Shown: in pieces, positions 1 to 38,640 of the stretch
Position numbering within the stretch: position 1 is the stretch's first letter
How the letters are laid out: every line of letters begins with the position of its first letter
From: Acidobacteriota bacterium
GTDB taxonomy: Bacteria > Acidobacteriota > Holophagae > Holophagales > Holophagaceae
Length of the DNA stretch: 38,640 bases
Assembly (NCBI GenBank): GCA_021786615.1
Contig: JAJYMZ010000160.1
Coordinates: 1 to 38,640 of the forward strand
Reading direction: 5' to 3'
Position numbers and translations under genes: made by a program
Notes under the pieces: generated by a model
Seen by the model: the letters and a program-made list of their open reading frames with translations, nothing else
Database searches by the model: none
Told to the model about the DNA's origin: nothing

Positions 1-1584
1 TCCGATCTCCTGGCCAAGTCCGATTTCCTTTCCGCCATGAGCCATGAGCTGCGCACACCGCTCATCGGCATCACCGGCATGCTGGAAGTGCTCACTCAAA
101 GCGATCTTGATGCAGAACAGCGCCAAGTCGTGAGCATCATCCACGAATCATCGGAAAGCCTGCTGCACATCATCGGCGACATTCTCGATTTCTCAAAAAT
201 CGAAGCCAACAAGATGGAACTGGCCCACCAGACCTTCTCGGCGCGCGCTTTGTTGGAATCCATGTCCCAGGTCTTCAAGCCCGCGGCCTTTGCCAAAGGT
301 TTGGATCTCATTGTGGAAGTTGATCCCAGAATCGCCCCGGCCCATGTGGCCGACGCCATGCGTCTTCGGCAAATCCTCAACAACTTCATGAGCAACGCAG
401 TGAAGTTCACCGAACGGGGTTCCATCACCCTGAGGCTCCGATTGGTGGAATCCACCGGCCACAGCGAATCTTTAGCCTTTGAAGTAGAGGACACCGGCAT
501 CGGTGTGTCGCCTGAAAACATATCGAAGCTCTTCGAGCCCTTCAGCCAGGCCGAAGCCAGCACCACGCGCCGTTTTGGCGGCACTGGATTGGGTCTGACC
601 ATCTCCCGGCGGCTGGCGGAGTTGATGGGGGGAAGCCTGACCATGCAAAGCACGTTGAGACATGGCAGCACCATCACCCTGATGGTGGACTTGGCCACTG
701 GAGACGAGCAGGACATCGTGAACCAGGATTTGCCGGGAACCGCCCAACCCGCGCCCATGCGGCCCGCGCCAAGCATTGAGGTAGCTGAGCGGGAACGCGG
801 TTTGATCCTCTTGGCTGAGGACCATCCCACCAATCGCATCGTCCTCACGCAACAGGTGAACCGGGCGGGCTTCGCGCTGGAAGTCGCGGTGGATGGGGAG
901 GAAGCCTTTGATAAATGGCGAAGCGGCCGGTATTCACTGCTCCTCACCGATCTGCATATGCCGCGCATGGATGGCTACCAATTGACCAAGGCCGTGCGGC
1001 AGTGGGAGCGAGAGAACGGATCAGAGAGGACGCCGATCCTGGCACTCACGGCCAACGCTCTGGGCGGTGAAGCTGAACGCTGCCTGGAGCTGGGCATGGA
1101 CGACTTCCTGGTCAAGCCGGTGACCATTCCCTTGCTGGCCTCCAAGCTGCGCCAATGGATGCCCCACGTGAAGATTGGCGAAGCTGCGGAAACCACTTCA
1201 ACTGGGTCGCCTCCACCCAAGGACGCGCAAAGAAGGCCCGTCTTGGATCCTAAAACTCTTTTGGACTTGTGCGATGGCGAAGCCAAGGCGGCACAAGAGA
1301 TTCTGGACGATTTCATCTTGACCACCAAAACCGATCTGCAGGTGATGCAGGAAGGGCTGGAACAAAAAGATATGTCCCTCATCGTGAGGCAAAGCCATCG
1401 GATCAAAGGTTCCGCCGCCATGGTTGGCGCCTGTGATGTAGCTCAACGGAGCCGGGAATTGGAAGCCTATGCCAAGCTCGAAACCGCCGAATGGGAAACG
1501 GTAACGGAACAAATAACCGGGATTCAGGATGCGTTGCAGGCAATTGGCCCTGTTTGGGGAATAGCTTCCCCGGATCAAAAGTAA
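1..1584 (+). CDS. hybrid sensor histidine kinase / response regulator with C-terminal HPt domain (5' end cut by window edge)
   Basis: Frame 1 is open from nt 1 (SDLLAKSDFLSAMSHELRTP = H-box). HATPase G-boxes are present (EDTGIGV, GGTGLGL). A REC domain follows (LLAEDHPTNR...LLLTDLHMPRMDG...VKP), then an HPt motif (SHRIKGSAAMVGA). Stop TAA at 1582-1584. Confidence 0.9.
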   Translation, partial: SDLLAKSDFLSAMSHELRTPLIGITGMLEVLTQSDLDAEQRQVVSIIHESSESLLHIIGDILDFSKIEANKMELAHQTFSARALLESMSQVFKPAAFAKGLDLIVEVDPRIAPAHVADAMRLRQILNNFMSNAVKFTERGSITLRLRLVESTGHSESLAFEVEDTGIGVSPENISKLFEPFSQAEASTTRRFGGTGLGLTISRRLAELMGGSLTMQSTLRHGSTITLMVDLATGDEQDIVNQDLPGTAQPAPMRPAPSIEVAERERGLILLAEDHPTNRIVLTQQVNRAGFALEVAVDGEEAFDKWRSGRYSLLLTDLHMPRMDGYQLTKAVRQWERENGSERTPILALTANALGGEAERCLELGMDDFLVKPVTIPLLASKLRQWMPHVKIGEAAETTSTGSPPPKDAQRRPVLDPKTLLDLCDGEAKAAQEILDDFILTTKTDLQVMQEGLEQKDMSLIVRQSHRIKGSAAMVGACDVAQRSRELEAYAKLETAEWETVTEQITGIQDALQAIGPVWGIASPDQK

Positions 1585-1594
1585 CCTTCAAACC

Positions 1595-2431
1595 ATGATC
1601 CCGCGACCTCAGCCCACTTTCGCCACCCTCGCCGATGGCGTGAAGCTGCACTACCGCGTCCAGGGTGATCCCGCCAATCCATGGCTGGTGCTGCTGAATG
1701 GGCTCCTGAGCGATACCACCATGTGGGCGGGGGTATTGCCGGGACTGACGGGCCATTTCCGGGTTCTGACGTTTGACTCGCGCGGACAGGGCCGTTCCGA
1801 TGCGCCGGAATCGGGGCCGTATTCGACGTCCTCGTTGGCCGCGGAGGCCTGGGAATTGATGCAGATCCTGGGCATCGATGAGCCATGGCTGGTGGGTCTT
1901 TCCAACGGCGCCGCCATGAGCCTGGAATTGCTGGTGGACCATCCGCGAGCCTTCCCCGGGGCTGTGCTCATCAGCTCTGTGGCGCACACGGATTTCGCCA
2001 TGAACCTGAAATCCGAACACTGGGCGCGCTGCCTGGAGGTGGGCGGTCCCCTGATGCAGTTCGACGCGGTGGCGCCCTTTCTCTGGGGCGATCGCTTTCT
2101 TGAGGCCCGCCACGGTGTGTTACGGGCTTATCACCAAGTCGTCACAGGACGTGGGCCGATCCATGGATCACTCCATCAAATTCGAGGCGTGGCGGGGTGG
2201 GATATCCGGGATCGGTTGCCGGAAATTTCGGTGCCCATCCTGCTTCTTTGCGGCGCTGAGGACCTGTTGACCCCCCCCTGGCGATGCCAGGAAACGGCCC
2301 GGCTCATTCCCCACGCGCGCTTCGAGGTGGTTCCGGGCATTGGGCATTCCTTTCCCGTGGAGGATCCAAAAGCCTTCGTACAGAGGGTGCTGGCATTTGT
2401 GGGGCTAGCCCAGGCAACCGAAAAGGCATAA
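1595..2431 (+). CDS. alpha/beta-fold hydrolase (enol-lactonase-like)
   Basis: 278 aa. Has an LLNGLL oxyanion-type region, the nucleophile elbow GLSNGA, and a C-terminal PGIGHSFPVEDP His motif. Starts 10 nt after the upstream stop. Confidence 0.8.
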   Translation: MIPRPQPTFATLADGVKLHYRVQGDPANPWLVLLNGLLSDTTMWAGVLPGLTGHFRVLTFDSRGQGRSDAPESGPYSTSSLAAEAWELMQILGIDEPWLVGLSNGAAMSLELLVDHPRAFPGAVLISSVAHTDFAMNLKSEHWARCLEVGGPLMQFDAVAPFLWGDRFLEARHGVLRAYHQVVTGRGPIHGSLHQIRGVAGWDIRDRLPEISVPILLLCGAEDLLTPPWRCQETARLIPHARFEVVPGIGHSFPVEDPKAFVQRVLAFVGLAQATEKA

Positions 2432-2492
2432 GCTGGGTCATTCAAGCATCCAACATCTTTGAAGTCCTCACCTGCCCATCAATGGGGTTTCC

Positions 2493-3785
2493 GTGCCTAA
2501 AGAAACCGTTAGCGCTGTCTCCTTGAGCCTGACCGAGCTCAAGCAGCAGCCCATTGGCCGCTTGGCGGAACTGGCCAAAGAGCTGGGTATCGAGAATCCC
2601 CTGGCCATGCGCAGGCAGGAGCTGATGTTCCGGGTGCTGGAATCCCAGGCCAGCCGTGAAGGCTACTTCTTCGCCGAAGGCGTGCTGGAAGTGCTCCCGG
2701 AAGGCTTTGGTTTCCTGCGGGCGCCGGAGCAGAATTATCTGGCGGGGCCCGAGGACATTTATGTTTCGCCTTCGCAGATCCGCAAGTTCAACCTGCACAC
2801 CGGCGATACCCTGAGCGGCATGATCCGGCCGCCCAAGGCCGAGGAAAAATTCTTCGCGCTGCTGCGGGTGGACGCGGTGAATTTCGATCCGCCCACCGTC
2901 GCCAAGGAACGCGCCCACTTCGACAACCTGGTGCCGCTCTATCCCACCGCGATGCTCAAGATGGAACGGAACGCCGCCGAACTTAGCACCCGGGTCATGG
3001 ACCTGATGACGCCCTTGGGCAAGGGGCAGCGCGCCCTCATCGTGGCGCCGCCCCGCACCGGCAAGACCGTGCTTCTGCAGAACATCGCCAACTCCATCAC
3101 GGCGAACCATCCCGAGGTCTTCCTGCTGGTGCTGCTCATTGACGAGCGGCCCGAGGAAGTCACGGACATGGAACGCAACGTGAAGGGCGAAGTCATCGCC
3201 TCCACCTTCGACGAGCCCGCCACGCGCCACGTGCAGGTGGCGGAAATGGTCATCGAAAAGGCCAAGCGCCTGGTGGAGCACAAGAAGGACGTGGTGATCC
3301 TCCTGGATTCCATCACGCGCCTGGCGCGGGCCTACAACACGGTGGTGCCGCCTTCGGGCAAGGTCCTCAGCGGCGGCGTGGACAGCAACGCCCTGCAAAG
3401 GCCGAAACGCTTTTTTGGCGCCGCCCGCAACATCGAGGAAGGCGGCAGCCTCACCATCGTCGCCACGGCCCTCATTGAAACCGGCTCTCGCATGGACGAC
3501 GTGATCTTCGAAGAATTCAAGGGCACCGGCAACAGCGAGATCGTGCTGGACCGCAAGCTGAGCGACAAGCGCATCTACCCCAGCATGGACATCCAGAAGA
3601 GCGGCACCCGCAAAGAGGACCTGATCATCGAGGCCCCCAAGCTCGCCAAGATCTGGGTCCTGCGCAAGATCCTGAGCGGCAGCGGCCCCGTTGAAAGCAT
3701 GGAACTGCTGCTGGACCGCCTGGGCAAGACCAAGAGCAACGACGAGTTCCTGGCGAACCTGCAAGAACCAGCCCCGAGGCGCTAG
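2493..3785 (+). CDS. rho: transcription termination factor Rho
   Basis: 430 aa with a GTG start. Near-colinear with canonical Rho: LTELK N-terminus, [18 protein letters not shown], Walker [49 protein letters not shown]. Confidence 0.97.
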
Positions 3786-3793
3786 GCGCCTCG

Positions 3794-3840
3794 CGGTATT
3801 GAGTTTGGCGTGCCTAGATGGCACGCCAAACTCAATACCG
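3794..3840. repeat. perfect 21-bp inverted repeat (hairpin, 5-nt loop) 8 nt after the rho stop; no U-tract
   Basis: CGGTATTGAGTTTGGCGTGCC (3794-3814) / TAGAT / GGCACGCCAAACTCAATACCG (3820-3840). The arms are exact reverse complements. Confidence 0.9.
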
Positions 3841-3947
3841 ATGGGCTGGTTTCAACGGATCGCGCCCAAGCGATCCGCCCCGTGCGCAGCAAGCAATCCC
3901 CTGATTTCGAGACGAGACCCGCATTTCGCGATCGCAGGATCCGCGCT

Positions 3948-4043
3948 GGCTTCGGACTTCAGGCTTCAGGTCCGCATCACCAATGGGCTAATCCAATGCG
4001 AAACGATGCTTTGCCTGAAGCCCGTAGCCTGAGGCCTGAAGCC
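3948..4043. repeat. 3+3 inverted cluster of CTTC(A/G)GG / CCTGA(A/G)G motifs flanking a 43-nt spacer
   Basis: Left arm GGCTTCGGACTTCAGGCTTCAGG (3948-3970). Right arm CCTGAAGCCCGTAGCCTGAGGCCTGAAGCC (4014-4043). Together they form an imperfect long stem. Confidence 0.7.
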
Positions 4044-4161
4044 AGTTTCAAGCGGTCCAACTACAGAATCTGGGCTGAATGCATGAATTGGTTTCAGAAA
4101 GCCAGACCGTCTCATCGCCATGCCTGTGGCGCCCATCACAAACCCACCGCCCTGACCAGAT

Positions 4162-4190
4162 GATCAGGTATGGATCAGGTTTTGATCAGG
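4162..4190 (+). promoter_or_regulatory. three direct GATCAGG repeats at exact 11-bp phasing upstream of the decahaem operon (candidate regulator binding site)
   Basis: GATCAGG occurs at 4162-4168, 4173-4179 and 4184-4190, each followed by a 4-nt spacer. The last copy ends 81 nt before GTG 4271 and 54 nt before ATG 4244. Confidence 0.55.
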
Positions 4191-4270
4191 CTGGAATCGT
4201 AGCCTCTGCTTAGTCAATGGCCCACGACTGGGTTGTTACCTAAATGCGCGGATGGCGCGGGAGGTTTCGA

Positions 4271-5170
4271 GTGAGATTCTTTCGATACTTGGTAGCCCTG
4301 CTACTCCTTTCCCTGCCCGCCCTCGGGGCCGGGAAGGCCGGGGAGGTCAACTGGAGCCAGTTGAATCCAGCCTTCGGGAAGGCGACTTATGTCAAAGACA
4401 AAGCCGTTTGTGCCAGTTGTCACGAGGATTCGGTCAAAGCCTACGCGGGGACCCTGCACGGCCAGGTGTTCCAGCACGGTTCCAAGGGCGCGCTTCAGGC
4501 GCTGGATTGCGAAGCTTGCCATGGGCCGCGCAGCCTGCATGTGGACAAACCCGATGCCAGCCTGAAACTGTCCATCAAACAATTCACAGCGGTCTGTCTG
4601 CAATGCCACCAAGGCGGCGACCGCATGAATTGGCAGAGCGGCCGGCACCAATCGTCCGAGGCCGGCTGCATTTCCTGCCATTCAGTCATGAAGCAGCAGA
4701 GCGGCAAAGCCCTTTTGTCCAAGCCCACCGAAGCCGCGGTCTGCTACACCTGCCACACCAATGTCCAAGGCGAGCTGCAGAAGACATCGCACCACCCCGT
4801 GCGGGAAGGGAAGATGACCTGCTCCAGTTGCCACAACGTCCACGGCTCTACCGGCAAGTCCCTGCTGAAGGCCGGGTCGGTCAACGAAACCTGCTTCAAC
4901 TGCCATCAGGACAAGCGCGGGCCCTTCCTCTTCGAGCACGCGCCGGTGCGCGAGAACTGCGCCAACTGCCACAACGCCCACGGATCCAACAACGCCAGCC
5001 TGCTGGATAGCAAAGGCTCCTTCCTTTGCCTGCAGTGCCACTCCTATGGCGGCCACATCAACCTGCCCCGCTACAACCGCGTGAGCAATCCCTACGGCCA
5101 GGGCTGCGTGAACTGCCATCTCACCCAGCACGGCTCCAACAGCCCGTCGGGCGCCAAATTCACCCGCTAA
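4271..5170 (+). CDS. periplasmic decahaem c-type cytochrome, DmsE/MtrA/PioA/MtoA family
   Basis: Ten CXXCH motifs: CASCH, CEACH, CLQCH, CISCH, CYTCH, CSSCH, CFNCH, CANCH, CLQCH, CVNCH. Family-typical RGPFLFEHAPV is present. Signal peptide MRFFRYLVALLLLSLPALGA. GGGAGG Shine-Dalgarno lies 6 nt before GTG 4271; an alternative in-frame ATG is at 4244. Confidence 0.9.
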   Translation: MRFFRYLVALLLLSLPALGAGKAGEVNWSQLNPAFGKATYVKDKAVCASCHEDSVKAYAGTLHGQVFQHGSKGALQALDCEACHGPRSLHVDKPDASLKLSIKQFTAVCLQCHQGGDRMNWQSGRHQSSEAGCISCHSVMKQQSGKALLSKPTEAAVCYTCHTNVQGELQKTSHHPVREGKMTCSSCHNVHGSTGKSLLKAGSVNETCFNCHQDKRGPFLFEHAPVRENCANCHNAHGSNNASLLDSKGSFLCLQCHSYGGHINLPRYNRVSNPYGQGCVNCHLTQHGSNSPSGAKFTR

Positions 5171-5183
5171 AGGAGGCATCAAC

Positions 5184-7685
5184 ATGAGCACGAAACAGGT
5201 CATTGGATCCTTGCTTCTGCTGGCGCCCATGGCGGCCCTGGCACAACAGCCAAAGCAGGTCGAGAGCAAAGGTGAATTCGCGGTGGAAGGCCGCAGGATC
5301 GAAGTGGACCCCGCATCCTCGAAATTCAACGAGTACAGCGATGTCCGCAATGGATTTCCCCTCTACAAGCTGGGGCTCAACTTCCTGGATACCGGGAGCG
5401 GCCTCTACTTTGATTTCAATGGGAAGAACATCCTCCGGAAGGATCAGACCCTCCGGATGGAGATGGGCCGTTATGGGAAATGGAGTCTCGTGCTGGACCG
5501 CGACGAGCTTCCCCACAACTTGAGTTTTAAAGCCAAGACCCCTTTCCGGAATCAGGGAGGTGGGCTATTCACGGTGGACTCCCCGGTGCCCATTCCGAAC
5601 CGGAATCTCACGCCCACCGCCACCCAGCTCCTGGCGAATGATGCGGCCACCGCCGCCTGGCTGGACACCAACCTGAGGGGGACGAGCCTGGGCACCCAGC
5701 GGGACAAGACCGGCGCCACGCTCGTAGTCACGCCCACGGAACACCTGAAGTTCCGCCTCAGCCTTTCGGATGAGCGCAAAGTAGGTTCCAAGCTCGGCTA
5801 TGGCGCCATTGGGGATCGGCCACCCCGCACCCTGAACATCCAGTTGGCCCAGCCGGTGGACTATTCAACCCGGGAAATGAAACTGGAGGCTGAATACAAT
5901 CGCTCCAGGTACCAGGCGCAGTTGACCTATGCCGTCTCGAGTTTTAGCAATGGCATTGACACCTTCCGGTGGCAGAACATCTACACGAACTATAGCGGCG
6001 GCAATACCTTTGATCAGTGGACTGGACATCGGGTGGCCACTTTCGGCCAGATTCCGCTGGCTCCCGACAACCGCTATCAGAACGCCACGCTATCCCTGGG
6101 GATCAACCTGCCCTCAGCCAGCCGCTTGTCCCTGATGGCCGCGTACGGCCGGATGGAACAGAACCAGACCTTGCTGCCCTACAGTTCCAGCAGCTTCAAT
6201 GGCACCACGGTGGATTTCAGCAGCACGGCCTCCCTGCCCAGGAAGACCGCGGATGCCAAGATCACCACCAAGCGGGTGAACCTGGATTACACCATCAACC
6301 CGGCGAGCCGGCTGAACCTGAGGGCCTTCGTCCACTACTACGGCCTGGACAACGGCACGCCCCAGAGCAACTGGTGGTACATCACCAGCGATGCCATCCC
6401 GGGCGGATCCACCGCCACGGTGACGAACCCCACCGAAAAGAACCAGAGGATCAACCGGCCCTACTCTTTCAACCAGACGAATGCCGGCCTGGAGGCTTCC
6501 ACCTATCTTTCGTTCTGGCGGACTTCCCTCGGCCTGACCCTGGAACGCGAGAGCAAGAACCGCGAGTTCCGTGAAGGCAACACGCGGGAGACCAGGCTTC
6601 AGGGCAGCTTCCGTTCCCGTCCGGCCAACTGGCTCACCCTGCGCGGGAAATACCTCCTCGGCAATCGCGATGGAGGCGCCTATAACACCTTTGTTTCCGC
6701 GAGCACTTACTGGTATGACACCACGGTGGCCAACGACAATGATAATCCGGCCCTCAGCTTCACCAACCACCCGGACATGCGCAGGTTCGATGTTTCAGAC
6801 CGCAAGCGCGACCAGTGGGATCTTGCCGCCATGCTCGCGCCCATGGATGCCCTGAACTTGACCTTCACCTACCGTGAGCGGAAGGATGACTTCGCTTCTG
6901 GCGTGGTACGCACTCAGCCCTTGCTCGGGAATCGCTTCGCGGCGACCGATGCGGACCGGGCGGCTTACACGCCCGGCAATCAGCTGGGCCTGCTCAAGAA
7001 CAATAGCCAGCGCTATGCCTTTGATCTTTCCTATGCGGCCAGCGAGCGGCTGACCCTCAACGCCTTCGCCAGCCGGGACACCTTGGATCTGACCCAGCGA
7101 GGCATCGAGTTCAACGAGGGCAACAAGCTCAACCCGACCACCGCGTCCCTGGCCACCAACGATCTCGGGCCCTGGACCCGCGCCAACTCCCAATGGATGG
7201 CCCTCACCAGGGACACCACCGACACGGTCGGCCTAGGCGCCGCCTTCGAGATCATTCCCAGCAAGTTCCGCGTTGCCACGGACTACTCCTATTCCAATGG
7301 AGCGGTGGGCATCTCCTATAGTGGATTTGGCGCCGTGTCTTCCCTCAACCCTGGGACCACCCTGCCGGACAACACCCAGTATGCGTTCCGCACGCCTCCC
7401 ACCGTGCGCAACAAGCGCACCACGCTCAACGTGAACTTCGCCTACCAACTCACGAAAAATCTGGCGGCCGGGCTCCGCTACGCATACGACCGCTACGACT
7501 TGAGCGACTGGATGCAGGAAGCCAACACGCCCTGGTTCGAATCCGTCGGCAGCCAATACCTGCTGCGGGACAGTTCCTCGGCGACTTCCAACCAGTGGGG
7601 CAACCGCCTGGTCAACCTGGGCAGCTACCTCGCCCCGACCTACGATGCCCATTTTGTCTCCCTGAGTTTGAAGTACACCTTCTAA
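5184..7685 (+). CDS. MtrB/PioB-family outer-membrane beta-barrel (decahaem-associated porin)
   Basis: 833 aa, starting 13 nt after the decahaem gene with an AGGAGG Shine-Dalgarno. Signal peptide ends ...APMAALAQQ. Contains an SKFNEYSDVRNG motif. Composition is rich in alternating Y/T/S/N/G, and the C-terminus is ...SLKYTF. There are no cysteines at all. Confidence 0.8.
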   Translation: MSTKQVIGSLLLLAPMAALAQQPKQVESKGEFAVEGRRIEVDPASSKFNEYSDVRNGFPLYKLGLNFLDTGSGLYFDFNGKNILRKDQTLRMEMGRYGKWSLVLDRDELPHNLSFKAKTPFRNQGGGLFTVDSPVPIPNRNLTPTATQLLANDAATAAWLDTNLRGTSLGTQRDKTGATLVVTPTEHLKFRLSLSDERKVGSKLGYGAIGDRPPRTLNIQLAQPVDYSTREMKLEAEYNRSRYQAQLTYAVSSFSNGIDTFRWQNIYTNYSGGNTFDQWTGHRVATFGQIPLAPDNRYQNATLSLGINLPSASRLSLMAAYGRMEQNQTLLPYSSSSFNGTTVDFSSTASLPRKTADAKITTKRVNLDYTINPASRLNLRAFVHYYGLDNGTPQSNWWYITSDAIPGGSTATVTNPTEKNQRINRPYSFNQTNAGLEASTYLSFWRTSLGLTLERESKNREFREGNTRETRLQGSFRSRPANWLTLRGKYLLGNRDGGAYNTFVSASTYWYDTTVANDNDNPALSFTNHPDMRRFDVSDRKRDQWDLAAMLAPMDALNLTFTYRERKDDFASGVVRTQPLLGNRFAATDADRAAYTPGNQLGLLKNNSQRYAFDLSYAASERLTLNAFASRDTLDLTQRGIEFNEGNKLNPTTASLATNDLGPWTRANSQWMALTRDTTDTVGLGAAFEIIPSKFRVATDYSYSNGAVGISYSGFGAVSSLNPGTTLPDNTQYAFRTPPTVRNKRTTLNVNFAYQLTKNLAAGLRYAYDRYDLSDWMQEANTPWFESVGSQYLLRDSSSATSNQWGNRLVNLGSYLAPTYDAHFVSLSLKYTF

Positions 7686-7704
7686 AAATGTTCCCAGGCA
7701 TTCA

Positions 7705-7740
7705 GCAAATCCCACCCTTGACCGGGGGGGATTTGCTTTT
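7705..7740 (+). terminator. intrinsic terminator after the barrel gene (lies between convergent genes)
   Basis: GCAAATCCC (7705-7713) pairs with GGGATTTGC (7728-7736). The stem can extend through the CCC/GGG runs and is followed by TTTT (7737-7740). Confidence 0.7.
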
Positions 7741-9137
7741 CAGGTGCTCTGAGCTTGAATTTCGTGGAAGGCCTCGGGCAACGTGATCATTGCCCGTGTC
7801 CCCATACCTTCCTGGCTCTGGATCTCGAAGGTTCCGCCATGCAGCCGCACGATGCTCTGCACGATGGCCAGGCCCAGCCCCGCTCCACCTCTTTGCTGGC
7901 CTCGGGAGGGATCTCCGCGTAAAAAACGTTGGCCCAGCCGAGTGAGAATGCTGGAAGGAATGCCTTCGCCTTGATCTTCCACTTCAAGGATGCGATTCCC
8001 GGATTGCGCTGAAGCCCGCAGGATCACACGGCCTCCCGGCCTTGAATGCCGGATCGCGTTGGCCAGGAGATTGTGCAACGCCCGGCGAAGCAGGATTGGG
8101 TCTCCGGTCAATTCCTGATCGCCTGAAACATCAATCGCGATGGTGACCTGGCTCTCTTCCGCGATAGATTCGAAAGGCGCCGCGGCGCCCTGCAGCAGTG
8201 CCTCGGCATTCAGGGTAGCCCGCTCGATTTTCGTAGCGGGATCCTCCGCCCTTGCGAGGAATAGCATCTGCTCGATGAGCGCGGCCATGTGATCCAGCGT
8301 CTCTATCATTCCCGAGAGCGATTCGCCCGTTTCCAGGGAATGTTCCCCCCTGGAAAGCATTCCTTCCACTTCCAGGCGAAGGGAGTGGACCGGCGTCCTC
8401 AGGTCATGGGCCATGTCGCTGTTCATCTCACCCAGGCGCGTGAAAGCTATTTCCAGCCTGCCCAGCGTGTCGTTTAAAGCGAGGGCGATGGGTTCCAGTT
8501 CCCTTGGAAATTCAGTGGGGTCGAGCCGGGTCTTAAGCGTTTCTGGCCGTATGTTCCCCGCGCGCTGGGCCAATTGTTTCAAGGGCCCAAGCGCATGGTG
8601 CATGAACCAATAGCCGATCACCGCGGCCAAGAGCGGAATGAGACCCAAAACCCTAAACAAGGAAGCCCTGAATTTCCGCAGCAGCGCGTCTTCTATGTCG
8701 TGATTGCGGGCGATCTGGATCCAGCCATCGCGGTACTCCACGGAAAGCAGCGTGAGGCTGTGGCCCAGCTCCTTTCGGCCATCCATGAAGGTCCAGGGGC
8801 GTTCCGGAATTGGATAGATGGCCATCGGCACGAGCTGGTCCATCCCCTTTGATTCAAGCAGGACTTTTTTCCTGGAATCCGTCAGCCGGACCTGGAGGTG
8901 CTCGCCAACGTCCAGGATTTCCTTGTCCAAAGGCAGCTGGTCTTCGTGCAAGCGGTGCAGAAGAACCTTGGCGGTGTTCACCAGATCCTTGGCTACCGTG
9001 ACCGTGATCGCATGGTGGAAAGATGAGTAGAGGTAGATGCCGGTGGCGGCCGCCATGAGCGAAATCCCCAGGCCAGCCGATACCGTGAGACGGAGCAGGA
9101 TGGAACGCCGGACTTTATCAAGCATTGGGGGCTTCAA
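7740..9137 (-). CDS. CusS/CopS-like (heavy-metal type) sensor histidine kinase
   Basis: Two TM segments flank a periplasmic domain, followed by HAMP. The FTRLGEMNSDMAHDLRTPV H-box resembles CusS FTRQSNFSADIAHEIRTP. N-box LLANAIRH and G-boxes DQGEGI and GGAGLGLAIV are present. An alternative ATG at 9125 gives an 8-nt overlap with the regulator stop. Confidence 0.88.
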   Translation of the reverse strand: MKPPMLDKVRRSILLRLTVSAGLGISLMAAATGIYLYSSFHHAITVTVAKDLVNTAKVLLHRLHEDQLPLDKEILDVGEHLQVRLTDSRKKVLLESKGMDQLVPMAIYPIPERPWTFMDGRKELGHSLTLLSVEYRDGWIQIARNHDIEDALLRKFRASLFRVLGLIPLLAAVIGYWFMHHALGPLKQLAQRAGNIRPETLKTRLDPTEFPRELEPIALALNDTLGRLEIAFTRLGEMNSDMAHDLRTPVHSLRLEVEGMLSRGEHSLETGESLSGMIETLDHMAALIEQMLFLARAEDPATKIERATLNAEALLQGAAAPFESIAEESQVTIAIDVSGDQELTGDPILLRRALHNLLANAIRHSRPGGRVILRASAQSGNRILEVEDQGEGIPSSILTRLGQRFLRGDPSRGQQRGGAGLGLAIVQSIVRLHGGTFEIQSQEGMGTRAMITLPEAFHEIQAQST

Positions 9138-9795
9138 GCACGTACCCTACGCCACGCTGGGTGCGGATGAGTTTCTCAGGGAAGGGATCATCCACTTTTT
9201 TCCGCAGGCGCCGGACCGCCGCGTCCACAAGATTGGGATCGCCGTCAAAAGCCATGTCCCACAGCTCTTCGGCTATGCGGGCACGAGTGACGATATGTCC
9301 TTTGTTCCGTGCCAGGATTTCAAGCAAGGTGTATTCCTGGGCGCTCAGGACCAGATGCGTTCCTCTGCGAAAAACCTTTCTTTGCGCGGGCACCAAGGTC
9401 AGGTCCCCGATGGCCCAGGTTCGCGGTGCCGCTTCGGGCCCACGGCCAAGCAGGTTGTGGATTCGCAGGAGCAATTCAGAGAAGGAGAAGGGTTTGACGA
9501 GATAGTCGCCGCCCCCCAGTTCAAGCCCGCGGATGCGGTCCGGGAGCGCGTCCCGGGCGGTCAGGAAAATCACTGGCGTCAGGATTCCGGCGGCGCGCAA
9601 TTCCGTCAGCACCGTAAAGCCGTCCATTTTTGGCAACATGACATCCAGCACCAGGCAATCAAACTCGATGGCCTTGGCAAGGGACAATCCCAGCTCCCCA
9701 TCCAGGGCCAATTCCACGCTGAACCCATGTTCATTGAAGGCCCGCTCCAAGGCCTTGGTGGCCCTGGGATCATCCTCGACGATCAGTAGTTTCAT
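9118..9795 (-). CDS. OmpR/CusR-family response regulator
   Basis: Starts MKLLIVEDDP. Has ...LDVMLPKMDG...YLVKPFSFSELLLRI plus a winged-helix C-terminus (LTLVPAQRKVFRRG...IRTQRGVGYVL). I trimmed the 26-aa N-terminal extension of the ORF track (9873). Confidence 0.9.
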   Translation of the reverse strand: MKLLIVEDDPRATKALERAFNEHGFSVELALDGELGLSLAKAIEFDCLVLDVMLPKMDGFTVLTELRAAGILTPVIFLTARDALPDRIRGLELGGGDYLVKPFSFSELLLRIHNLLGRGPEAAPRTWAIGDLTLVPAQRKVFRRGTHLVLSAQEYTLLEILARNKGHIVTRARIAEELWDMAFDGDPNLVDAAVRRLRKKVDDPFPEKLIRTQRGVGYVLEAPNA

Positions 9796-10116
9796 CCCCA
9801 GCGCCCATCCATGAAAGTCATAGCTCTTGCGTAGATGAATTGTGATTGAAGTCCGGGCCTCACGTCTAACCATTCAGCCAACGCCCGGTACACCGAAAGA
9901 AATTGTGGGCGAGCGTTAAGGACTTGCATTCAGCGTCCACGGTGGACGTGCTGACGAATGGGGACCACAAAACCGCCGAGCTGCTCACAGACAGTTGCCT
10001 GAAATGCCACTGCTGCCATCGTCATCCTGCCAAAAGGGCAGGGGCTGGCTCATGGCCTTTTCCTCCGCCAATCCGCCCACCAGCAGAATCAGGATGGCGC
10101 TCTCGTGGTTCAGCCG

Positions 10117-11499
10117 CTATTTCCCATAGCGCTTCTGGTAGAAACTTTCGATCTTGGCGCGGTCTTCTTTCGAGAGGCCTTGCAGCCATTTGTGGTCGTC
10201 CATGGCCTTCACCTCGGCGGTGACGCCCGGCAGCAATTCTTCAGCCTGGGGCAGGAATTCGGTGTAGAAGTTCTTGGCCACTTCATAGAAGCCATGCCAT
10301 TGGGTGTAGTCGGGGCCCATCATGGCCGCGCCCATGCGCGCGCGGCGGCCTTCGTGGTGCCACAGCTCGAAGTAGGTCCATTCAAACTTCTCGTCGAAGG
10401 GGGTGGGGGTGAGCTTCCCCGCATCGCGGAGCTTCTTCATGATGGCCTTGGCGGGAATGGCGAACTTGTCGTTGTACAGGTTCACGGCCGCGTCGTATTG
10501 CGTGTAGTGGCCCTGGACCCAATCCGAACCGTGGCAGTTGGCGCAGACTTTCTGCATATCCGCGCGGCGGGCTTCCCAGTGGTCCAGCTTTAGCGAAACT
10601 TCCGGGCGCAGCGTCCAGCTGATGCGGGCGCCCACGTCGTGGGTGAGGGGCAGTTCCGGGGTCGCGCTCATGTGGCAGGTGGCGCAGGTTGGCGCAGCGC
10701 TGTAGTCCTTGCCGAGCACCCAGCTCTTGGAATCCAGGTTCATCTCGCCGATCTTGGCCCGGTACGCGATGCCGTGCTTGCTTTCGGCGTAGATCTCGGC
10801 TTGGGGATGATCGGGGCCGAGATGGCATTTGCCGCAGTTTTCGGGTTGGCGCGCCACCGAAGCTGAGAAGGCGTGGCGGCTATGGCAGGCAGAACAGCTG
10901 CCGCGGGAACCATCGGGATTGATGCGGCCGATGCCGGTGTTGGGCCAGGTCGCCGCATCAAGTTTCCCCGGTCCCACCACTTTCACCACACCGCCGTGGC
11001 ATTGCTTGCAGCCGCTGTTTCCGGCGGGGATGCCTTCCACCACGTCCCCCAGCACGTTGTCCAGGGAGCCGAGAATCTGGCCTGCCTTGGCGTGGTGGCT
11101 CGCTTCGAATTCCTTCGTCTCCTTGGCGTGGCAGCGGCCGCAATCCCTGGGGGAGACCAGGACCGTGATGGAGAAACCATTGTGGTCGAAAGCGGTGGCC
11201 GAGGCCTTGTCCGCGTGGTGGCACTCAAAGCAGCCCACGCCAGCGGTGGCGTGACGGCTGCCGGCCCATTGTTTGGTTGCGGCGGGCGTCGCCGATTCCC
11301 GGTGGCATTCCAGGCAGGCCAGCGATTCCTTCGAAAGTGGGACGTTTTTAACGGGCGACTGGGAAGCCGCTATGACTTTCGGCTTCGCCGCGGCTTTCTG
11401 GGGTGAAGGCGCTGGTGGTGCCGCGGCATTCATCCCAACTGTCAGGGCCGCCATCGCAACCGTATTGAGAAGGAAGTGGATTTTGCAAAGCCGCCGCAT
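10117..11499 (-). CDS. hydroxylamine-oxidoreductase (HAO)-family octahaem cytochrome c
   Basis: Eight CXXCH motifs: CLECH, CFECH, CGRCH, CKQCH, CSACH, CGKCH, CATCH, CANCH. HAO-type block CGKCHLGPDHPQAEIYAESKHG and C-terminal GPDYTQWHG are present. Has a signal peptide and an AGGAGG Shine-Dalgarno. Confidence 0.82.
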   Translation of the reverse strand: MRRLCKIHFLLNTVAMAALTVGMNAAAPPAPSPQKAAAKPKVIAASQSPVKNVPLSKESLACLECHRESATPAATKQWAGSRHATAGVGCFECHHADKASATAFDHNGFSITVLVSPRDCGRCHAKETKEFEASHHAKAGQILGSLDNVLGDVVEGIPAGNSGCKQCHGGVVKVVGPGKLDAATWPNTGIGRINPDGSRGSCSACHSRHAFSASVARQPENCGKCHLGPDHPQAEIYAESKHGIAYRAKIGEMNLDSKSWVLGKDYSAAPTCATCHMSATPELPLTHDVGARISWTLRPEVSLKLDHWEARRADMQKVCANCHGSDWVQGHYTQYDAAVNLYNDKFAIPAKAIMKKLRDAGKLTPTPFDEKFEWTYFELWHHEGRRARMGAAMMGPDYTQWHGFYEVAKNFYTEFLPQAEELLPGVTAEVKAMDDHKWLQGLSKEDRAKIESFYQKRYGK

Positions 11500-11665
11500 G
11501 AGGCCTCCTGGCTGGGAAAGAAGAGCAGAAATAGATATTGGACCAATCGGTCCTAATTATCAATGCGGCGCTCTGGATTTTTTTCAAGGTGGCCTGACTT
11601 TTGGTAACCCGTTGCATTGGCCTCCCCAGTGGAGCCATTCTCAACACTTGAACTGGGAGCTCGCC

Positions 11666-12880
11666 ATGGCGCTGACGGTGGACGGAATCTTTTCTTCCAT
11701 GCCCGAACTGTTCCTGCCTGAAAAGGCTATCGGAGTGAACGCCTCGGTAGCCTACAAGGTCACGGGCGATGGTGGAGGGGATTACACCTGCGTCATCGCC
11801 GATGGCGCTTTCACCCTTCTCAAGGAATTCAAAGCTGATGCATCCTCTACGGTGCAGATTGCGGCGGAAGATTGGATCGCATTGAATGAAGGCAAGCTCG
11901 ACGCCATGCAGGCCTTCATGAGCGGCAAGCTCAAGGGCGCGGGCGACCTGATGCTCCTGCAAAAATTTCCCAAGTTCTTCAAAAAGCCGGAAGCCAAGAA
12001 AGGGCCTCAGACGCCCCTCAAGGAGCTGGCCATCGCCCGCTTGAAGATTTTGGAACAGCCCCTCTCCATAGTGGTCGGCTCTGAGACCTTCGGTGAAGGC
12101 GATGAAGTGAAGGGCGGCGAAGCCTATGTGCGAGGCCTGCTCACAGGTCTTCAGGACCCTGGCCCCGCCTTGCTCTCAGGACAGATCCATTTCAGCGGCG
12201 ACATGGCCAGGCTCAGGGCCGCGTGGAAAACCTGGTCCCGGAATCCGGAAATCGTGTTTCCTGCCACGCCCGGAGGCAAAGCCCTGGCTACCCTCTCGAA
12301 ACGATACAAGGGCGGCGCCAGCGGCACCCTGGAGTTGAAGATGGACGGCGCGCCCTACACCTTGAGTTTCACGCCGGACAATCTGTCCGTGCGGCCTGGC
12401 GAATGCGATGGCGTGCACACGGTGAGCCTCACCGATGGTGATTTCGCGGCTCTCAACGTCGGCAAGCTGAACCTGGTGGGGGCGCTTCTCAGTGGCCAGG
12501 CTTCCTTCAAGGGCGACTTCACGCAAGTTGCGGCCTATACGGGGCTCTTCGAGGCAGCGGTGAATCCAGCCCAGGCGATCCTTGAATCCATGCCGGACAG
12601 ATTTGATCGGGAAAAGGCTGGTGCTCTGGAAGCAGTGGTGGGCTACAAGCTTGAGGATCTGGAATACACCCTGATCATTCACGAAGGGCATTGCGCCGTG
12701 GCCCCCCGGCTCCTGAGCCCCGCGGACACCACCCTCACCGCCACCCCCGATGACTTCACCGCCATGAGCACGGGCCAACTCAAAGCGCAGGAGGCATTCA
12801 TGAGCGGAAAGATCAAGATCGAAGGCGACCCGCTGCTCATGCAAAAGGTGGCCAAGAGTTTCAAAAGGGTGGAGGGCTAG
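11666..12880 (+). CDS. cytoplasmic protein made of four tandem SCP2 (sterol-carrier-like) modules
   Basis: Start moved to ATG 11666, because the 5' part of the 11273 ORF overlaps the HAO-like gene. The SCP2 signature recurs: ...DWIALNEGKLDAMQAFMSGKLKGAGDLMLLQKF; ...ALLSGQIHFSGDMARL; ...DFAALNVGKLNLVGALLSGQASFKGDFTQV; ...DFTAMSTGQLKAQEAFMSGKIKIEGDPLLMQKV. Confidence 0.7.
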   Translation: MALTVDGIFSSMPELFLPEKAIGVNASVAYKVTGDGGGDYTCVIADGAFTLLKEFKADASSTVQIAAEDWIALNEGKLDAMQAFMSGKLKGAGDLMLLQKFPKFFKKPEAKKGPQTPLKELAIARLKILEQPLSIVVGSETFGEGDEVKGGEAYVRGLLTGLQDPGPALLSGQIHFSGDMARLRAAWKTWSRNPEIVFPATPGGKALATLSKRYKGGASGTLELKMDGAPYTLSFTPDNLSVRPGECDGVHTVSLTDGDFAALNVGKLNLVGALLSGQASFKGDFTQVAAYTGLFEAAVNPAQAILESMPDRFDREKAGALEAVVGYKLEDLEYTLIIHEGHCAVAPRLLSPADTTLTATPDDFTAMSTGQLKAQEAFMSGKIKIEGDPLLMQKVAKSFKRVEG

Positions 12881-12935
12881 TCAGCCGCGCGTTTCTCTTG
12901 ACCTCCTAGTAGTGATCTGTGACTTGCCCGGGTAA

Positions 12936-12966
12936 GCCCCGGCAGCCATTGCCGGGGGCTTTTCCA
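12936..12966 (+). terminator. intrinsic terminator after the SCP2 gene
   Basis: GCCCCGGCA / loop GCCAT / TGCCGGGGGC (one bulged G), followed by TTTTCC. Confidence 0.7.
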
Positions 12967-13128
12967 CAGCCCTTGTGGGAATCTCCACCGTTACCCGCCC
13001 AAAGTTTTCTGTTCACAAGGTCTTTACGGATTGCTGCATTTTGAGTGCAGTGGATTCGGCCGGCAGCGCGCCTCCTTGCAGCCATGGCGCAAGTCGTTTG
13101 AATTCAGGCGCCGAAGCAGGCCAAGCTG

Positions 13129-13872
13129 GTGAACATCAACAGGACGAAATTGAGCGATCACATTCCCAACCTTCCGGACACATGGCCCTTCCAGCCTCGC
13201 ATGGCGTTGTGCCCCTGGATACGCACGGAGGCCATCAGCTTGGGGGATTTGGGGGCGAACTGGACTCGCATGGGCCCTTCAGATCTGGATCTTTCACTGG
13301 ACCCCGCCAGCCTGGGCGAAGCCTTTGGGCGGGGGGGGGTTCATCGGCGGGGCGATGTGGTGCTGCGGCCCTACCGCAGGGGGGGGGCCATCCGTCACGT
13401 GAACGAACGGATCTACCTGAACAGCGATCGCTTCCAGGCGGAAGGCGACCTCCACCGCGCACTATGGGAAAGTGGATTTCCCACGGTGGAACCTTTGGGC
13501 TTCGCCTTTCGTCCCAGGTCCTGGGGCGTGGAAGGCATTTATTTCACGCGCCATGTGAAGGCACTGCCCTGGGCCCGCGCCTTCAATCGAACCGGCGAAC
13601 TTCTGCCTCAGCTCAAGACGCTGCTGGAAGCGCTTTCCGAGTGGGGCCTCCACGCGCCGGATCTCAATGCCACCAACTTCATCATTGATGAAAGCGGTTC
13701 TCTGTTGGCCCTGGACTGGGACCGGGGGACCTGGATCGAGCCCGGCAAGGATCTTCATGAACTGTACCTGCGGCGCCTGGATCGAAGCCTTTTCCGCCTG
13801 AACGCGCCCATGGGGATCCGCGCCATGATCCGGAACTTGGGCTGCCAACAATCCACAAGATCGCTACTCTAG
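13129..13872 (+). CDS. Kdo kinase (KdkA) / lipopolysaccharide-kinase-family protein
   Basis: Glycine loops GRGGV and LRPYRRGG, a catalytic-loop-like LHAPDLNATNFII, and LLALDWDRG. GTG start at 13129; an in-frame ATG at 13201 is an equally plausible start. Confidence 0.6.
   Translation: MNINRTKLSDHIPNLPDTWPFQPRMALCPWIRTEAISLGDLGANWTRMGPSDLDLSLDPASLGEAFGRGGVHRRGDVVLRPYRRGGAIRHVNERIYLNSDRFQAEGDLHRALWESGFPTVEPLGFAFRPRSWGVEGIYFTRHVKALPWARAFNRTGELLPQLKTLLEALSEWGLHAPDLNATNFIIDESGSLLALDWDRGTWIEPGKDLHELYLRRLDRSLFRLNAPMGIRAMIRNLGCQQSTRSLL
13331..13387 (+). repeat. two G9 homopolymer tracts 48 nt apart inside the kinase gene
   Basis: Nine consecutive G at 13331-13339 and nine at 13379-13387, with GGG (13327-13329) and GGGG (13349-13352) between or near them. 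Confidence 0.95.
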
Positions 13873-13878
13873 GATTCA

Positions 13879-16599
13879 ATGAAACCTAGCTGGCGCGTTC
13901 TCGTAGTTCAGATGCTCCTGATCGCAGCGGTCTATCCGCTGGCAGCGAAATGCTCCTATCTGATGGCCTTTCCGGGGAGCCGGGATACCGCCATCTGGTT
14001 GCCCAAGGGCATTGCCCTGGCGGTGCTGCTGGTGGGCGGGGCGAAACTCTGGCCGGGGGTTTTCCTGGGGGCGCTGATCACCGTGATGTTGAACACCACA
14101 GCTCCAGCCTGGGTGAATCTTGGCATCGCCTCAGCCAACACCATCGAAATCTGCCTGGGTTACTGGCTCATGGCGAAGGCCGGCTTCGACCAGTGCATGG
14201 TCCGCCTGAGGGATGTGGTGGTACTTGTGCTCTTTGGCGGGTTAGTTTCCACTACCGTGGGCGCTTTGCTGGGAGCCACCACCTTTGCCGCCGGGGGCCT
14301 GCTTCCATGGAGCGCCTTCCCGCCCTTCTTCGGCCGCTGGTGGTTCGGGGAAGCCACCAGCGCCCTGCTGATCACTCCTATTCTGCTGATGGCAATGAAG
14401 CCAGTTCCCAAAGCCAGCCGAGCGGAGATCGCTGAATTCCTTGCGATGATGGGACTGCTCAGCCTGGTTTCCTTCTTTGTGTTTTTCCATGGAATGGGGT
14501 TCAGCGCCCAGCGTTATCAGCTGCCCTTCCTTGCGTTGCCCGTGGTGGTCTGGGCCAGCTTGCGCTTTGGCCAGAGAGGTTCAATCTTCGCCGTGGCCGT
14601 GGTGGCGGCTTTCGCCATTCCCGCCACCATCCATGGTCTTGGCCCCCTGGTGGCGGGAGCAGGGAATCCCTCAATGGTGCCGCTGCGCGCGTTTCTCGTG
14701 GTGCTGGCCCTTACTTCAATGGTGCTCAGCACCCTGCTTTCGGAAAAGCACATCGCGGAAGCCACCGCGGGGGAATCCGAGGGACGCTTCCGGATGGTGA
14801 CCGAGACGCTCGCGGTGCCTATGGTGATCATCGGCTATCCCGAGCCAGAAATCCTCTATGTGAACGGTCTCCTGGCGGAGCTGGTGGGGCAGGAAGCCAA
14901 GGACCTCATTGGGCGGCCGTCCCTTCCTTTCTACAGGCACCCCGAGGACCGGAAGGAGTTTCTCGCCCGGATCCAGAGGGATGGCCGCGTAGACAAGATG
15001 GAACTCGAGATGCTGACCACCAGCGGACCCAGACTGGTTGAAATAACCTCGAGAGTCATCAAATTCGGCGGCAGGTCCGCCTTCCTGACGGCCTTTTATG
15101 ATCTGACGGAACGGAAGAAGGCAGAGCAAGCGCTCCTCGACAGCGAAAACCGCTATCGCGCCATGAGTGAAGGCACCACGGATGGCGTGATCATGAATGA
15201 GAACGGTCTCATCATTGACGCCAATTACTCCGCCGCGAGGATGTGGGGGGGAACCGTCGAGGAGATGATCGGCCGCACCGCGTCCAGTCTCGCGGTGGAG
15301 GAGGACCGCGGGAAGATCGCTGAAATGGTTCGCTCGGGTAGCACCGCGCCTTATGAAATCCTAGGCCTGCGCAAGGACGGCAGTTCTTTTCCCGCGGAGA
15401 TTTCCGGGAAGTCCGTGATGTACCTGGGCCGCCTCGTTCGGGTCGCTTCCATCCGGGATCTCACGGAACGCAAACGCTCCGAGGAGGCTTTGCGGGAGAG
15501 CGAGGAACGGTACGCGCTGGTGTCCCAGGGTTCCAACGAAGGCATCTGGGACACGAATCTTCTGACGGGAGAAGTTTACTTCTCCGATCGCATGAAAGAG
15601 CTGCTGGGCTTGGCTCCCGAAACTCATCCCCCCAATGTAAGGGAATGGGGCCAGTGGGCCCATCCCGGCGACCAGGAAGCCATCCGCCAGGCCATTCACG
15701 AGCATTTCAAATACCGTCGCCCCTACGACATCGAGTTCCGCTTCAGAATGCCGAGCGGCGAATACCGGTGGTTCCGCTCCCGGGGCCAGGCCATCTGGAA
15801 CGCGGAAGGCCGGGCGACGCGCATGGCGGGCTCCATGAGCGACACCACGGCGCGGAAGTTGGCGGAAAAAGAATTGCTGGCAGCCAAAGAAGCCGCGGAA
15901 GCCGCCTCACGGGCAAAGAGCGAATTCCTGGCGGTGATGAGCCATGAGATCCGGACGCCCATGAACGCCATCATCGGCATGAACTACTTGCTTCAGCAAA
16001 CCAGCCTGGACGAGGACCAGGCGGATCTTGCGCAAACCGTGGGCAGCTCAGCCCAGAGTCTCATGTCCCTGATCAATGACATTCTCGACATCTCCAAGAT
16101 CGAGGCGGACCAGATGGAGTTGGAGGACCTCCCCTTTGATGTGCGGACGGTCGGGGCCGAAGTCAGGAATCTTTTCACGTCCCAGGCCGGGCAAAAGGGA
16201 TTGGCTTTTTCGGTGGATCTGGACGAGGCCATGCCACCCCTGCTGATGGGCGATCCTCAGCGGCTCCGCCAGGTCCTGGTGAATCTGCTGGGCAACGCCT
16301 TGAAATTCACCGAGCGCGGGGCCGTTCGGCTGCATATGGGCTTCAATGCGGAGGCGGGCCGGCTGGACGCGATGGTGGAGGACACGGGCATCGGCATTGC
16401 CGGAGAAAAACTGGCAGGTGTGTTTGACAAGTTCACCCAGGTTGATACCTCCATCACCCGGCGTTTCGGAGGCTCAGGCCTGGGGCTTGCCATCTCGAAG
16501 CACCTGGTGGAATTGATGGGCGGCACCATCAGGGTGGAGAGCATCTACCGGGAAGGCTCGGTGTTCCGCTTCTCCATTCCCTGGCGAATGCCTAAATAA
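13879..16599 (+). CDS. MASE1-domain, triple-PAS sensor histidine kinase
   Basis: 906 aa. N-terminal polytopic region has MASE1-like ...AIWLPKGIALAVLLVGGAKLWPGVFLGA. Three PAS/PAC-like blocks are each followed by DLTERK/DTTARK. H-box AVMSHEIRTPMN; G-boxes EDTGIGI and GGSGLGLAI. Confidence 0.85.
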   Translation: MKPSWRVLVVQMLLIAAVYPLAAKCSYLMAFPGSRDTAIWLPKGIALAVLLVGGAKLWPGVFLGALITVMLNTTAPAWVNLGIASANTIEICLGYWLMAKAGFDQCMVRLRDVVVLVLFGGLVSTTVGALLGATTFAAGGLLPWSAFPPFFGRWWFGEATSALLITPILLMAMKPVPKASRAEIAEFLAMMGLLSLVSFFVFFHGMGFSAQRYQLPFLALPVVVWASLRFGQRGSIFAVAVVAAFAIPATIHGLGPLVAGAGNPSMVPLRAFLVVLALTSMVLSTLLSEKHIAEATAGESEGRFRMVTETLAVPMVIIGYPEPEILYVNGLLAELVGQEAKDLIGRPSLPFYRHPEDRKEFLARIQRDGRVDKMELEMLTTSGPRLVEITSRVIKFGGRSAFLTAFYDLTERKKAEQALLDSENRYRAMSEGTTDGVIMNENGLIIDANYSAARMWGGTVEEMIGRTASSLAVEEDRGKIAEMVRSGSTAPYEILGLRKDGSSFPAEISGKSVMYLGRLVRVASIRDLTERKRSEEALRESEERYALVSQGSNEGIWDTNLLTGEVYFSDRMKELLGLAPETHPPNVREWGQWAHPGDQEAIRQAIHEHFKYRRPYDIEFRFRMPSGEYRWFRSRGQAIWNAEGRATRMAGSMSDTTARKLAEKELLAAKEAAEAASRAKSEFLAVMSHEIRTPMNAIIGMNYLLQQTSLDEDQADLAQTVGSSAQSLMSLINDILDISKIEADQMELEDLPFDVRTVGAEVRNLFTSQAGQKGLAFSVDLDEAMPPLLMGDPQRLRQVLVNLLGNALKFTERGAVRLHMGFNAEAGRLDAMVEDTGIGIAGEKLAGVFDKFTQVDTSITRRFGGSGLGLAISKHLVELMGGTIRVESIYREGSVFRFSIPWRMPK

Positions 16600-16623
16600 G
16601 AGGCTGTCGGGCCGCTGGACCTT

Positions 16624-17706
16624 TCAGTTCCTGACGTAGTGGCAGGTGTAGCCGCCGGGATGTTTCTGCAGGTAGTCCTGGTGGGCTTCTTCAGCCAGAT
16701 AAAACGTGCTGGCGGGTACGATTTCCGTGACCACTTTCTTCGGCCATTTTCCGCTGGCATCCACCTCGGCCTTCACTTTCTCGGCTATCTGGCGCTGGGT
16801 TTCATCGTGATAGAAAATCGCGGAACGGTACTGGCTGCCCATGTCATTCCCCTGGCGGTTCAGCGTGGTGGGGTCGTGGATGCGGAAGAAGAATCGCAGG
16901 ATGGCTTCATAACTGGTCTTGGCGGGGTCGAAATGGATCTCGATGGCTTCGGCATGGCCGGACTTGCTGTCGTGGGTGTCTTCGTACTTGGGATTCGCCA
17001 AGTGGCCGCCGGTGTAGCCCACCCGCGTGGTGATGACGCCGGGCTGTTCGCGGATCAGCTCCTGCATGCCCCAGAAACACCCGCCCGCCAGCGTCGCGAC
17101 GTTCGAAGACTGCCCTGCTTCTGCCGGCTTCGGCGCGGGCTTCCCGAATAGCGGCAGATAGCTCCCGAATCCTTCTTTTTCCAGATCCTCCACTGGAATG
17201 AACTTCAACGAAGCCGAATTGATGCAGTAGCGCAGGCGCGTGGGGCCGGGGCCGTCATCGAACACGTGGCCCAGATGTGAATCGCTGTCCTTGGACCGCA
17301 CTTCTGTCCGGGCCATGCCGAAAGAGGAATCCGTCTTCTCGACGACCTTTTTTTCTTCCAGGGGCTTGGAGAAGCTGGGCCAGCCGCAGCCTGAATCGAA
17401 CTTGTCCTTGGAGGAGAACAAGGGCTCGCCGCTCACCACATCCACGTAAAGACCTTCGCGGTGGTTGTCCCAGAATTCGTTGCGGAAGGCCGGCTCGGTG
17501 GCCGCCTCCTGGGTGACCTTGTATTGCATGGGTGTGAGCCGGTCTTTCAGTTCCGCCTGGTCGGGTTTTTTGGAATCGCCCACTTTGCTCTTCTCCGTGG
17601 ATTGAAAGGTGGCCGCAGGTTTGGCTGGCTGCATTGGGAGGAACGCGATTCCCGCCCCTGCAAGGATAGTAAGGATCGCCGCGATTGCCCATTTCGTCAT
17701 CATCAT
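16624..17706 (-). CDS. msrBA: secreted bifunctional methionine sulfoxide reductase, MsrB-MsrA fusion
   Basis: N-terminal TM/signal segment. MsrB block ([26 protein letters not shown]...[10 protein letters not shown]...RYCINS) precedes the MsrA block (GGCFWGMQE...GYTGG...HAEAIEI...[13 protein letters not shown]). Start is ambiguous: 17706, 17709 or 17730. Confidence 0.92.
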
Positions 17707-17776
17707 CACGGTCGCCGCTCCTGGTTCCAATCTCTGATGCCAGGGACTGGTGGAGTGTTCCAGGGAAAAAGCCGGG

Positions 17777-17831
17777 GAAGTCGAGAAGTCGAAGGTTGAA
17801 ACGTTAAGACCTTGAAAAGTCGAGGGTCGAG
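17777..17831. repeat. four GTCGA(G/A) copies, including a tandem GAAGTCGA-GAAGTCGA, in the msrBA / xdhC divergent intergenic region
   Basis: GAAGTCGA at 17777-17784 and 17785-17792; AAGTCGAG at 17817-17824; GGTCGAG at 17825-17831. Confidence 0.6.
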
Positions 17832-18021
17832 AATCAAACGGCCAAGCCCAAGCGGCAACCAGCCTTGAGCGCCTCGTCCGTTGTTCATGGCCATAACTGT
17901 TGGCTCATGCTCCGCGGCCTAGCACCATCCATTGAATGCCCCTGCGGCTGAGCCTAGAGTGTGAACACGCTACCCCGGGGCAAACCATGACGGCAGAGAT
18001 GATTTTGAAAGCAGCCAAAGC

Positions 18022-19011
18022 GTGAGCGGCCTCCACCGAATCCTGGATGCCATCCTTGCTCTGCAAGGCCCGTTGCTGCTGGCGACGCTGGTGCGTGTGG
18101 AAGGCTCCAGCTATCGGCAGCCCGGGGCCCGGTTGTTGATGGATACCAACGGGCCGGTGCTTGGTTCCATCAGCGGTGGTTGTCTGGAAGCCGATGTCTT
18201 CGCGAAGGGACAGGAGTGCTTGCGGACCGGGAAACCCCTCCTGCTGCGCTACGATCTGCGTTCTGATCTGGATCTTATCTGGGGCACAGGATCGGGGTGT
18301 GAAGGGGTAGCAGAAATTCTGGTGGAACCGCTCGGAGAAGCAGGCTGGGTCGAGCGCCTGGAAGACGCGTCGCGGTCGCGGCGCACCCTGCGCATCGCCA
18401 CGCGACTGGATGCGGCACGGCTTGGGGAGCGCGTTTTTTTAACTGGGGAAAAGCAGCCCGAGGAGGCGGATCTATTCGTGGAGGAATTCAAACCCCCCAT
18501 CGCGCTCTGGATATTTGGCGCCGGAGACGATGCCAGGCCCTTGGTCCACATGGCCAAATCGCTGGAGTTTTTCGTTGGGCTTGTGGACCATCGTCCGGCC
18601 TTCGCGCGCGCCGAGCGTTTTCCGGATGCGGATTCGGTGAAGTGTCTGCGGCCTTCCATGGGTCTTGATGGAATTCCACTGGATGACCGCAGCGCGGCGC
18701 TCCTGCTGACCCACCACTTCGAAATGGACAGCGGCTGGATGAAGCTGCTGATGCCGAGCGAGGCTGGCTACCTGGGGCTCATGGGCCATCGCCGCCGCGG
18801 CCAGCGCATTCTCGCGGAGCTTGAAAACGCACCAACCCAGGCGCAGGCAGCGCGGTTCTACTCACCCGTGGGCCTGGATCTTGGAAGCGAATCCCCAGAA
18901 ACCATCGCCTTGTCCATCCTCGCCGAAATCCAAGCGGTATTCGGAGGCAAGCCGGCCGTTCATTTGCGTGATGCCTTGGGTGCCATCCATTCACTGACCA
19001 AGCCCCGGTGA
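18022..19011 (+). CDS. xdhC: XdhC/CoxI-family molybdoenzyme maturation protein
   Basis: N-terminal ATLVRVEGSSYRQPGARLL..GSISGGCLE, then a Rossmann-like IFGAGDDARPL. GTG start. Confidence 0.82.
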   Translation: MSGLHRILDAILALQGPLLLATLVRVEGSSYRQPGARLLMDTNGPVLGSISGGCLEADVFAKGQECLRTGKPLLLRYDLRSDLDLIWGTGSGCEGVAEILVEPLGEAGWVERLEDASRSRRTLRIATRLDAARLGERVFLTGEKQPEEADLFVEEFKPPIALWIFGAGDDARPLVHMAKSLEFFVGLVDHRPAFARAERFPDADSVKCLRPSMGLDGIPLDDRSAALLLTHHFEMDSGWMKLLMPSEAGYLGLMGHRRRGQRILAELENAPTQAQAARFYSPVGLDLGSESPETIALSILAEIQAVFGGKPAVHLRDALGAIHSLTKPR

Positions 19012-19592
19012 GCATCGCCGCGATCGTCCTCGCCGCAGGGGCCTCCCGCCGCATGGGCCAATCCAAACAGGTCCTGGAGCTGGGCGGCGAGGCCTTGGTC
19101 CATCGCGCCGCGCGGGTCGCGCTCCAGGCCGGTTGCGATCCCACCCTGGTGGTGTTGGGATGTCAGGCAGAAGCAGTGGGAGCAGCCCTCTCAGGGCTTC
19201 CATGCACAAAAGTCGTCAACGGAGACTGGGAGGAGGGCATGGCGTCCTCGATCCGCGCGGGACTCAGTGCCGTGCCCCATCATGCCGTGGCGGTCTTGCT
19301 GCTGGCCTGCGATCAGCCCGCAGTAGATGCGGACTTCCTAAGGCTGATGATCCAGGACTTCCACCTGGAGCCGGAACGCGTCCTGGCGGCGGCCTACGCG
19401 GGGGCCGTGGGAATACCCGCGCTGTTCCCGCGCCGCTGCTTTGAAGCGTTAAAAGGGTTGACCGGTGATCGCGGCGCGCGTTCGCTGCTGGAGGATGCTG
19501 ACGTGCTGAGCCTGCCGCTGCTGGGGGGCGAGAGGGACATAGATACAACCCTTGATTTCGAAGAGACGCGAAGACGGATGGAACTTTCCTGA
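19008..19592 (+). CDS. mocA: MobA-like nucleotidyltransferase, probable molybdenum-cofactor cytidylyltransferase
   Basis: AAIVLAAGASRRMGQSKQ motif; ...LLACDQP. The GTG start overlaps the xdhC TGA (GTGA, 19008-19011). Confidence 0.78.
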   Translation: MSIAAIVLAAGASRRMGQSKQVLELGGEALVHRAARVALQAGCDPTLVVLGCQAEAVGAALSGLPCTKVVNGDWEEGMASSIRAGLSAVPHHAVAVLLLACDQPAVDADFLRLMIQDFHLEPERVLAAAYAGAVGIPALFPRRCFEALKGLTGDRGARSLLEDADVLSLPLLGGERDIDTTLDFEETRRRMELS

Positions 19593-19711
19593 CATGCGCA
19601 TCCCTCGTTGGACCTCCTTAGGCCCCTCAGCATCCAGGACTTCATTGCGCGGTGGAAAGGCTCCGCCGGAAGCAAGGAGGCTAATTCCCCGGCTTTGGTA
19701 ATGTCCCCGGC

Positions 19712-20128
19712 TCAAGCGCCTTTTGGCATCTCCGGGTGTTTCGCCTTCCGGCGGCTCCGGGCCTTTTCCACTTCCGGCAGATGTTCCTCGGCCCATTGGC
19801 AGAGCGCGGACAAGGGTTCCCGCAGGGTCTCGCCCAGGGGCGTCAATTCGTATTCGGTGCGGGGAGGGACTTCGGGATAGACGCGGCGGTTCACCAGGCC
19901 ATCGTCTTCCAATTGACGCAGCGTCTGCGTGAGCATTTTCTGGCTGATGCCTTCGATGCGCTTGTGCAGCTCTCCGTAGCGGTGCTTGCCGCCGGCCAGC
20001 AGGTAGATCACCAGCGTGGTCCACTTGTCGGCGATGAGATCCAGCACCTGGCGCGTGGGACAGGCGCCGCTCAGGACATTGGGGTGGAGCGCGCAAGCTT
20101 TTCTTACCATGGGGTGCCTACCTTCCAA
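19712..20128 (-). CDS. HxlR-family (MarR-like) transcriptional regulator
   Basis: CPTRQVLDLIADKWTTLVIYLL..GKHRYGELHKRIEGISQKMLTQTLRQLEDDGLVNRRVYPEVPPRTEYELTPLG. Alternative start at 20110. Confidence 0.9.
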   Translation of the reverse strand: MEGRHPMVRKACALHPNVLSGACPTRQVLDLIADKWTTLVIYLLAGGKHRYGELHKRIEGISQKMLTQTLRQLEDDGLVNRRVYPEVPPRTEYELTPLGETLREPLSALCQWAEEHLPEVEKARSRRKAKHPEMPKGA

Positions 20129-20215
20129 AATAGTGCCTACTTTCTTTTAGAGAGCAAGCGCCCTAATCATAGGCTACGGCCAATGAGGCCGCAATATTCA
20201 GAAAAGGAGAACCCC

Positions 20216-21070
20216 ATGATCCTGGTCACGGGCAGCACCGGCAAGGTAGGCCAACCACTCGTGGCAGCCCTGAAAAAGAAAGGCGTGGCCTTCAAGGCCC
20301 TGGCCCGCAGCGAAGCCCCCTTGAAGGCTCTGACAGCCCTGGGAGTGGAAACAGTAAAGGGAGACCTCGGGGATCCCACATCCATGAAAGTCGCGCTCCA
20401 AGGCAGCGACAAGCTATTCCTGCTTTCATCAGCCTCGCACTTCGATCGCCTTGAAATCGGCGCCATCAGAGCCGCCCAAGACGTTGGCGTGAAACATGTG
20501 GTCAAGCTTTCCGCTGGCGGCGCCAGCGCCGATTCCACGAACCCCCTGCTGAGGGCCCATGCCCGCGTCGAGCGCGCCCTGGAGGACTCCGGCCTCGCGT
20601 TCACCATCCTGCGCCCCAGCTTTTTCATGCAGAACTGGGTGGCCTTCTTTTCCCATGGAATCAAAGCCGGGCAGCCGGTCTACGTGAATGCCGGGGAAGG
20701 GCGCCTGGCCTGGATTGACACCCGCGACATCGCGGATGTGGCGGCCGCAGCGCTTACGGAGGCCGGCCACGAAGGCCTGGTGTACGACCTCACGGGTCCT
20801 GAAGCTCTGGGCTACGGTGAGGTCGCCCAGCGCCTCGGCCAACTGTTGGGGCGCGAGGTGGCCTACGTGCCCGTGCCCGATGCGGCCGCCTTCCAGGCCA
20901 TGAAAGGCATGGGCATGGACGCCTGGTACGCCTACGGCATGGTGGCGCTGCATCAGGGCGTCCGCCGGGGCCTGGCTGAGGCCACCACGGGCACCGTGGA
21001 ACTGATCACCGCGAAAGCCCCCCGGACCTTGGACGCCTACCTGAAGGAGAACCTCGGGGCCTTCATGTGA
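20216..21070 (+). CDS. NmrA-family / atypical SDR NAD(P)H-binding oxidoreductase
   Basis: Starts MILVTGSTGKVGQPLV, preceded by AAAAGGAGA Shine-Dalgarno. The 5' part of the 19736 ORF is antisense to hxlR and was discarded. Confidence 0.82.
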   Translation: MILVTGSTGKVGQPLVAALKKKGVAFKALARSEAPLKALTALGVETVKGDLGDPTSMKVALQGSDKLFLLSSASHFDRLEIGAIRAAQDVGVKHVVKLSAGGASADSTNPLLRAHARVERALEDSGLAFTILRPSFFMQNWVAFFSHGIKAGQPVYVNAGEGRLAWIDTRDIADVAAAALTEAGHEGLVYDLTGPEALGYGEVAQRLGQLLGREVAYVPVPDAAAFQAMKGMGMDAWYAYGMVALHQGVRRGLAEATTGTVELITAKAPRTLDAYLKENLGAFM

Positions 21071-21178
21071 AGAAGAAAACAACGAGGATGGCGATGGCTT
21101 GATCGCCCGCGATTCCTCACAATGAGATTCTTGGCTGACATGATCCAAAACCAGCCGCCCATTTCTCTGGAGACTTCC

Positions 21179-22165
21179 ATGCCGTTCCGATCCTTAGGCG
21201 CTCAAGGCCTCATCGTTTCCTCCCTCGGTCTGGGCTGTATGGGCATGTCGGACTTCTATGGCGCCAAGGACGACACGGAATCCACCGCCACCATCCATCG
21301 TTTTCTGGACCGCGGCTTCAACTTCCTGGACACGGCGGATGCCTATGGACCCTTTCTCAATGAGGAACTGGTGGGCCGCGCCATCAAAGGACGCCGCGAT
21401 TCCGTGGTGCTCGCCACGAAGTTCGGCATCCAGCGCACCGCCAACCCCGCCGAGCGCCGCATCAATGGCCGCCCTGAGTACGTAAGATCCGCCGCCGAGG
21501 CCAGCCTCAAGCGGCTGGGGGTGGATCACATTGATCTGTACTACCTGCATCGCGTGGACGCGGACACGCCCATCGAGGACACCGTCGGCGCCATGGCGGA
21601 GTTGGTGGAACAGGGCAAGGTACGCTTCCTGGGCCTTTCCGAAACATCGCCGGAGACCCTGCGCCGCGCCATGAAAGTGCATCCCATCTCGGTATTGCAA
21701 AGCGAGTATTCCCTCTGGACCCGGGACCCCGAAGATGGCGTACTGGGGGCCTGCCGCGAACTGGGCATCGGCTTCGTGGCCTACAGTCCTCTGGGACGCG
21801 GGTTCCTGACCGGCCGGCTGCGGAAGTTCGAGGATTTCGCCGCGGACGACTATCGGCGCAACTCGCCGCGGTTCCAGGGCGAGAACTTCCAGAAGAACCT
21901 GGACCTCGTGGACAAGGTGGCGGAACTGGCCAAGGCGAAGGGCTGCACGCCCGCCCAGCTGGCCTTGGCCTGGGTGCTGGCCCAAGGAAAGGACATCGTG
22001 CCGATCCCAGGCACGAAGCGCCGGACCACGCTGGACGAGAATCTCGATACGCTGGCCATCCAACTCACGGCCCATGAACTCACCCGGCTGGATGAGGTGC
22101 TGCCCAAGGGTGCAGCCGCCGGCCCGCGCTACCCTGAAGCCATGATGAAACTGGTGGGCCGCTGA
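21179..22165 (+). CDS. aldo/keto reductase
   Basis: [63 protein letters not shown]. Start taken at the second ATG, which has a GGAGA Shine-Dalgarno. Confidence 0.92.
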
Positions 22166-22203
22166 CGGATCGGGTAGGGTGGATTCATTGACCGGAGTTC
22201 CAC

Positions 22204-22875
22204 ATGGATGAACCCACCAAACCCCTCATGGTCCTTGTGGGCATGGGCCCGGGCCTGGGTCTTTCGCTGGTTCGGCGTTTCGCCAAGGAGGGCTTCCACA
22301 CGGCCTTCATGGCCCGGCGCCTGGACGCCGTGAAATCCTTCACGGACCGCCTGCGGAAAGAGGGCATTCCTGCCTGGGGCTTCGGCGTGGACGCGGCGGA
22401 TCCAGATTCTTTGAAGGCCGCCTTCAGGTCCATCCACGGAAGCCTGGGCGAGCCCGACGTGCTCATCTACAACGCGTCGGTTTTCCGCGAGGCGGTGCCG
22501 TCGAAATTGGATCCCAAGGATCTGAACCTGGAATTCCGCGGCATGGTGGGTGGATTCCTGGTCTCTGCCCAAGCCGTCATTCCTGAGATGAAAACCAAGG
22601 GCAAAGGCACGATCCTGCTGACCGGCGGCGGCTCCGCGCTCAGCCCCTTCGCCAGCGGCGCGAGCCTGTGCATCGGGAAGGCTGGCCAACGCAGCCTCTG
22701 CTTCAGCCTCTCCCAGGAGCTGGCCCCCAGCGGCATCCACGTGGCCACGGTCACCGTCTGCGGGATGATCGCGCCGGGCACCGCCTTCGATCCCGACCGC
22801 ATCGCCGATCAGTTCTGGCAATTGCATGTCCAGAAACCCGGAGCATTCGAGACCGAGCGGATCTACAGAGGCTGA
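22204..22875 (+). CDS. short-chain dehydrogenase/reductase family protein
   Basis: 223 aa. Glycine-rich VGMGPGLGLS, NASVF, and a central TGGGSAL..GKAG region. Confidence 0.75.
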   Translation: MDEPTKPLMVLVGMGPGLGLSLVRRFAKEGFHTAFMARRLDAVKSFTDRLRKEGIPAWGFGVDAADPDSLKAAFRSIHGSLGEPDVLIYNASVFREAVPSKLDPKDLNLEFRGMVGGFLVSAQAVIPEMKTKGKGTILLTGGGSALSPFASGASLCIGKAGQRSLCFSLSQELAPSGIHVATVTVCGMIAPGTAFDPDRIADQFWQLHVQKPGAFETERIYRG

Positions 22876-22890
22876 GGACTCGGAGGCACC

Positions 22891-23751
22891 ATGGCCCTGC
22901 GATCCAAAGCCTATCCGGATAACGTCCCTGGCGCTTTCTTCGTGGACACGAGCTGCATTGACTGTGGCACCTGCTACACCATGGCGCCGGATGTCTTCCT
23001 GGATGCGGGGGATCATTCCAGCGTCCATCATCAGCCCAGTGAAATCCAGCGCATGCGGGCGTCCATGGCCCTTCTGGCCTGCCCCACGGGCAGCATCGGG
23101 AGCGAAGACAAGGCCTCCATGGCGGAAGCCCTGGGGGCCTTTCCTGATCCCATCGAGGATGAAGTCCACTTCTGCGGATTTACCGCCGAGAACAGTTTCG
23201 GCGCGTGGAGCTATTTCATCCGGCGCGAAGCGGGCAATGTAATTATGGATTCCCCTCGGGCCGCGCAACCGCTGATGAAGCGCATCGCGGAACAGGGCGG
23301 AGTGAAGATGATGGTGCTCAGCCACCAGGATGACGTGGCGGATCACGCGGCTTTCCGCGAGCGTTTCGAGTGCGAACGCATCATGCATTCCGGCGACCGC
23401 TACCCAGGGCTTGAACGTTACATCGAAGGCGATGACCCCGTCCAGCTGGACCCGGATCTGCTATTCATCCCCACGCCAGGCCACACAGCCGGGAGTGCCT
23501 GTCTGCTCTACCGGGAAACCTTCCTTTTCACCGGCGACCACCTTTGGTGGAACCCCAAGCGGGAGATGCTTTCGGCTTCGAAAAACTTCAATTGGCAATC
23601 CTGGCCCCAGCAGCTCAAGTCCCTGGAGAAGCTGCTGGATTTCGAATTCCGGTGGGTGCTGCCAGGCCACGGCGCGTCCAAGCGCACGGATACGCCCGAA
23701 GAAATGCGGAAGGAATTGGAGCGGGGGCTGGAATACCTCAAGAAGCTCTGA
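22891..23751 (+). CDS. ferredoxin-domain / metallo-beta-lactamase-fold fusion protein
   Basis: N-terminus has CIDCGTC...ACP (single Fe-S cluster ferredoxin pattern). C-terminus has MBL motifs [15 protein letters not shown] and LPGHG. The canonical HxHxDH is replaced by [10 protein letters not shown]. Confidence 0.7.
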
Positions 23752-23818
23752 TCCTCGGTCCTACCCACGATCGCACATTGGCGACCCAGGTAGAATGAAG
23801 CGTTCCATCGGAGCCGCC

Positions 23819-25480
23819 ATGTCCACCGCCATTGAAAATCCCATGATCACAGCACCCCGTGGGACGCATCTGCACTGCAAAGGGTGGGTGCAGGAGGCGG
23901 CGCTGCGGATGCTCATGAACAACCTCGATCCCGAGGTGGCCGAGCGGCCAGAGGATCTCGTGGTGTACGGCGGCCTGGGCAAGGCCGCGCGGAACTGGGA
24001 CTGCTTCCACGCCATCGTGAAGGAGCTGAAGCACCTGGGCGATGACGAGACGCTGCTGGTGCAGAGCGGCAAGCCCGTGGGAGTGGTGAGGACCCATGCG
24101 GACGCGCCGCGCGTGCTCATCGCCAATTCCAATCTCGTACCAAAATGGGCGACCTGGGAGCACTTCCGCGAGCTGGACCAGAAAGGCCTCATGATGTACG
24201 GCCAGATGACCGCCGGAAGCTGGATCTACATTGGCTCTCAGGGCATCCTGCAGGGCACCTACGAGACATTCGCGGAGGCGGCGCGGCAGCATTTCAAGGG
24301 CACTCTCGCAGGCACCTGGACCCTCACGGCGGGCCTGGGCGGCATGGGCGGCGCGCAGCCCCTGGCGGTGACCATGAACGGTGGCGTGTGCCTGGCCATC
24401 GAGGTGGATCGAAGCCGCATCGAAAAACGCATCCAGACCCGCTACCTGGATGAATGGACCGACAATCTGGAGACGGCCCTGGACCTTGTCCAGACCTACG
24501 TGGATGCCAAGGAGGCCCGCAGCATCGGCTTGCTGGGCAACGCGGCGGAACTGCTGCCGCAGATCCTGAAGCGCGGCTTCGTCCCGAACCTGGTGACGGA
24601 CCAGACCTCGGCCCACGACGAATACAACGGCTACATCCCCGCGGGGCTTTCATTGGAACAGGCCGCGGAGCTTCGCGCGTCCGACCCGAAGACCTACGTG
24701 GAGCGCGCGCTCCAATCCATGCGCACCCATGTGGAAGCCATGCTGGCCTTCCAGACACTCGGCAGTGTGACTTTCGATTACGGCAACAATATCCGGGCTC
24801 AGGCCCAGCGGGCGGGGCTTGAAAACGCTTTCGATTTTCCAGGCTTCGTGCCGGCTTTCATCCGTCCTCTTTTCTGCAAGGGCATCGGCCCCTTCCGCTG
24901 GGTGGCGCTGAGCGGCGATCCCGAAGACATCGCCGTCACCGACGCCGCGATGATTGAACTGTTCCCTGAGAATGAAGGCATGATCCGATGGCTGAAGGCC
25001 GCCAAGGAAAAGGTGGCTTTCCAGGGCCTGCCGGCCCGCATCTGCTGGATCGGCGCGGGGGAGAGGCATCTGGCGGGCCTGAAGTTCAACGAGCTGGTAC
25101 GGACCGGTAAAGTCAAGGCGCCCATCGTCATTGGCCGGGATCATCTCGATAGCGGCAGTGTCGCTTCACCCAACCGCGAGACTGAAGCCATGAAGGACGG
25201 CAGCGACGCCGTGAGCGACTGGCCCTTCCTGAACGCCATGACCAGCGTGGCGGGTGGCGCCTCCTGGGTGAGCATCCACCACGGCGGCGGCGTGGGCATG
25301 GGTTACAGCCAGCACGCGGGCCTGGTCATCGTCGCCGATGGCACCGAGCGCGCGGACCGGTGCATCACGCGCGTGCTCTGGAATGATCCCGCCACTGGCG
25401 TCTTCAGGCACGCGGATGCAGGATACGAGGAAGCCCTTGAACACGCGGAGAAGACCGGGCTGCACATTCCGATGGCGTGA
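23819..25480 (+). CDS. hutU: urocanate hydratase
   Basis: [41 protein letters not shown]..., [10 protein letters not shown], and a C-terminal HADAGYE. ATG 23819 has a GGAG Shine-Dalgarno and gives a canonical length; the upstream part of the 23330 ORF is spurious. Confidence 0.95.
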
Positions 25481-25514
25481 TACATGACGAATCCTGCCCA
25501 GGGTCAATTTTAAT

Positions 25515-26045
25515 CTAGGTGCCGGGGGCTTGGCTGGGCAGCGACTTCCATGCCTTCTCCGCGCCCGGTGTCAGCTCATTCATATGCTTGAGGAAGAGTG
25601 TGATCTGCCAAATCTGCGTCTCTTTCAGCGTTGCGCGGTAGGACGGCATGCCCGTCATCCGGATGCCGTGGTAGATCTTCCAGTAAGTCACACCTTCCTC
25701 GTCGTCGGTCACTGGGCGCTTGGCCAGCTGAGGCGCATGCTGGTAGAGGCCAGTGGCGATGTTCGACGGTGCGCCGTCGGCCGCGCCATGGCATACCACG
25801 CAGTTGGCGGCGTACAGCTTGACGCCGGCGATCAGATTCACATCGCTCATCGCGACGGGGTTCGGGATTTTCGGTGCCTCGCGCGCGATCGTGGCATGCA
25901 AGGATTTGCGCGCCGCCCAGCTTTCCAATCGCGGTGGTTTGGCGTCCGCATTGGCGGGCATGAGGCCCATCACGACGCACAGGTAGGCCCCGAGCAGTCC
26001 CAATACCAGGGTGGCGAGGACACCGGTGGCAATTCCTTTGAACAT
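25515..26045 (-). CDS. membrane-anchored monohaem c-type cytochrome
   Basis: N-terminal TM helix, a single CVVCHG, and a distal MTGMPSY Met-ligand region. Confidence 0.75.
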   Translation of the reverse strand: MFKGIATGVLATLVLGLLGAYLCVVMGLMPANADAKPPRLESWAARKSLHATIAREAPKIPNPVAMSDVNLIAGVKLYAANCVVCHGAADGAPSNIATGLYQHAPQLAKRPVTDDEEGVTYWKIYHGIRMTGMPSYRATLKETQIWQITLFLKHMNELTPGAEKAWKSLPSQAPGT

Positions 26046-26077
26046 AGTGCGAATCTATCGGTGATCGGGAGTGTTCG

Positions 26078-26767
26078 TCAACCACCGCCCCCAAGAGCCA
26101 GTAACGTCACAACTTCATCATCCGTCGTCTGCTCGAAGTTGGCATAGAACTGCCCCACGGCGCTGAACCAGGGCGGTTGCATGAGGCACACGGTCTCGTC
26201 TACTTCTTCCGCCACCCGGGCCAGCGTGTCCGGCGGCGCGACGGGGATTGCGAGCACCAGGCGCGCGGGAAGAGCCCGCTGGAGGGCCTGGAGAGCCGCC
26301 TGGGCCGTGATGCCCGTGGCGAGGCCGTCATCCACCAGGATCACGGTGCGGCCCTTGATCTCGAGTGCGGGTCGGGTTCCGCGACAAAGGGCAAGACGGC
26401 GCCGGGCCTCCCTTTCCTGCTCCTCCACCTCGCTGTGCATTCGGGCTTCTGTCAGCCCCAATTCGTGCAGCAGGGCATGATTCCAGACCACCTCAGGCCG
26501 GTCGAGCAGGACGAGCGCGCCTACGCCCAGCTCTTTCTGGAAGGGGGCGCCGATCTTGCGGACCACGACAATATCCAGGGGTGCGTTCAGGGCCCTGGCC
26601 ACTTCCGCGGCCACGGGCACGCCTCCGCGGGGAAGGGCCAATACGATGGGAGACGTGTTCTTCAGATGCAGGAGAGCCTTTGCGAGGAGCCGCCCAGCCT
26701 GCTGCCGGTCACGGAAGCGACCTGATGGAAGGCTGCTTTCAAAAGGGATGCCCGTCATGGCCCGCAC
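26078..26767 (-). CDS. phosphoribosyltransferase-family protein
   Basis: PRPP-binding loop VILVDDGLATGIT. An earlier LALPRGGVPVA motif is present. Confidence 0.78.
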   Translation of the reverse strand: MRAMTGIPFESSLPSGRFRDRQQAGRLLAKALLHLKNTSPIVLALPRGGVPVAAEVARALNAPLDIVVVRKIGAPFQKELGVGALVLLDRPEVVWNHALLHELGLTEARMHSEVEEQEREARRRLALCRGTRPALEIKGRTVILVDDGLATGITAQAALQALQRALPARLVLAIPVAPPDTLARVAEEVDETVCLMQPPWFSAVGQFYANFEQTTDDEVVTLLALGGGG

Positions 26768-26918
26768 CGACTTACTTCTCTAAATTACGGCCACTTGGCC
26801 AATCCGCCACCGTGATGGCGAAGTCATTTTGCTCGACGATTTACCTTCATAACAAGGACGTCAGGCGTAGGAACCCTGCGGCCCGCCTACTCTTGGATCG
26901 CCTACCGCAACGGGGAGA

Positions 26919-27575
26919 TCAATGGTGAGAGGCGGGGAAGAAATCGAGGATGAGGGTGGTCAGCCGCGCCGACTGACTGGTCGCGAAAATATTCTGTGCG
27001 TGCGCGCTCCCATCCAACAGCTCGAGGCGTTTGGGTTCGGGCGCCCGTGCGAACTGCCCCTTCACGGAAGGAGCCAACGGCTCGTCCCGGCTGGCTACGA
27101 ACAAGTAACGACCGGCCTTCATTGCCCCGGGATTCGGGATTGCCACCGCCGACAACAACATGAGGCGATCTATCTCGCCAGGTTTGGCGGCCACGGCCGC
27201 CCGCGCGGCGGCACCGCCGCCCATGCTGGCACCGAGCACCCCGACCGTGGTGGCCCCGTGGGCGCGGGCATAGCGGACCGCCGCCAGCACATCTTGGAAT
27301 AGTGCCCTGTCCTGCCGCCCACCCGTAGACTTGCCATATCCCCGGAAGTCTATGGCCAGGACAAAGTGCCCCTGTCCAGCGAGGGTCTTCGCCAGCGGTT
27401 TCCAGCTTCCCTTGTCGAACGCCGCCCCATGGGCCAGGACCACGGCGTCGGTGCCCTGTCCGTAGACATCAGCGACGATGCTGGCGCCATCGGCAGCCTC
27501 AAACGACACCTCCCGCGGCGGCGACGCTTGGACAAGGGAAAAGAGCACCCAAAGAGTCGTCGCCCACATTGCCAT
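26919..27575 (-). CDS. secreted alpha/beta hydrolase (dienelactone-hydrolase-like)
   Basis: Signal peptide, VLAHGAAFDKGSW, nucleophile elbow GASMGG, and a C-terminal GSAHAQ. Confidence 0.72.
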   Translation of the reverse strand: MAMWATTLWVLFSLVQASPPREVSFEAADGASIVADVYGQGTDAVVLAHGAAFDKGSWKPLAKTLAGQGHFVLAIDFRGYGKSTGGRQDRALFQDVLAAVRYARAHGATTVGVLGASMGGGAAARAAVAAKPGEIDRLMLLSAVAIPNPGAMKAGRYLFVASRDEPLAPSVKGQFARAPEPKRLELLDGSAHAQNIFATSQSARLTTLILDFFPASHH

Positions 27576-27753
27576 GAGTCACCTTCTCATATTGCAGTCT
27601 AGGGCAGACTGTGGACTGCTTCCAAGCAGCGATCTATTTCACCCAATACGAAATGTTTTTACTGGGACAATTTTGCCTGCATGTTCAAACATTCATCCGT
27701 CATTTTTCTTTTCTGGACCCTATCTTGGTGCACCCCGAACGAGGGGGGCACAC

Positions 27754-28371
27754 ATGAACACCACCATGCTGGGCCTGAAACCCCACCCGGAAGCTTCTCG
27801 AGAAAAGGCTCGGGTCACCGAGGTGCGGGGCCCGAACGTAGTCCAGCTTCACCGAGTGGTGTTGAAGCACGGCGGCGAGAAGGCCTGGAATGACCTCTTG
27901 TCCCAGGTGTCCCAACCCTGTCGGCAGGAATTCGAGAAACCCCTTGGTCTCTATGATTGGGTAAAGGAGCGCCATTTCACTGAATTGAGCCAGGCCTACA
28001 TCCGCTGGTCCGGCCGCCACGATGCCAGCAAGGCCGGCGAGGCGGCGGCCCAGGAAGAATTCACTACCTTGCATCGCTGGATGCTCAGGATGATGACGCC
28101 TGGTTTTCTGTTCGCCAGCATGCCCAAATTCTTTTCCTTCTACACCCGAGGCGGCTGCGTGGTGGTGGACGAATCAGGCCCCGGCTATGCGCAAATCAGC
28201 GTGTGGGTTGATGGTTTTTTCCCGGAGTGGTTTTCACCAGGTCTCAGCAGCTGGACCCAGAGAGCCCTGGAACTCACTGGGGCCAAGGGTGTGTTCGTCG
28301 AATACCAGGCGCCTGCGGGTACCGGTCTTGAGTCGTGCCGCCATGTCTACAGGTTGAGCTGGCAGGCCTGA
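27754..28371 (+). CDS. hypothetical protein (possibly DUF2378/TIGR02265-like; unverified recollection)
   Basis: 205-aa ORF from ATG 27754, downstream of an AT-richer promoter-like region. It has coding-like composition but no motif I can name with certainty. Confidence 0.45.
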   Translation: MNTTMLGLKPHPEASREKARVTEVRGPNVVQLHRVVLKHGGEKAWNDLLSQVSQPCRQEFEKPLGLYDWVKERHFTELSQAYIRWSGRHDASKAGEAAAQEEFTTLHRWMLRMMTPGFLFASMPKFFSFYTRGGCVVVDESGPGYAQISVWVDGFFPEWFSPGLSSWTQRALELTGAKGVFVEYQAPAGTGLESCRHVYRLSWQA

Positions 28372-28392
28372 AAGATCCGTTAGAATCTAACT

Positions 28393-28788
28393 ATGTCCCG
28401 ACCTTGTCCCTGTACCTCCAAGCTCACTTATGACCGCTGCTGCCAGCCTTTCATTGATGGCAAGAAGGCCGCGGAAACCGCTGCCATGCTCATGCGCAGC
28501 CGCTTCTGCGCCTACGCGCTGGGGAAGGTTGATTATTTATTGAAGACCACCGCGGAAAGCGAGAGAGCCAAGCTCAACCGCGATGAACTGATCCACTACT
28601 GCCGCACCATCCGTTGCGTCTCCCTCAAGATCCTTTCGGCGGAGCTGGGCGGCCCCGGGGATGAAACCGGCACCGTGAAGTTCCACGCCAGCCTTCAAGT
28701 GCAAGGCAAGCGCCAGCTCCACAGCGAGCTGAGCCGTTTCGTGCGGGAAGCGGGCGCCTGGGTCTACGTGGATGGGGACACGAACTGA
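28393..28788 (+). CDS. YchJ-family (UPF0225) SEC-C-motif protein
   Basis: N-terminal CPCTSKLTYDRCC (SEC-C-type metal motif) and RSRFCAYA, with an NTF2-like remainder. Confidence 0.78.
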   Translation: MSRPCPCTSKLTYDRCCQPFIDGKKAAETAAMLMRSRFCAYALGKVDYLLKTTAESERAKLNRDELIHYCRTIRCVSLKILSAELGGPGDETGTVKFHASLQVQGKRQLHSELSRFVREAGAWVYVDGDTN

Positions 28789-28806
28789 ATCACCCACGCA
28801 TCCCGT

Positions 28807-29823
28807 TCAAGCCAATTCACGGTTGATGCGACCCACCAGGCCTGGGCCCTCGAAGATCAGGGCGGAATAGATCTGGGCCAGCACAGCCCCCTCTTTCAGG
28901 GCTGCGGCCACCTCCTCTGGCGAACTGAGGCCGCCGCAGGCGATCAAGGGCAGGCGTCCCCGCAAAGTTTGCAACAGTCTTGCGCGCACGGACCGGGCCT
29001 TGACCGCGAGGCCCCGGCCGGAAAGTCCGCCCTGTCCCCAAGCCTGGACCTTGTTGTGGTTCAGGGCGCTTACGATGCTGCGATCCAGGGTCGTGTTGGT
29101 GGCGATGAGGCCTGAGATGCCAGAGGCAACGGCGACTTCCACGATGCCATCGAGCTCCTCGAAAGCCTGGTCTGGTGCCAGCTTGAGGAGCAGGGGCTGC
29201 GCTTCCAATCCCATTTCCCTGCGCGCTGCGAGCATCCCATCCAGCAATGGCCCCAGGGCCTTGGGCGCCTGGAGGTTCCTCAGCCCCGGCGTATTGGGGC
29301 TACTGACGTTGAGGGCGATGTAGTCCACCTGCGGCGCGATGAACCGGTAAGCCGCAACGTAGTCTTCAAGGGCATTTTCTTCAGGCGTGGCCTTATTCTT
29401 GCCAAGATTGCCGCCCACGATGAGGCCCCTGGGGCGCTCTTTCAAACGCGCGGCCACGACTTCAGCGCCTTCGCTGTTGAAACCCATGCGGTTCAGGATG
29501 ATGCCTTCAGAAGGCAGGCGGAAAAGCCGTGGGCGCGGGTTCCCGGGCTGGGGGCGGGGCGTGACGGTGCCGATTTCCACGTGGCCGAAACCCATGGATT
29601 TCCATAGAGGCAGAAGCCTGGCCCCCTTGTCGAGACCCGCCGCCAGCCCCAGGGGGGATGGAAAACGCAGGCCAAAGGCCTCCACCGCAAGGCCGGGGCC
29701 CAGCTTTGGATCAGGCAGGGGAAACCGCTGTGCCAGACCTCCGGCCCAGAACGCCAGATCATGCGCCCGCTCTGGGTCGAACGAGAAGAGCAGGGGGCGG
29801 ATAAGGCGGTAGAGATTAGGCAT
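28807..29823 (-). CDS. pyrD: dihydroorotate dehydrogenase (quinone), class 2
   Basis: Colinear with E. coli PyrD: LIRPLLFSFDPERAH, GLAAGLDK, GFGHVEIGTVTPRPQPGNPRPRLFRL, NRMGFN, NVSSPNTPGLR, IATNTT, GGLSG. Start moved to ATG 29823. Confidence 0.93.
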   Translation of the reverse strand: MPNLYRLIRPLLFSFDPERAHDLAFWAGGLAQRFPLPDPKLGPGLAVEAFGLRFPSPLGLAAGLDKGARLLPLWKSMGFGHVEIGTVTPRPQPGNPRPRLFRLPSEGIILNRMGFNSEGAEVVAARLKERPRGLIVGGNLGKNKATPEENALEDYVAAYRFIAPQVDYIALNVSSPNTPGLRNLQAPKALGPLLDGMLAARREMGLEAQPLLLKLAPDQAFEELDGIVEVAVASGISGLIATNTTLDRSIVSALNHNKVQAWGQGGLSGRGLAVKARSVRARLLQTLRGRLPLIACGGLSSPEEVAAALKEGAVLAQIYSALIFEGPGLVGRINRELA

Positions 29824-30245
29824 CAGTGCTTGGGGGCAGCCGGTGCAGCCTTGGCCACCACCGTCACCGTCGCGGTATCCGCGACACCCGGATGATCCTC
29901 CCGCTGCGCCTTCACGTGGAAGGTACCGGGCGTTGAAGGCGCGGTGTAGAGGCCGGTATGCGTGATTTCGCCGCCACCGGCTTCCACCACGGTCCACGTC
30001 ACGGGCTGGCGGGGGTAGCGGGGGCCATCGGGCTCGTAGTTGATCAAGGCGCTGAAGCTTTGGGTGGCGCCGGGAGCCAGGGTCACGGCTTTGGGACTGA
30101 TGGAGAGGGTGGGCTTGAAGGCGACGGCGTGGTCGCTTTGGAGGCGGCCCATGGCCGCGCGGCCCTTCCGGCCAGGAGGATTGAGGTCCCCGCCGGCGCA
30201 GGCCATCAGCGGGATCGCAAGAAACAGGACCGGCAGGATTTCCAT
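29823..30245 (-). CDS. lipoprotein with bacterial Ig-like (Big_2-type) domain
   Basis: Lipobox IPLMAC. SISPKAVTLAPGATQSF...GLYTAPSTPGTFHV. Its TGA shares one nucleotide with the pyrD ATG (29823). Confidence 0.5.
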   Translation of the reverse strand: MEILPVLFLAIPLMACAGGDLNPPGRKGRAAMGRLQSDHAVAFKPTLSISPKAVTLAPGATQSFSALINYEPDGPRYPRQPVTWTVVEAGGGEITHTGLYTAPSTPGTFHVKAQREDHPGVADTATVTVVAKAAPAAPKH

Positions 30246-30249
30246 GATT

Positions 30250-30909
30250 TCATACCTCCATCTCACGCACATCGAGCATCACCAGGGGGGGCTCGGTCTT
30301 GGCCTGGACTTCCTCTTGAGTCACGCCTGGAGCGACTTCCACCAGGCGCAGGCCTTCCCGGCCTGGCACCACATCAATGACCGCCAGCTCCGTGATGATG
30401 CGATCCACGCAGCGTGTGCCCGTCAGCGGCAGGCTGCATCTGCGGAGGATCTTCGGCTCCCCGTGCTTGCTGGTGTGTTCCATGACCACCACCACGCGCT
30501 TGGCCGCGGCCACGAGATCCATGGCGCCGCCCATGCCCTTGATCATTTTCCCTGGGATCATCCAGTTGGCGAGATTGCCTTCGATGTCCACCTGCATGGC
30601 CCCCAGGATGCTCAAGTCAATCTTGCCGCCGCGGATCATGGCGAAGCTTTCGGCGCTGCTGAAAAAACAAGCGCCAGGGGCTGCGGTGACGGTCTGCTTG
30701 CCTGCGTTGATGAGATCCGCGTCCACTTCCTCCGCCGTGGGGAAGGGCCCCATGCCCAGCAATCCGTTTTCACTCTGCAGGACCACTTCCATGCCTTCGG
30801 GGATGGCGCCCGCTACCAGCGTGGGAATGCCAATGCCGAGGTTGACGTAAAATCCATCCCGCAGTTCACGGGCTGCGCGGCGGACGAGCTGGTCGCGGGT
30901 CAGGGCCAT
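30250..30909 (-). CDS. scoB: 3-oxoacid CoA-transferase, subunit B
   Basis: [42 protein letters not shown], and VVMEHT..G.PKIL..CSLPLTG. Start trimmed to ATG 30909. Confidence 0.88.
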
Positions 30910-31047
30910 GGATGCTCCAGTGGTACCGTTCCAGCATACCGGAGGGGCTGAAATCGCGCCCCAGGACAGATGGCCGGATCCGGCCAGACCCTTCCTGAGC
31001 CTCTCGCGATGAGGGCCATCGCCCAAGAAAGCAGGGGCGATCCTGTT

Positions 31048-31449
31048 TCACTCCGGCTTGCGCTCCAGGGTCCGCAGGTACAGCACCACCTGGTTGATCT
31101 GCGCATCGGTCAGGGTGTGGCCCCAGGGAGGCATCAAGGGGGAAAGGCCTACACCCGCGCCGCCGCGGCGGATGGCATCAGCCAGTTCTGCGTCGGTCTT
31201 TTTCTTTTGAAAAGCCGGATCAGAATAGTCGCGCGGATGAGGATCGAGGTTGAAGGCGTTGAACCCGTCCCCCGCGCCGCTCTCGCCATGGCAGAGCATG
31301 CAGTAGTGCTGATAAGTGTCCTTTCCAAGCCGCAGTTCATAACTGAGAGGCGCGGCCCCGGCGGTTGCGGCGAGTTTGACTTCCTTGGTTTTCTTGGAAC
31401 ACCCCGCCAGTAAGACCAGCCCCAGGGCTACGATGAGCGTACGATTCAT
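31048..31449 (-). CDS. monohaem class-I cytochrome c lipoprotein
   Basis: Lipobox LLAGC, a single CMLCHG, and LMPPW as the Met-ligand region. ATGA overlap with the upstream gene. Confidence 0.8.
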   Translation of the reverse strand: MNRTLIVALGLVLLAGCSKKTKEVKLAATAGAAPLSYELRLGKDTYQHYCMLCHGESGAGDGFNAFNLDPHPRDYSDPAFQKKKTDAELADAIRRGGAGVGLSPLMPPWGHTLTDAQINQVVLYLRTLERKPE

Positions 31450-33473
31450 CCCTTGCCTCCGCTCGATTTCTGGGCGCCCGGGGCCCGAAGGGTTTCAAGG
31501 TAGGCCGTGATCCGCAGCGCATCGGTATCGGTGAGCCCGTAGTTGGGGCATCGCACGTCGGCGCGCCAGGCCTGGGGATCTTTAAGCCACTTGAATACCC
31601 AGCCCGGCTTGAGCCGCGTGGATGTATCCGTGAGCGGGGGGCCGTAGTATCCACCGGATGGGCCGATGATATGGCAGGCCCGGCAGCCATTCGCCACGTA
31701 TAGGCGCTGGCCTTCGGAAGCATTTTGGTCCGAGGCCGGGCGGCCCGCGAAGGGATCTTCCGGGATGGCCGGATTGACGTAGAAGCTCTCGATGGCGTCC
31801 GCCAGCTTCTCCGCCTCATCCTTCGGGATGCGAAAAATCGGCATGCGCTCTTCGAGAATGGGGCGGATGGTGAAGGAGAGCATCAGGTAATTGACCAGCC
31901 AATCGCGCTTGACCTTGCTGCCTTCGAAGGTGAGCGGCGCCGTTGAGATGTCCCCTCCCTGGGTTCCGATCTGATGGCAGGACAAGCAGCGGTATTGTTG
32001 GACCAGCTGGCCGATGGCGCCGCCTGGAATGGGCGCGGAGGTGCCATGGGAAACGGGATGGTAGGCTTCTGGCACGGGTTTGGAGCCGAGGGATAGCAAG
32101 GCGGTGACGATGGCCTGCACGTCCTCGTTCTTGAACCCATAGTTGGGCATCTTGAGCCCGGCGCTGAAGGAACGCGGGTCCATGAGCTTGGCGGCGGTCC
32201 AGGCGGGAAGCGTCCTGGCGAGATCCGTCCTCCGGCCGAAATCCAGCGAGGCGGCGCGCTTGTCGCCAAGGCCGTTGAGGTCCGGCCCGAATTTCTCCTT
32301 GATTGTGCCCTGGGCAGGATCGTGGCAGGCGAAGCATCCGAGGCCTCGAAAGGCTTTCGCGCCCTTTTCAGCCAGGGTCTGGTTGACGTGCAGCGGGTCC
32401 AAGATTCCCTCAGGCGCATCGAAGTCCTTGAGCTCAGTCTCGAAGTAGGCGACCAGATCGCGCGATTCCGAATCCGAGAAGTGATATCTGGGCATCCGGG
32501 TTTCAGGCGAAAAAGCATGGGGGTCGCGGATGAAGGCCAGGAGCCAGCCGCGGGAGGCCATGGAGGCTACTTTGGAGAGTTCCGGGGCCGAACCATTGCC
32601 CTTGCCTTCGACGGTATGGCAGGTAATGCATCTCGATTCGGAGAAGATTTTCTTGCCGGAGACCGCATCGCCCGGTGCCTCTTGAGAGGCCGCCGCCACC
32701 TTGGCCGCCAGTTCCGGGTTCACGGGCCTGGAGAACAAATAATGGGTCAATTCCTCGATTTGCTGGGTGTCCAGCTGGAAATTAGGCATTGAAGAATTCG
32801 GATCCATGGCCCGGGGGTTTTTCAGCCATTGGCGCACCCACTCCCCGCCAGTCTTGACGGCCACTGAGTTGAGGGGCGGCGCCTCCGAACGGAACTGCTC
32901 ATGGCCCCGCACCGAGTGGCAGGCATAGCAACCCGCCTTGGTGATCAGGGCCCGGCCCCGGGAGAGGAGCGCTGCCTGGGGCACAGCTTCGGAAGTGTGG
33001 CACCGGCCACACCCAGCCTCGATGTTTGCCAGCGGCGTGAGGGGCGAACTGGAATCGGCGGTGGTCCCATGGGCGTCCCCGCGAACCGTGGCAAGGCCCT
33101 CGCCGCTGTGGCAGGAAGTACATCCCATTCGATCAGAATCGCCGGGCGTGTGGGCCGTCCAAGGATGCAGGCGATGGGGTTCGGGTGCGTTGGCCATGGC
33201 AGGATCCGCGACGCCCTGGTGGCAGGTAGTGCAGCGGTCCACACGGTTGCCGAAGTCACGCAACCAGATCTGGCTGATGGCCACGGGGCGGTTCTGGTAG
33301 GTCTTTGCATCCTTCAGGCTGTGAGCCCGGCTGGCTCCGAGTTTCCGGAACTGCTCCTGGATGGAACGGTACTCCCGGAAATAGTTCTTGGCGGGTGAAA
33401 TGGCCAATGTGAACAGGAATGCCACGCTCGTGATGGCGAAGACCCGGCGGAGCCGGAATGAATCGGTTTTCAT
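31446..33473 (-). CDS. membrane-anchored octahaem cytochrome c (3 clustered haems + 5 class-I-like modules)
   Basis: Start at ATG 33473 (ATGA overlap). One N-terminal TM helix. Eight CXXCH motifs: CTTCH, CTSCH, CGRCH, CYACH, CITCH, CFACH, CLSCH, CRACH. Confidence 0.85.
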   Translation of the reverse strand: MKTDSFRLRRVFAITSVAFLFTLAISPAKNYFREYRSIQEQFRKLGASRAHSLKDAKTYQNRPVAISQIWLRDFGNRVDRCTTCHQGVADPAMANAPEPHRLHPWTAHTPGDSDRMGCTSCHSGEGLATVRGDAHGTTADSSSPLTPLANIEAGCGRCHTSEAVPQAALLSRGRALITKAGCYACHSVRGHEQFRSEAPPLNSVAVKTGGEWVRQWLKNPRAMDPNSSMPNFQLDTQQIEELTHYLFSRPVNPELAAKVAAASQEAPGDAVSGKKIFSESRCITCHTVEGKGNGSAPELSKVASMASRGWLLAFIRDPHAFSPETRMPRYHFSDSESRDLVAYFETELKDFDAPEGILDPLHVNQTLAEKGAKAFRGLGCFACHDPAQGTIKEKFGPDLNGLGDKRAASLDFGRRTDLARTLPAWTAAKLMDPRSFSAGLKMPNYGFKNEDVQAIVTALLSLGSKPVPEAYHPVSHGTSAPIPGGAIGQLVQQYRCLSCHQIGTQGGDISTAPLTFEGSKVKRDWLVNYLMLSFTIRPILEERMPIFRIPKDEAEKLADAIESFYVNPAIPEDPFAGRPASDQNASEGQRLYVANGCRACHIIGPSGGYYGPPLTDTSTRLKPGWVFKWLKDPQAWRADVRCPNYGLTDTDALRITAYLETLRAPGAQKSSGGKG

Positions 33474-34183
33474 GACTGCACCATATGGGTCCATGGCCAG
33501 ATGAACGACCAGCCTGGGCCACGGAAGAATGTGCCAATGATCGTCAAGGCCGCCGCAAGGATGACAAACCAGGTCATGATCCATTGCGGAAGCGAAAGAC
33601 GGGCCATGGCCTGTCTCCAGGTTCCTCCAGTGGAACCGCCTCGCGCCAGGTACATGGCCCCGGCCACAGCGGCGGTGGGCACCGCGGCAGCCCAACATTG
33701 GAAGCCCGCGAAAAAGAGCACCAGCGCGGATGCGGCAACCGCAAGGATCTGGGTGGTCCTCTTCTCATCCTTGCCTTCCCACAGCGGACCCGCGCTCAGG
33801 TTGATCCGGGCGTAGGGGATCACCGCGAGAGCGACTACCACCAGGCCGGGGATGAGCACACCAGCCACGATGGGCGGATAATAGTGGAGCAGTTCCTGCA
33901 ATCCCAGGAAGTACCAGGGAGCTTTGGCCGGATTGGGAGTCTCGACGGGGTTCGCGATCCCCTCTAGCGGCGCGTTGAACACGAGCGCCAGGATCGCCAG
34001 GAAGATCACCACGATCTGGAAGAGGATGACTTCCCGGATGATCAGGTGCGGGTAGGCCATCACGAATTTTTCAGAGCTTCGCCGGACGGAGGGGCGGAGG
34101 TCGGGCCGGAGCAGGGCCACGCGCCGCGGCGTCTCGACAGGGTCGTTGGATTCAACCGCGGTGAGCGGGGGAAGGGCGCTCAT
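33470..34183 (-). CDS. cytochrome b C-terminal half / b6f subunit-IV-like protein
   Basis: [17 protein letters not shown] (PEWY-region equivalent) plus several TM helices. ATGA overlaps at both ends. Confidence 0.8.
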
Positions 34184-34950
34184 GGCTCCTCCTCATGGAA
34201 AGCATCGGGTGCCTCCTCGGAGGGGCCCTTGACGCCGCCGTCTTTCCGGATGCGCCAGATGTGGACGCCAAGGAACAAGAAGAGGACGACCGGCAGGAGC
34301 ACGCAGTGCAGGACGTAAAAACGCAGCAGCGCGTTCTCGGAAACGGCGTTTCCACCCAACAGGAAGAAGCGGAGCTTGTCGCCGATGACGGGCGCTTCCC
34401 GCGCCATGTTCGTTCCGACCGACACGCCCCAGAACGCGAGCTGGTCCCACGGGAGAAGATACCCGGTGTAGGAAAGGAACAGCGTCAGGACAAGGAGAAC
34501 CACCCCGACGACCCAGTTGAACTGGCGCGGGGGCTGGTAGGCTCCGTGGTAGAAGACGCGCAGCATGTGGAGGAAAGCGCCAAACACCATCAGGTGCGCC
34601 CCCCACCGGTGCAGGTTGCGGAGGAACACGCCGTTGTCCACGACGTATTTAAGTTCCTTCATGTCCTGGTATGCCTGGGGGACTGAAGGGTGGTAGTAGA
34701 ACATCAGCGGAACGCCCGAGGCGACGAGCACGATCACGCACACCATCGTGATGCCGCCCAGCCAATACGTATGCTTGAAGCGAAGGGCCTTCTCCCGCAC
34801 TTTGACCGGATGCACATGGAGAAAAAGGTTCTCGAAAACGATGAGCGACCGGTTGCGGCTCGTCTCGGCAACGCCATGCCGGACGATGGAGCGGTAGACC
34901 GAGGTTCCACGGAACCATCGGCCAAGGGAATCGAGCGAGGGAATGTTCAT
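34180..34950 (-). CDS. cytochrome b (b6-type N-terminal half)
   Basis: Helix B: [15 protein letters not shown], with 13 residues between the His ligands. Helix D: [16 protein letters not shown], with 14 residues between them, which is the b6-type spacing. [12 protein letters not shown] is also present. Confidence 0.9.
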
Positions 34951-35438
34951 GCGCGGAACACCTTTCCATGGGGGATGGTGATGGCGGTGTCCACCACGAG
35001 CTCTCCCTTGTCATCCACCTGCACATCAAGCCAGGGAAGCGCGCGAGGCGCCGGGCCATGAGTCACGTTGCCTTCCAGGTCGAACTTGCTCCCGTGGCAA
35101 GGACAGGCGATGAGCCCTTCATCCGAGACGTAGCGCGTGATGCACCCCAGGTGCGTGCAGACCGCGGAAAGGGCGAACACGCCGCCGGCCGTGCCGATGA
35201 CGAAGGCCCTTTGCTCCTTGTTGAAACGCACGGTGCCTTCGGTGTAATCAGACGGATTCCCGGCCTTGAATTTCGTGGGTGGCTCGAACAGAACTTTGGG
35301 TTTCAGAAAATCCAAGGTCACCACGCCCGCGCCCACCGCGGCGATGGCACAGGCCCCAAGGCCGACCCGGTTCATGAACTGCCGCCGGGTTGGGTCGTCG
35401 TCTTCGAGCAAGAGTTCCTCAGGCGGATTGTTCGACAC
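34947..35438 (-). CDS. Tat-exported Rieske [2Fe-2S] protein
   Basis: CTHLGC and CPCHGSKF boxes, with twin-arginine [18 protein letters not shown]. Start is ambiguous. GTG 35438 overlaps the upstream gene by 20 nt. TTG 35411 lies 4 nt after a GAGGA and 7 nt after the upstream stop. ATG 35537 would overlap by 119 nt. Confidence 0.88.
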
Positions 35439-37269
35439 GGGGGCCAGACTGTGGTTGGGTTCTGAAGCTCTGCATGGTGATGGTCCCCACGGGGCAGCGC
35501 GCGGCGCAGAGGCCGCACCGGATGCAGGTCTCCTCATCCTTGATGAAGATCGCGCCCTGGCGCCGGCCTTCCCACAGGATGGGGGCGAGTTCCCGGGCCG
35601 CGTCGGGCAGCGTTTTGATCAGGCTGGAAGGCAGGATTTCGATGCAGTCTTCGGGACAGATGTCCTGGCAACCTCCGCAAAGAATGCACTCGGTTCCGTC
35701 CTCGGGAATCTGTTCGAAGATGGTGTTGGTCCAGCAATGCAGGCAGCGGGTCCCTTCAAGCTGGGCGGCGCCTTCACTGAAACACTCCTCCACTTCGGCG
35801 ATGCCGATGCGGCGGGAAATGGGGCGCGTGGGTGGATGCTGCCTGGGAATCCCCTCATAATCCAGCGCCCTTTCGTAGCGGGACGGAATGTCTATTTCGA
35901 CGGTGACTTCATCCACGGGGCAGGGGCGTCCCTGGAGGTGCTCATCAATGGATCTGGCGGCCTGCTTTCCGTCCGCGATGGCTTGGATGGCGATGCGGGG
36001 GCCGAAAGCGGCATCGCCGCCCGCGAAGATGCCCGGCGCCGTGGTCGCAAGGGTGTCCGGGTCAATGACGATCCTGCCTTGCCGCGTTTCGACGCCATCT
36101 TCGGCTGAAAGGAAGGAAAAGTCTCCGGTCTGCCCGATGGAGACGATGACCGTGTCGGTGGGCACGATCTCCTCGGAACCTTCGTGGAAGGTCGGAGCGA
36201 AGCGCCCGTTTTCATCGAAGAGGCGGGAAACCTGCCTGAATTCGATGCCCGTGACGGCACCCTTCTCGCCCACCAGCCGTTTCGGGCCGACGCTATGCAT
36301 GAAATGGATGCCTTCCCGCAGGGCTTCGTCAATTTCTTCCCTGGCCGCAGGCATTTCCGCCTCGGACTCCAGGGAGCACACCACGACGTCCCGGGCGCCG
36401 AACCGCACGGCGCTGCGAGCCACATCCAGGGCCTGCACCACCGAAAGGTTCCGTTCCATCCGGATGCTTTCGCCACCGCGGGCGGCCGTGCGGGCCACGT
36501 CCAGGGCCACGTTGCCGCCACCGATGATGACCACGCGGTGGCCCATCTCGACTTTATAGCCGAGGTTGATGTTCAACAGATAATCAATGCCTTTGAGCAC
36601 CCCATCGAACTCCATGCCGGGGATGGTGAGATCCCGGCTGCGCATGGCGCCGACGCCCAGGAAGATGGCCTTGTAGCCCTGCGCTTTTAAATCGGTCAGT
36701 GTGAGCCCTGAGCCCAGCCTGACATTGGTTCTGAGTTCGACGCCGAGGGACAAGATGGCATTCACTTCCAGTTGGATGAGTGCTCGGGGCAGCCGGTACT
36801 CGGGAACGCCCAGGCGCAGCATTCCACCGGCTACGGGCGCCGCCTCGAAAATGGTGACCGGATAGCCCAGCAGCGCTAGGTCATGGGCGCAGGCCAGTCC
36901 GGCGGGGCCCGAACCGATCACCGCGACCTTTTCACTTGGGTGCCGCGCGGCCCGCTGTCCATAAATTTCAGAAAGGATCGAGAGGTCCAGCATGCTTTCC
37001 ACGCCGAACCTCTCGGAGACAAATCGTTTCATGGCCCGGATGGCGATGGGCGCGTCCAGTTCCCCCCGCCGGCAAACTGCTTCGCAGGGGGCGGCGCAGA
37101 TGCGGCCGCAAATTGAGGCCAAGGGATTGGGCCGGCGAGCCACGGCATAGGCTTCGCGGTACTTCCCCTGCGCAATGAGCGTGACGTACTTGCCCGCTTC
37201 GGTATGCACCGGGCAGGCCCATTTGCAGGGGAAATTCTTTTCAAGCCACTCCTGGCTGACATCGGCCAT
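35419..37269 (-). CDS. GltD/SudA-like NAD(P)H-dependent Fe-S flavoprotein with C-terminal 2x[4Fe-4S] ferredoxin domain
   Basis: GltD-type N-terminus: CKWACPV...NPLASICGRICAAPCEAVC. Two dinucleotide folds: VAVIGSGPAGLACA and VVIIGGGNVALD. IFAGGD is present. The C-terminus has CLHCW, CILCGGCQDICP and CIRCGLCAARCP. No signal peptide. Confidence 0.88.
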   Translation of the reverse strand: MADVSQEWLEKNFPCKWACPVHTEAGKYVTLIAQGKYREAYAVARRPNPLASICGRICAAPCEAVCRRGELDAPIAIRAMKRFVSERFGVESMLDLSILSEIYGQRAARHPSEKVAVIGSGPAGLACAHDLALLGYPVTIFEAAPVAGGMLRLGVPEYRLPRALIQLEVNAILSLGVELRTNVRLGSGLTLTDLKAQGYKAIFLGVGAMRSRDLTIPGMEFDGVLKGIDYLLNINLGYKVEMGHRVVIIGGGNVALDVARTAARGGESIRMERNLSVVQALDVARSAVRFGARDVVVCSLESEAEMPAAREEIDEALREGIHFMHSVGPKRLVGEKGAVTGIEFRQVSRLFDENGRFAPTFHEGSEEIVPTDTVIVSIGQTGDFSFLSAEDGVETRQGRIVIDPDTLATTAPGIFAGGDAAFGPRIAIQAIADGKQAARSIDEHLQGRPCPVDEVTVEIDIPSRYERALDYEGIPRQHPPTRPISRRIGIAEVEECFSEGAAQLEGTRCLHCWTNTIFEQIPEDGTECILCGGCQDICPEDCIEILPSSLIKTLPDAARELAPILWEGRRQGAIFIKDEETCIRCGLCAARCPVGTITMQSFRTQPQSGPRVEQSA

Positions 37270-37274
37270 GTTAG

Positions 37275-37853
37275 TTACTTCGCGATCTCAAAATCCGCCT
37301 GGGTCGCGCCTGAGACTTTCACGGTCCTCTGAGTCCCTTTGAGCTTCTGATGCCAGACCTTCACCGTTAAGGAACCATCCGGAACGCCCGGAATGGTGTA
37401 ACTGCCATCGGCCTTCGTCACGGCAAAGTAGGGAGTAGGCACGGCCACCACAAAGCCTTCCATTTCTGGGTGGACCTTGCAGAGCAGCGTCGCAGTGCAT
37501 TCCGTCTTGAAGGTGAAGCTCTTCTTCTGGCCCTGGGGCCAGGTGCCGAGGTTGAACTTGCCGCAGCAGGCATCCGGAGAGAAGACGTTGTGCAGCACCG
37601 CGTCGGAGTTCTTGAAATCCACGGTAGTGCCGATGAGCACTGGCATCACGTGAGGGGTGAAAACCAGGTTCTTCTGGTCTATTTCGGCGTGCTTGGCGGG
37701 GGCGGTGAAAGTCTTGCCGGGGACCGCAGCCACGTAGACGACGGCGTTGGCGCTGTCGCGGACGCCTTTGCAGGTGACCTTTCCGTGGATGTCACCAGCG
37801 CTGAGGCCCGTGGCAAGGCTGAGGGTGAGCGCGCTGAAGAGGATTGTTTTCAT
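37275..37853 (-). CDS. secreted type-1 copper (cupredoxin) protein with carboxypeptidase-regulatory-like flanks
   Basis: Signal peptide. GTTVDFKNSDAVLHNVFS supplies His ligand 1. LLCKVHPEMEGFVV gives Cys-x2-His-x2-Met, an amicyanin-type loop. The His-to-Cys distance is 37 aa. The C-terminus has DGSYTIPGVPDGSLTVKV. Confidence 0.72.
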   Translation of the reverse strand: MKTILFSALTLSLATGLSAGDIHGKVTCKGVRDSANAVVYVAAVPGKTFTAPAKHAEIDQKNLVFTPHVMPVLIGTTVDFKNSDAVLHNVFSPDACCGKFNLGTWPQGQKKSFTFKTECTATLLCKVHPEMEGFVVAVPTPYFAVTKADGSYTIPGVPDGSLTVKVWHQKLKGTQRTVKVSGATQADFEIAK

Positions 37854-37870
37854 GATCGTTCTCTCTTTCT

Positions 37871-38640
37871 TTAAAAGGCGACACGCAAGACGGCGGCGAT
37901 GTCGAAGTTCTGGGATACGTTCAGGTCCTTGTGGTACTCGAGCATGGCCTTGACGTTCGCGGCCAGCAGGTAGCTGAGGTTTGCGTTCATGAAGCGGAGG
38001 GGCTTGATGCTTGTATCCCCGGGCGCCAGGCGCTCGTAACGGAGCGATGCCTGGAGGGGCGGCAGGATGACGTAGTCAGCCTGGACGAACCAGCCATTGA
38101 AGTCGCGGCTGCTCTCGGAAAGGATGAGCGTGTTGCCCGAGTCGCGGAGCTGGAGCTTGTCGTTGCCGTGGAGGATGACGCCGAAGAGATTCAGATCCCC
38201 GAACATCCAGGAGGCGAAGAGACCTGTGCGGGTGTACTGCGTGTCCTGCATGTGAAAGACGACAGGGTTGCCATTGGCGTCCGTGGCGGAGCCGGTGGTG
38301 GGATCCACCAACATTCCACTGGGGTCGGTGACCGCGTTGTCAATGCCCGTGCCGTTCCCGCTGAGGGCCAAAAGGCCGATGCGGAAGGAATTCTCACGCC
38401 AGTTTTCCGGGGGCAGATTCACGCCGGTGGTATCCCCATCGAGGCCCATTCCGCCGAACTTGTAGTCCACGCGAGCGTAGAAATCCTTGTGGGAGTTGTT
38501 GTTGAAATTGCCGTTGGGCAGGCCTGTGGCATCCATGCCGCCGGGGCCGATCTTGGAGGCGAAGCCGAAGGTGTAGAAGAAGCGGTGGGCCGCCACGCCG
38601 TAGACCTCGATGCCCCGCACCCGCGCAGGGAGGCTGACGA
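37871..38640 (-). CDS. probable outer-membrane beta-barrel protein (N-terminus lies outside the window)
   Basis: The frame stays open to nt 38640. Shows alternating aromatic/polar strand pattern, Gly/Asn/Asp-rich loops, and C-terminal ...AAVLRVAF. The stop lies 17 nt before the cupredoxin start. Confidence 0.5.
   Translation of the reverse strand, partial: VSLPARVRGIEVYGVAAHRFFYTFGFASKIGPGGMDATGLPNGNFNNNSHKDFYARVDYKFGGMGLDGDTTGVNLPPENWRENSFRIGLLALSGNGTGIDNAVTDPSGMLVDPTTGSATDANGNPVVFHMQDTQYTRTGLFASWMFGDLNLFGVILHGNDKLQLRDSGNTLILSESSRDFNGWFVQADYVILPPLQASLRYERLAPGDTSIKPLRFMNANLSYLLAANVKAMLEYHKDLNVSQNFDIAAVLRVAF

Follow-up and report, generated by a model that had tools for sequence, protein, structure and literature searches.

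Which respiratory complex is encoded by an operon that joins Rieske and cytochrome b genes to the gene of an NAD(P)-binding flavoprotein, and in which direction would electrons move through it? The question is raised by a locus of a Geothrix-like Holophagae bacterium, situated at the end of the 38,640-nucleotide stretch of DNA analysed here (the window).

Operon layout and conservation in Acidobacteriota

All eight open reading frames are co-directional on the minus strand and make up an operon of eight genes, seven and a half of which lie in the window (Table 1). The tight packing described in the first-pass annotation is borne out by the junction coordinates, with four ATGA overlaps (34947-50, 34180-83, 33470-73, and 31446-49) and gaps of 5-17 nt, i.e., 17 nt between the porin and cupredoxin genes and 5 nt between the cupredoxin and flavoprotein genes. 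The longest Rieske reading frame starts at 35537, giving an overlap of 119 nt with the flavoprotein gene; translation more likely begins at the TTG at 35411, which lies behind GAGGA and 7 nt past the flavoprotein stop. A consensus scan found no promoter-like site within the operon, and terminator-like matches in it did not exceed the level of the shuffled control. The profile-HMM searches proposed earlier assigned Pfam domains to all reading frames except the partial first gene, for which there was no Pfam match. An MtrB/PioB porin-cytochrome conduit is also encoded in the window.

Table 1. Predicted products of the operon, in gene order, with their positions in the window
Predicted product	Position	Strand	Basis
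Cyc2-type fused monohaem cytochrome-porin, 3' part (255 codons)	37871..38640	-	tblastn orthologues, motif
Periplasmic type-1 copper cupredoxin, 192 aa	37275..37853	-	Pfam Copper-bind + CarboxypepD_reg
Cytoplasmic NAD(P)-binding Fe-S flavoprotein, 616 aa, GltD/NfnB family	35419..37269	-	Pfam, PDB matches
Rieske [2Fe-2S] protein, Tat-exported, TM-anchored	34947..35411	-	Pfam, motifs, PDB matches
Split four-helix b6-type cytochrome b, 256 aa	34180..34950	-	Pfam Cytochrome_B, His spacing
Subunit-IV-like membrane protein, 237 aa	33470..34183	-	Pfam Cytochrom_B_C, Qo motif
TM-anchored octahaem cytochrome c, 675 aa	31446..33473	-	eight CXXCH, Pfam
Monohaem class-I cytochrome c lipoprotein, 133 aa	31048..31449	-	CXXCH, lipobox, Pfam

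The operon order is collinear in 80 acidobacterial genome loci from Holophagae and Terriglobia, wherever the contig is long enough, with 35-84% identity between the proteins. The genes located downstream in the window were found in none of these 80 related loci, i.e., the flanks are not conserved. As the order is collinear in 80 loci while the flanking genes differ, the juxtaposition of the genes is not a matter of chance; loss of synteny in relatives had been named beforehand as the finding that would point to chance, and synteny holds across the two acidobacterial classes. Judged from sequence, this is a conserved respiratory operon of Geothrix-like Acidobacteria in which a Rieske/cytochrome b complex is joined to an NAD(P)-binding flavoprotein. 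Synteny and domain content agree with the earlier view of a single module, in which a quinone-side Rieske/cytochrome b part, a cytoplasmic flavoprotein and a periplasmic haem/copper branch leading to the outer membrane belong together.

Predicted subunits and cofactors

The flavoprotein carries the Pfam domains Fer4_20 and Pyr_redox_2 and a C-terminal Fer4_7, the C-terminus being a 2x[4Fe-4S] ferredoxin domain, and the protein has neither a signal peptide nor a TM helix, a hydropathy scan finding no hydrophobic segment. Its PDB matches are, best first, 9bov/9bp5, NfnA 9n5u, 8oh5_C, NfnI 5jca_L, and then GltD; 9bp5 is also the reported structural neighbour of Kuste4570. Conserved cysteine motifs were found at C15/C19, at C54/58/62/66, in a CxxC near 509, and in CILCGGCQDICP and CIRCGLCAARCP. 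This architecture corresponds to a linear wire of FAD and four Fe-S clusters that lacks an NfnA-like second branch, and flavin-based bifurcation within the flavoprotein itself therefore seems unlikely. Two homologues of the flavoprotein (37 and 46% identity) are free-standing, with no adjacent Rieske/cytochrome b genes.

The Rieske protein matches the Pfam families Rieske, TM_PetC, and UCR_Fe-S_N (a Tat/PetC anchor) and contains the twin-arginine motif RRQF along with CTHLGC and CPCHGSKF. The serine of CPCHGS is conserved in every flavoprotein-adjacent complex examined, and the tyrosine is replaced by phenylalanine, as it is in Kustd1480, which has a measured potential of +335 mV (PMC12954380). 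From these two residues only, we infer a high potential for the Rieske cluster.

For cytochrome b, the assignment to the split b6 type is confirmed by Pfam (Cytochrome_B, E 4e-45) and by the histidine pairs H114/H128 and H215/H230, which are separated by 13 and 14 residues, respectively. The best PDB matches are cytochromes b6 (E 1e-43), with the alignment starting at residue 61. The first-pass annotation overlooked that Trp63 replaces Cys35 of b6, so that the haem cn cysteine is missing from the present cytochrome b variant, which is a new point. Upstream of the aligned part is a 60-residue N-terminal extension with an invariant His45, and the motif N-x-x-L-H45 aligns with His43 of the anammox cytochrome b (Kuste4571). 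This histidine was found in all flavoprotein-adjacent cytochrome b sequences examined and was absent from the three canonical comparators, i.e., the second Rieske/cytochrome b cluster of L024/L025, the cytochrome b of L082, and b6 from the PDB. An AlphaFold3 study (2025) proposed the N-terminal histidine as ligand of an extra haem b. The protein also scores 270 bits against NCBIfam ExtP, slightly below the cutoff of 290. The alignment with the Geobacter ExtP model begins at residue 39, so that the model may cover the His45 motif; as the ExtP cluster has no flavoprotein, the histidine would in that case mark a clade of cytochrome b and not docking of the flavoprotein.

The subunit-IV-like protein matches Cytochrom_B_C (E 1.8e-5) and contains an 11-letter Qo motif. 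A hydropathy scan gave four clear segments (51-69, 105-123, 146-164, and 202-220); a fifth helix, which the scan did not call, can be read from the sequence at about 165-185, suggesting about five TM helices. Compared with SUIV of the anammox complexes, it has two extra helices ahead of the last one.

The octahaem protein has an N-terminal TM helix (8-26) and CXXCH motifs at positions 81, 118, 155, 182, 282, 380, 496, and 597, all eight of which are conserved in 59 orthologues. Four closely spaced haems are followed by four class-I cytochrome c domains, with Pfam matches to Cytochrom_C (four times) and to Cytochrome_C7 and Paired_CXXCH_1 (c7/c3-type). The lipoprotein has one CXXCH, the lipobox LLAGC and a Cytochrome_CBB3 domain; its best NCBIfam match is Leptospirillum cytochrome 579, at a weak 31.5 bits that is far below the cutoff.

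The first gene is cut by the window end, and its N-terminus, with signal peptide and haem motif, would lie beyond it. Amphipathic beta segments and a C-terminal phenylalanine (...VLRVAF) agree with the earlier call of an outer-membrane barrel, which missed that the protein appears to be a Cyc2-type fused cytochrome-porin; this is a further new point. In 46 loci, tblastn finds orthologues (44-59% identity) whose genes immediately precede the cupredoxin gene. At full length they comprise a signal peptide, AxPxF[A/S]RKY-xxx-CxxCH-xxx-PxL and a barrel of about 430 aa, the N-terminal motif matching the published AXPXFAR[Q/K][T/Y] of Cyc2, a 16-strand cytochrome-porin Fe(II) oxidase (PMC8406198). 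In 71 of 74 orthologous loci, the gene next upstream of the cupredoxin gene bears the Cyc2 motif. The barrel orthologue of Geothrix terrae has a weak Porin_O_P match (E 8e-4, below cutoff). The nine c-haems counted earlier stand for the window (8 + 1 CXXCH), and ten are expected for the complete operon because the orthologues of the truncated barrel bear the N-terminal haem motif.

The cupredoxin has a signal peptide, and its Copper-bind domain (23.3 bits, cutoff 21.2) is fused to a CarboxypepD_reg-like beta-sandwich. Its PDB sequence matches are a blue copper protein, amicyanin, and the cupredoxin domain of NirK (E 0.002-0.02). H88, C125, H128, and M131 do not vary among 18 homologues and are conserved in 75, and the predicted type-1 copper gene following a Cyc2-type gene is likewise new.

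Related complexes in anammox bacteria and other phyla

The comparison with Kuenenia made in the first-pass annotation was apt, as the best PDB matches of the Rieske protein are Kuste4569 (9rk4, E 3.5e-22) and Kustd1480 (9rk3, E 3.3e-19). By gene content and sequence similarity, the six genes from flavoprotein to monohaem c would encode a flavoprotein-bearing Rieske/cytochrome b complex of the known anammox kind, with a flavoprotein-Rieske-cytochrome b core that matches Kuste4569-73 and Kustd1480-85; the operon adds Cyc2 and the copper protein to it. AlphaFold3 models place a path from haems bN/cN through the new haem b and four Fe-S clusters to FAD (PMC12954380), and all subunits co-migrate in Kuenenia according to de Almeida et al. 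(2016), as cited in the same paper.

Outside Acidobacteriota synteny of the core holds in at least five other lineages. It was found in Planctomycetota, Myxococcota, Nitrospinota, three further contigs, and a JGI contig listed without DNA, as well as in Brocadiales-type metagenome loci. The gene order varies, with Rieske-flavoprotein in anammox bacteria and flavoprotein-cytochrome b-Rieske in Nitrospinota. In six of the eight sampled lineages the core adjoins all or part of a high-potential terminal module (NarGH-like, cbb3 oxidase, NosZDF, HAO-like multihaem protein, or EB_dh/NxrC-like protein); the Brocadiales-type loci and the DNA-less JGI contig showed none. Dibrova et al. (PMC5600118) described a cytochrome b "subfamily G" whose members are found together with NAD(P)-binding Fe-S oxidoreductases in many lineages, the genes being close to each other "in many other cases." Together with the anammox complexes this means that the core is neither an undescribed system nor confined to anammox bacteria, both of which had been suggested.

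Direction of electron flow

The reading that we place first, giving it somewhat less than an even chance, is a quinol:NAD(P)+ reductase that works by bifurcation at the Qo site, one electron entering the haem/copper/Cyc2 branch while its partner goes to NAD(P)+. The Qo site, made up of cytochrome b, subunit IV, and the Rieske head, would oxidise menaquinol, which we take from descriptions of Holophagae species to be the pool quinone. The high-potential electron would pass from the Rieske cluster through the octahaem c to a pool of monohaem c and cupredoxin, which would exchange electrons with terminal reductases and, via Cyc2 in the outer membrane, with dissolved Fe2+/Fe3+ at the cell surface. 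The second electron would be driven through the membrane via haems bL and bH, probably also via the extra haem b held by the His45 pair of the dimer, and on through four Fe-S clusters to FAD, two such electrons reducing NAD(P)+. The fall of the high-potential electron would pay for this reduction, and the complex would add to the membrane potential. We infer the whole of this mechanism, since NAD(P)+ reduction has been demonstrated for no complex of the kind, and several points stand against it. First, the usual activity of GltD/NfnB-family enzymes is NADPH oxidation. Second, it is not obvious why a heterotroph that reduces Fe(III) would need to make NAD(P)H from quinol. Third, the haem cn cysteine used in the anammox models is missing here. 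Fourth, Fe(II) oxidation is the one known activity of Cyc2, and it would supply electrons to the high-potential pool rather than drain it. Finally, there are the two flavoprotein homologues away from Rieske/cytochrome b genes and the His45 motif possibly shared by ExtP.

It is conceivable, if rather unlikely, that NAD(P)H primes a Q-cycle instead, with electrons passing from FAD through the Fe-S clusters to b haems that reduce quinone on the N side, and leaving from Qo through Rieske, octahaem c, cupredoxin, and Cyc2 to a high-potential acceptor such as soluble Fe(III), i.e., a surface-directed outlet. NADPH oxidation is normal for the family to which Pfam and PDB matches assign the flavoprotein, the window encodes the MtrB/PioB conduit, the variable neighbours in other phyla are mostly terminal reductases, and in the Geobacter ext cluster, which is induced by Fe(III), an OprP-like porin accompanies a Rieske/cytochrome b module. 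Fe(III) and electrodes are known electron acceptors of the host lineage (PMC12285243), and Dibrova et al. (PMC5600118) regard such enzymes as membrane-anchored dehydrogenases. However, Hauser et al. considered this direction wasteful where complex I exists, a high-potential type of Rieske protein would be unnecessary, and there is no evident Qi site because the haem cn cysteine is missing. Moreover, Fe(III) reduction was never shown for Cyc2, and its 16-strand barrel handles dissolved iron only (PMC8406198).

An "uphill" module for Fe(II) oxidation is improbable. Electrons would pass from Cyc2 to cupredoxin and c cytochromes, which would form a branch point as rusticyanin does in Acidithiobacillus, and from there to the quinone pool and NAD(P)+, driven by proton-motive force and reversed or confurcating Qo chemistry. 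Fe(II) oxidation is the sole demonstrated function of Cyc2 (PMC8406198), and the set of Cyc2, cupredoxin, c cytochrome, and bc complex has its counterpart in the rus and petI operons, the latter of which includes an NAD-linked accessory gene, sdrA (PMC10654088). The weak resemblance of the monohaem c to cytochrome 579, the presence of Geothrix in nitrate-reducing Fe(II)-oxidising enrichments, and the core relatives in nitrite oxidiser phyla and anammox bacteria, which need reverse electron flow, point the same way. On the other hand, an electron that enters at the Rieske cluster needs a low-potential partner electron to get to haem bL, and a single complex alone therefore cannot carry Fe(II) electrons to NAD(P)+. 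Neither terminal oxidase nor carbon-fixation genes were found in the operon or the window. Holophagae are not known as lithoautotrophs.

Least probable is an ordinary b6-type quinol:cytochrome c/cupredoxin oxidoreductase with a normal Q-cycle, the flavoprotein and Cyc2-like protein being co-transcribed but unbound and having separate jobs: the Qo elements are canonical (Rieske, PxWY-type motif, four histidines), physical evidence of association is limited to the co-migrating Kuenenia subunits and two flavoprotein homologues stand free, but in some 80 genomes of Acidobacteriota and in at least seven further lineages the flavoprotein gene adjoins Rieske/cytochrome b genes despite changes in order, the cytochrome b next to it bears the N-terminal histidine extension that the canonical comparators lack, and some Holophagae carry a second, canonical Rieske/cytochrome b cluster by which the Q-cycle role is already covered.

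With quinol:NAD(P)+ reduction as the preferred reading, Geothrix-like bacteria would offer culturable hosts in which this unproven route for making NAD(P)H may be tested.

Gene order and conservation of the operon

Eight open reading frames, all on the minus strand and running in the same direction, were called between positions 31048 and 38640 of the window (see table). The eight-gene operon proposed in the first-pass annotation is borne out by ORF calling, by Pfam and by the coordinates of the junctions, with four ATGA start/stop overlaps lying exactly where they had been placed and remaining gaps of 17 and 5 nt. The nine c-haems claimed for the part of the operon within the window were likewise recovered, as eight CXXCH motifs in the large cytochrome and one in the small one, and so was the 13/14 His spacing of cytochrome b (H114/H128 and H215/H230). 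The Rieske protein is likely to start at TTG 35411, 7 nt past the flavoprotein stop, and not with the long ORF's first ATG. No promoter-like sites were found within the operon by a simple consensus scan, and terminator-like matches in it were no more than in shuffled controls. The earlier observation is confirmed, and its interpretation is supported in part.

Positions and assignments of the operon genes, of other features of the window and of features in related loci (L-numbers are handles of retrieved homologous loci; core, flavoprotein, Rieske and cytochrome b genes)
Feature	Sequence	Position	Strand	Assignment
Gene 1, partial outer-membrane gene	window	up to 38640	-	No Pfam match; reading frame leaves the window, N-terminus outside
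Gene 2, cupredoxin	window		-	Pfam Copper-bind, 23.3 bits (cutoff 21.2), then CarboxypepD_reg
Gene 3, flavoprotein, 616 aa	window		-	Pfam Fer4_20, Pyr_redox_2, C-terminal Fer4_7
Gene 4, Rieske protein	window		-	Pfam Rieske, with Tat/PetC-anchor signatures
Gene 5, cytochrome b	window	34180-34950	-	Pfam Cytochrome_B, E 4e-45
Gene 6, subunit IV	window		-	Pfam Cytochrom_B_C, E 1.8e-5
Gene 7, octahaem cytochrome c, 675 aa	window		-	Pfam: four class-I cytochrome c domains and c7/c3-type matches
Gene 8, small cytochrome c	window		-	One CXXCH
Genes directly downstream of the operon	window	28807-31026		CoA-transferase subunit; class-2 dihydroorotate dehydrogenase (PyrD)
308-aa multihaem cytochrome, then 833-aa porin	window	4244-7685	+	Three Paired_CXXCH_1; MtrB/PioB family, Pfam E 1e-107
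Two-component system and 460-aa multihaem cytochrome	window	7740-9873, 10117-11499	-	Near the MtrB/PioB pair
Flavoprotein and Rieske in one ORF	L081	6001-8322		773 aa
Two tandem Cyc2-motif genes	L008	4626, 6087		Before the cupredoxin gene
Two tandem Cyc2-motif genes	L016	4641, 6088		Before the cupredoxin gene
Second Rieske/cytochrome b cluster	L024	216-3080		Canonical
Second Rieske/cytochrome b cluster	L025	580-3483		Canonical
Flavoprotein without adjoining core	L082, Nitrospirota MAG	8001-15590		Canonical Rieske/cytochrome b genes (CFGG, no His motif) 4 kb downstream
Two cupredoxin-CarboxypepD_reg homologues	L132, Scalindua-like metagenome contig	5871-6380, 8360-8869	-	40-49% identity
Orphan Rieske gene	L132	9863-10300	+	Kuste4569-like
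Core	L083/L085, Planctomycetota			Then NarG/NarH-like genes
Core	L084, Myxococcota			Then molybdopterin enzyme and its Fe-S subunit
Core	JGI contig, no assigned lineage			Acidobacterial architecture
Core	L086, Nitrospinota			Preceded by EB_dh/NxrC-like gene
Core	L087, no assigned lineage			Then cbb3 oxidase genes
Core	L170			Then NosZ, NosD, NosF
Core	L171			Then HAO-like multihaem cytochrome

To follow conservation, all eight proteins of the operon were searched by tblastn in 80 acidobacterial loci taken from a genome scan, one per species. Cupredoxin, flavoprotein, Rieske, cytochrome b, subunit IV, octahaem c and monohaem c stand in this order in every one of the 80 loci whose length allows it to be seen, and some 20 of these belong to Sulfotelmatobacter/Acidobacteriaceae (Terriglobia), with 35-58% identity. 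The flavoprotein is 81% identical to the Geothrix terrae copy, and its numerous close relatives come from Holophagaceae and 'Thermoanaerobaculia' MAGs. The window genes directly downstream of the operon are syntenic in none of the 80 loci, and in G. terrae the operon lies between topA and dprA of the opposite strand. As the order is constant and the flanks differ, the module travels as a unit. Synteny had been named beforehand as a point on which the proposed system could fail; the order is kept across the 80 loci, the flanks are not, and a chance juxtaposition of the genes is ruled out by this. In one MAG (L081) the flavoprotein and Rieske genes are called as a single ORF, which could reflect a genuine fusion, or else the loss of a stop codon or a read-through error in a long-read assembly, and this single case from a long-read MAG was not accepted as proof of physical association. 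Elsewhere in the window the 308-aa cytochrome and the 833-aa porin form a classical porin-cytochrome extracellular electron conduit, with a two-component system and a further multihaem cytochrome nearby.

Relation to known Rieske/cytochrome b complexes

The operon had been put forward as a candidate undescribed system whose only known comparable clusters were those of anammox bacteria, and neither claim holds for its core. The flavoprotein, Rieske and cytochrome b genes are of the type described for anammox bacteria (Kuenenia Kuste4569-4574 and Kustd1480-1485; Kartal 2013; de Almeida 2016; Hauser 2025) and by Dibrova et al., and the core is also found in Acidobacteriota and other phyla, with further cases reported by Dibrova et al. 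Genes for Rieske protein, cytochrome b, subunit IV and a GltD/NfnB-like NAD(P)-binding Fe-S flavoprotein share one operon, are kept in the 80 loci, and make up the identical core gene set of Brocadiales-type loci. The latter came from a metagenome scan seeded with Kuste4569, a Rieske protein of the anammox bacterium Kuenenia, which gave relatives of 66-83% identity; Kuenenia itself was not among them. In these loci the order is Rieske, flavoprotein, cytochrome b, subunit IV and multihaem c, and identity to the window proteins is 36% for the flavoprotein, 50-52% for cytochrome b and 38-40% for the Rieske protein. The two best PDB matches of the window Rieske protein are 9rk4 (Kuste4569) and 9rk3 (Kustd1480), and the best solved relatives of the flavoprotein are 9bov/9bp5, followed by NfnA, NfnI and GltD; 9bp5 is also the reported structural neighbour of Kuste4570 (PMC12954380).

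In Kartal 2013, NAD(P)+ reduction driven by bifurcation at the Qo site was proposed for some Rieske/cytochrome b complexes, and co-migration of their subunits was seen in Kuenenia (de Almeida 2016, as cited in PMC12954380). Rieske potentials of +303 and +335 mV have since been measured, and an AlphaFold3 model proposes a path from haem bN/cN via a predicted new haem b on His43 and four Fe-S clusters to FAD (Hauser 2025; PMC12954380). Cytochrome b of 'subfamily G' was noted to co-occur with Fe-S oxidoreductases that bind NAD(P), the genes lying close together 'in many other cases' (Dibrova et al.; PMC5600118).

The window complex resembles the anammox complexes in its Rieske protein, in its split b6-type cytochrome b with an N-terminal His (His45 in the window, His43 in anammox), in a subunit IV of apparently five helices, in a TM-anchored multihaem c that replaces cytochrome f, and in a GltD/NfnB-like flavoprotein with four Fe-S motifs and the same nearest structure. 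It differs from them in seven respects. First, the flavoprotein gene precedes the Rieske gene, whereas it follows it in anammox bacteria. Second, cytochrome b lacks the CxGG cysteine and hence haem cn. Third, the two putative extra helices of subunit IV are placed before the last helix, whereas they are appended C-terminally in anammox bacteria, and they may therefore have a separate origin. Fourth, the flavoprotein contains an insertion and exceeds the anammox one by about 40 aa. Fifth, the octahaem c is of another type. Sixth, the partner module is Cyc2 with a cupredoxin and not an HAO-like octahaem protein. Seventh, the host belongs to a lineage of heterotrophic Fe(III) reducers that have no anammoxosome. 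The window complex is a variant of a known but functionally unproven kind.

The cysteines of the four flavoprotein Fe-S motifs (two N-terminal and two C-terminal [4Fe-4S]) are kept across phyla, from Acidobacteriota to the anammox-type proteins, and the motifs could form a wire from the membrane side to FAD, as modelled for the anammox type; no TM helix was found in the flavoprotein. Cytochrome b carries a 60-residue N-terminal extension, alignment to cytochrome b6 beginning at residue 61, and within it N-x-x-L-His45 is shared without exception by 72 acidobacterial sequences. The residue of the Brocadiales-type cytochrome b that aligns with His45 is His43, and His43 of Kuste4571 is the proposed ligand of an extra haem b (Hauser et al.; PMC12954380). 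The N-terminal His is present in all flavoprotein-adjacent cytochrome b sequences examined and missing from three canonical comparators, namely a Nitrospirota cytochrome b, the second Rieske/cytochrome b cluster of some Holophagae loci (L024 and L025) and cytochrome b6. His45 is a candidate ligand of an extra haem b. The second cluster of L024 and L025 is followed by a nine-CXXCH cytochrome and lies upstream of the Cyc2 gene, at a distance of a few kb; the cytochrome b of this cluster has an ordinary b6-like N-terminus, KKEVPIHRWTIFYYLGG, without the His45 extension. At the haem cn motif the window cytochrome b reads TYWLGG, with Trp63 replacing Cys35 of b6, whereas the anammox-type sequences read TWCMGG. 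CxGG is also missing from the homologues of Myxococcota, Nitrospinota, Planctomycetota, L087 and L170, and among the flavoprotein-linked cytochrome b sequences examined it was found only in the anammox-type sequences and in L171. The correlation given for subfamily G (PMC5600118) is not followed by a split cytochrome b that lacks CxGG. In subunit IV a hydropathy scan gave four clear TM segments, and a fifth (about 165-185) was read from the sequence. The Rieske motif is CPCHGSKF, in which Ser is kept and Tyr is replaced by Phe as in Kustd1480; taken as a proxy, it may point to a Rieske cluster of high potential (above +300 mV) in an organism that uses menaquinone.

With cytochrome b6f the window complex has in common that the His residues of its four-helix cytochrome b are spaced 13/14, that subunit IV is a separate protein bearing a PxWY-type motif, that the Rieske protein is b6f-like and that a cupredoxin is the likely acceptor (cf. 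plastocyanin). The window complex differs in lacking the haem cn cysteine and cytochrome f (octahaem c instead), in a subunit IV of about five helices in place of three, in the 60-residue extension and in the flavoprotein of the operon; it was not assigned to cytochrome b6f in view of haem cn, cytochrome f and subunit IV. The Geobacter extHIJKLMNOPQS cluster (Rieske ExtO, cytochrome b ExtP, ExtQ and ExtS) also combines, in a metal reducer, a Rieske/cytochrome b module with multihaem cytochromes and an OprP/phosphate-porin-like outer-membrane protein (ExtI). The window cytochrome b scores 270 bits on the NCBIfam ExtP model (cutoff 290) and subunit IV 61 on the ExtQ model (cutoff 150), matches that appear to link the window complex to the ext module. 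Membership of ExtOPQS was rejected, as both scores are under the cutoffs and the ext context has neither flavoprotein nor cupredoxin; its porin is without a haem motif, and it adds a rhodanese and 5-, 10- and 12-haem cytochromes. ExtP, although from a cluster without flavoprotein, may share the His motif, as its NCBIfam model aligns from residue 39. Flavoproteins of the NfnAB/GltD/Bfu type have the same N-terminal two-cluster Fer4_20 domain and the same FAD and NAD(P) Rossmann domains, and are the top PDB matches of the window flavoprotein (E 1e-95 to 1e-45). The window protein differs from them in an extra C-terminal 2x[4Fe-4S] domain, in the position of its gene among membrane cytochromes, and in that no NfnA-like or GltB-like partner is encoded, so that the flavin lacks a second exit. 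An NfnA-like gene is absent from the operon and from all 80 loci, and flavin-based bifurcation of the Nfn type was rejected for want of this partner and on account of the single linear wire. Formate dehydrogenase beta subunit, the JGI name for many flavoprotein homologues, does not apply, as the acidobacterial operon encodes no molybdopterin subunit.

An exhaustive search with the flavoprotein among representatives at 50% identity gave 22,666 matches, and among the best 150 of these many are full-length, about 600-650 aa, with 37-55% identity. Named relatives include members of Myxococcota, Nitrospirota, Nitrospinota and Planctomycetota. Eleven genomic contexts outside Holophagae were examined, with Planctomycetota counted twice (two look-ups, one lineage), and in eight of them the flavoprotein gene adjoins Rieske and cytochrome b genes. 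Where a redox module was seen beside the core, it is a terminal module of high potential or a portion of such a module. Two contexts have a flavoprotein without linked Rieske/cytochrome b genes. In the remaining one, a Nitrospirota MAG (L082), three small ORFs, unknown or membrane, and cytochrome c genes come after the flavoprotein gene, and the arrangement hints that the flavoprotein is anchored to the membrane in another way. A Scalindua-like metagenome contig (L132) carries two homologues of the cupredoxin-CarboxypepD_reg protein beside an orphan Rieske gene, after which no flavoprotein or cytochrome b gene was found.

The Cyc2-type gene and the cupredoxin

Full-length orthologues of gene 1 have a signal peptide, the motif A-x-P-x-F-[A/S]-R-K-Y-x3-CxxCH-x3-P-x-L and a putative barrel of about 430 aa. 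The combination of AXPXFAR[Q/K][T/Y] upstream of a single CXXCH with PXL four residues after it is described as unique to Cyc2 (Keffer et al. 2021; PMC8406198), a fused cytochrome-porin with a 16-strand OprO/P-like barrel that oxidises Fe(II) (PMC8406198). A signal peptide and a single N-terminal CXXCH were found in 40 of the 44 full-length orthologues; the N-terminus of the window copy lies outside the window. Orthologues of the Geothrix type match the Cyc2 motif exactly (AFPIFARKY-QTS-CVTCH-TVY-PKL), and PAFSRKY and PSYARQT variants occur in others. With a slightly relaxed pattern, and among loci with enough upstream DNA, a Cyc2-motif gene stands directly before the cupredoxin gene in 71 of 74 acidobacterial loci, Terriglobia (PSYARQT) included, the three exceptions being a rearrangement, a frameshift and a motif variant. 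No Cyc2-motif gene was found at the non-acidobacterial core loci. The length, with a median of 434 aa after the motif, agrees with the 365 aa or more expected of Cyc2, and indirect signs of a barrel are a sub-threshold Porin_O_P match, a C-terminal Phe and amphipathic segments. The family gave no match in a profile search of the PDB, and no model in Pfam or NCBIfam names it. Gene 1 is best read from these motifs as a Cyc2-type cytochrome-porin, with barrel and Fe(II) oxidase activity predicted. An MtrB-type conduit was rejected for gene 1, which has no MtrB_PioB match and only about 450 aa; the true MtrB/PioB gene lies elsewhere in the window. In two loci (L008 and L016) two Cyc2-motif genes stand in tandem, and in five others (L004, L007, L021, L027 and L050) a divergent type (PSFARQT...PEL), to which the PSYARQT variant of the Terriglobia loci is related, takes the place of the common one.

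In the cupredoxin, H88, C125, H128 and M131 are invariant and correspond to the type-1 copper ligand set. Matches to amicyanin and blue-copper proteins in the PDB are weak, and a single-sequence AF2 model (pLDDT 32.8) is unusable for the fold; ligands and the Pfam Copper-bind match nevertheless indicate a type-1 copper cupredoxin. The monohaem c has a weak likeness to Leptospirillum cytochrome 579 (NCBIfam), and in one paper Leptospirillum Cyc572 clusters with acidobacterial homologues.

Direction of electron flow and implications

From the parts list, cofactor motifs, topology signals and conservation, which the sequence establishes, we infer a mechanism. Holophagae use menaquinone, and menaquinol would be oxidised at Qo. 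One electron would pass to the Rieske cluster, the octahaem c and a pool of monohaem c and cupredoxin, which Cyc2 may connect with dissolved extracellular iron. The second electron would travel via bL, bH and perhaps the extra haem b on His45 to the four Fe-S clusters, FAD and NAD(P)+. This direction, towards NAD(P)+, is favoured by the high-potential-type Rieske motif, by the O2, N2O and nitrate modules that recur beside the core in other phyla and by the separate canonical Rieske/cytochrome b cluster of some relatives. A wider reading, possible if rather doubtful, is that the operon encodes a single trans-envelope machine in which Qo bifurcation couples surface iron redox (Cyc2 and cupredoxin) to cytoplasmic NAD(P)+ reduction, with His45 holding an additional interfacial haem b and haem cn missing, as one version of a widespread quinol:NAD(P)+ reductase family that plugs into the high-potential module of its host. 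If this reading is true, the family would serve host modules for O2, N2O, nitrate, nitrite or iron, and Fe(III)-reducing Holophagae would have an unrecognised route to NAD(P)H that is linked to iron and independent of complex I.

The main rival is a cytoplasmic end that runs in reverse, NAD(P)H being the donor and Cyc2 the outlet. Several points speak against the forward direction: enzymes of the GltD family usually oxidise NADPH, Geothrix-type Holophagae are regarded as heterotrophic and Fe(III)-reducing, haem cn is missing, the one function known for Cyc2 is Fe(II) oxidation and, to our knowledge, NAD(P)+ reduction by such complexes has been biochemically demonstrated nowhere. Geothrix fermentans is reported to need unusually high electrode potentials for maximal current, which would suit an outlet through Rieske protein and cupredoxin. 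The second rival is an Fe(II) 'uphill' route resembling rus/petI. Orthologues of gene 1 share with Cyc2, with Acidithiobacillus rus-petI and with Leptospirillum Cyt572-Cyt579 the signal peptide, the single CXXCH, AXPXFAR[K/Q][Y/T], PXL and an apparent barrel with a weak OprP-type signal, and, as in rus/petI, a Cyc2-type gene is followed by a cupredoxin (cf. rusticyanin), a small c cytochrome and a Rieske/cytochrome b complex (cf. petI). Against this likeness, the window system lies in one operon, with a flavoprotein beside its b6-type bc complex and no oxidase genes, many orthologues carry Ser/Tyr motif variants, and the host is not a known iron oxidiser. Third, the flavoprotein might not bind the complex at all.

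Biochemical testing of the proposal of Kartal 2013 has been held back largely by slow-growing anammox enrichments as models. Since the core is present in isolated Geothrix species (G. terrae and G. campi), in which native purification, complexome profiling and possibly genetics would be more practical than with anammox bacteria, the question of bifurcation becomes more directly testable. Comparative handles are the invariant N-terminal His, natural variants with and without haem cn, and interchangeable high-potential partner modules. A hard link of a Rieske/cytochrome b-flavoprotein complex to a Cyc2-type cytochrome-porin and a cupredoxin is unreported, no report having been found in the literature of Cyc2 joined to such a complex or of Cyc2 in Geothrix. 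That a Cyc2 type and a cupredoxin are tied to the complex in a lineage regarded as iron-reducing bears on the use of cyc2 as a metagenome marker of iron oxidation.

Follow-up and report, generated by a model that had tools for sequence, protein, structure and literature searches.

What does a soluble flavoprotein of the glutamate synthase type do when its gene lies within an operon for a Rieske/cytochrome b complex? This question is raised by the window, a stretch of DNA of 38,640 nucleotides (38.6 kb) that was analyzed as a whole and comes from a Geothrix-like Holophagae genome from mine drainage. The first-pass annotation had proposed that the flavoprotein is a cytoplasmic port of the membrane complex, for NAD(P)H or for ferredoxin. 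We favor the reading (with a probability of roughly 0.6) that it belongs, as a peripheral subunit on the cytoplasmic side, to an APWY-type Rieske/cytochrome b complex whose oxidation of menaquinol drives the reduction of NAD+.

The flavoprotein and its predicted cofactors

The ORF of the flavoprotein is a real gene (GC3 0.76; Table 1). Its product matches 7999 database proteins at E ≤ 1e-20, the best 120 of which are 75–92% identical, a similarity that is far beyond chance. In agreement with the cytoplasmic GltD-like flavoprotein with an extra 2x[4Fe-4S] module that had been described, the Pfam domains Fer4_20 (residues 12–87, E = 8e-17), Pyr_redox_2 (residues 114–434, E = 7e-32) and, at the C terminus, a Fer4_7 dicluster (residues 528–595, E = 3e-9) were all matched. 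Neither a signal peptide nor a transmembrane segment was found, also in line with the first-pass annotation, the maximum Kyte-Doolittle mean over 19 residues being 1.34. The N-terminal and C-terminal cysteine motifs that it had listed are present without exception: C15xxxC19P, C54x3C58x3C62x3C66, C509xxC512, CILCGGCQDIC (528–538), and CIRCGLCAARC (582–592). The protein has 16 conserved cysteines in four groups, which represent four predicted Fe-S cluster sites. In an alignment of 39 relatives (34–80% identity), the motifs are invariant or nearly so, with C509, C512, and the cysteines of the C-terminal ferredoxin domain being invariant. As defined in PMC8097209, a GltD-like module combines a domain whose cysteines ligate two [4Fe-4S] clusters, located beside the flavin domain, with adrenodoxin-reductase-like dinucleotide folds for FAD and NAD(P)H; the flavoprotein has both.

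The CLHCW element had been assigned to the C-terminal extension. It is indeed present, but it belongs instead to a permuted GltD segment (EV..FSE..A....RCLxC). This RCLxC segment is located behind the flavin domains (residues 489–512), whereas in E. coli GltD it is at the N terminus (residues 26–50), and its circular permutation is common to the PRK12771/NfnABC-type relatives. The permuted element is predicted to give C509 and C512 to the GltD-type clusters. The C-terminal ferredoxin-like domain, which is found in the Rieske/cytochrome b-linked clade, is presumed to be a wire toward cytochrome b.

Of the two GxGxxG folds described earlier, the first has the expected motif (GSGPAG), while the second, although a fold is present, carries the GxGxxA variant GGGNVA. 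In all the Rieske/cytochrome b-linked flavoproteins, the YRR of this dinucleotide fold is replaced by (C/S)LE. The YRR is kept in five solved NADPH-binding modules (4ylf_B, 5jca_L, 9n5u_A, 9bov_A, and 8oh5_C) and in E. coli GltD. The replacement suggests a preference for NADH over NADPH, and, on the basis of this single motif, the pyridine nucleotide would most likely be NAD(H) rather than NADP(H).

The single-chain AF2 model of the flavoprotein (pLDDT 87.7, pTM 0.88) had its best Foldseek matches in the GltD-like subunits of NfnABC and StnABC, and NfnB, DPD, and GltD were matched at probability 1.00. For 9bov_A, the sequence comparison gave E = 3e-95 and Foldseek gave E = 5e-48 with a TM(query) of 0.69; for NfnI-L, the TM(target) was 0.79. 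Both copies of the helix that is repeated in the clade-specific insertion align in HMMER to one helix of NfnI, NfnABC, and Stn. The insertion loop is modeled with low confidence (pLDDT <50 at residues 268–289), and the insertion is missing from some of the 39 aligned relatives.

Table 1. Genes of the operon and sites within the flavoprotein (positions in the window; res, residues)
Feature	Position	Strand	Remarks
Porin-like outer-membrane protein gene	37871..38640	(-)	leads the conserved cluster; truncated at the edge of the window
Secreted type-1 (blue) copper protein	37275..37853	(-)	Pfam Copper-bind; C-terminal CarboxypepD_reg-like beta-sandwich
Fe-S flavoprotein gene	35419..37269	(-)	616 aa, ATG start; GltD-like module + C-terminal 2x[4Fe-4S] domain
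GltD-type Fe-S domain (res 12-87)	37009..37236	(-)	Pfam Fer4_20; C15, C19, C54, C58, C62, C66
FAD-binding GSGPAG (res 119-124)	36898..36915	(-)	sequence motif
NAD(P)H-fold GGGNVA (res 250-255)	36505..36522	(-)	sequence motif
Clade-specific insertion (res 254-265, 279-291)	36397..36510	(-)	HMMER; repeats helix ALDVAR[TS]A.R.G
SLE (res 299-301)	36367..36375	(-)	end of strand beta-2 of the dinucleotide fold; replaces NADPH-type YRR
Permuted GltD N-terminal element (res 489-512)	35734..35805	(-)	GIAEVEECFSEGAAQLEGTRCLHC; matches E. coli GltD FVEIYEPFSEGQAKAQADRCLSC, res 26-50
C-terminal 2x[4Fe-4S] ferredoxin-like domain	35494..35688	(-)	Fer4_7; C528/531/534/538 + C582/585/588/592, 43-residue linker
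Tat-exported Rieske [2Fe-2S] protein	34947..35411	(-)	TRRQF; CTHLGC...CPCHGSKF, S-F type
b6-like cytochrome b	34180..34950	(-)	256 aa; 4-nt overlap with Rieske stop
Subunit IV-like membrane protein	33470..34183	(-)	Qo motif APWY; 4-nt overlap with cytochrome b
Membrane-anchored octahaem cytochrome c	31446..33473	(-)	8 CxxCH; 4-nt overlap with subunit IV
Monohaem class I cytochrome c	31048..31449	(-)	lipobox LLAGC; 4-nt overlap with octahaem gene

Operon organization and partner genes

The operon is contiguous on the minus strand, its genes being spaced by -4 nt (overlap) to +7 nt (gap). The flavoprotein gene starts 5 nt after that of the blue-copper protein and is followed by the genes for the Rieske protein, the split cytochrome b, subunit IV, the octahaem cytochrome c, and the monohaem cytochrome c. 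Every detail that had been given for the junction with the Rieske gene was found. The flavoprotein stop (TGA, 35421-35419) is 7 nt before the Rieske gene if translation starts at TTG 35411, which has the GAGGA (35420-35416) overlapping the TGA 4 nt upstream, or 20 nt inside it if the start is GTG 35438; both codons are in the Rieske frame, upstream of the Tat motif. In other lineages the two genes again overlap at their start and stop codons, by 4 or 8 nt (ATGA or GTGnnTGA). No RNA was found for the locus, the metatranscriptome contigs from the same study being without coverage of it. Also encoded in the window is an MtrA/MtrB-type outer-membrane conduit.

Cytochrome b has the four canonical haem-b histidines (H114, H128, H215, and H230) and a fifth one, His45, in an N-terminal extension, which is invariant (48/48). 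At the site of the b6 cysteine for haem cN it has a tryptophan (YWLGG), and this cysteine is absent from the column in all of the 48 linked non-anammox loci, which have W, Y, F, G, or R there. The Qo segment of subunit IV with APWY is invariant across loci. In the octahaem cytochrome, a multihaem c7/NrfH-like part is joined to class I cytochrome c domains. The blue-copper protein scored 23.3 bits with the Copper-bind model (cut-off 21.2), and its residues H88, C125, H128, and M131 are invariant in 21/21 homologues. Its gene occupies the same position in loci of Acidobacteriota, Eisenbacteria, Zixibacteria, and Calditrichota, and the protein is a candidate for the high-potential periplasmic partner of the complex. 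The porin-like protein, which has 496 aa in Geothrix terrae, gave no match in a Pfam search.

Linkage, phylogeny, and the soluble-enzyme alternatives

To measure how constant this arrangement is, we counted full-length relatives in species genomes whose flanking DNA was long enough (n = 48), together with 29 shorter relatives. Rieske and cytochrome b genes are beside the flavoprotein gene in 44 of the 48 full-length relatives, in 43 of these within 365 nt, the exceptions being the loci L039, L056, L074, and L075; the linkage was observed in none of the 29 shorter ones. The linked genomes belong to the Acidobacteriota and at least 10 other phyla, including Verrucomicrobiota, Planctomycetota, Actinomycetota, Chlamydiota, and Ignavibacteriota, and among the hosts are many heterotrophs (Terriglobia, Bryobacteraceae, Verrucomicrobiota, Planctomycetota, and Waddliaceae).

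In a neighbor-joining tree, a phylogeny that the first-pass annotation had proposed, the linked flavoproteins form one clade with homologues from the anammox order Brocadiales, with moderate bootstrap support (65/100) and a locus of unknown context as the main intruder, and E. coli GltD is a distant outgroup. The Brocadiales protein P0220/P0290 is 35% identical to the flavoprotein over its full length (residues 6–603) and belongs to a flavoprotein-Rieske-cytochrome b-SUIV-multihaem-HAO-like cluster. The Brocadiales-order loci L084 and L085 have the same flavoprotein/Rieske/cytochrome b/SUIV/multihaem layout as the window.

The flavoprotein missed the cut-offs of all the curated GltD, NfnB, and AegA models. 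With those for GltD/GOGAT it scored 216.6 bits (TIGR01317, cut-off 447.7), 245.3 (TIGR01318, 483), and 281.5 (TIGR01316, 471.8). The reading as an ordinary small subunit of glutamate synthase with a GltB partner encoded elsewhere, which its GltD-like module might suggest, can be dismissed with near certainty in view of these scores, the outgroup position of GltD, the permuted Fe-S element, the added ferredoxin domain, the lost YRR motif, and the Rieske/cytochrome b neighborhood. Clustering with ordinary GltD, which the first-pass annotation had raised as a contrary outcome, was not found. The window contains no gltB gene, and the related loci L001 and L002 likewise have no GltB-like ORF.

It is also very unlikely that the flavoprotein is an independent soluble enzyme that is merely co-transcribed, either a ferredoxin:NAD(P) oxidoreductase of the NfnB/SudA type or the beta subunit of an NADP-dependent formate dehydrogenase. 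Such an identity would suit its lack of a membrane anchor and its closest matches in sequence and structure, which are Nfn-type modules, and several sources, including the JGI annotation, call the homologues "formate dehydrogenase beta subunit." However, no partner of the NfnA/SudB (PyrK-like FAD/[2Fe-2S]), FdhA, or GltB type is encoded either in the operon or at related loci, the linkage to Rieske and cytochrome b is near-universal within the clade and absent outside it, and start/stop overlaps are frequent. Moreover, the anammox homologues co-migrate with membrane subunits, according to complexome data for the Kuenenia homologues only (cited in PMC12954380). Linkage, overlaps, clade membership, and the missed GltD cut-offs thus support the NAD(P)H-type port that had been proposed, while a port for free ferredoxin is not indicated.

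Comparison with known systems

The complex of the window is best read as a member of the anammox-type Rieske/cytochrome b complexes that bear an NAD(P) oxidoreductase. In Kuenenia stuttgartiensis (Kuste4569-4574 and Kustd1480-1485), the NAD(P) oxidoreductase subunits are Kuste4570 and Kustd1483, and four Fe-S clusters lead to FAD (PMC12954380), the same number of sites as predicted here. The idea of a cytoplasmic NAD(P)H port is not new but an existing anammox proposal, to whose homologues the first-pass annotation had already pointed. The anammox gene set likewise comprises a GltD-like Fe-S flavoprotein, a Rieske protein, subunit IV, a split cytochrome b of the b6-like kind, and a multihaem cytochrome c anchored in the membrane. 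The best structural homologue of the anammox flavoprotein subunit, NfnABC (9bov/9bp5), is also that of the window flavoprotein. The Ser/Phe pair of the Kustd1480 Rieske protein is present in the window Rieske protein, and the anammox-type locus L085 shares the APWY at Qo.

There are also differences. The cytochromes b of L084 and L085 have the haem cN cysteine (FCLGG) where that of the window has tryptophan, and the anammox periplasmic module is composed of hexahaem or octahaem and HAO-like proteins, instead of an octahaem cytochrome with class I domains, a monohaem cytochrome c, and a cupredoxin gene. The gene order is unlike that described for Kuenenia, and the host here is a non-anammox Holophagae. 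The sequences compared are those of Brocadiales-order relatives. In the AlphaFold3 models of the anammox complexes, an N-terminal histidine of cytochrome b (His43 in Kuste4571 and His62 in Kustd1481; PMC12954380) carries an additional interfacial haem b. His45 would be the equivalent residue, to judge from its alignment with the N-terminal histidine of L085 (NFMLH); L084 is without the extension. Because the haem cN cysteine is absent in the window and in the 48 linked loci, the way in which haem bN meets the flavoprotein may not be that of the published models.

The closest sequence and fold matches of the flavoprotein are the GltD-like module of NfnABC/StnABC and NfnB (NfnI-L, SudA), and the NfnABC-type relatives have the RCLxC element behind the flavin domains too. 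Unlike these systems, which have the NADPH-type YRR, the flavoprotein carries SLE. No partner resembling NfnA/SudB or formate dehydrogenase accompanies it, its C terminus forms a separate 2x[4Fe-4S] domain, and its gene is linked to those of membrane cytochromes. We saw no sign of flavin-based bifurcation in it.

The Geobacter ExtO/ExtP/ExtQ/ExtS system (PMC4122944, PMC5877670) shares with the window the APWY motif at Qo and a cluster in which a porin-like gene accompanies multihaem and lipoprotein cytochromes c, but as described it has no flavoprotein gene. Cytochrome b scored 270 bits on the ExtP model (cut-off 290), and subunit IV matched ExtQ below the cut-off of 150. Cytochrome b6f is similar in its split cytochrome b and subunit IV, four histidine haem ligands, Tat-exported Rieske protein with CPCHGS, and likely copper protein partner. 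The window complex departs from it in lacking both the haem cN cysteine and cytochrome f, in having APWY where b6f has PEWY, and in its additional flavoprotein on the cytoplasmic side.

Proposed mechanism and possible directions of electron flow

The flavoprotein probably ties membrane quinol chemistry directly to NAD(H). For the favored reaction, menaquinol would be oxidized at Qo by the part of the complex made up of the Rieske protein, the APWY split cytochrome b, subunit IV, and the octahaem and monohaem cytochromes c. One electron would go toward higher potential, to the Rieske protein, the c haems, and the cupredoxin, while the other, strongly reducing, would cross the membrane via the b haems. 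The flavoprotein would dock on cytochrome b, with four [4Fe-4S] clusters, two in the permuted GltD-type domain and two in the ferredoxin domain, as a wire that connects the flavin to the haem on the negative side. Along this wire the low-potential electron would reach FAD and NAD+, instead of a quinone at a haem-cN-containing Qi site. The overall process would be a reversible, quinone-based electron bifurcation. The established potentials are -74 mV for menaquinone and -320 mV for NAD+; an acceptor near +300 mV would allow the second electron to reach about -450 mV.

The direction of electron flow is not fixed by the sequence, and the same complex might run in reverse, a less likely alternative. 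The flavoprotein would then be the entry port for NADH, with electrons passing from FAD through the four Fe-S clusters to haem bN and either reducing menaquinone at a negative-side site or completing a Q cycle, and the enzyme would be a built-in NADH:quinone or NADH:cytochrome c/cupredoxin oxidoreductase. Flow from NADH (-320 mV) via Fe-S and haem b to menaquinone (-74 mV) would be downhill, and the MtrA/MtrB-type conduit would fit a metal reducer that must export electrons. Since many of the hosts are heterotrophs with ample NADH, the oxidation of NADH would be equally sensible physiologically. The reduction of NAD+ would be only marginally exergonic because electron transfer to the negative side costs membrane potential. 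GltD-like modules, too, normally pass NAD(P)H electrons to a partner (PMC8097209).

Against this direction, the Ser/Phe pair of the Rieske protein and the APWY motif accompany mid-to-high-potential Rieske proteins in menaquinone organisms; the S-F type is classed as "Mid+", and the APWY clade, which that study defines, is tied to Rieske proteins of mid-to-high potential (PMC4122944). With such a Rieske protein, excess driving force remains for the low-potential electron, and NAD(P)+ reduction by the anammox complexes, whose Rieske potentials are +303 and +335 mV, has been argued for on this ground (PMC12954380). Furthermore, a dedicated NADH dehydrogenase would have no need of a Rieske/Qo module.

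Wider distribution of the module

The pairing of the flavoprotein with Rieske and cytochrome b was first noted in anammox bacteria (PMC12954380 for the complexes). Bifurcation at Qo with reduction of NAD(P)+ in a complex III-type enzyme is a proposal based so far on these bacteria. We know of neither a pure culture nor genetic manipulation of them. The module is kept in Geothrix-like Holophagae and in many other phyla, some of which probably have cultured representatives, and this would make the proposal directly testable. The variant described here, in which the haem cN cysteine is missing, one more histidine is invariant, the nucleotide signature is of the NADH type, and a cupredoxin is the candidate partner, also narrows down the essential parts of the mechanism.

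It may even be, although we advance this with considerable reserve, that quinone-based bifurcation to NAD+ is not confined to anammox bacteria but is a widespread form of bacterial energy coupling. An entire class of menaquinol-oxidizing APWY complexes, distributed over Acidobacteriota, Verrucomicrobiota, Planctomycetota, Actinomycetota, Chlamydiota, Ignavibacteriota, and further phyla, would have given up the haem-cN/Qi site for quinone reduction, sending the low-potential electron through a fifth haem, ligated by His45, and the four Fe-S clusters to FAD and NADH, while the blue-copper protein and the c haems would take the high-potential electron. The names "glutamate synthase beta-like" and "formate dehydrogenase beta subunit" are carried in databases by thousands of entries that probably represent subunits of respiratory complexes.

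The flavoprotein gene and its operon

The reading frame proposed for the flavoprotein by the first-pass annotation proved to be real, with an ATG start, a product of 616 aa, and a GC3 of 0.76 (the GC content of the window is 61–62%). The Cys motifs quoted for the product were all found in it, and they are invariant or nearly so among 39 relatives of 34–80% identity; the predicted cofactors are FAD and four [4Fe-4S] sites. Two GxGxxG folds had also been claimed, and the first is indeed present (GSGPAG), while the second is a GxGxxA variant (GGGNVA). No transmembrane segment was found, as originally stated, the maximum hydrophobicity over a 19-residue window being 1.34, too low for a transmembrane helix. 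The flavoprotein, of FAD/NAD(H) type and bearing four Fe-S sites, is thus soluble, and its AlphaFold2 model, built with the 39-sequence alignment as input, is confident (mean pLDDT 87.7, pTM 0.88).

Positions of the operon genes and of domains and elements within the flavoprotein
Feature	Window position	Strand	Flavoprotein residues	Remarks
Porin-like gene	37871–38640	−		First of the cluster, cut by the window end; no Pfam match
Type-1 (blue) copper protein with CarboxypepD_reg-like beta-sandwich	37275–37853	−		Secreted, 192 aa; 5 nt upstream of flavoprotein
Flavoprotein	35419–37269	−		
Fer4_20, GltD/DPD-type Fe-S domain			12–87	Pfam
Pyridine-nucleotide-disulphide-oxidoreductase fold			114–434	Pfam
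Insertion of ~25 residues	36397–36510	−	254–291	Duplicates the helix after GGGNVA
GltD N-terminal Fe-S element	35734–35805	−	489–512	Circularly permuted
C-terminal 4Fe-4S dicluster domain			528–595	Pfam
Tat-Rieske protein		−		Downstream of flavoprotein; TRRQF; CTHLGC...CPCHGSKF
Cytochrome b		−		b6-like; after Rieske gene
Subunit IV-like protein (SUIV)		−		After cytochrome b gene
Octahaem cytochrome c		−		Membrane-anchored; eight CxxCH
Monohaem cytochrome c		−		Lipoprotein

The two copies of the helix duplicated by the insertion, ALDVARTAARGG and ALDVARSAVRFG, have the consensus ALDVAR.A.R.G, and both were aligned by HMMER to one helix of the Nfn and Stn proteins. Model confidence is below 50 within the insertion, which is specific to the clade of Rieske/cytochrome b-linked relatives, yet missing from some of its members.

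At the flavoprotein/Rieske junction, the TGA (35421–35419) and the GAGGA (35420–35416) lie as claimed, and the two candidate Rieske starts, TTG 35411 and GTG 35438, are both in frame and upstream of the Tat motif; the former leaves a 7-nt gap and the latter gives a 20-nt overlap with the flavoprotein. The overlap in relatives is often 4 nt (ATGA) or 8 nt (GTGnnTGA, ATGTCTGA), so that tight coupling is characteristic of the whole family, in agreement with the coupling that the arrangement had suggested. The last four junctions of the operon are ATGA-type overlaps of 4 nt. Between 30000 and 38640 of the window, no promoter-like sites were detected, and the eight terminator-like sites found against 7.3 expected represent no signal. 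For co-transcription, the contigs of three metatranscriptomes from the same mine-drainage study were uninformative, as none covered the locus.

Among the best matches listed, the closest proteins (75–92% identical) come from Holophagae/Geothrix-type Acidobacteriota. The flavoprotein homologue of Geothrix terrae has 81% identity, and the eight-gene layout is the same in G. terrae and in one metagenomic relative; near-identical DNA is also present in mine-drainage metagenomes. The best NCBIfam matches of the window cytochrome b and SUIV are ExtP and ExtQ of the Geobacter ext cluster. That cluster also has a porin-like gene, extI.

All 21 homologues compared with the copper protein encoded upstream retain its His88, Cys125, His128, and Met131, and its gene is placed in the same way in loci of Acidobacteriota, Eisenbacteria, Zixibacteria, and Calditrichota. 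A role as a high-potential periplasmic partner is plausible.

Linkage to Rieske and cytochrome b genes

One genome per species was scanned with a 12-sequence alignment as the query, and the window operon proteins were compared with the 80 loci obtained. Counting relatives whose match spanned the whole protein, C-terminal dicluster domain included, and which had at least 1.5 kb of downstream sequence, Rieske and cytochrome b genes were present in 44 of 48, and in 43 of these 44 linked loci they were located no more than 365 nt downstream. By contrast, they accompanied none of the 29 relatives matching only to about residue 512–577. The genetic link claimed for the flavoprotein is borne out by these numbers, and its genetic coupling to the APWY-type Rieske/cytochrome b module is near-obligate. 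Linked hosts include many classes of Acidobacteriota, as well as Verrucomicrobiota, Planctomycetota, Actinomycetota, Eisenbacteria, Kryptoniota, Zixibacteria, Lentisphaerota, Abyssubacteria, Calditrichota, Ignavibacteriota, and Chlamydiota (Waddliaceae). The order flavoprotein-Rieske-cytochrome b-SUIV is replaced by flavoprotein-cytochrome b-SUIV-Rieske in four Actinomycetota loci (L026, L032, L036, and L052), downstream of which no multihaem cytochrome c was matched.

In a neighbour-joining tree of 400 alignment columns, with E. coli GltD as the root, all the linked flavoproteins fell into one clade, together with representatives of sequence clusters to which ‘Candidatus Brocadiales’ proteins belong and apart from the GltD root, which is the outcome favourable to the first-pass annotation. 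Unlinked relatives were kept out of this clade with moderate bootstrap support (65/100); the chief intruder, which entered it in 32 replicates, comes from a locus with truncated surroundings.

A few loci deserve separate mention. The Capsulimonadaceae chromosome locus L039 carries a full-length member of the clade with no Rieske/cytochrome b genes within 6 kb on either side, and in a Holophagaceae locus (L031) these genes are upstream, about 2.7 kb from the flavoprotein. Locus L019, whose flavoprotein is frameshifted, was left out of the motif counts. An apparent flavoprotein-Rieske fusion of 773 aa (database protein P0045; locus L001, 8001–10322) was rejected, as it is the product of a 1-nt frameshift inside ‘...CAARCP’, near the flavoprotein C terminus, through which the flavoprotein frame continues into that of the Rieske gene overlapping it; in the other frame, the correct C terminus and stop of the flavoprotein are preserved, as is the GTG start of the Rieske gene that overlaps them. 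The fusion is therefore no evidence of association.

No explicit description of this linkage outside anammox bacteria was found in the open-access literature, of which coverage was incomplete. A PetAB/multihaem cluster has been described in Zixibacteria, with the flavoprotein unmentioned (Castelle 2013).

Relationship to GltD-type proteins

Of the curated models for small subunits of GltD/GOGAT, for AegA, YgfK, and related proteins, none had its cut-off reached by the flavoprotein. Its best model was PRK12771, a generic ‘NAD(P)-binding protein’, at 439 bits where 516 are required. Furthermore, neither gltB, nfnA/sudB, nor fdhA was found within the window or the related loci. On both grounds, its identification as an ordinary GltD, an NfnB/SudA, or an FDH-beta was rejected. 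Among solved structures, the flavoprotein most resembles, in both sequence and fold, the GltD-like NADPH modules of two bifurcating enzymes, NfnABC and StnABC (9bov, 9n5u, 8oh5), and next to these NfnB/NfnI-L, DPD, and GltD.

Residues 489–512 of the flavoprotein, GIAEVEECFSEGAAQLEGTRCLHC, are the counterpart of residues 26–50 of E. coli GltD, FVEIYEPFSEGQAKAQADRCLSC. This element (…FSE..A....RCLxC) precedes the N-terminal CxxxCP in GltD, whereas in the flavoprotein it lies behind the flavin domains, a permutation common to NfnABC-type and PRK12771-type relatives and not seen in E. coli GltD. The ‘CLHCW element’ noted at first is thus present, but as the relocated counterpart of this GltD segment it is part of the GltD-type clusters and not of the extra C-terminal module to which it had been ascribed.

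The motif that follows strand beta-2 in the dinucleotide fold is Y-R-R in E. coli GltD and in five NADPH-binding modules of solved structure, and (C/S)-L-E in the window flavoprotein and every Rieske/cytochrome b-linked relative. An acidic residue here is the classical NAD(H) signature, and on this single motif we therefore infer that the nucleotide is NAD(H) rather than NADP(H).

Type of Rieske/cytochrome b complex

The window SUIV contains an invariant segment with the Qo motif APWY, which defines a cross-phylum clade that goes with mid-to-high-potential Rieske proteins and in which no enzyme had been characterised as of 2014 (Kao and Hunte 2014, PMC4122944). The Ser/Phe pair of the window Rieske protein (CPCHGSKF) is also found in Kustd1480 of Kuenenia stuttgartiensis, which has a measured potential of +335 mV (PMC12954380). 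Besides the four canonical His ligands, the window cytochrome b has a fifth His in an N-terminal extension, His45 (‘NLFLH’), which is present in every one of the 48 linked loci and corresponds in the alignment to ‘NFMLH’ of L085, a locus of anammox type. For the Kuenenia complexes, AlphaFold3 modelling predicts an additional haem b bound by an N-terminal His of cytochrome b where the dimer halves meet, beside the flavoprotein (PMC12954380). The haem-cN Cys, kept in b6f and in Brocadiales-order loci (‘FCLGG’), is absent from the window and from the 48 linked loci, its place being taken by W, Y, F, G, or R.

For comparison with anammox complexes, Brocadiales-order relatives were used in place of the Kuenenia proteins, for which likeness was judged from published descriptions. 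The clusters of two such loci, L084 and L085, comprise, in this order, flavoprotein, Rieske, cytochrome b, SUIV, multihaem c (a hexahaem c was counted in L085), and HAO-like octahaem genes, a composition that matches the published description. In Kuenenia, the subunits co-migrate in complexome analysis, cytochrome b is connected with FAD by the four clusters in the models, and bifurcation at Qo has been proposed to serve NAD(P)+ reduction (PMC12954380). Judged by its gene content and motifs, the window complex, although its host is no anammox bacterium, is predicted to be a Rieske/cytochrome b complex of the anammox type with an NAD(P) oxidoreductase, differing in its lack of the haem-cN Cys, its other periplasmic cytochrome set, its cupredoxin gene, and its NADH-type signature. 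Geothrix and several other host groups have cultured representatives, and the long-standing anammox hypothesis therefore becomes testable in them.

In L084, from a Brocadiales bacterium, the genes at 4406–5026 and 5235–6014 show ‘FCLGG’ and a cytochrome b without the His-bearing N-terminal extension, together with the Qo motif AAWY and the Rieske signature G-F. Flavoprotein-linked complexes are therefore heterogeneous even inside this order.

Possible direction of electron flow

The conserved linkage and the common clade support the cytoplasmic NAD(P)H-type port first proposed for the Rieske/cytochrome b complex, with NAD(H) as the probable nucleotide. We give a probability of about 0.6 to the flavoprotein being a bifurcation-capable NAD(H) subunit. 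Menaquinol (−74 mV) would be oxidised at Qo, the first electron passing to the Rieske protein, the c haems, and the cupredoxin. With an acceptor near +300 mV, the second electron would reach roughly −450 mV. It could cross by way of the b haems and perhaps a haem bound to His45, enter the chain of Fe-S clusters, and through FAD reduce NAD+ (−320 mV). The main rival employs this same wiring in reverse, so that NADH would enter and deliver electrons to haem b, quinone, or cytochrome c, which we regard as the less likely of the two. That the flavoprotein is a functionally independent soluble enzyme is very improbable beside a linkage of this kind.

Elsewhere in the window

About 28 kb from the Rieske/cytochrome b operon, a multihaem cytochrome c with paired CxxCH motifs, MtrA-like (4244–5170, +), is followed by an MtrB/PioB-type outer-membrane beta-barrel (5184–7685, +; E 1e-107). 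The pair is a putative porin-cytochrome conduit for extracellular electron transfer, and is adjoined by a two-component system at 7740–9873 (−).
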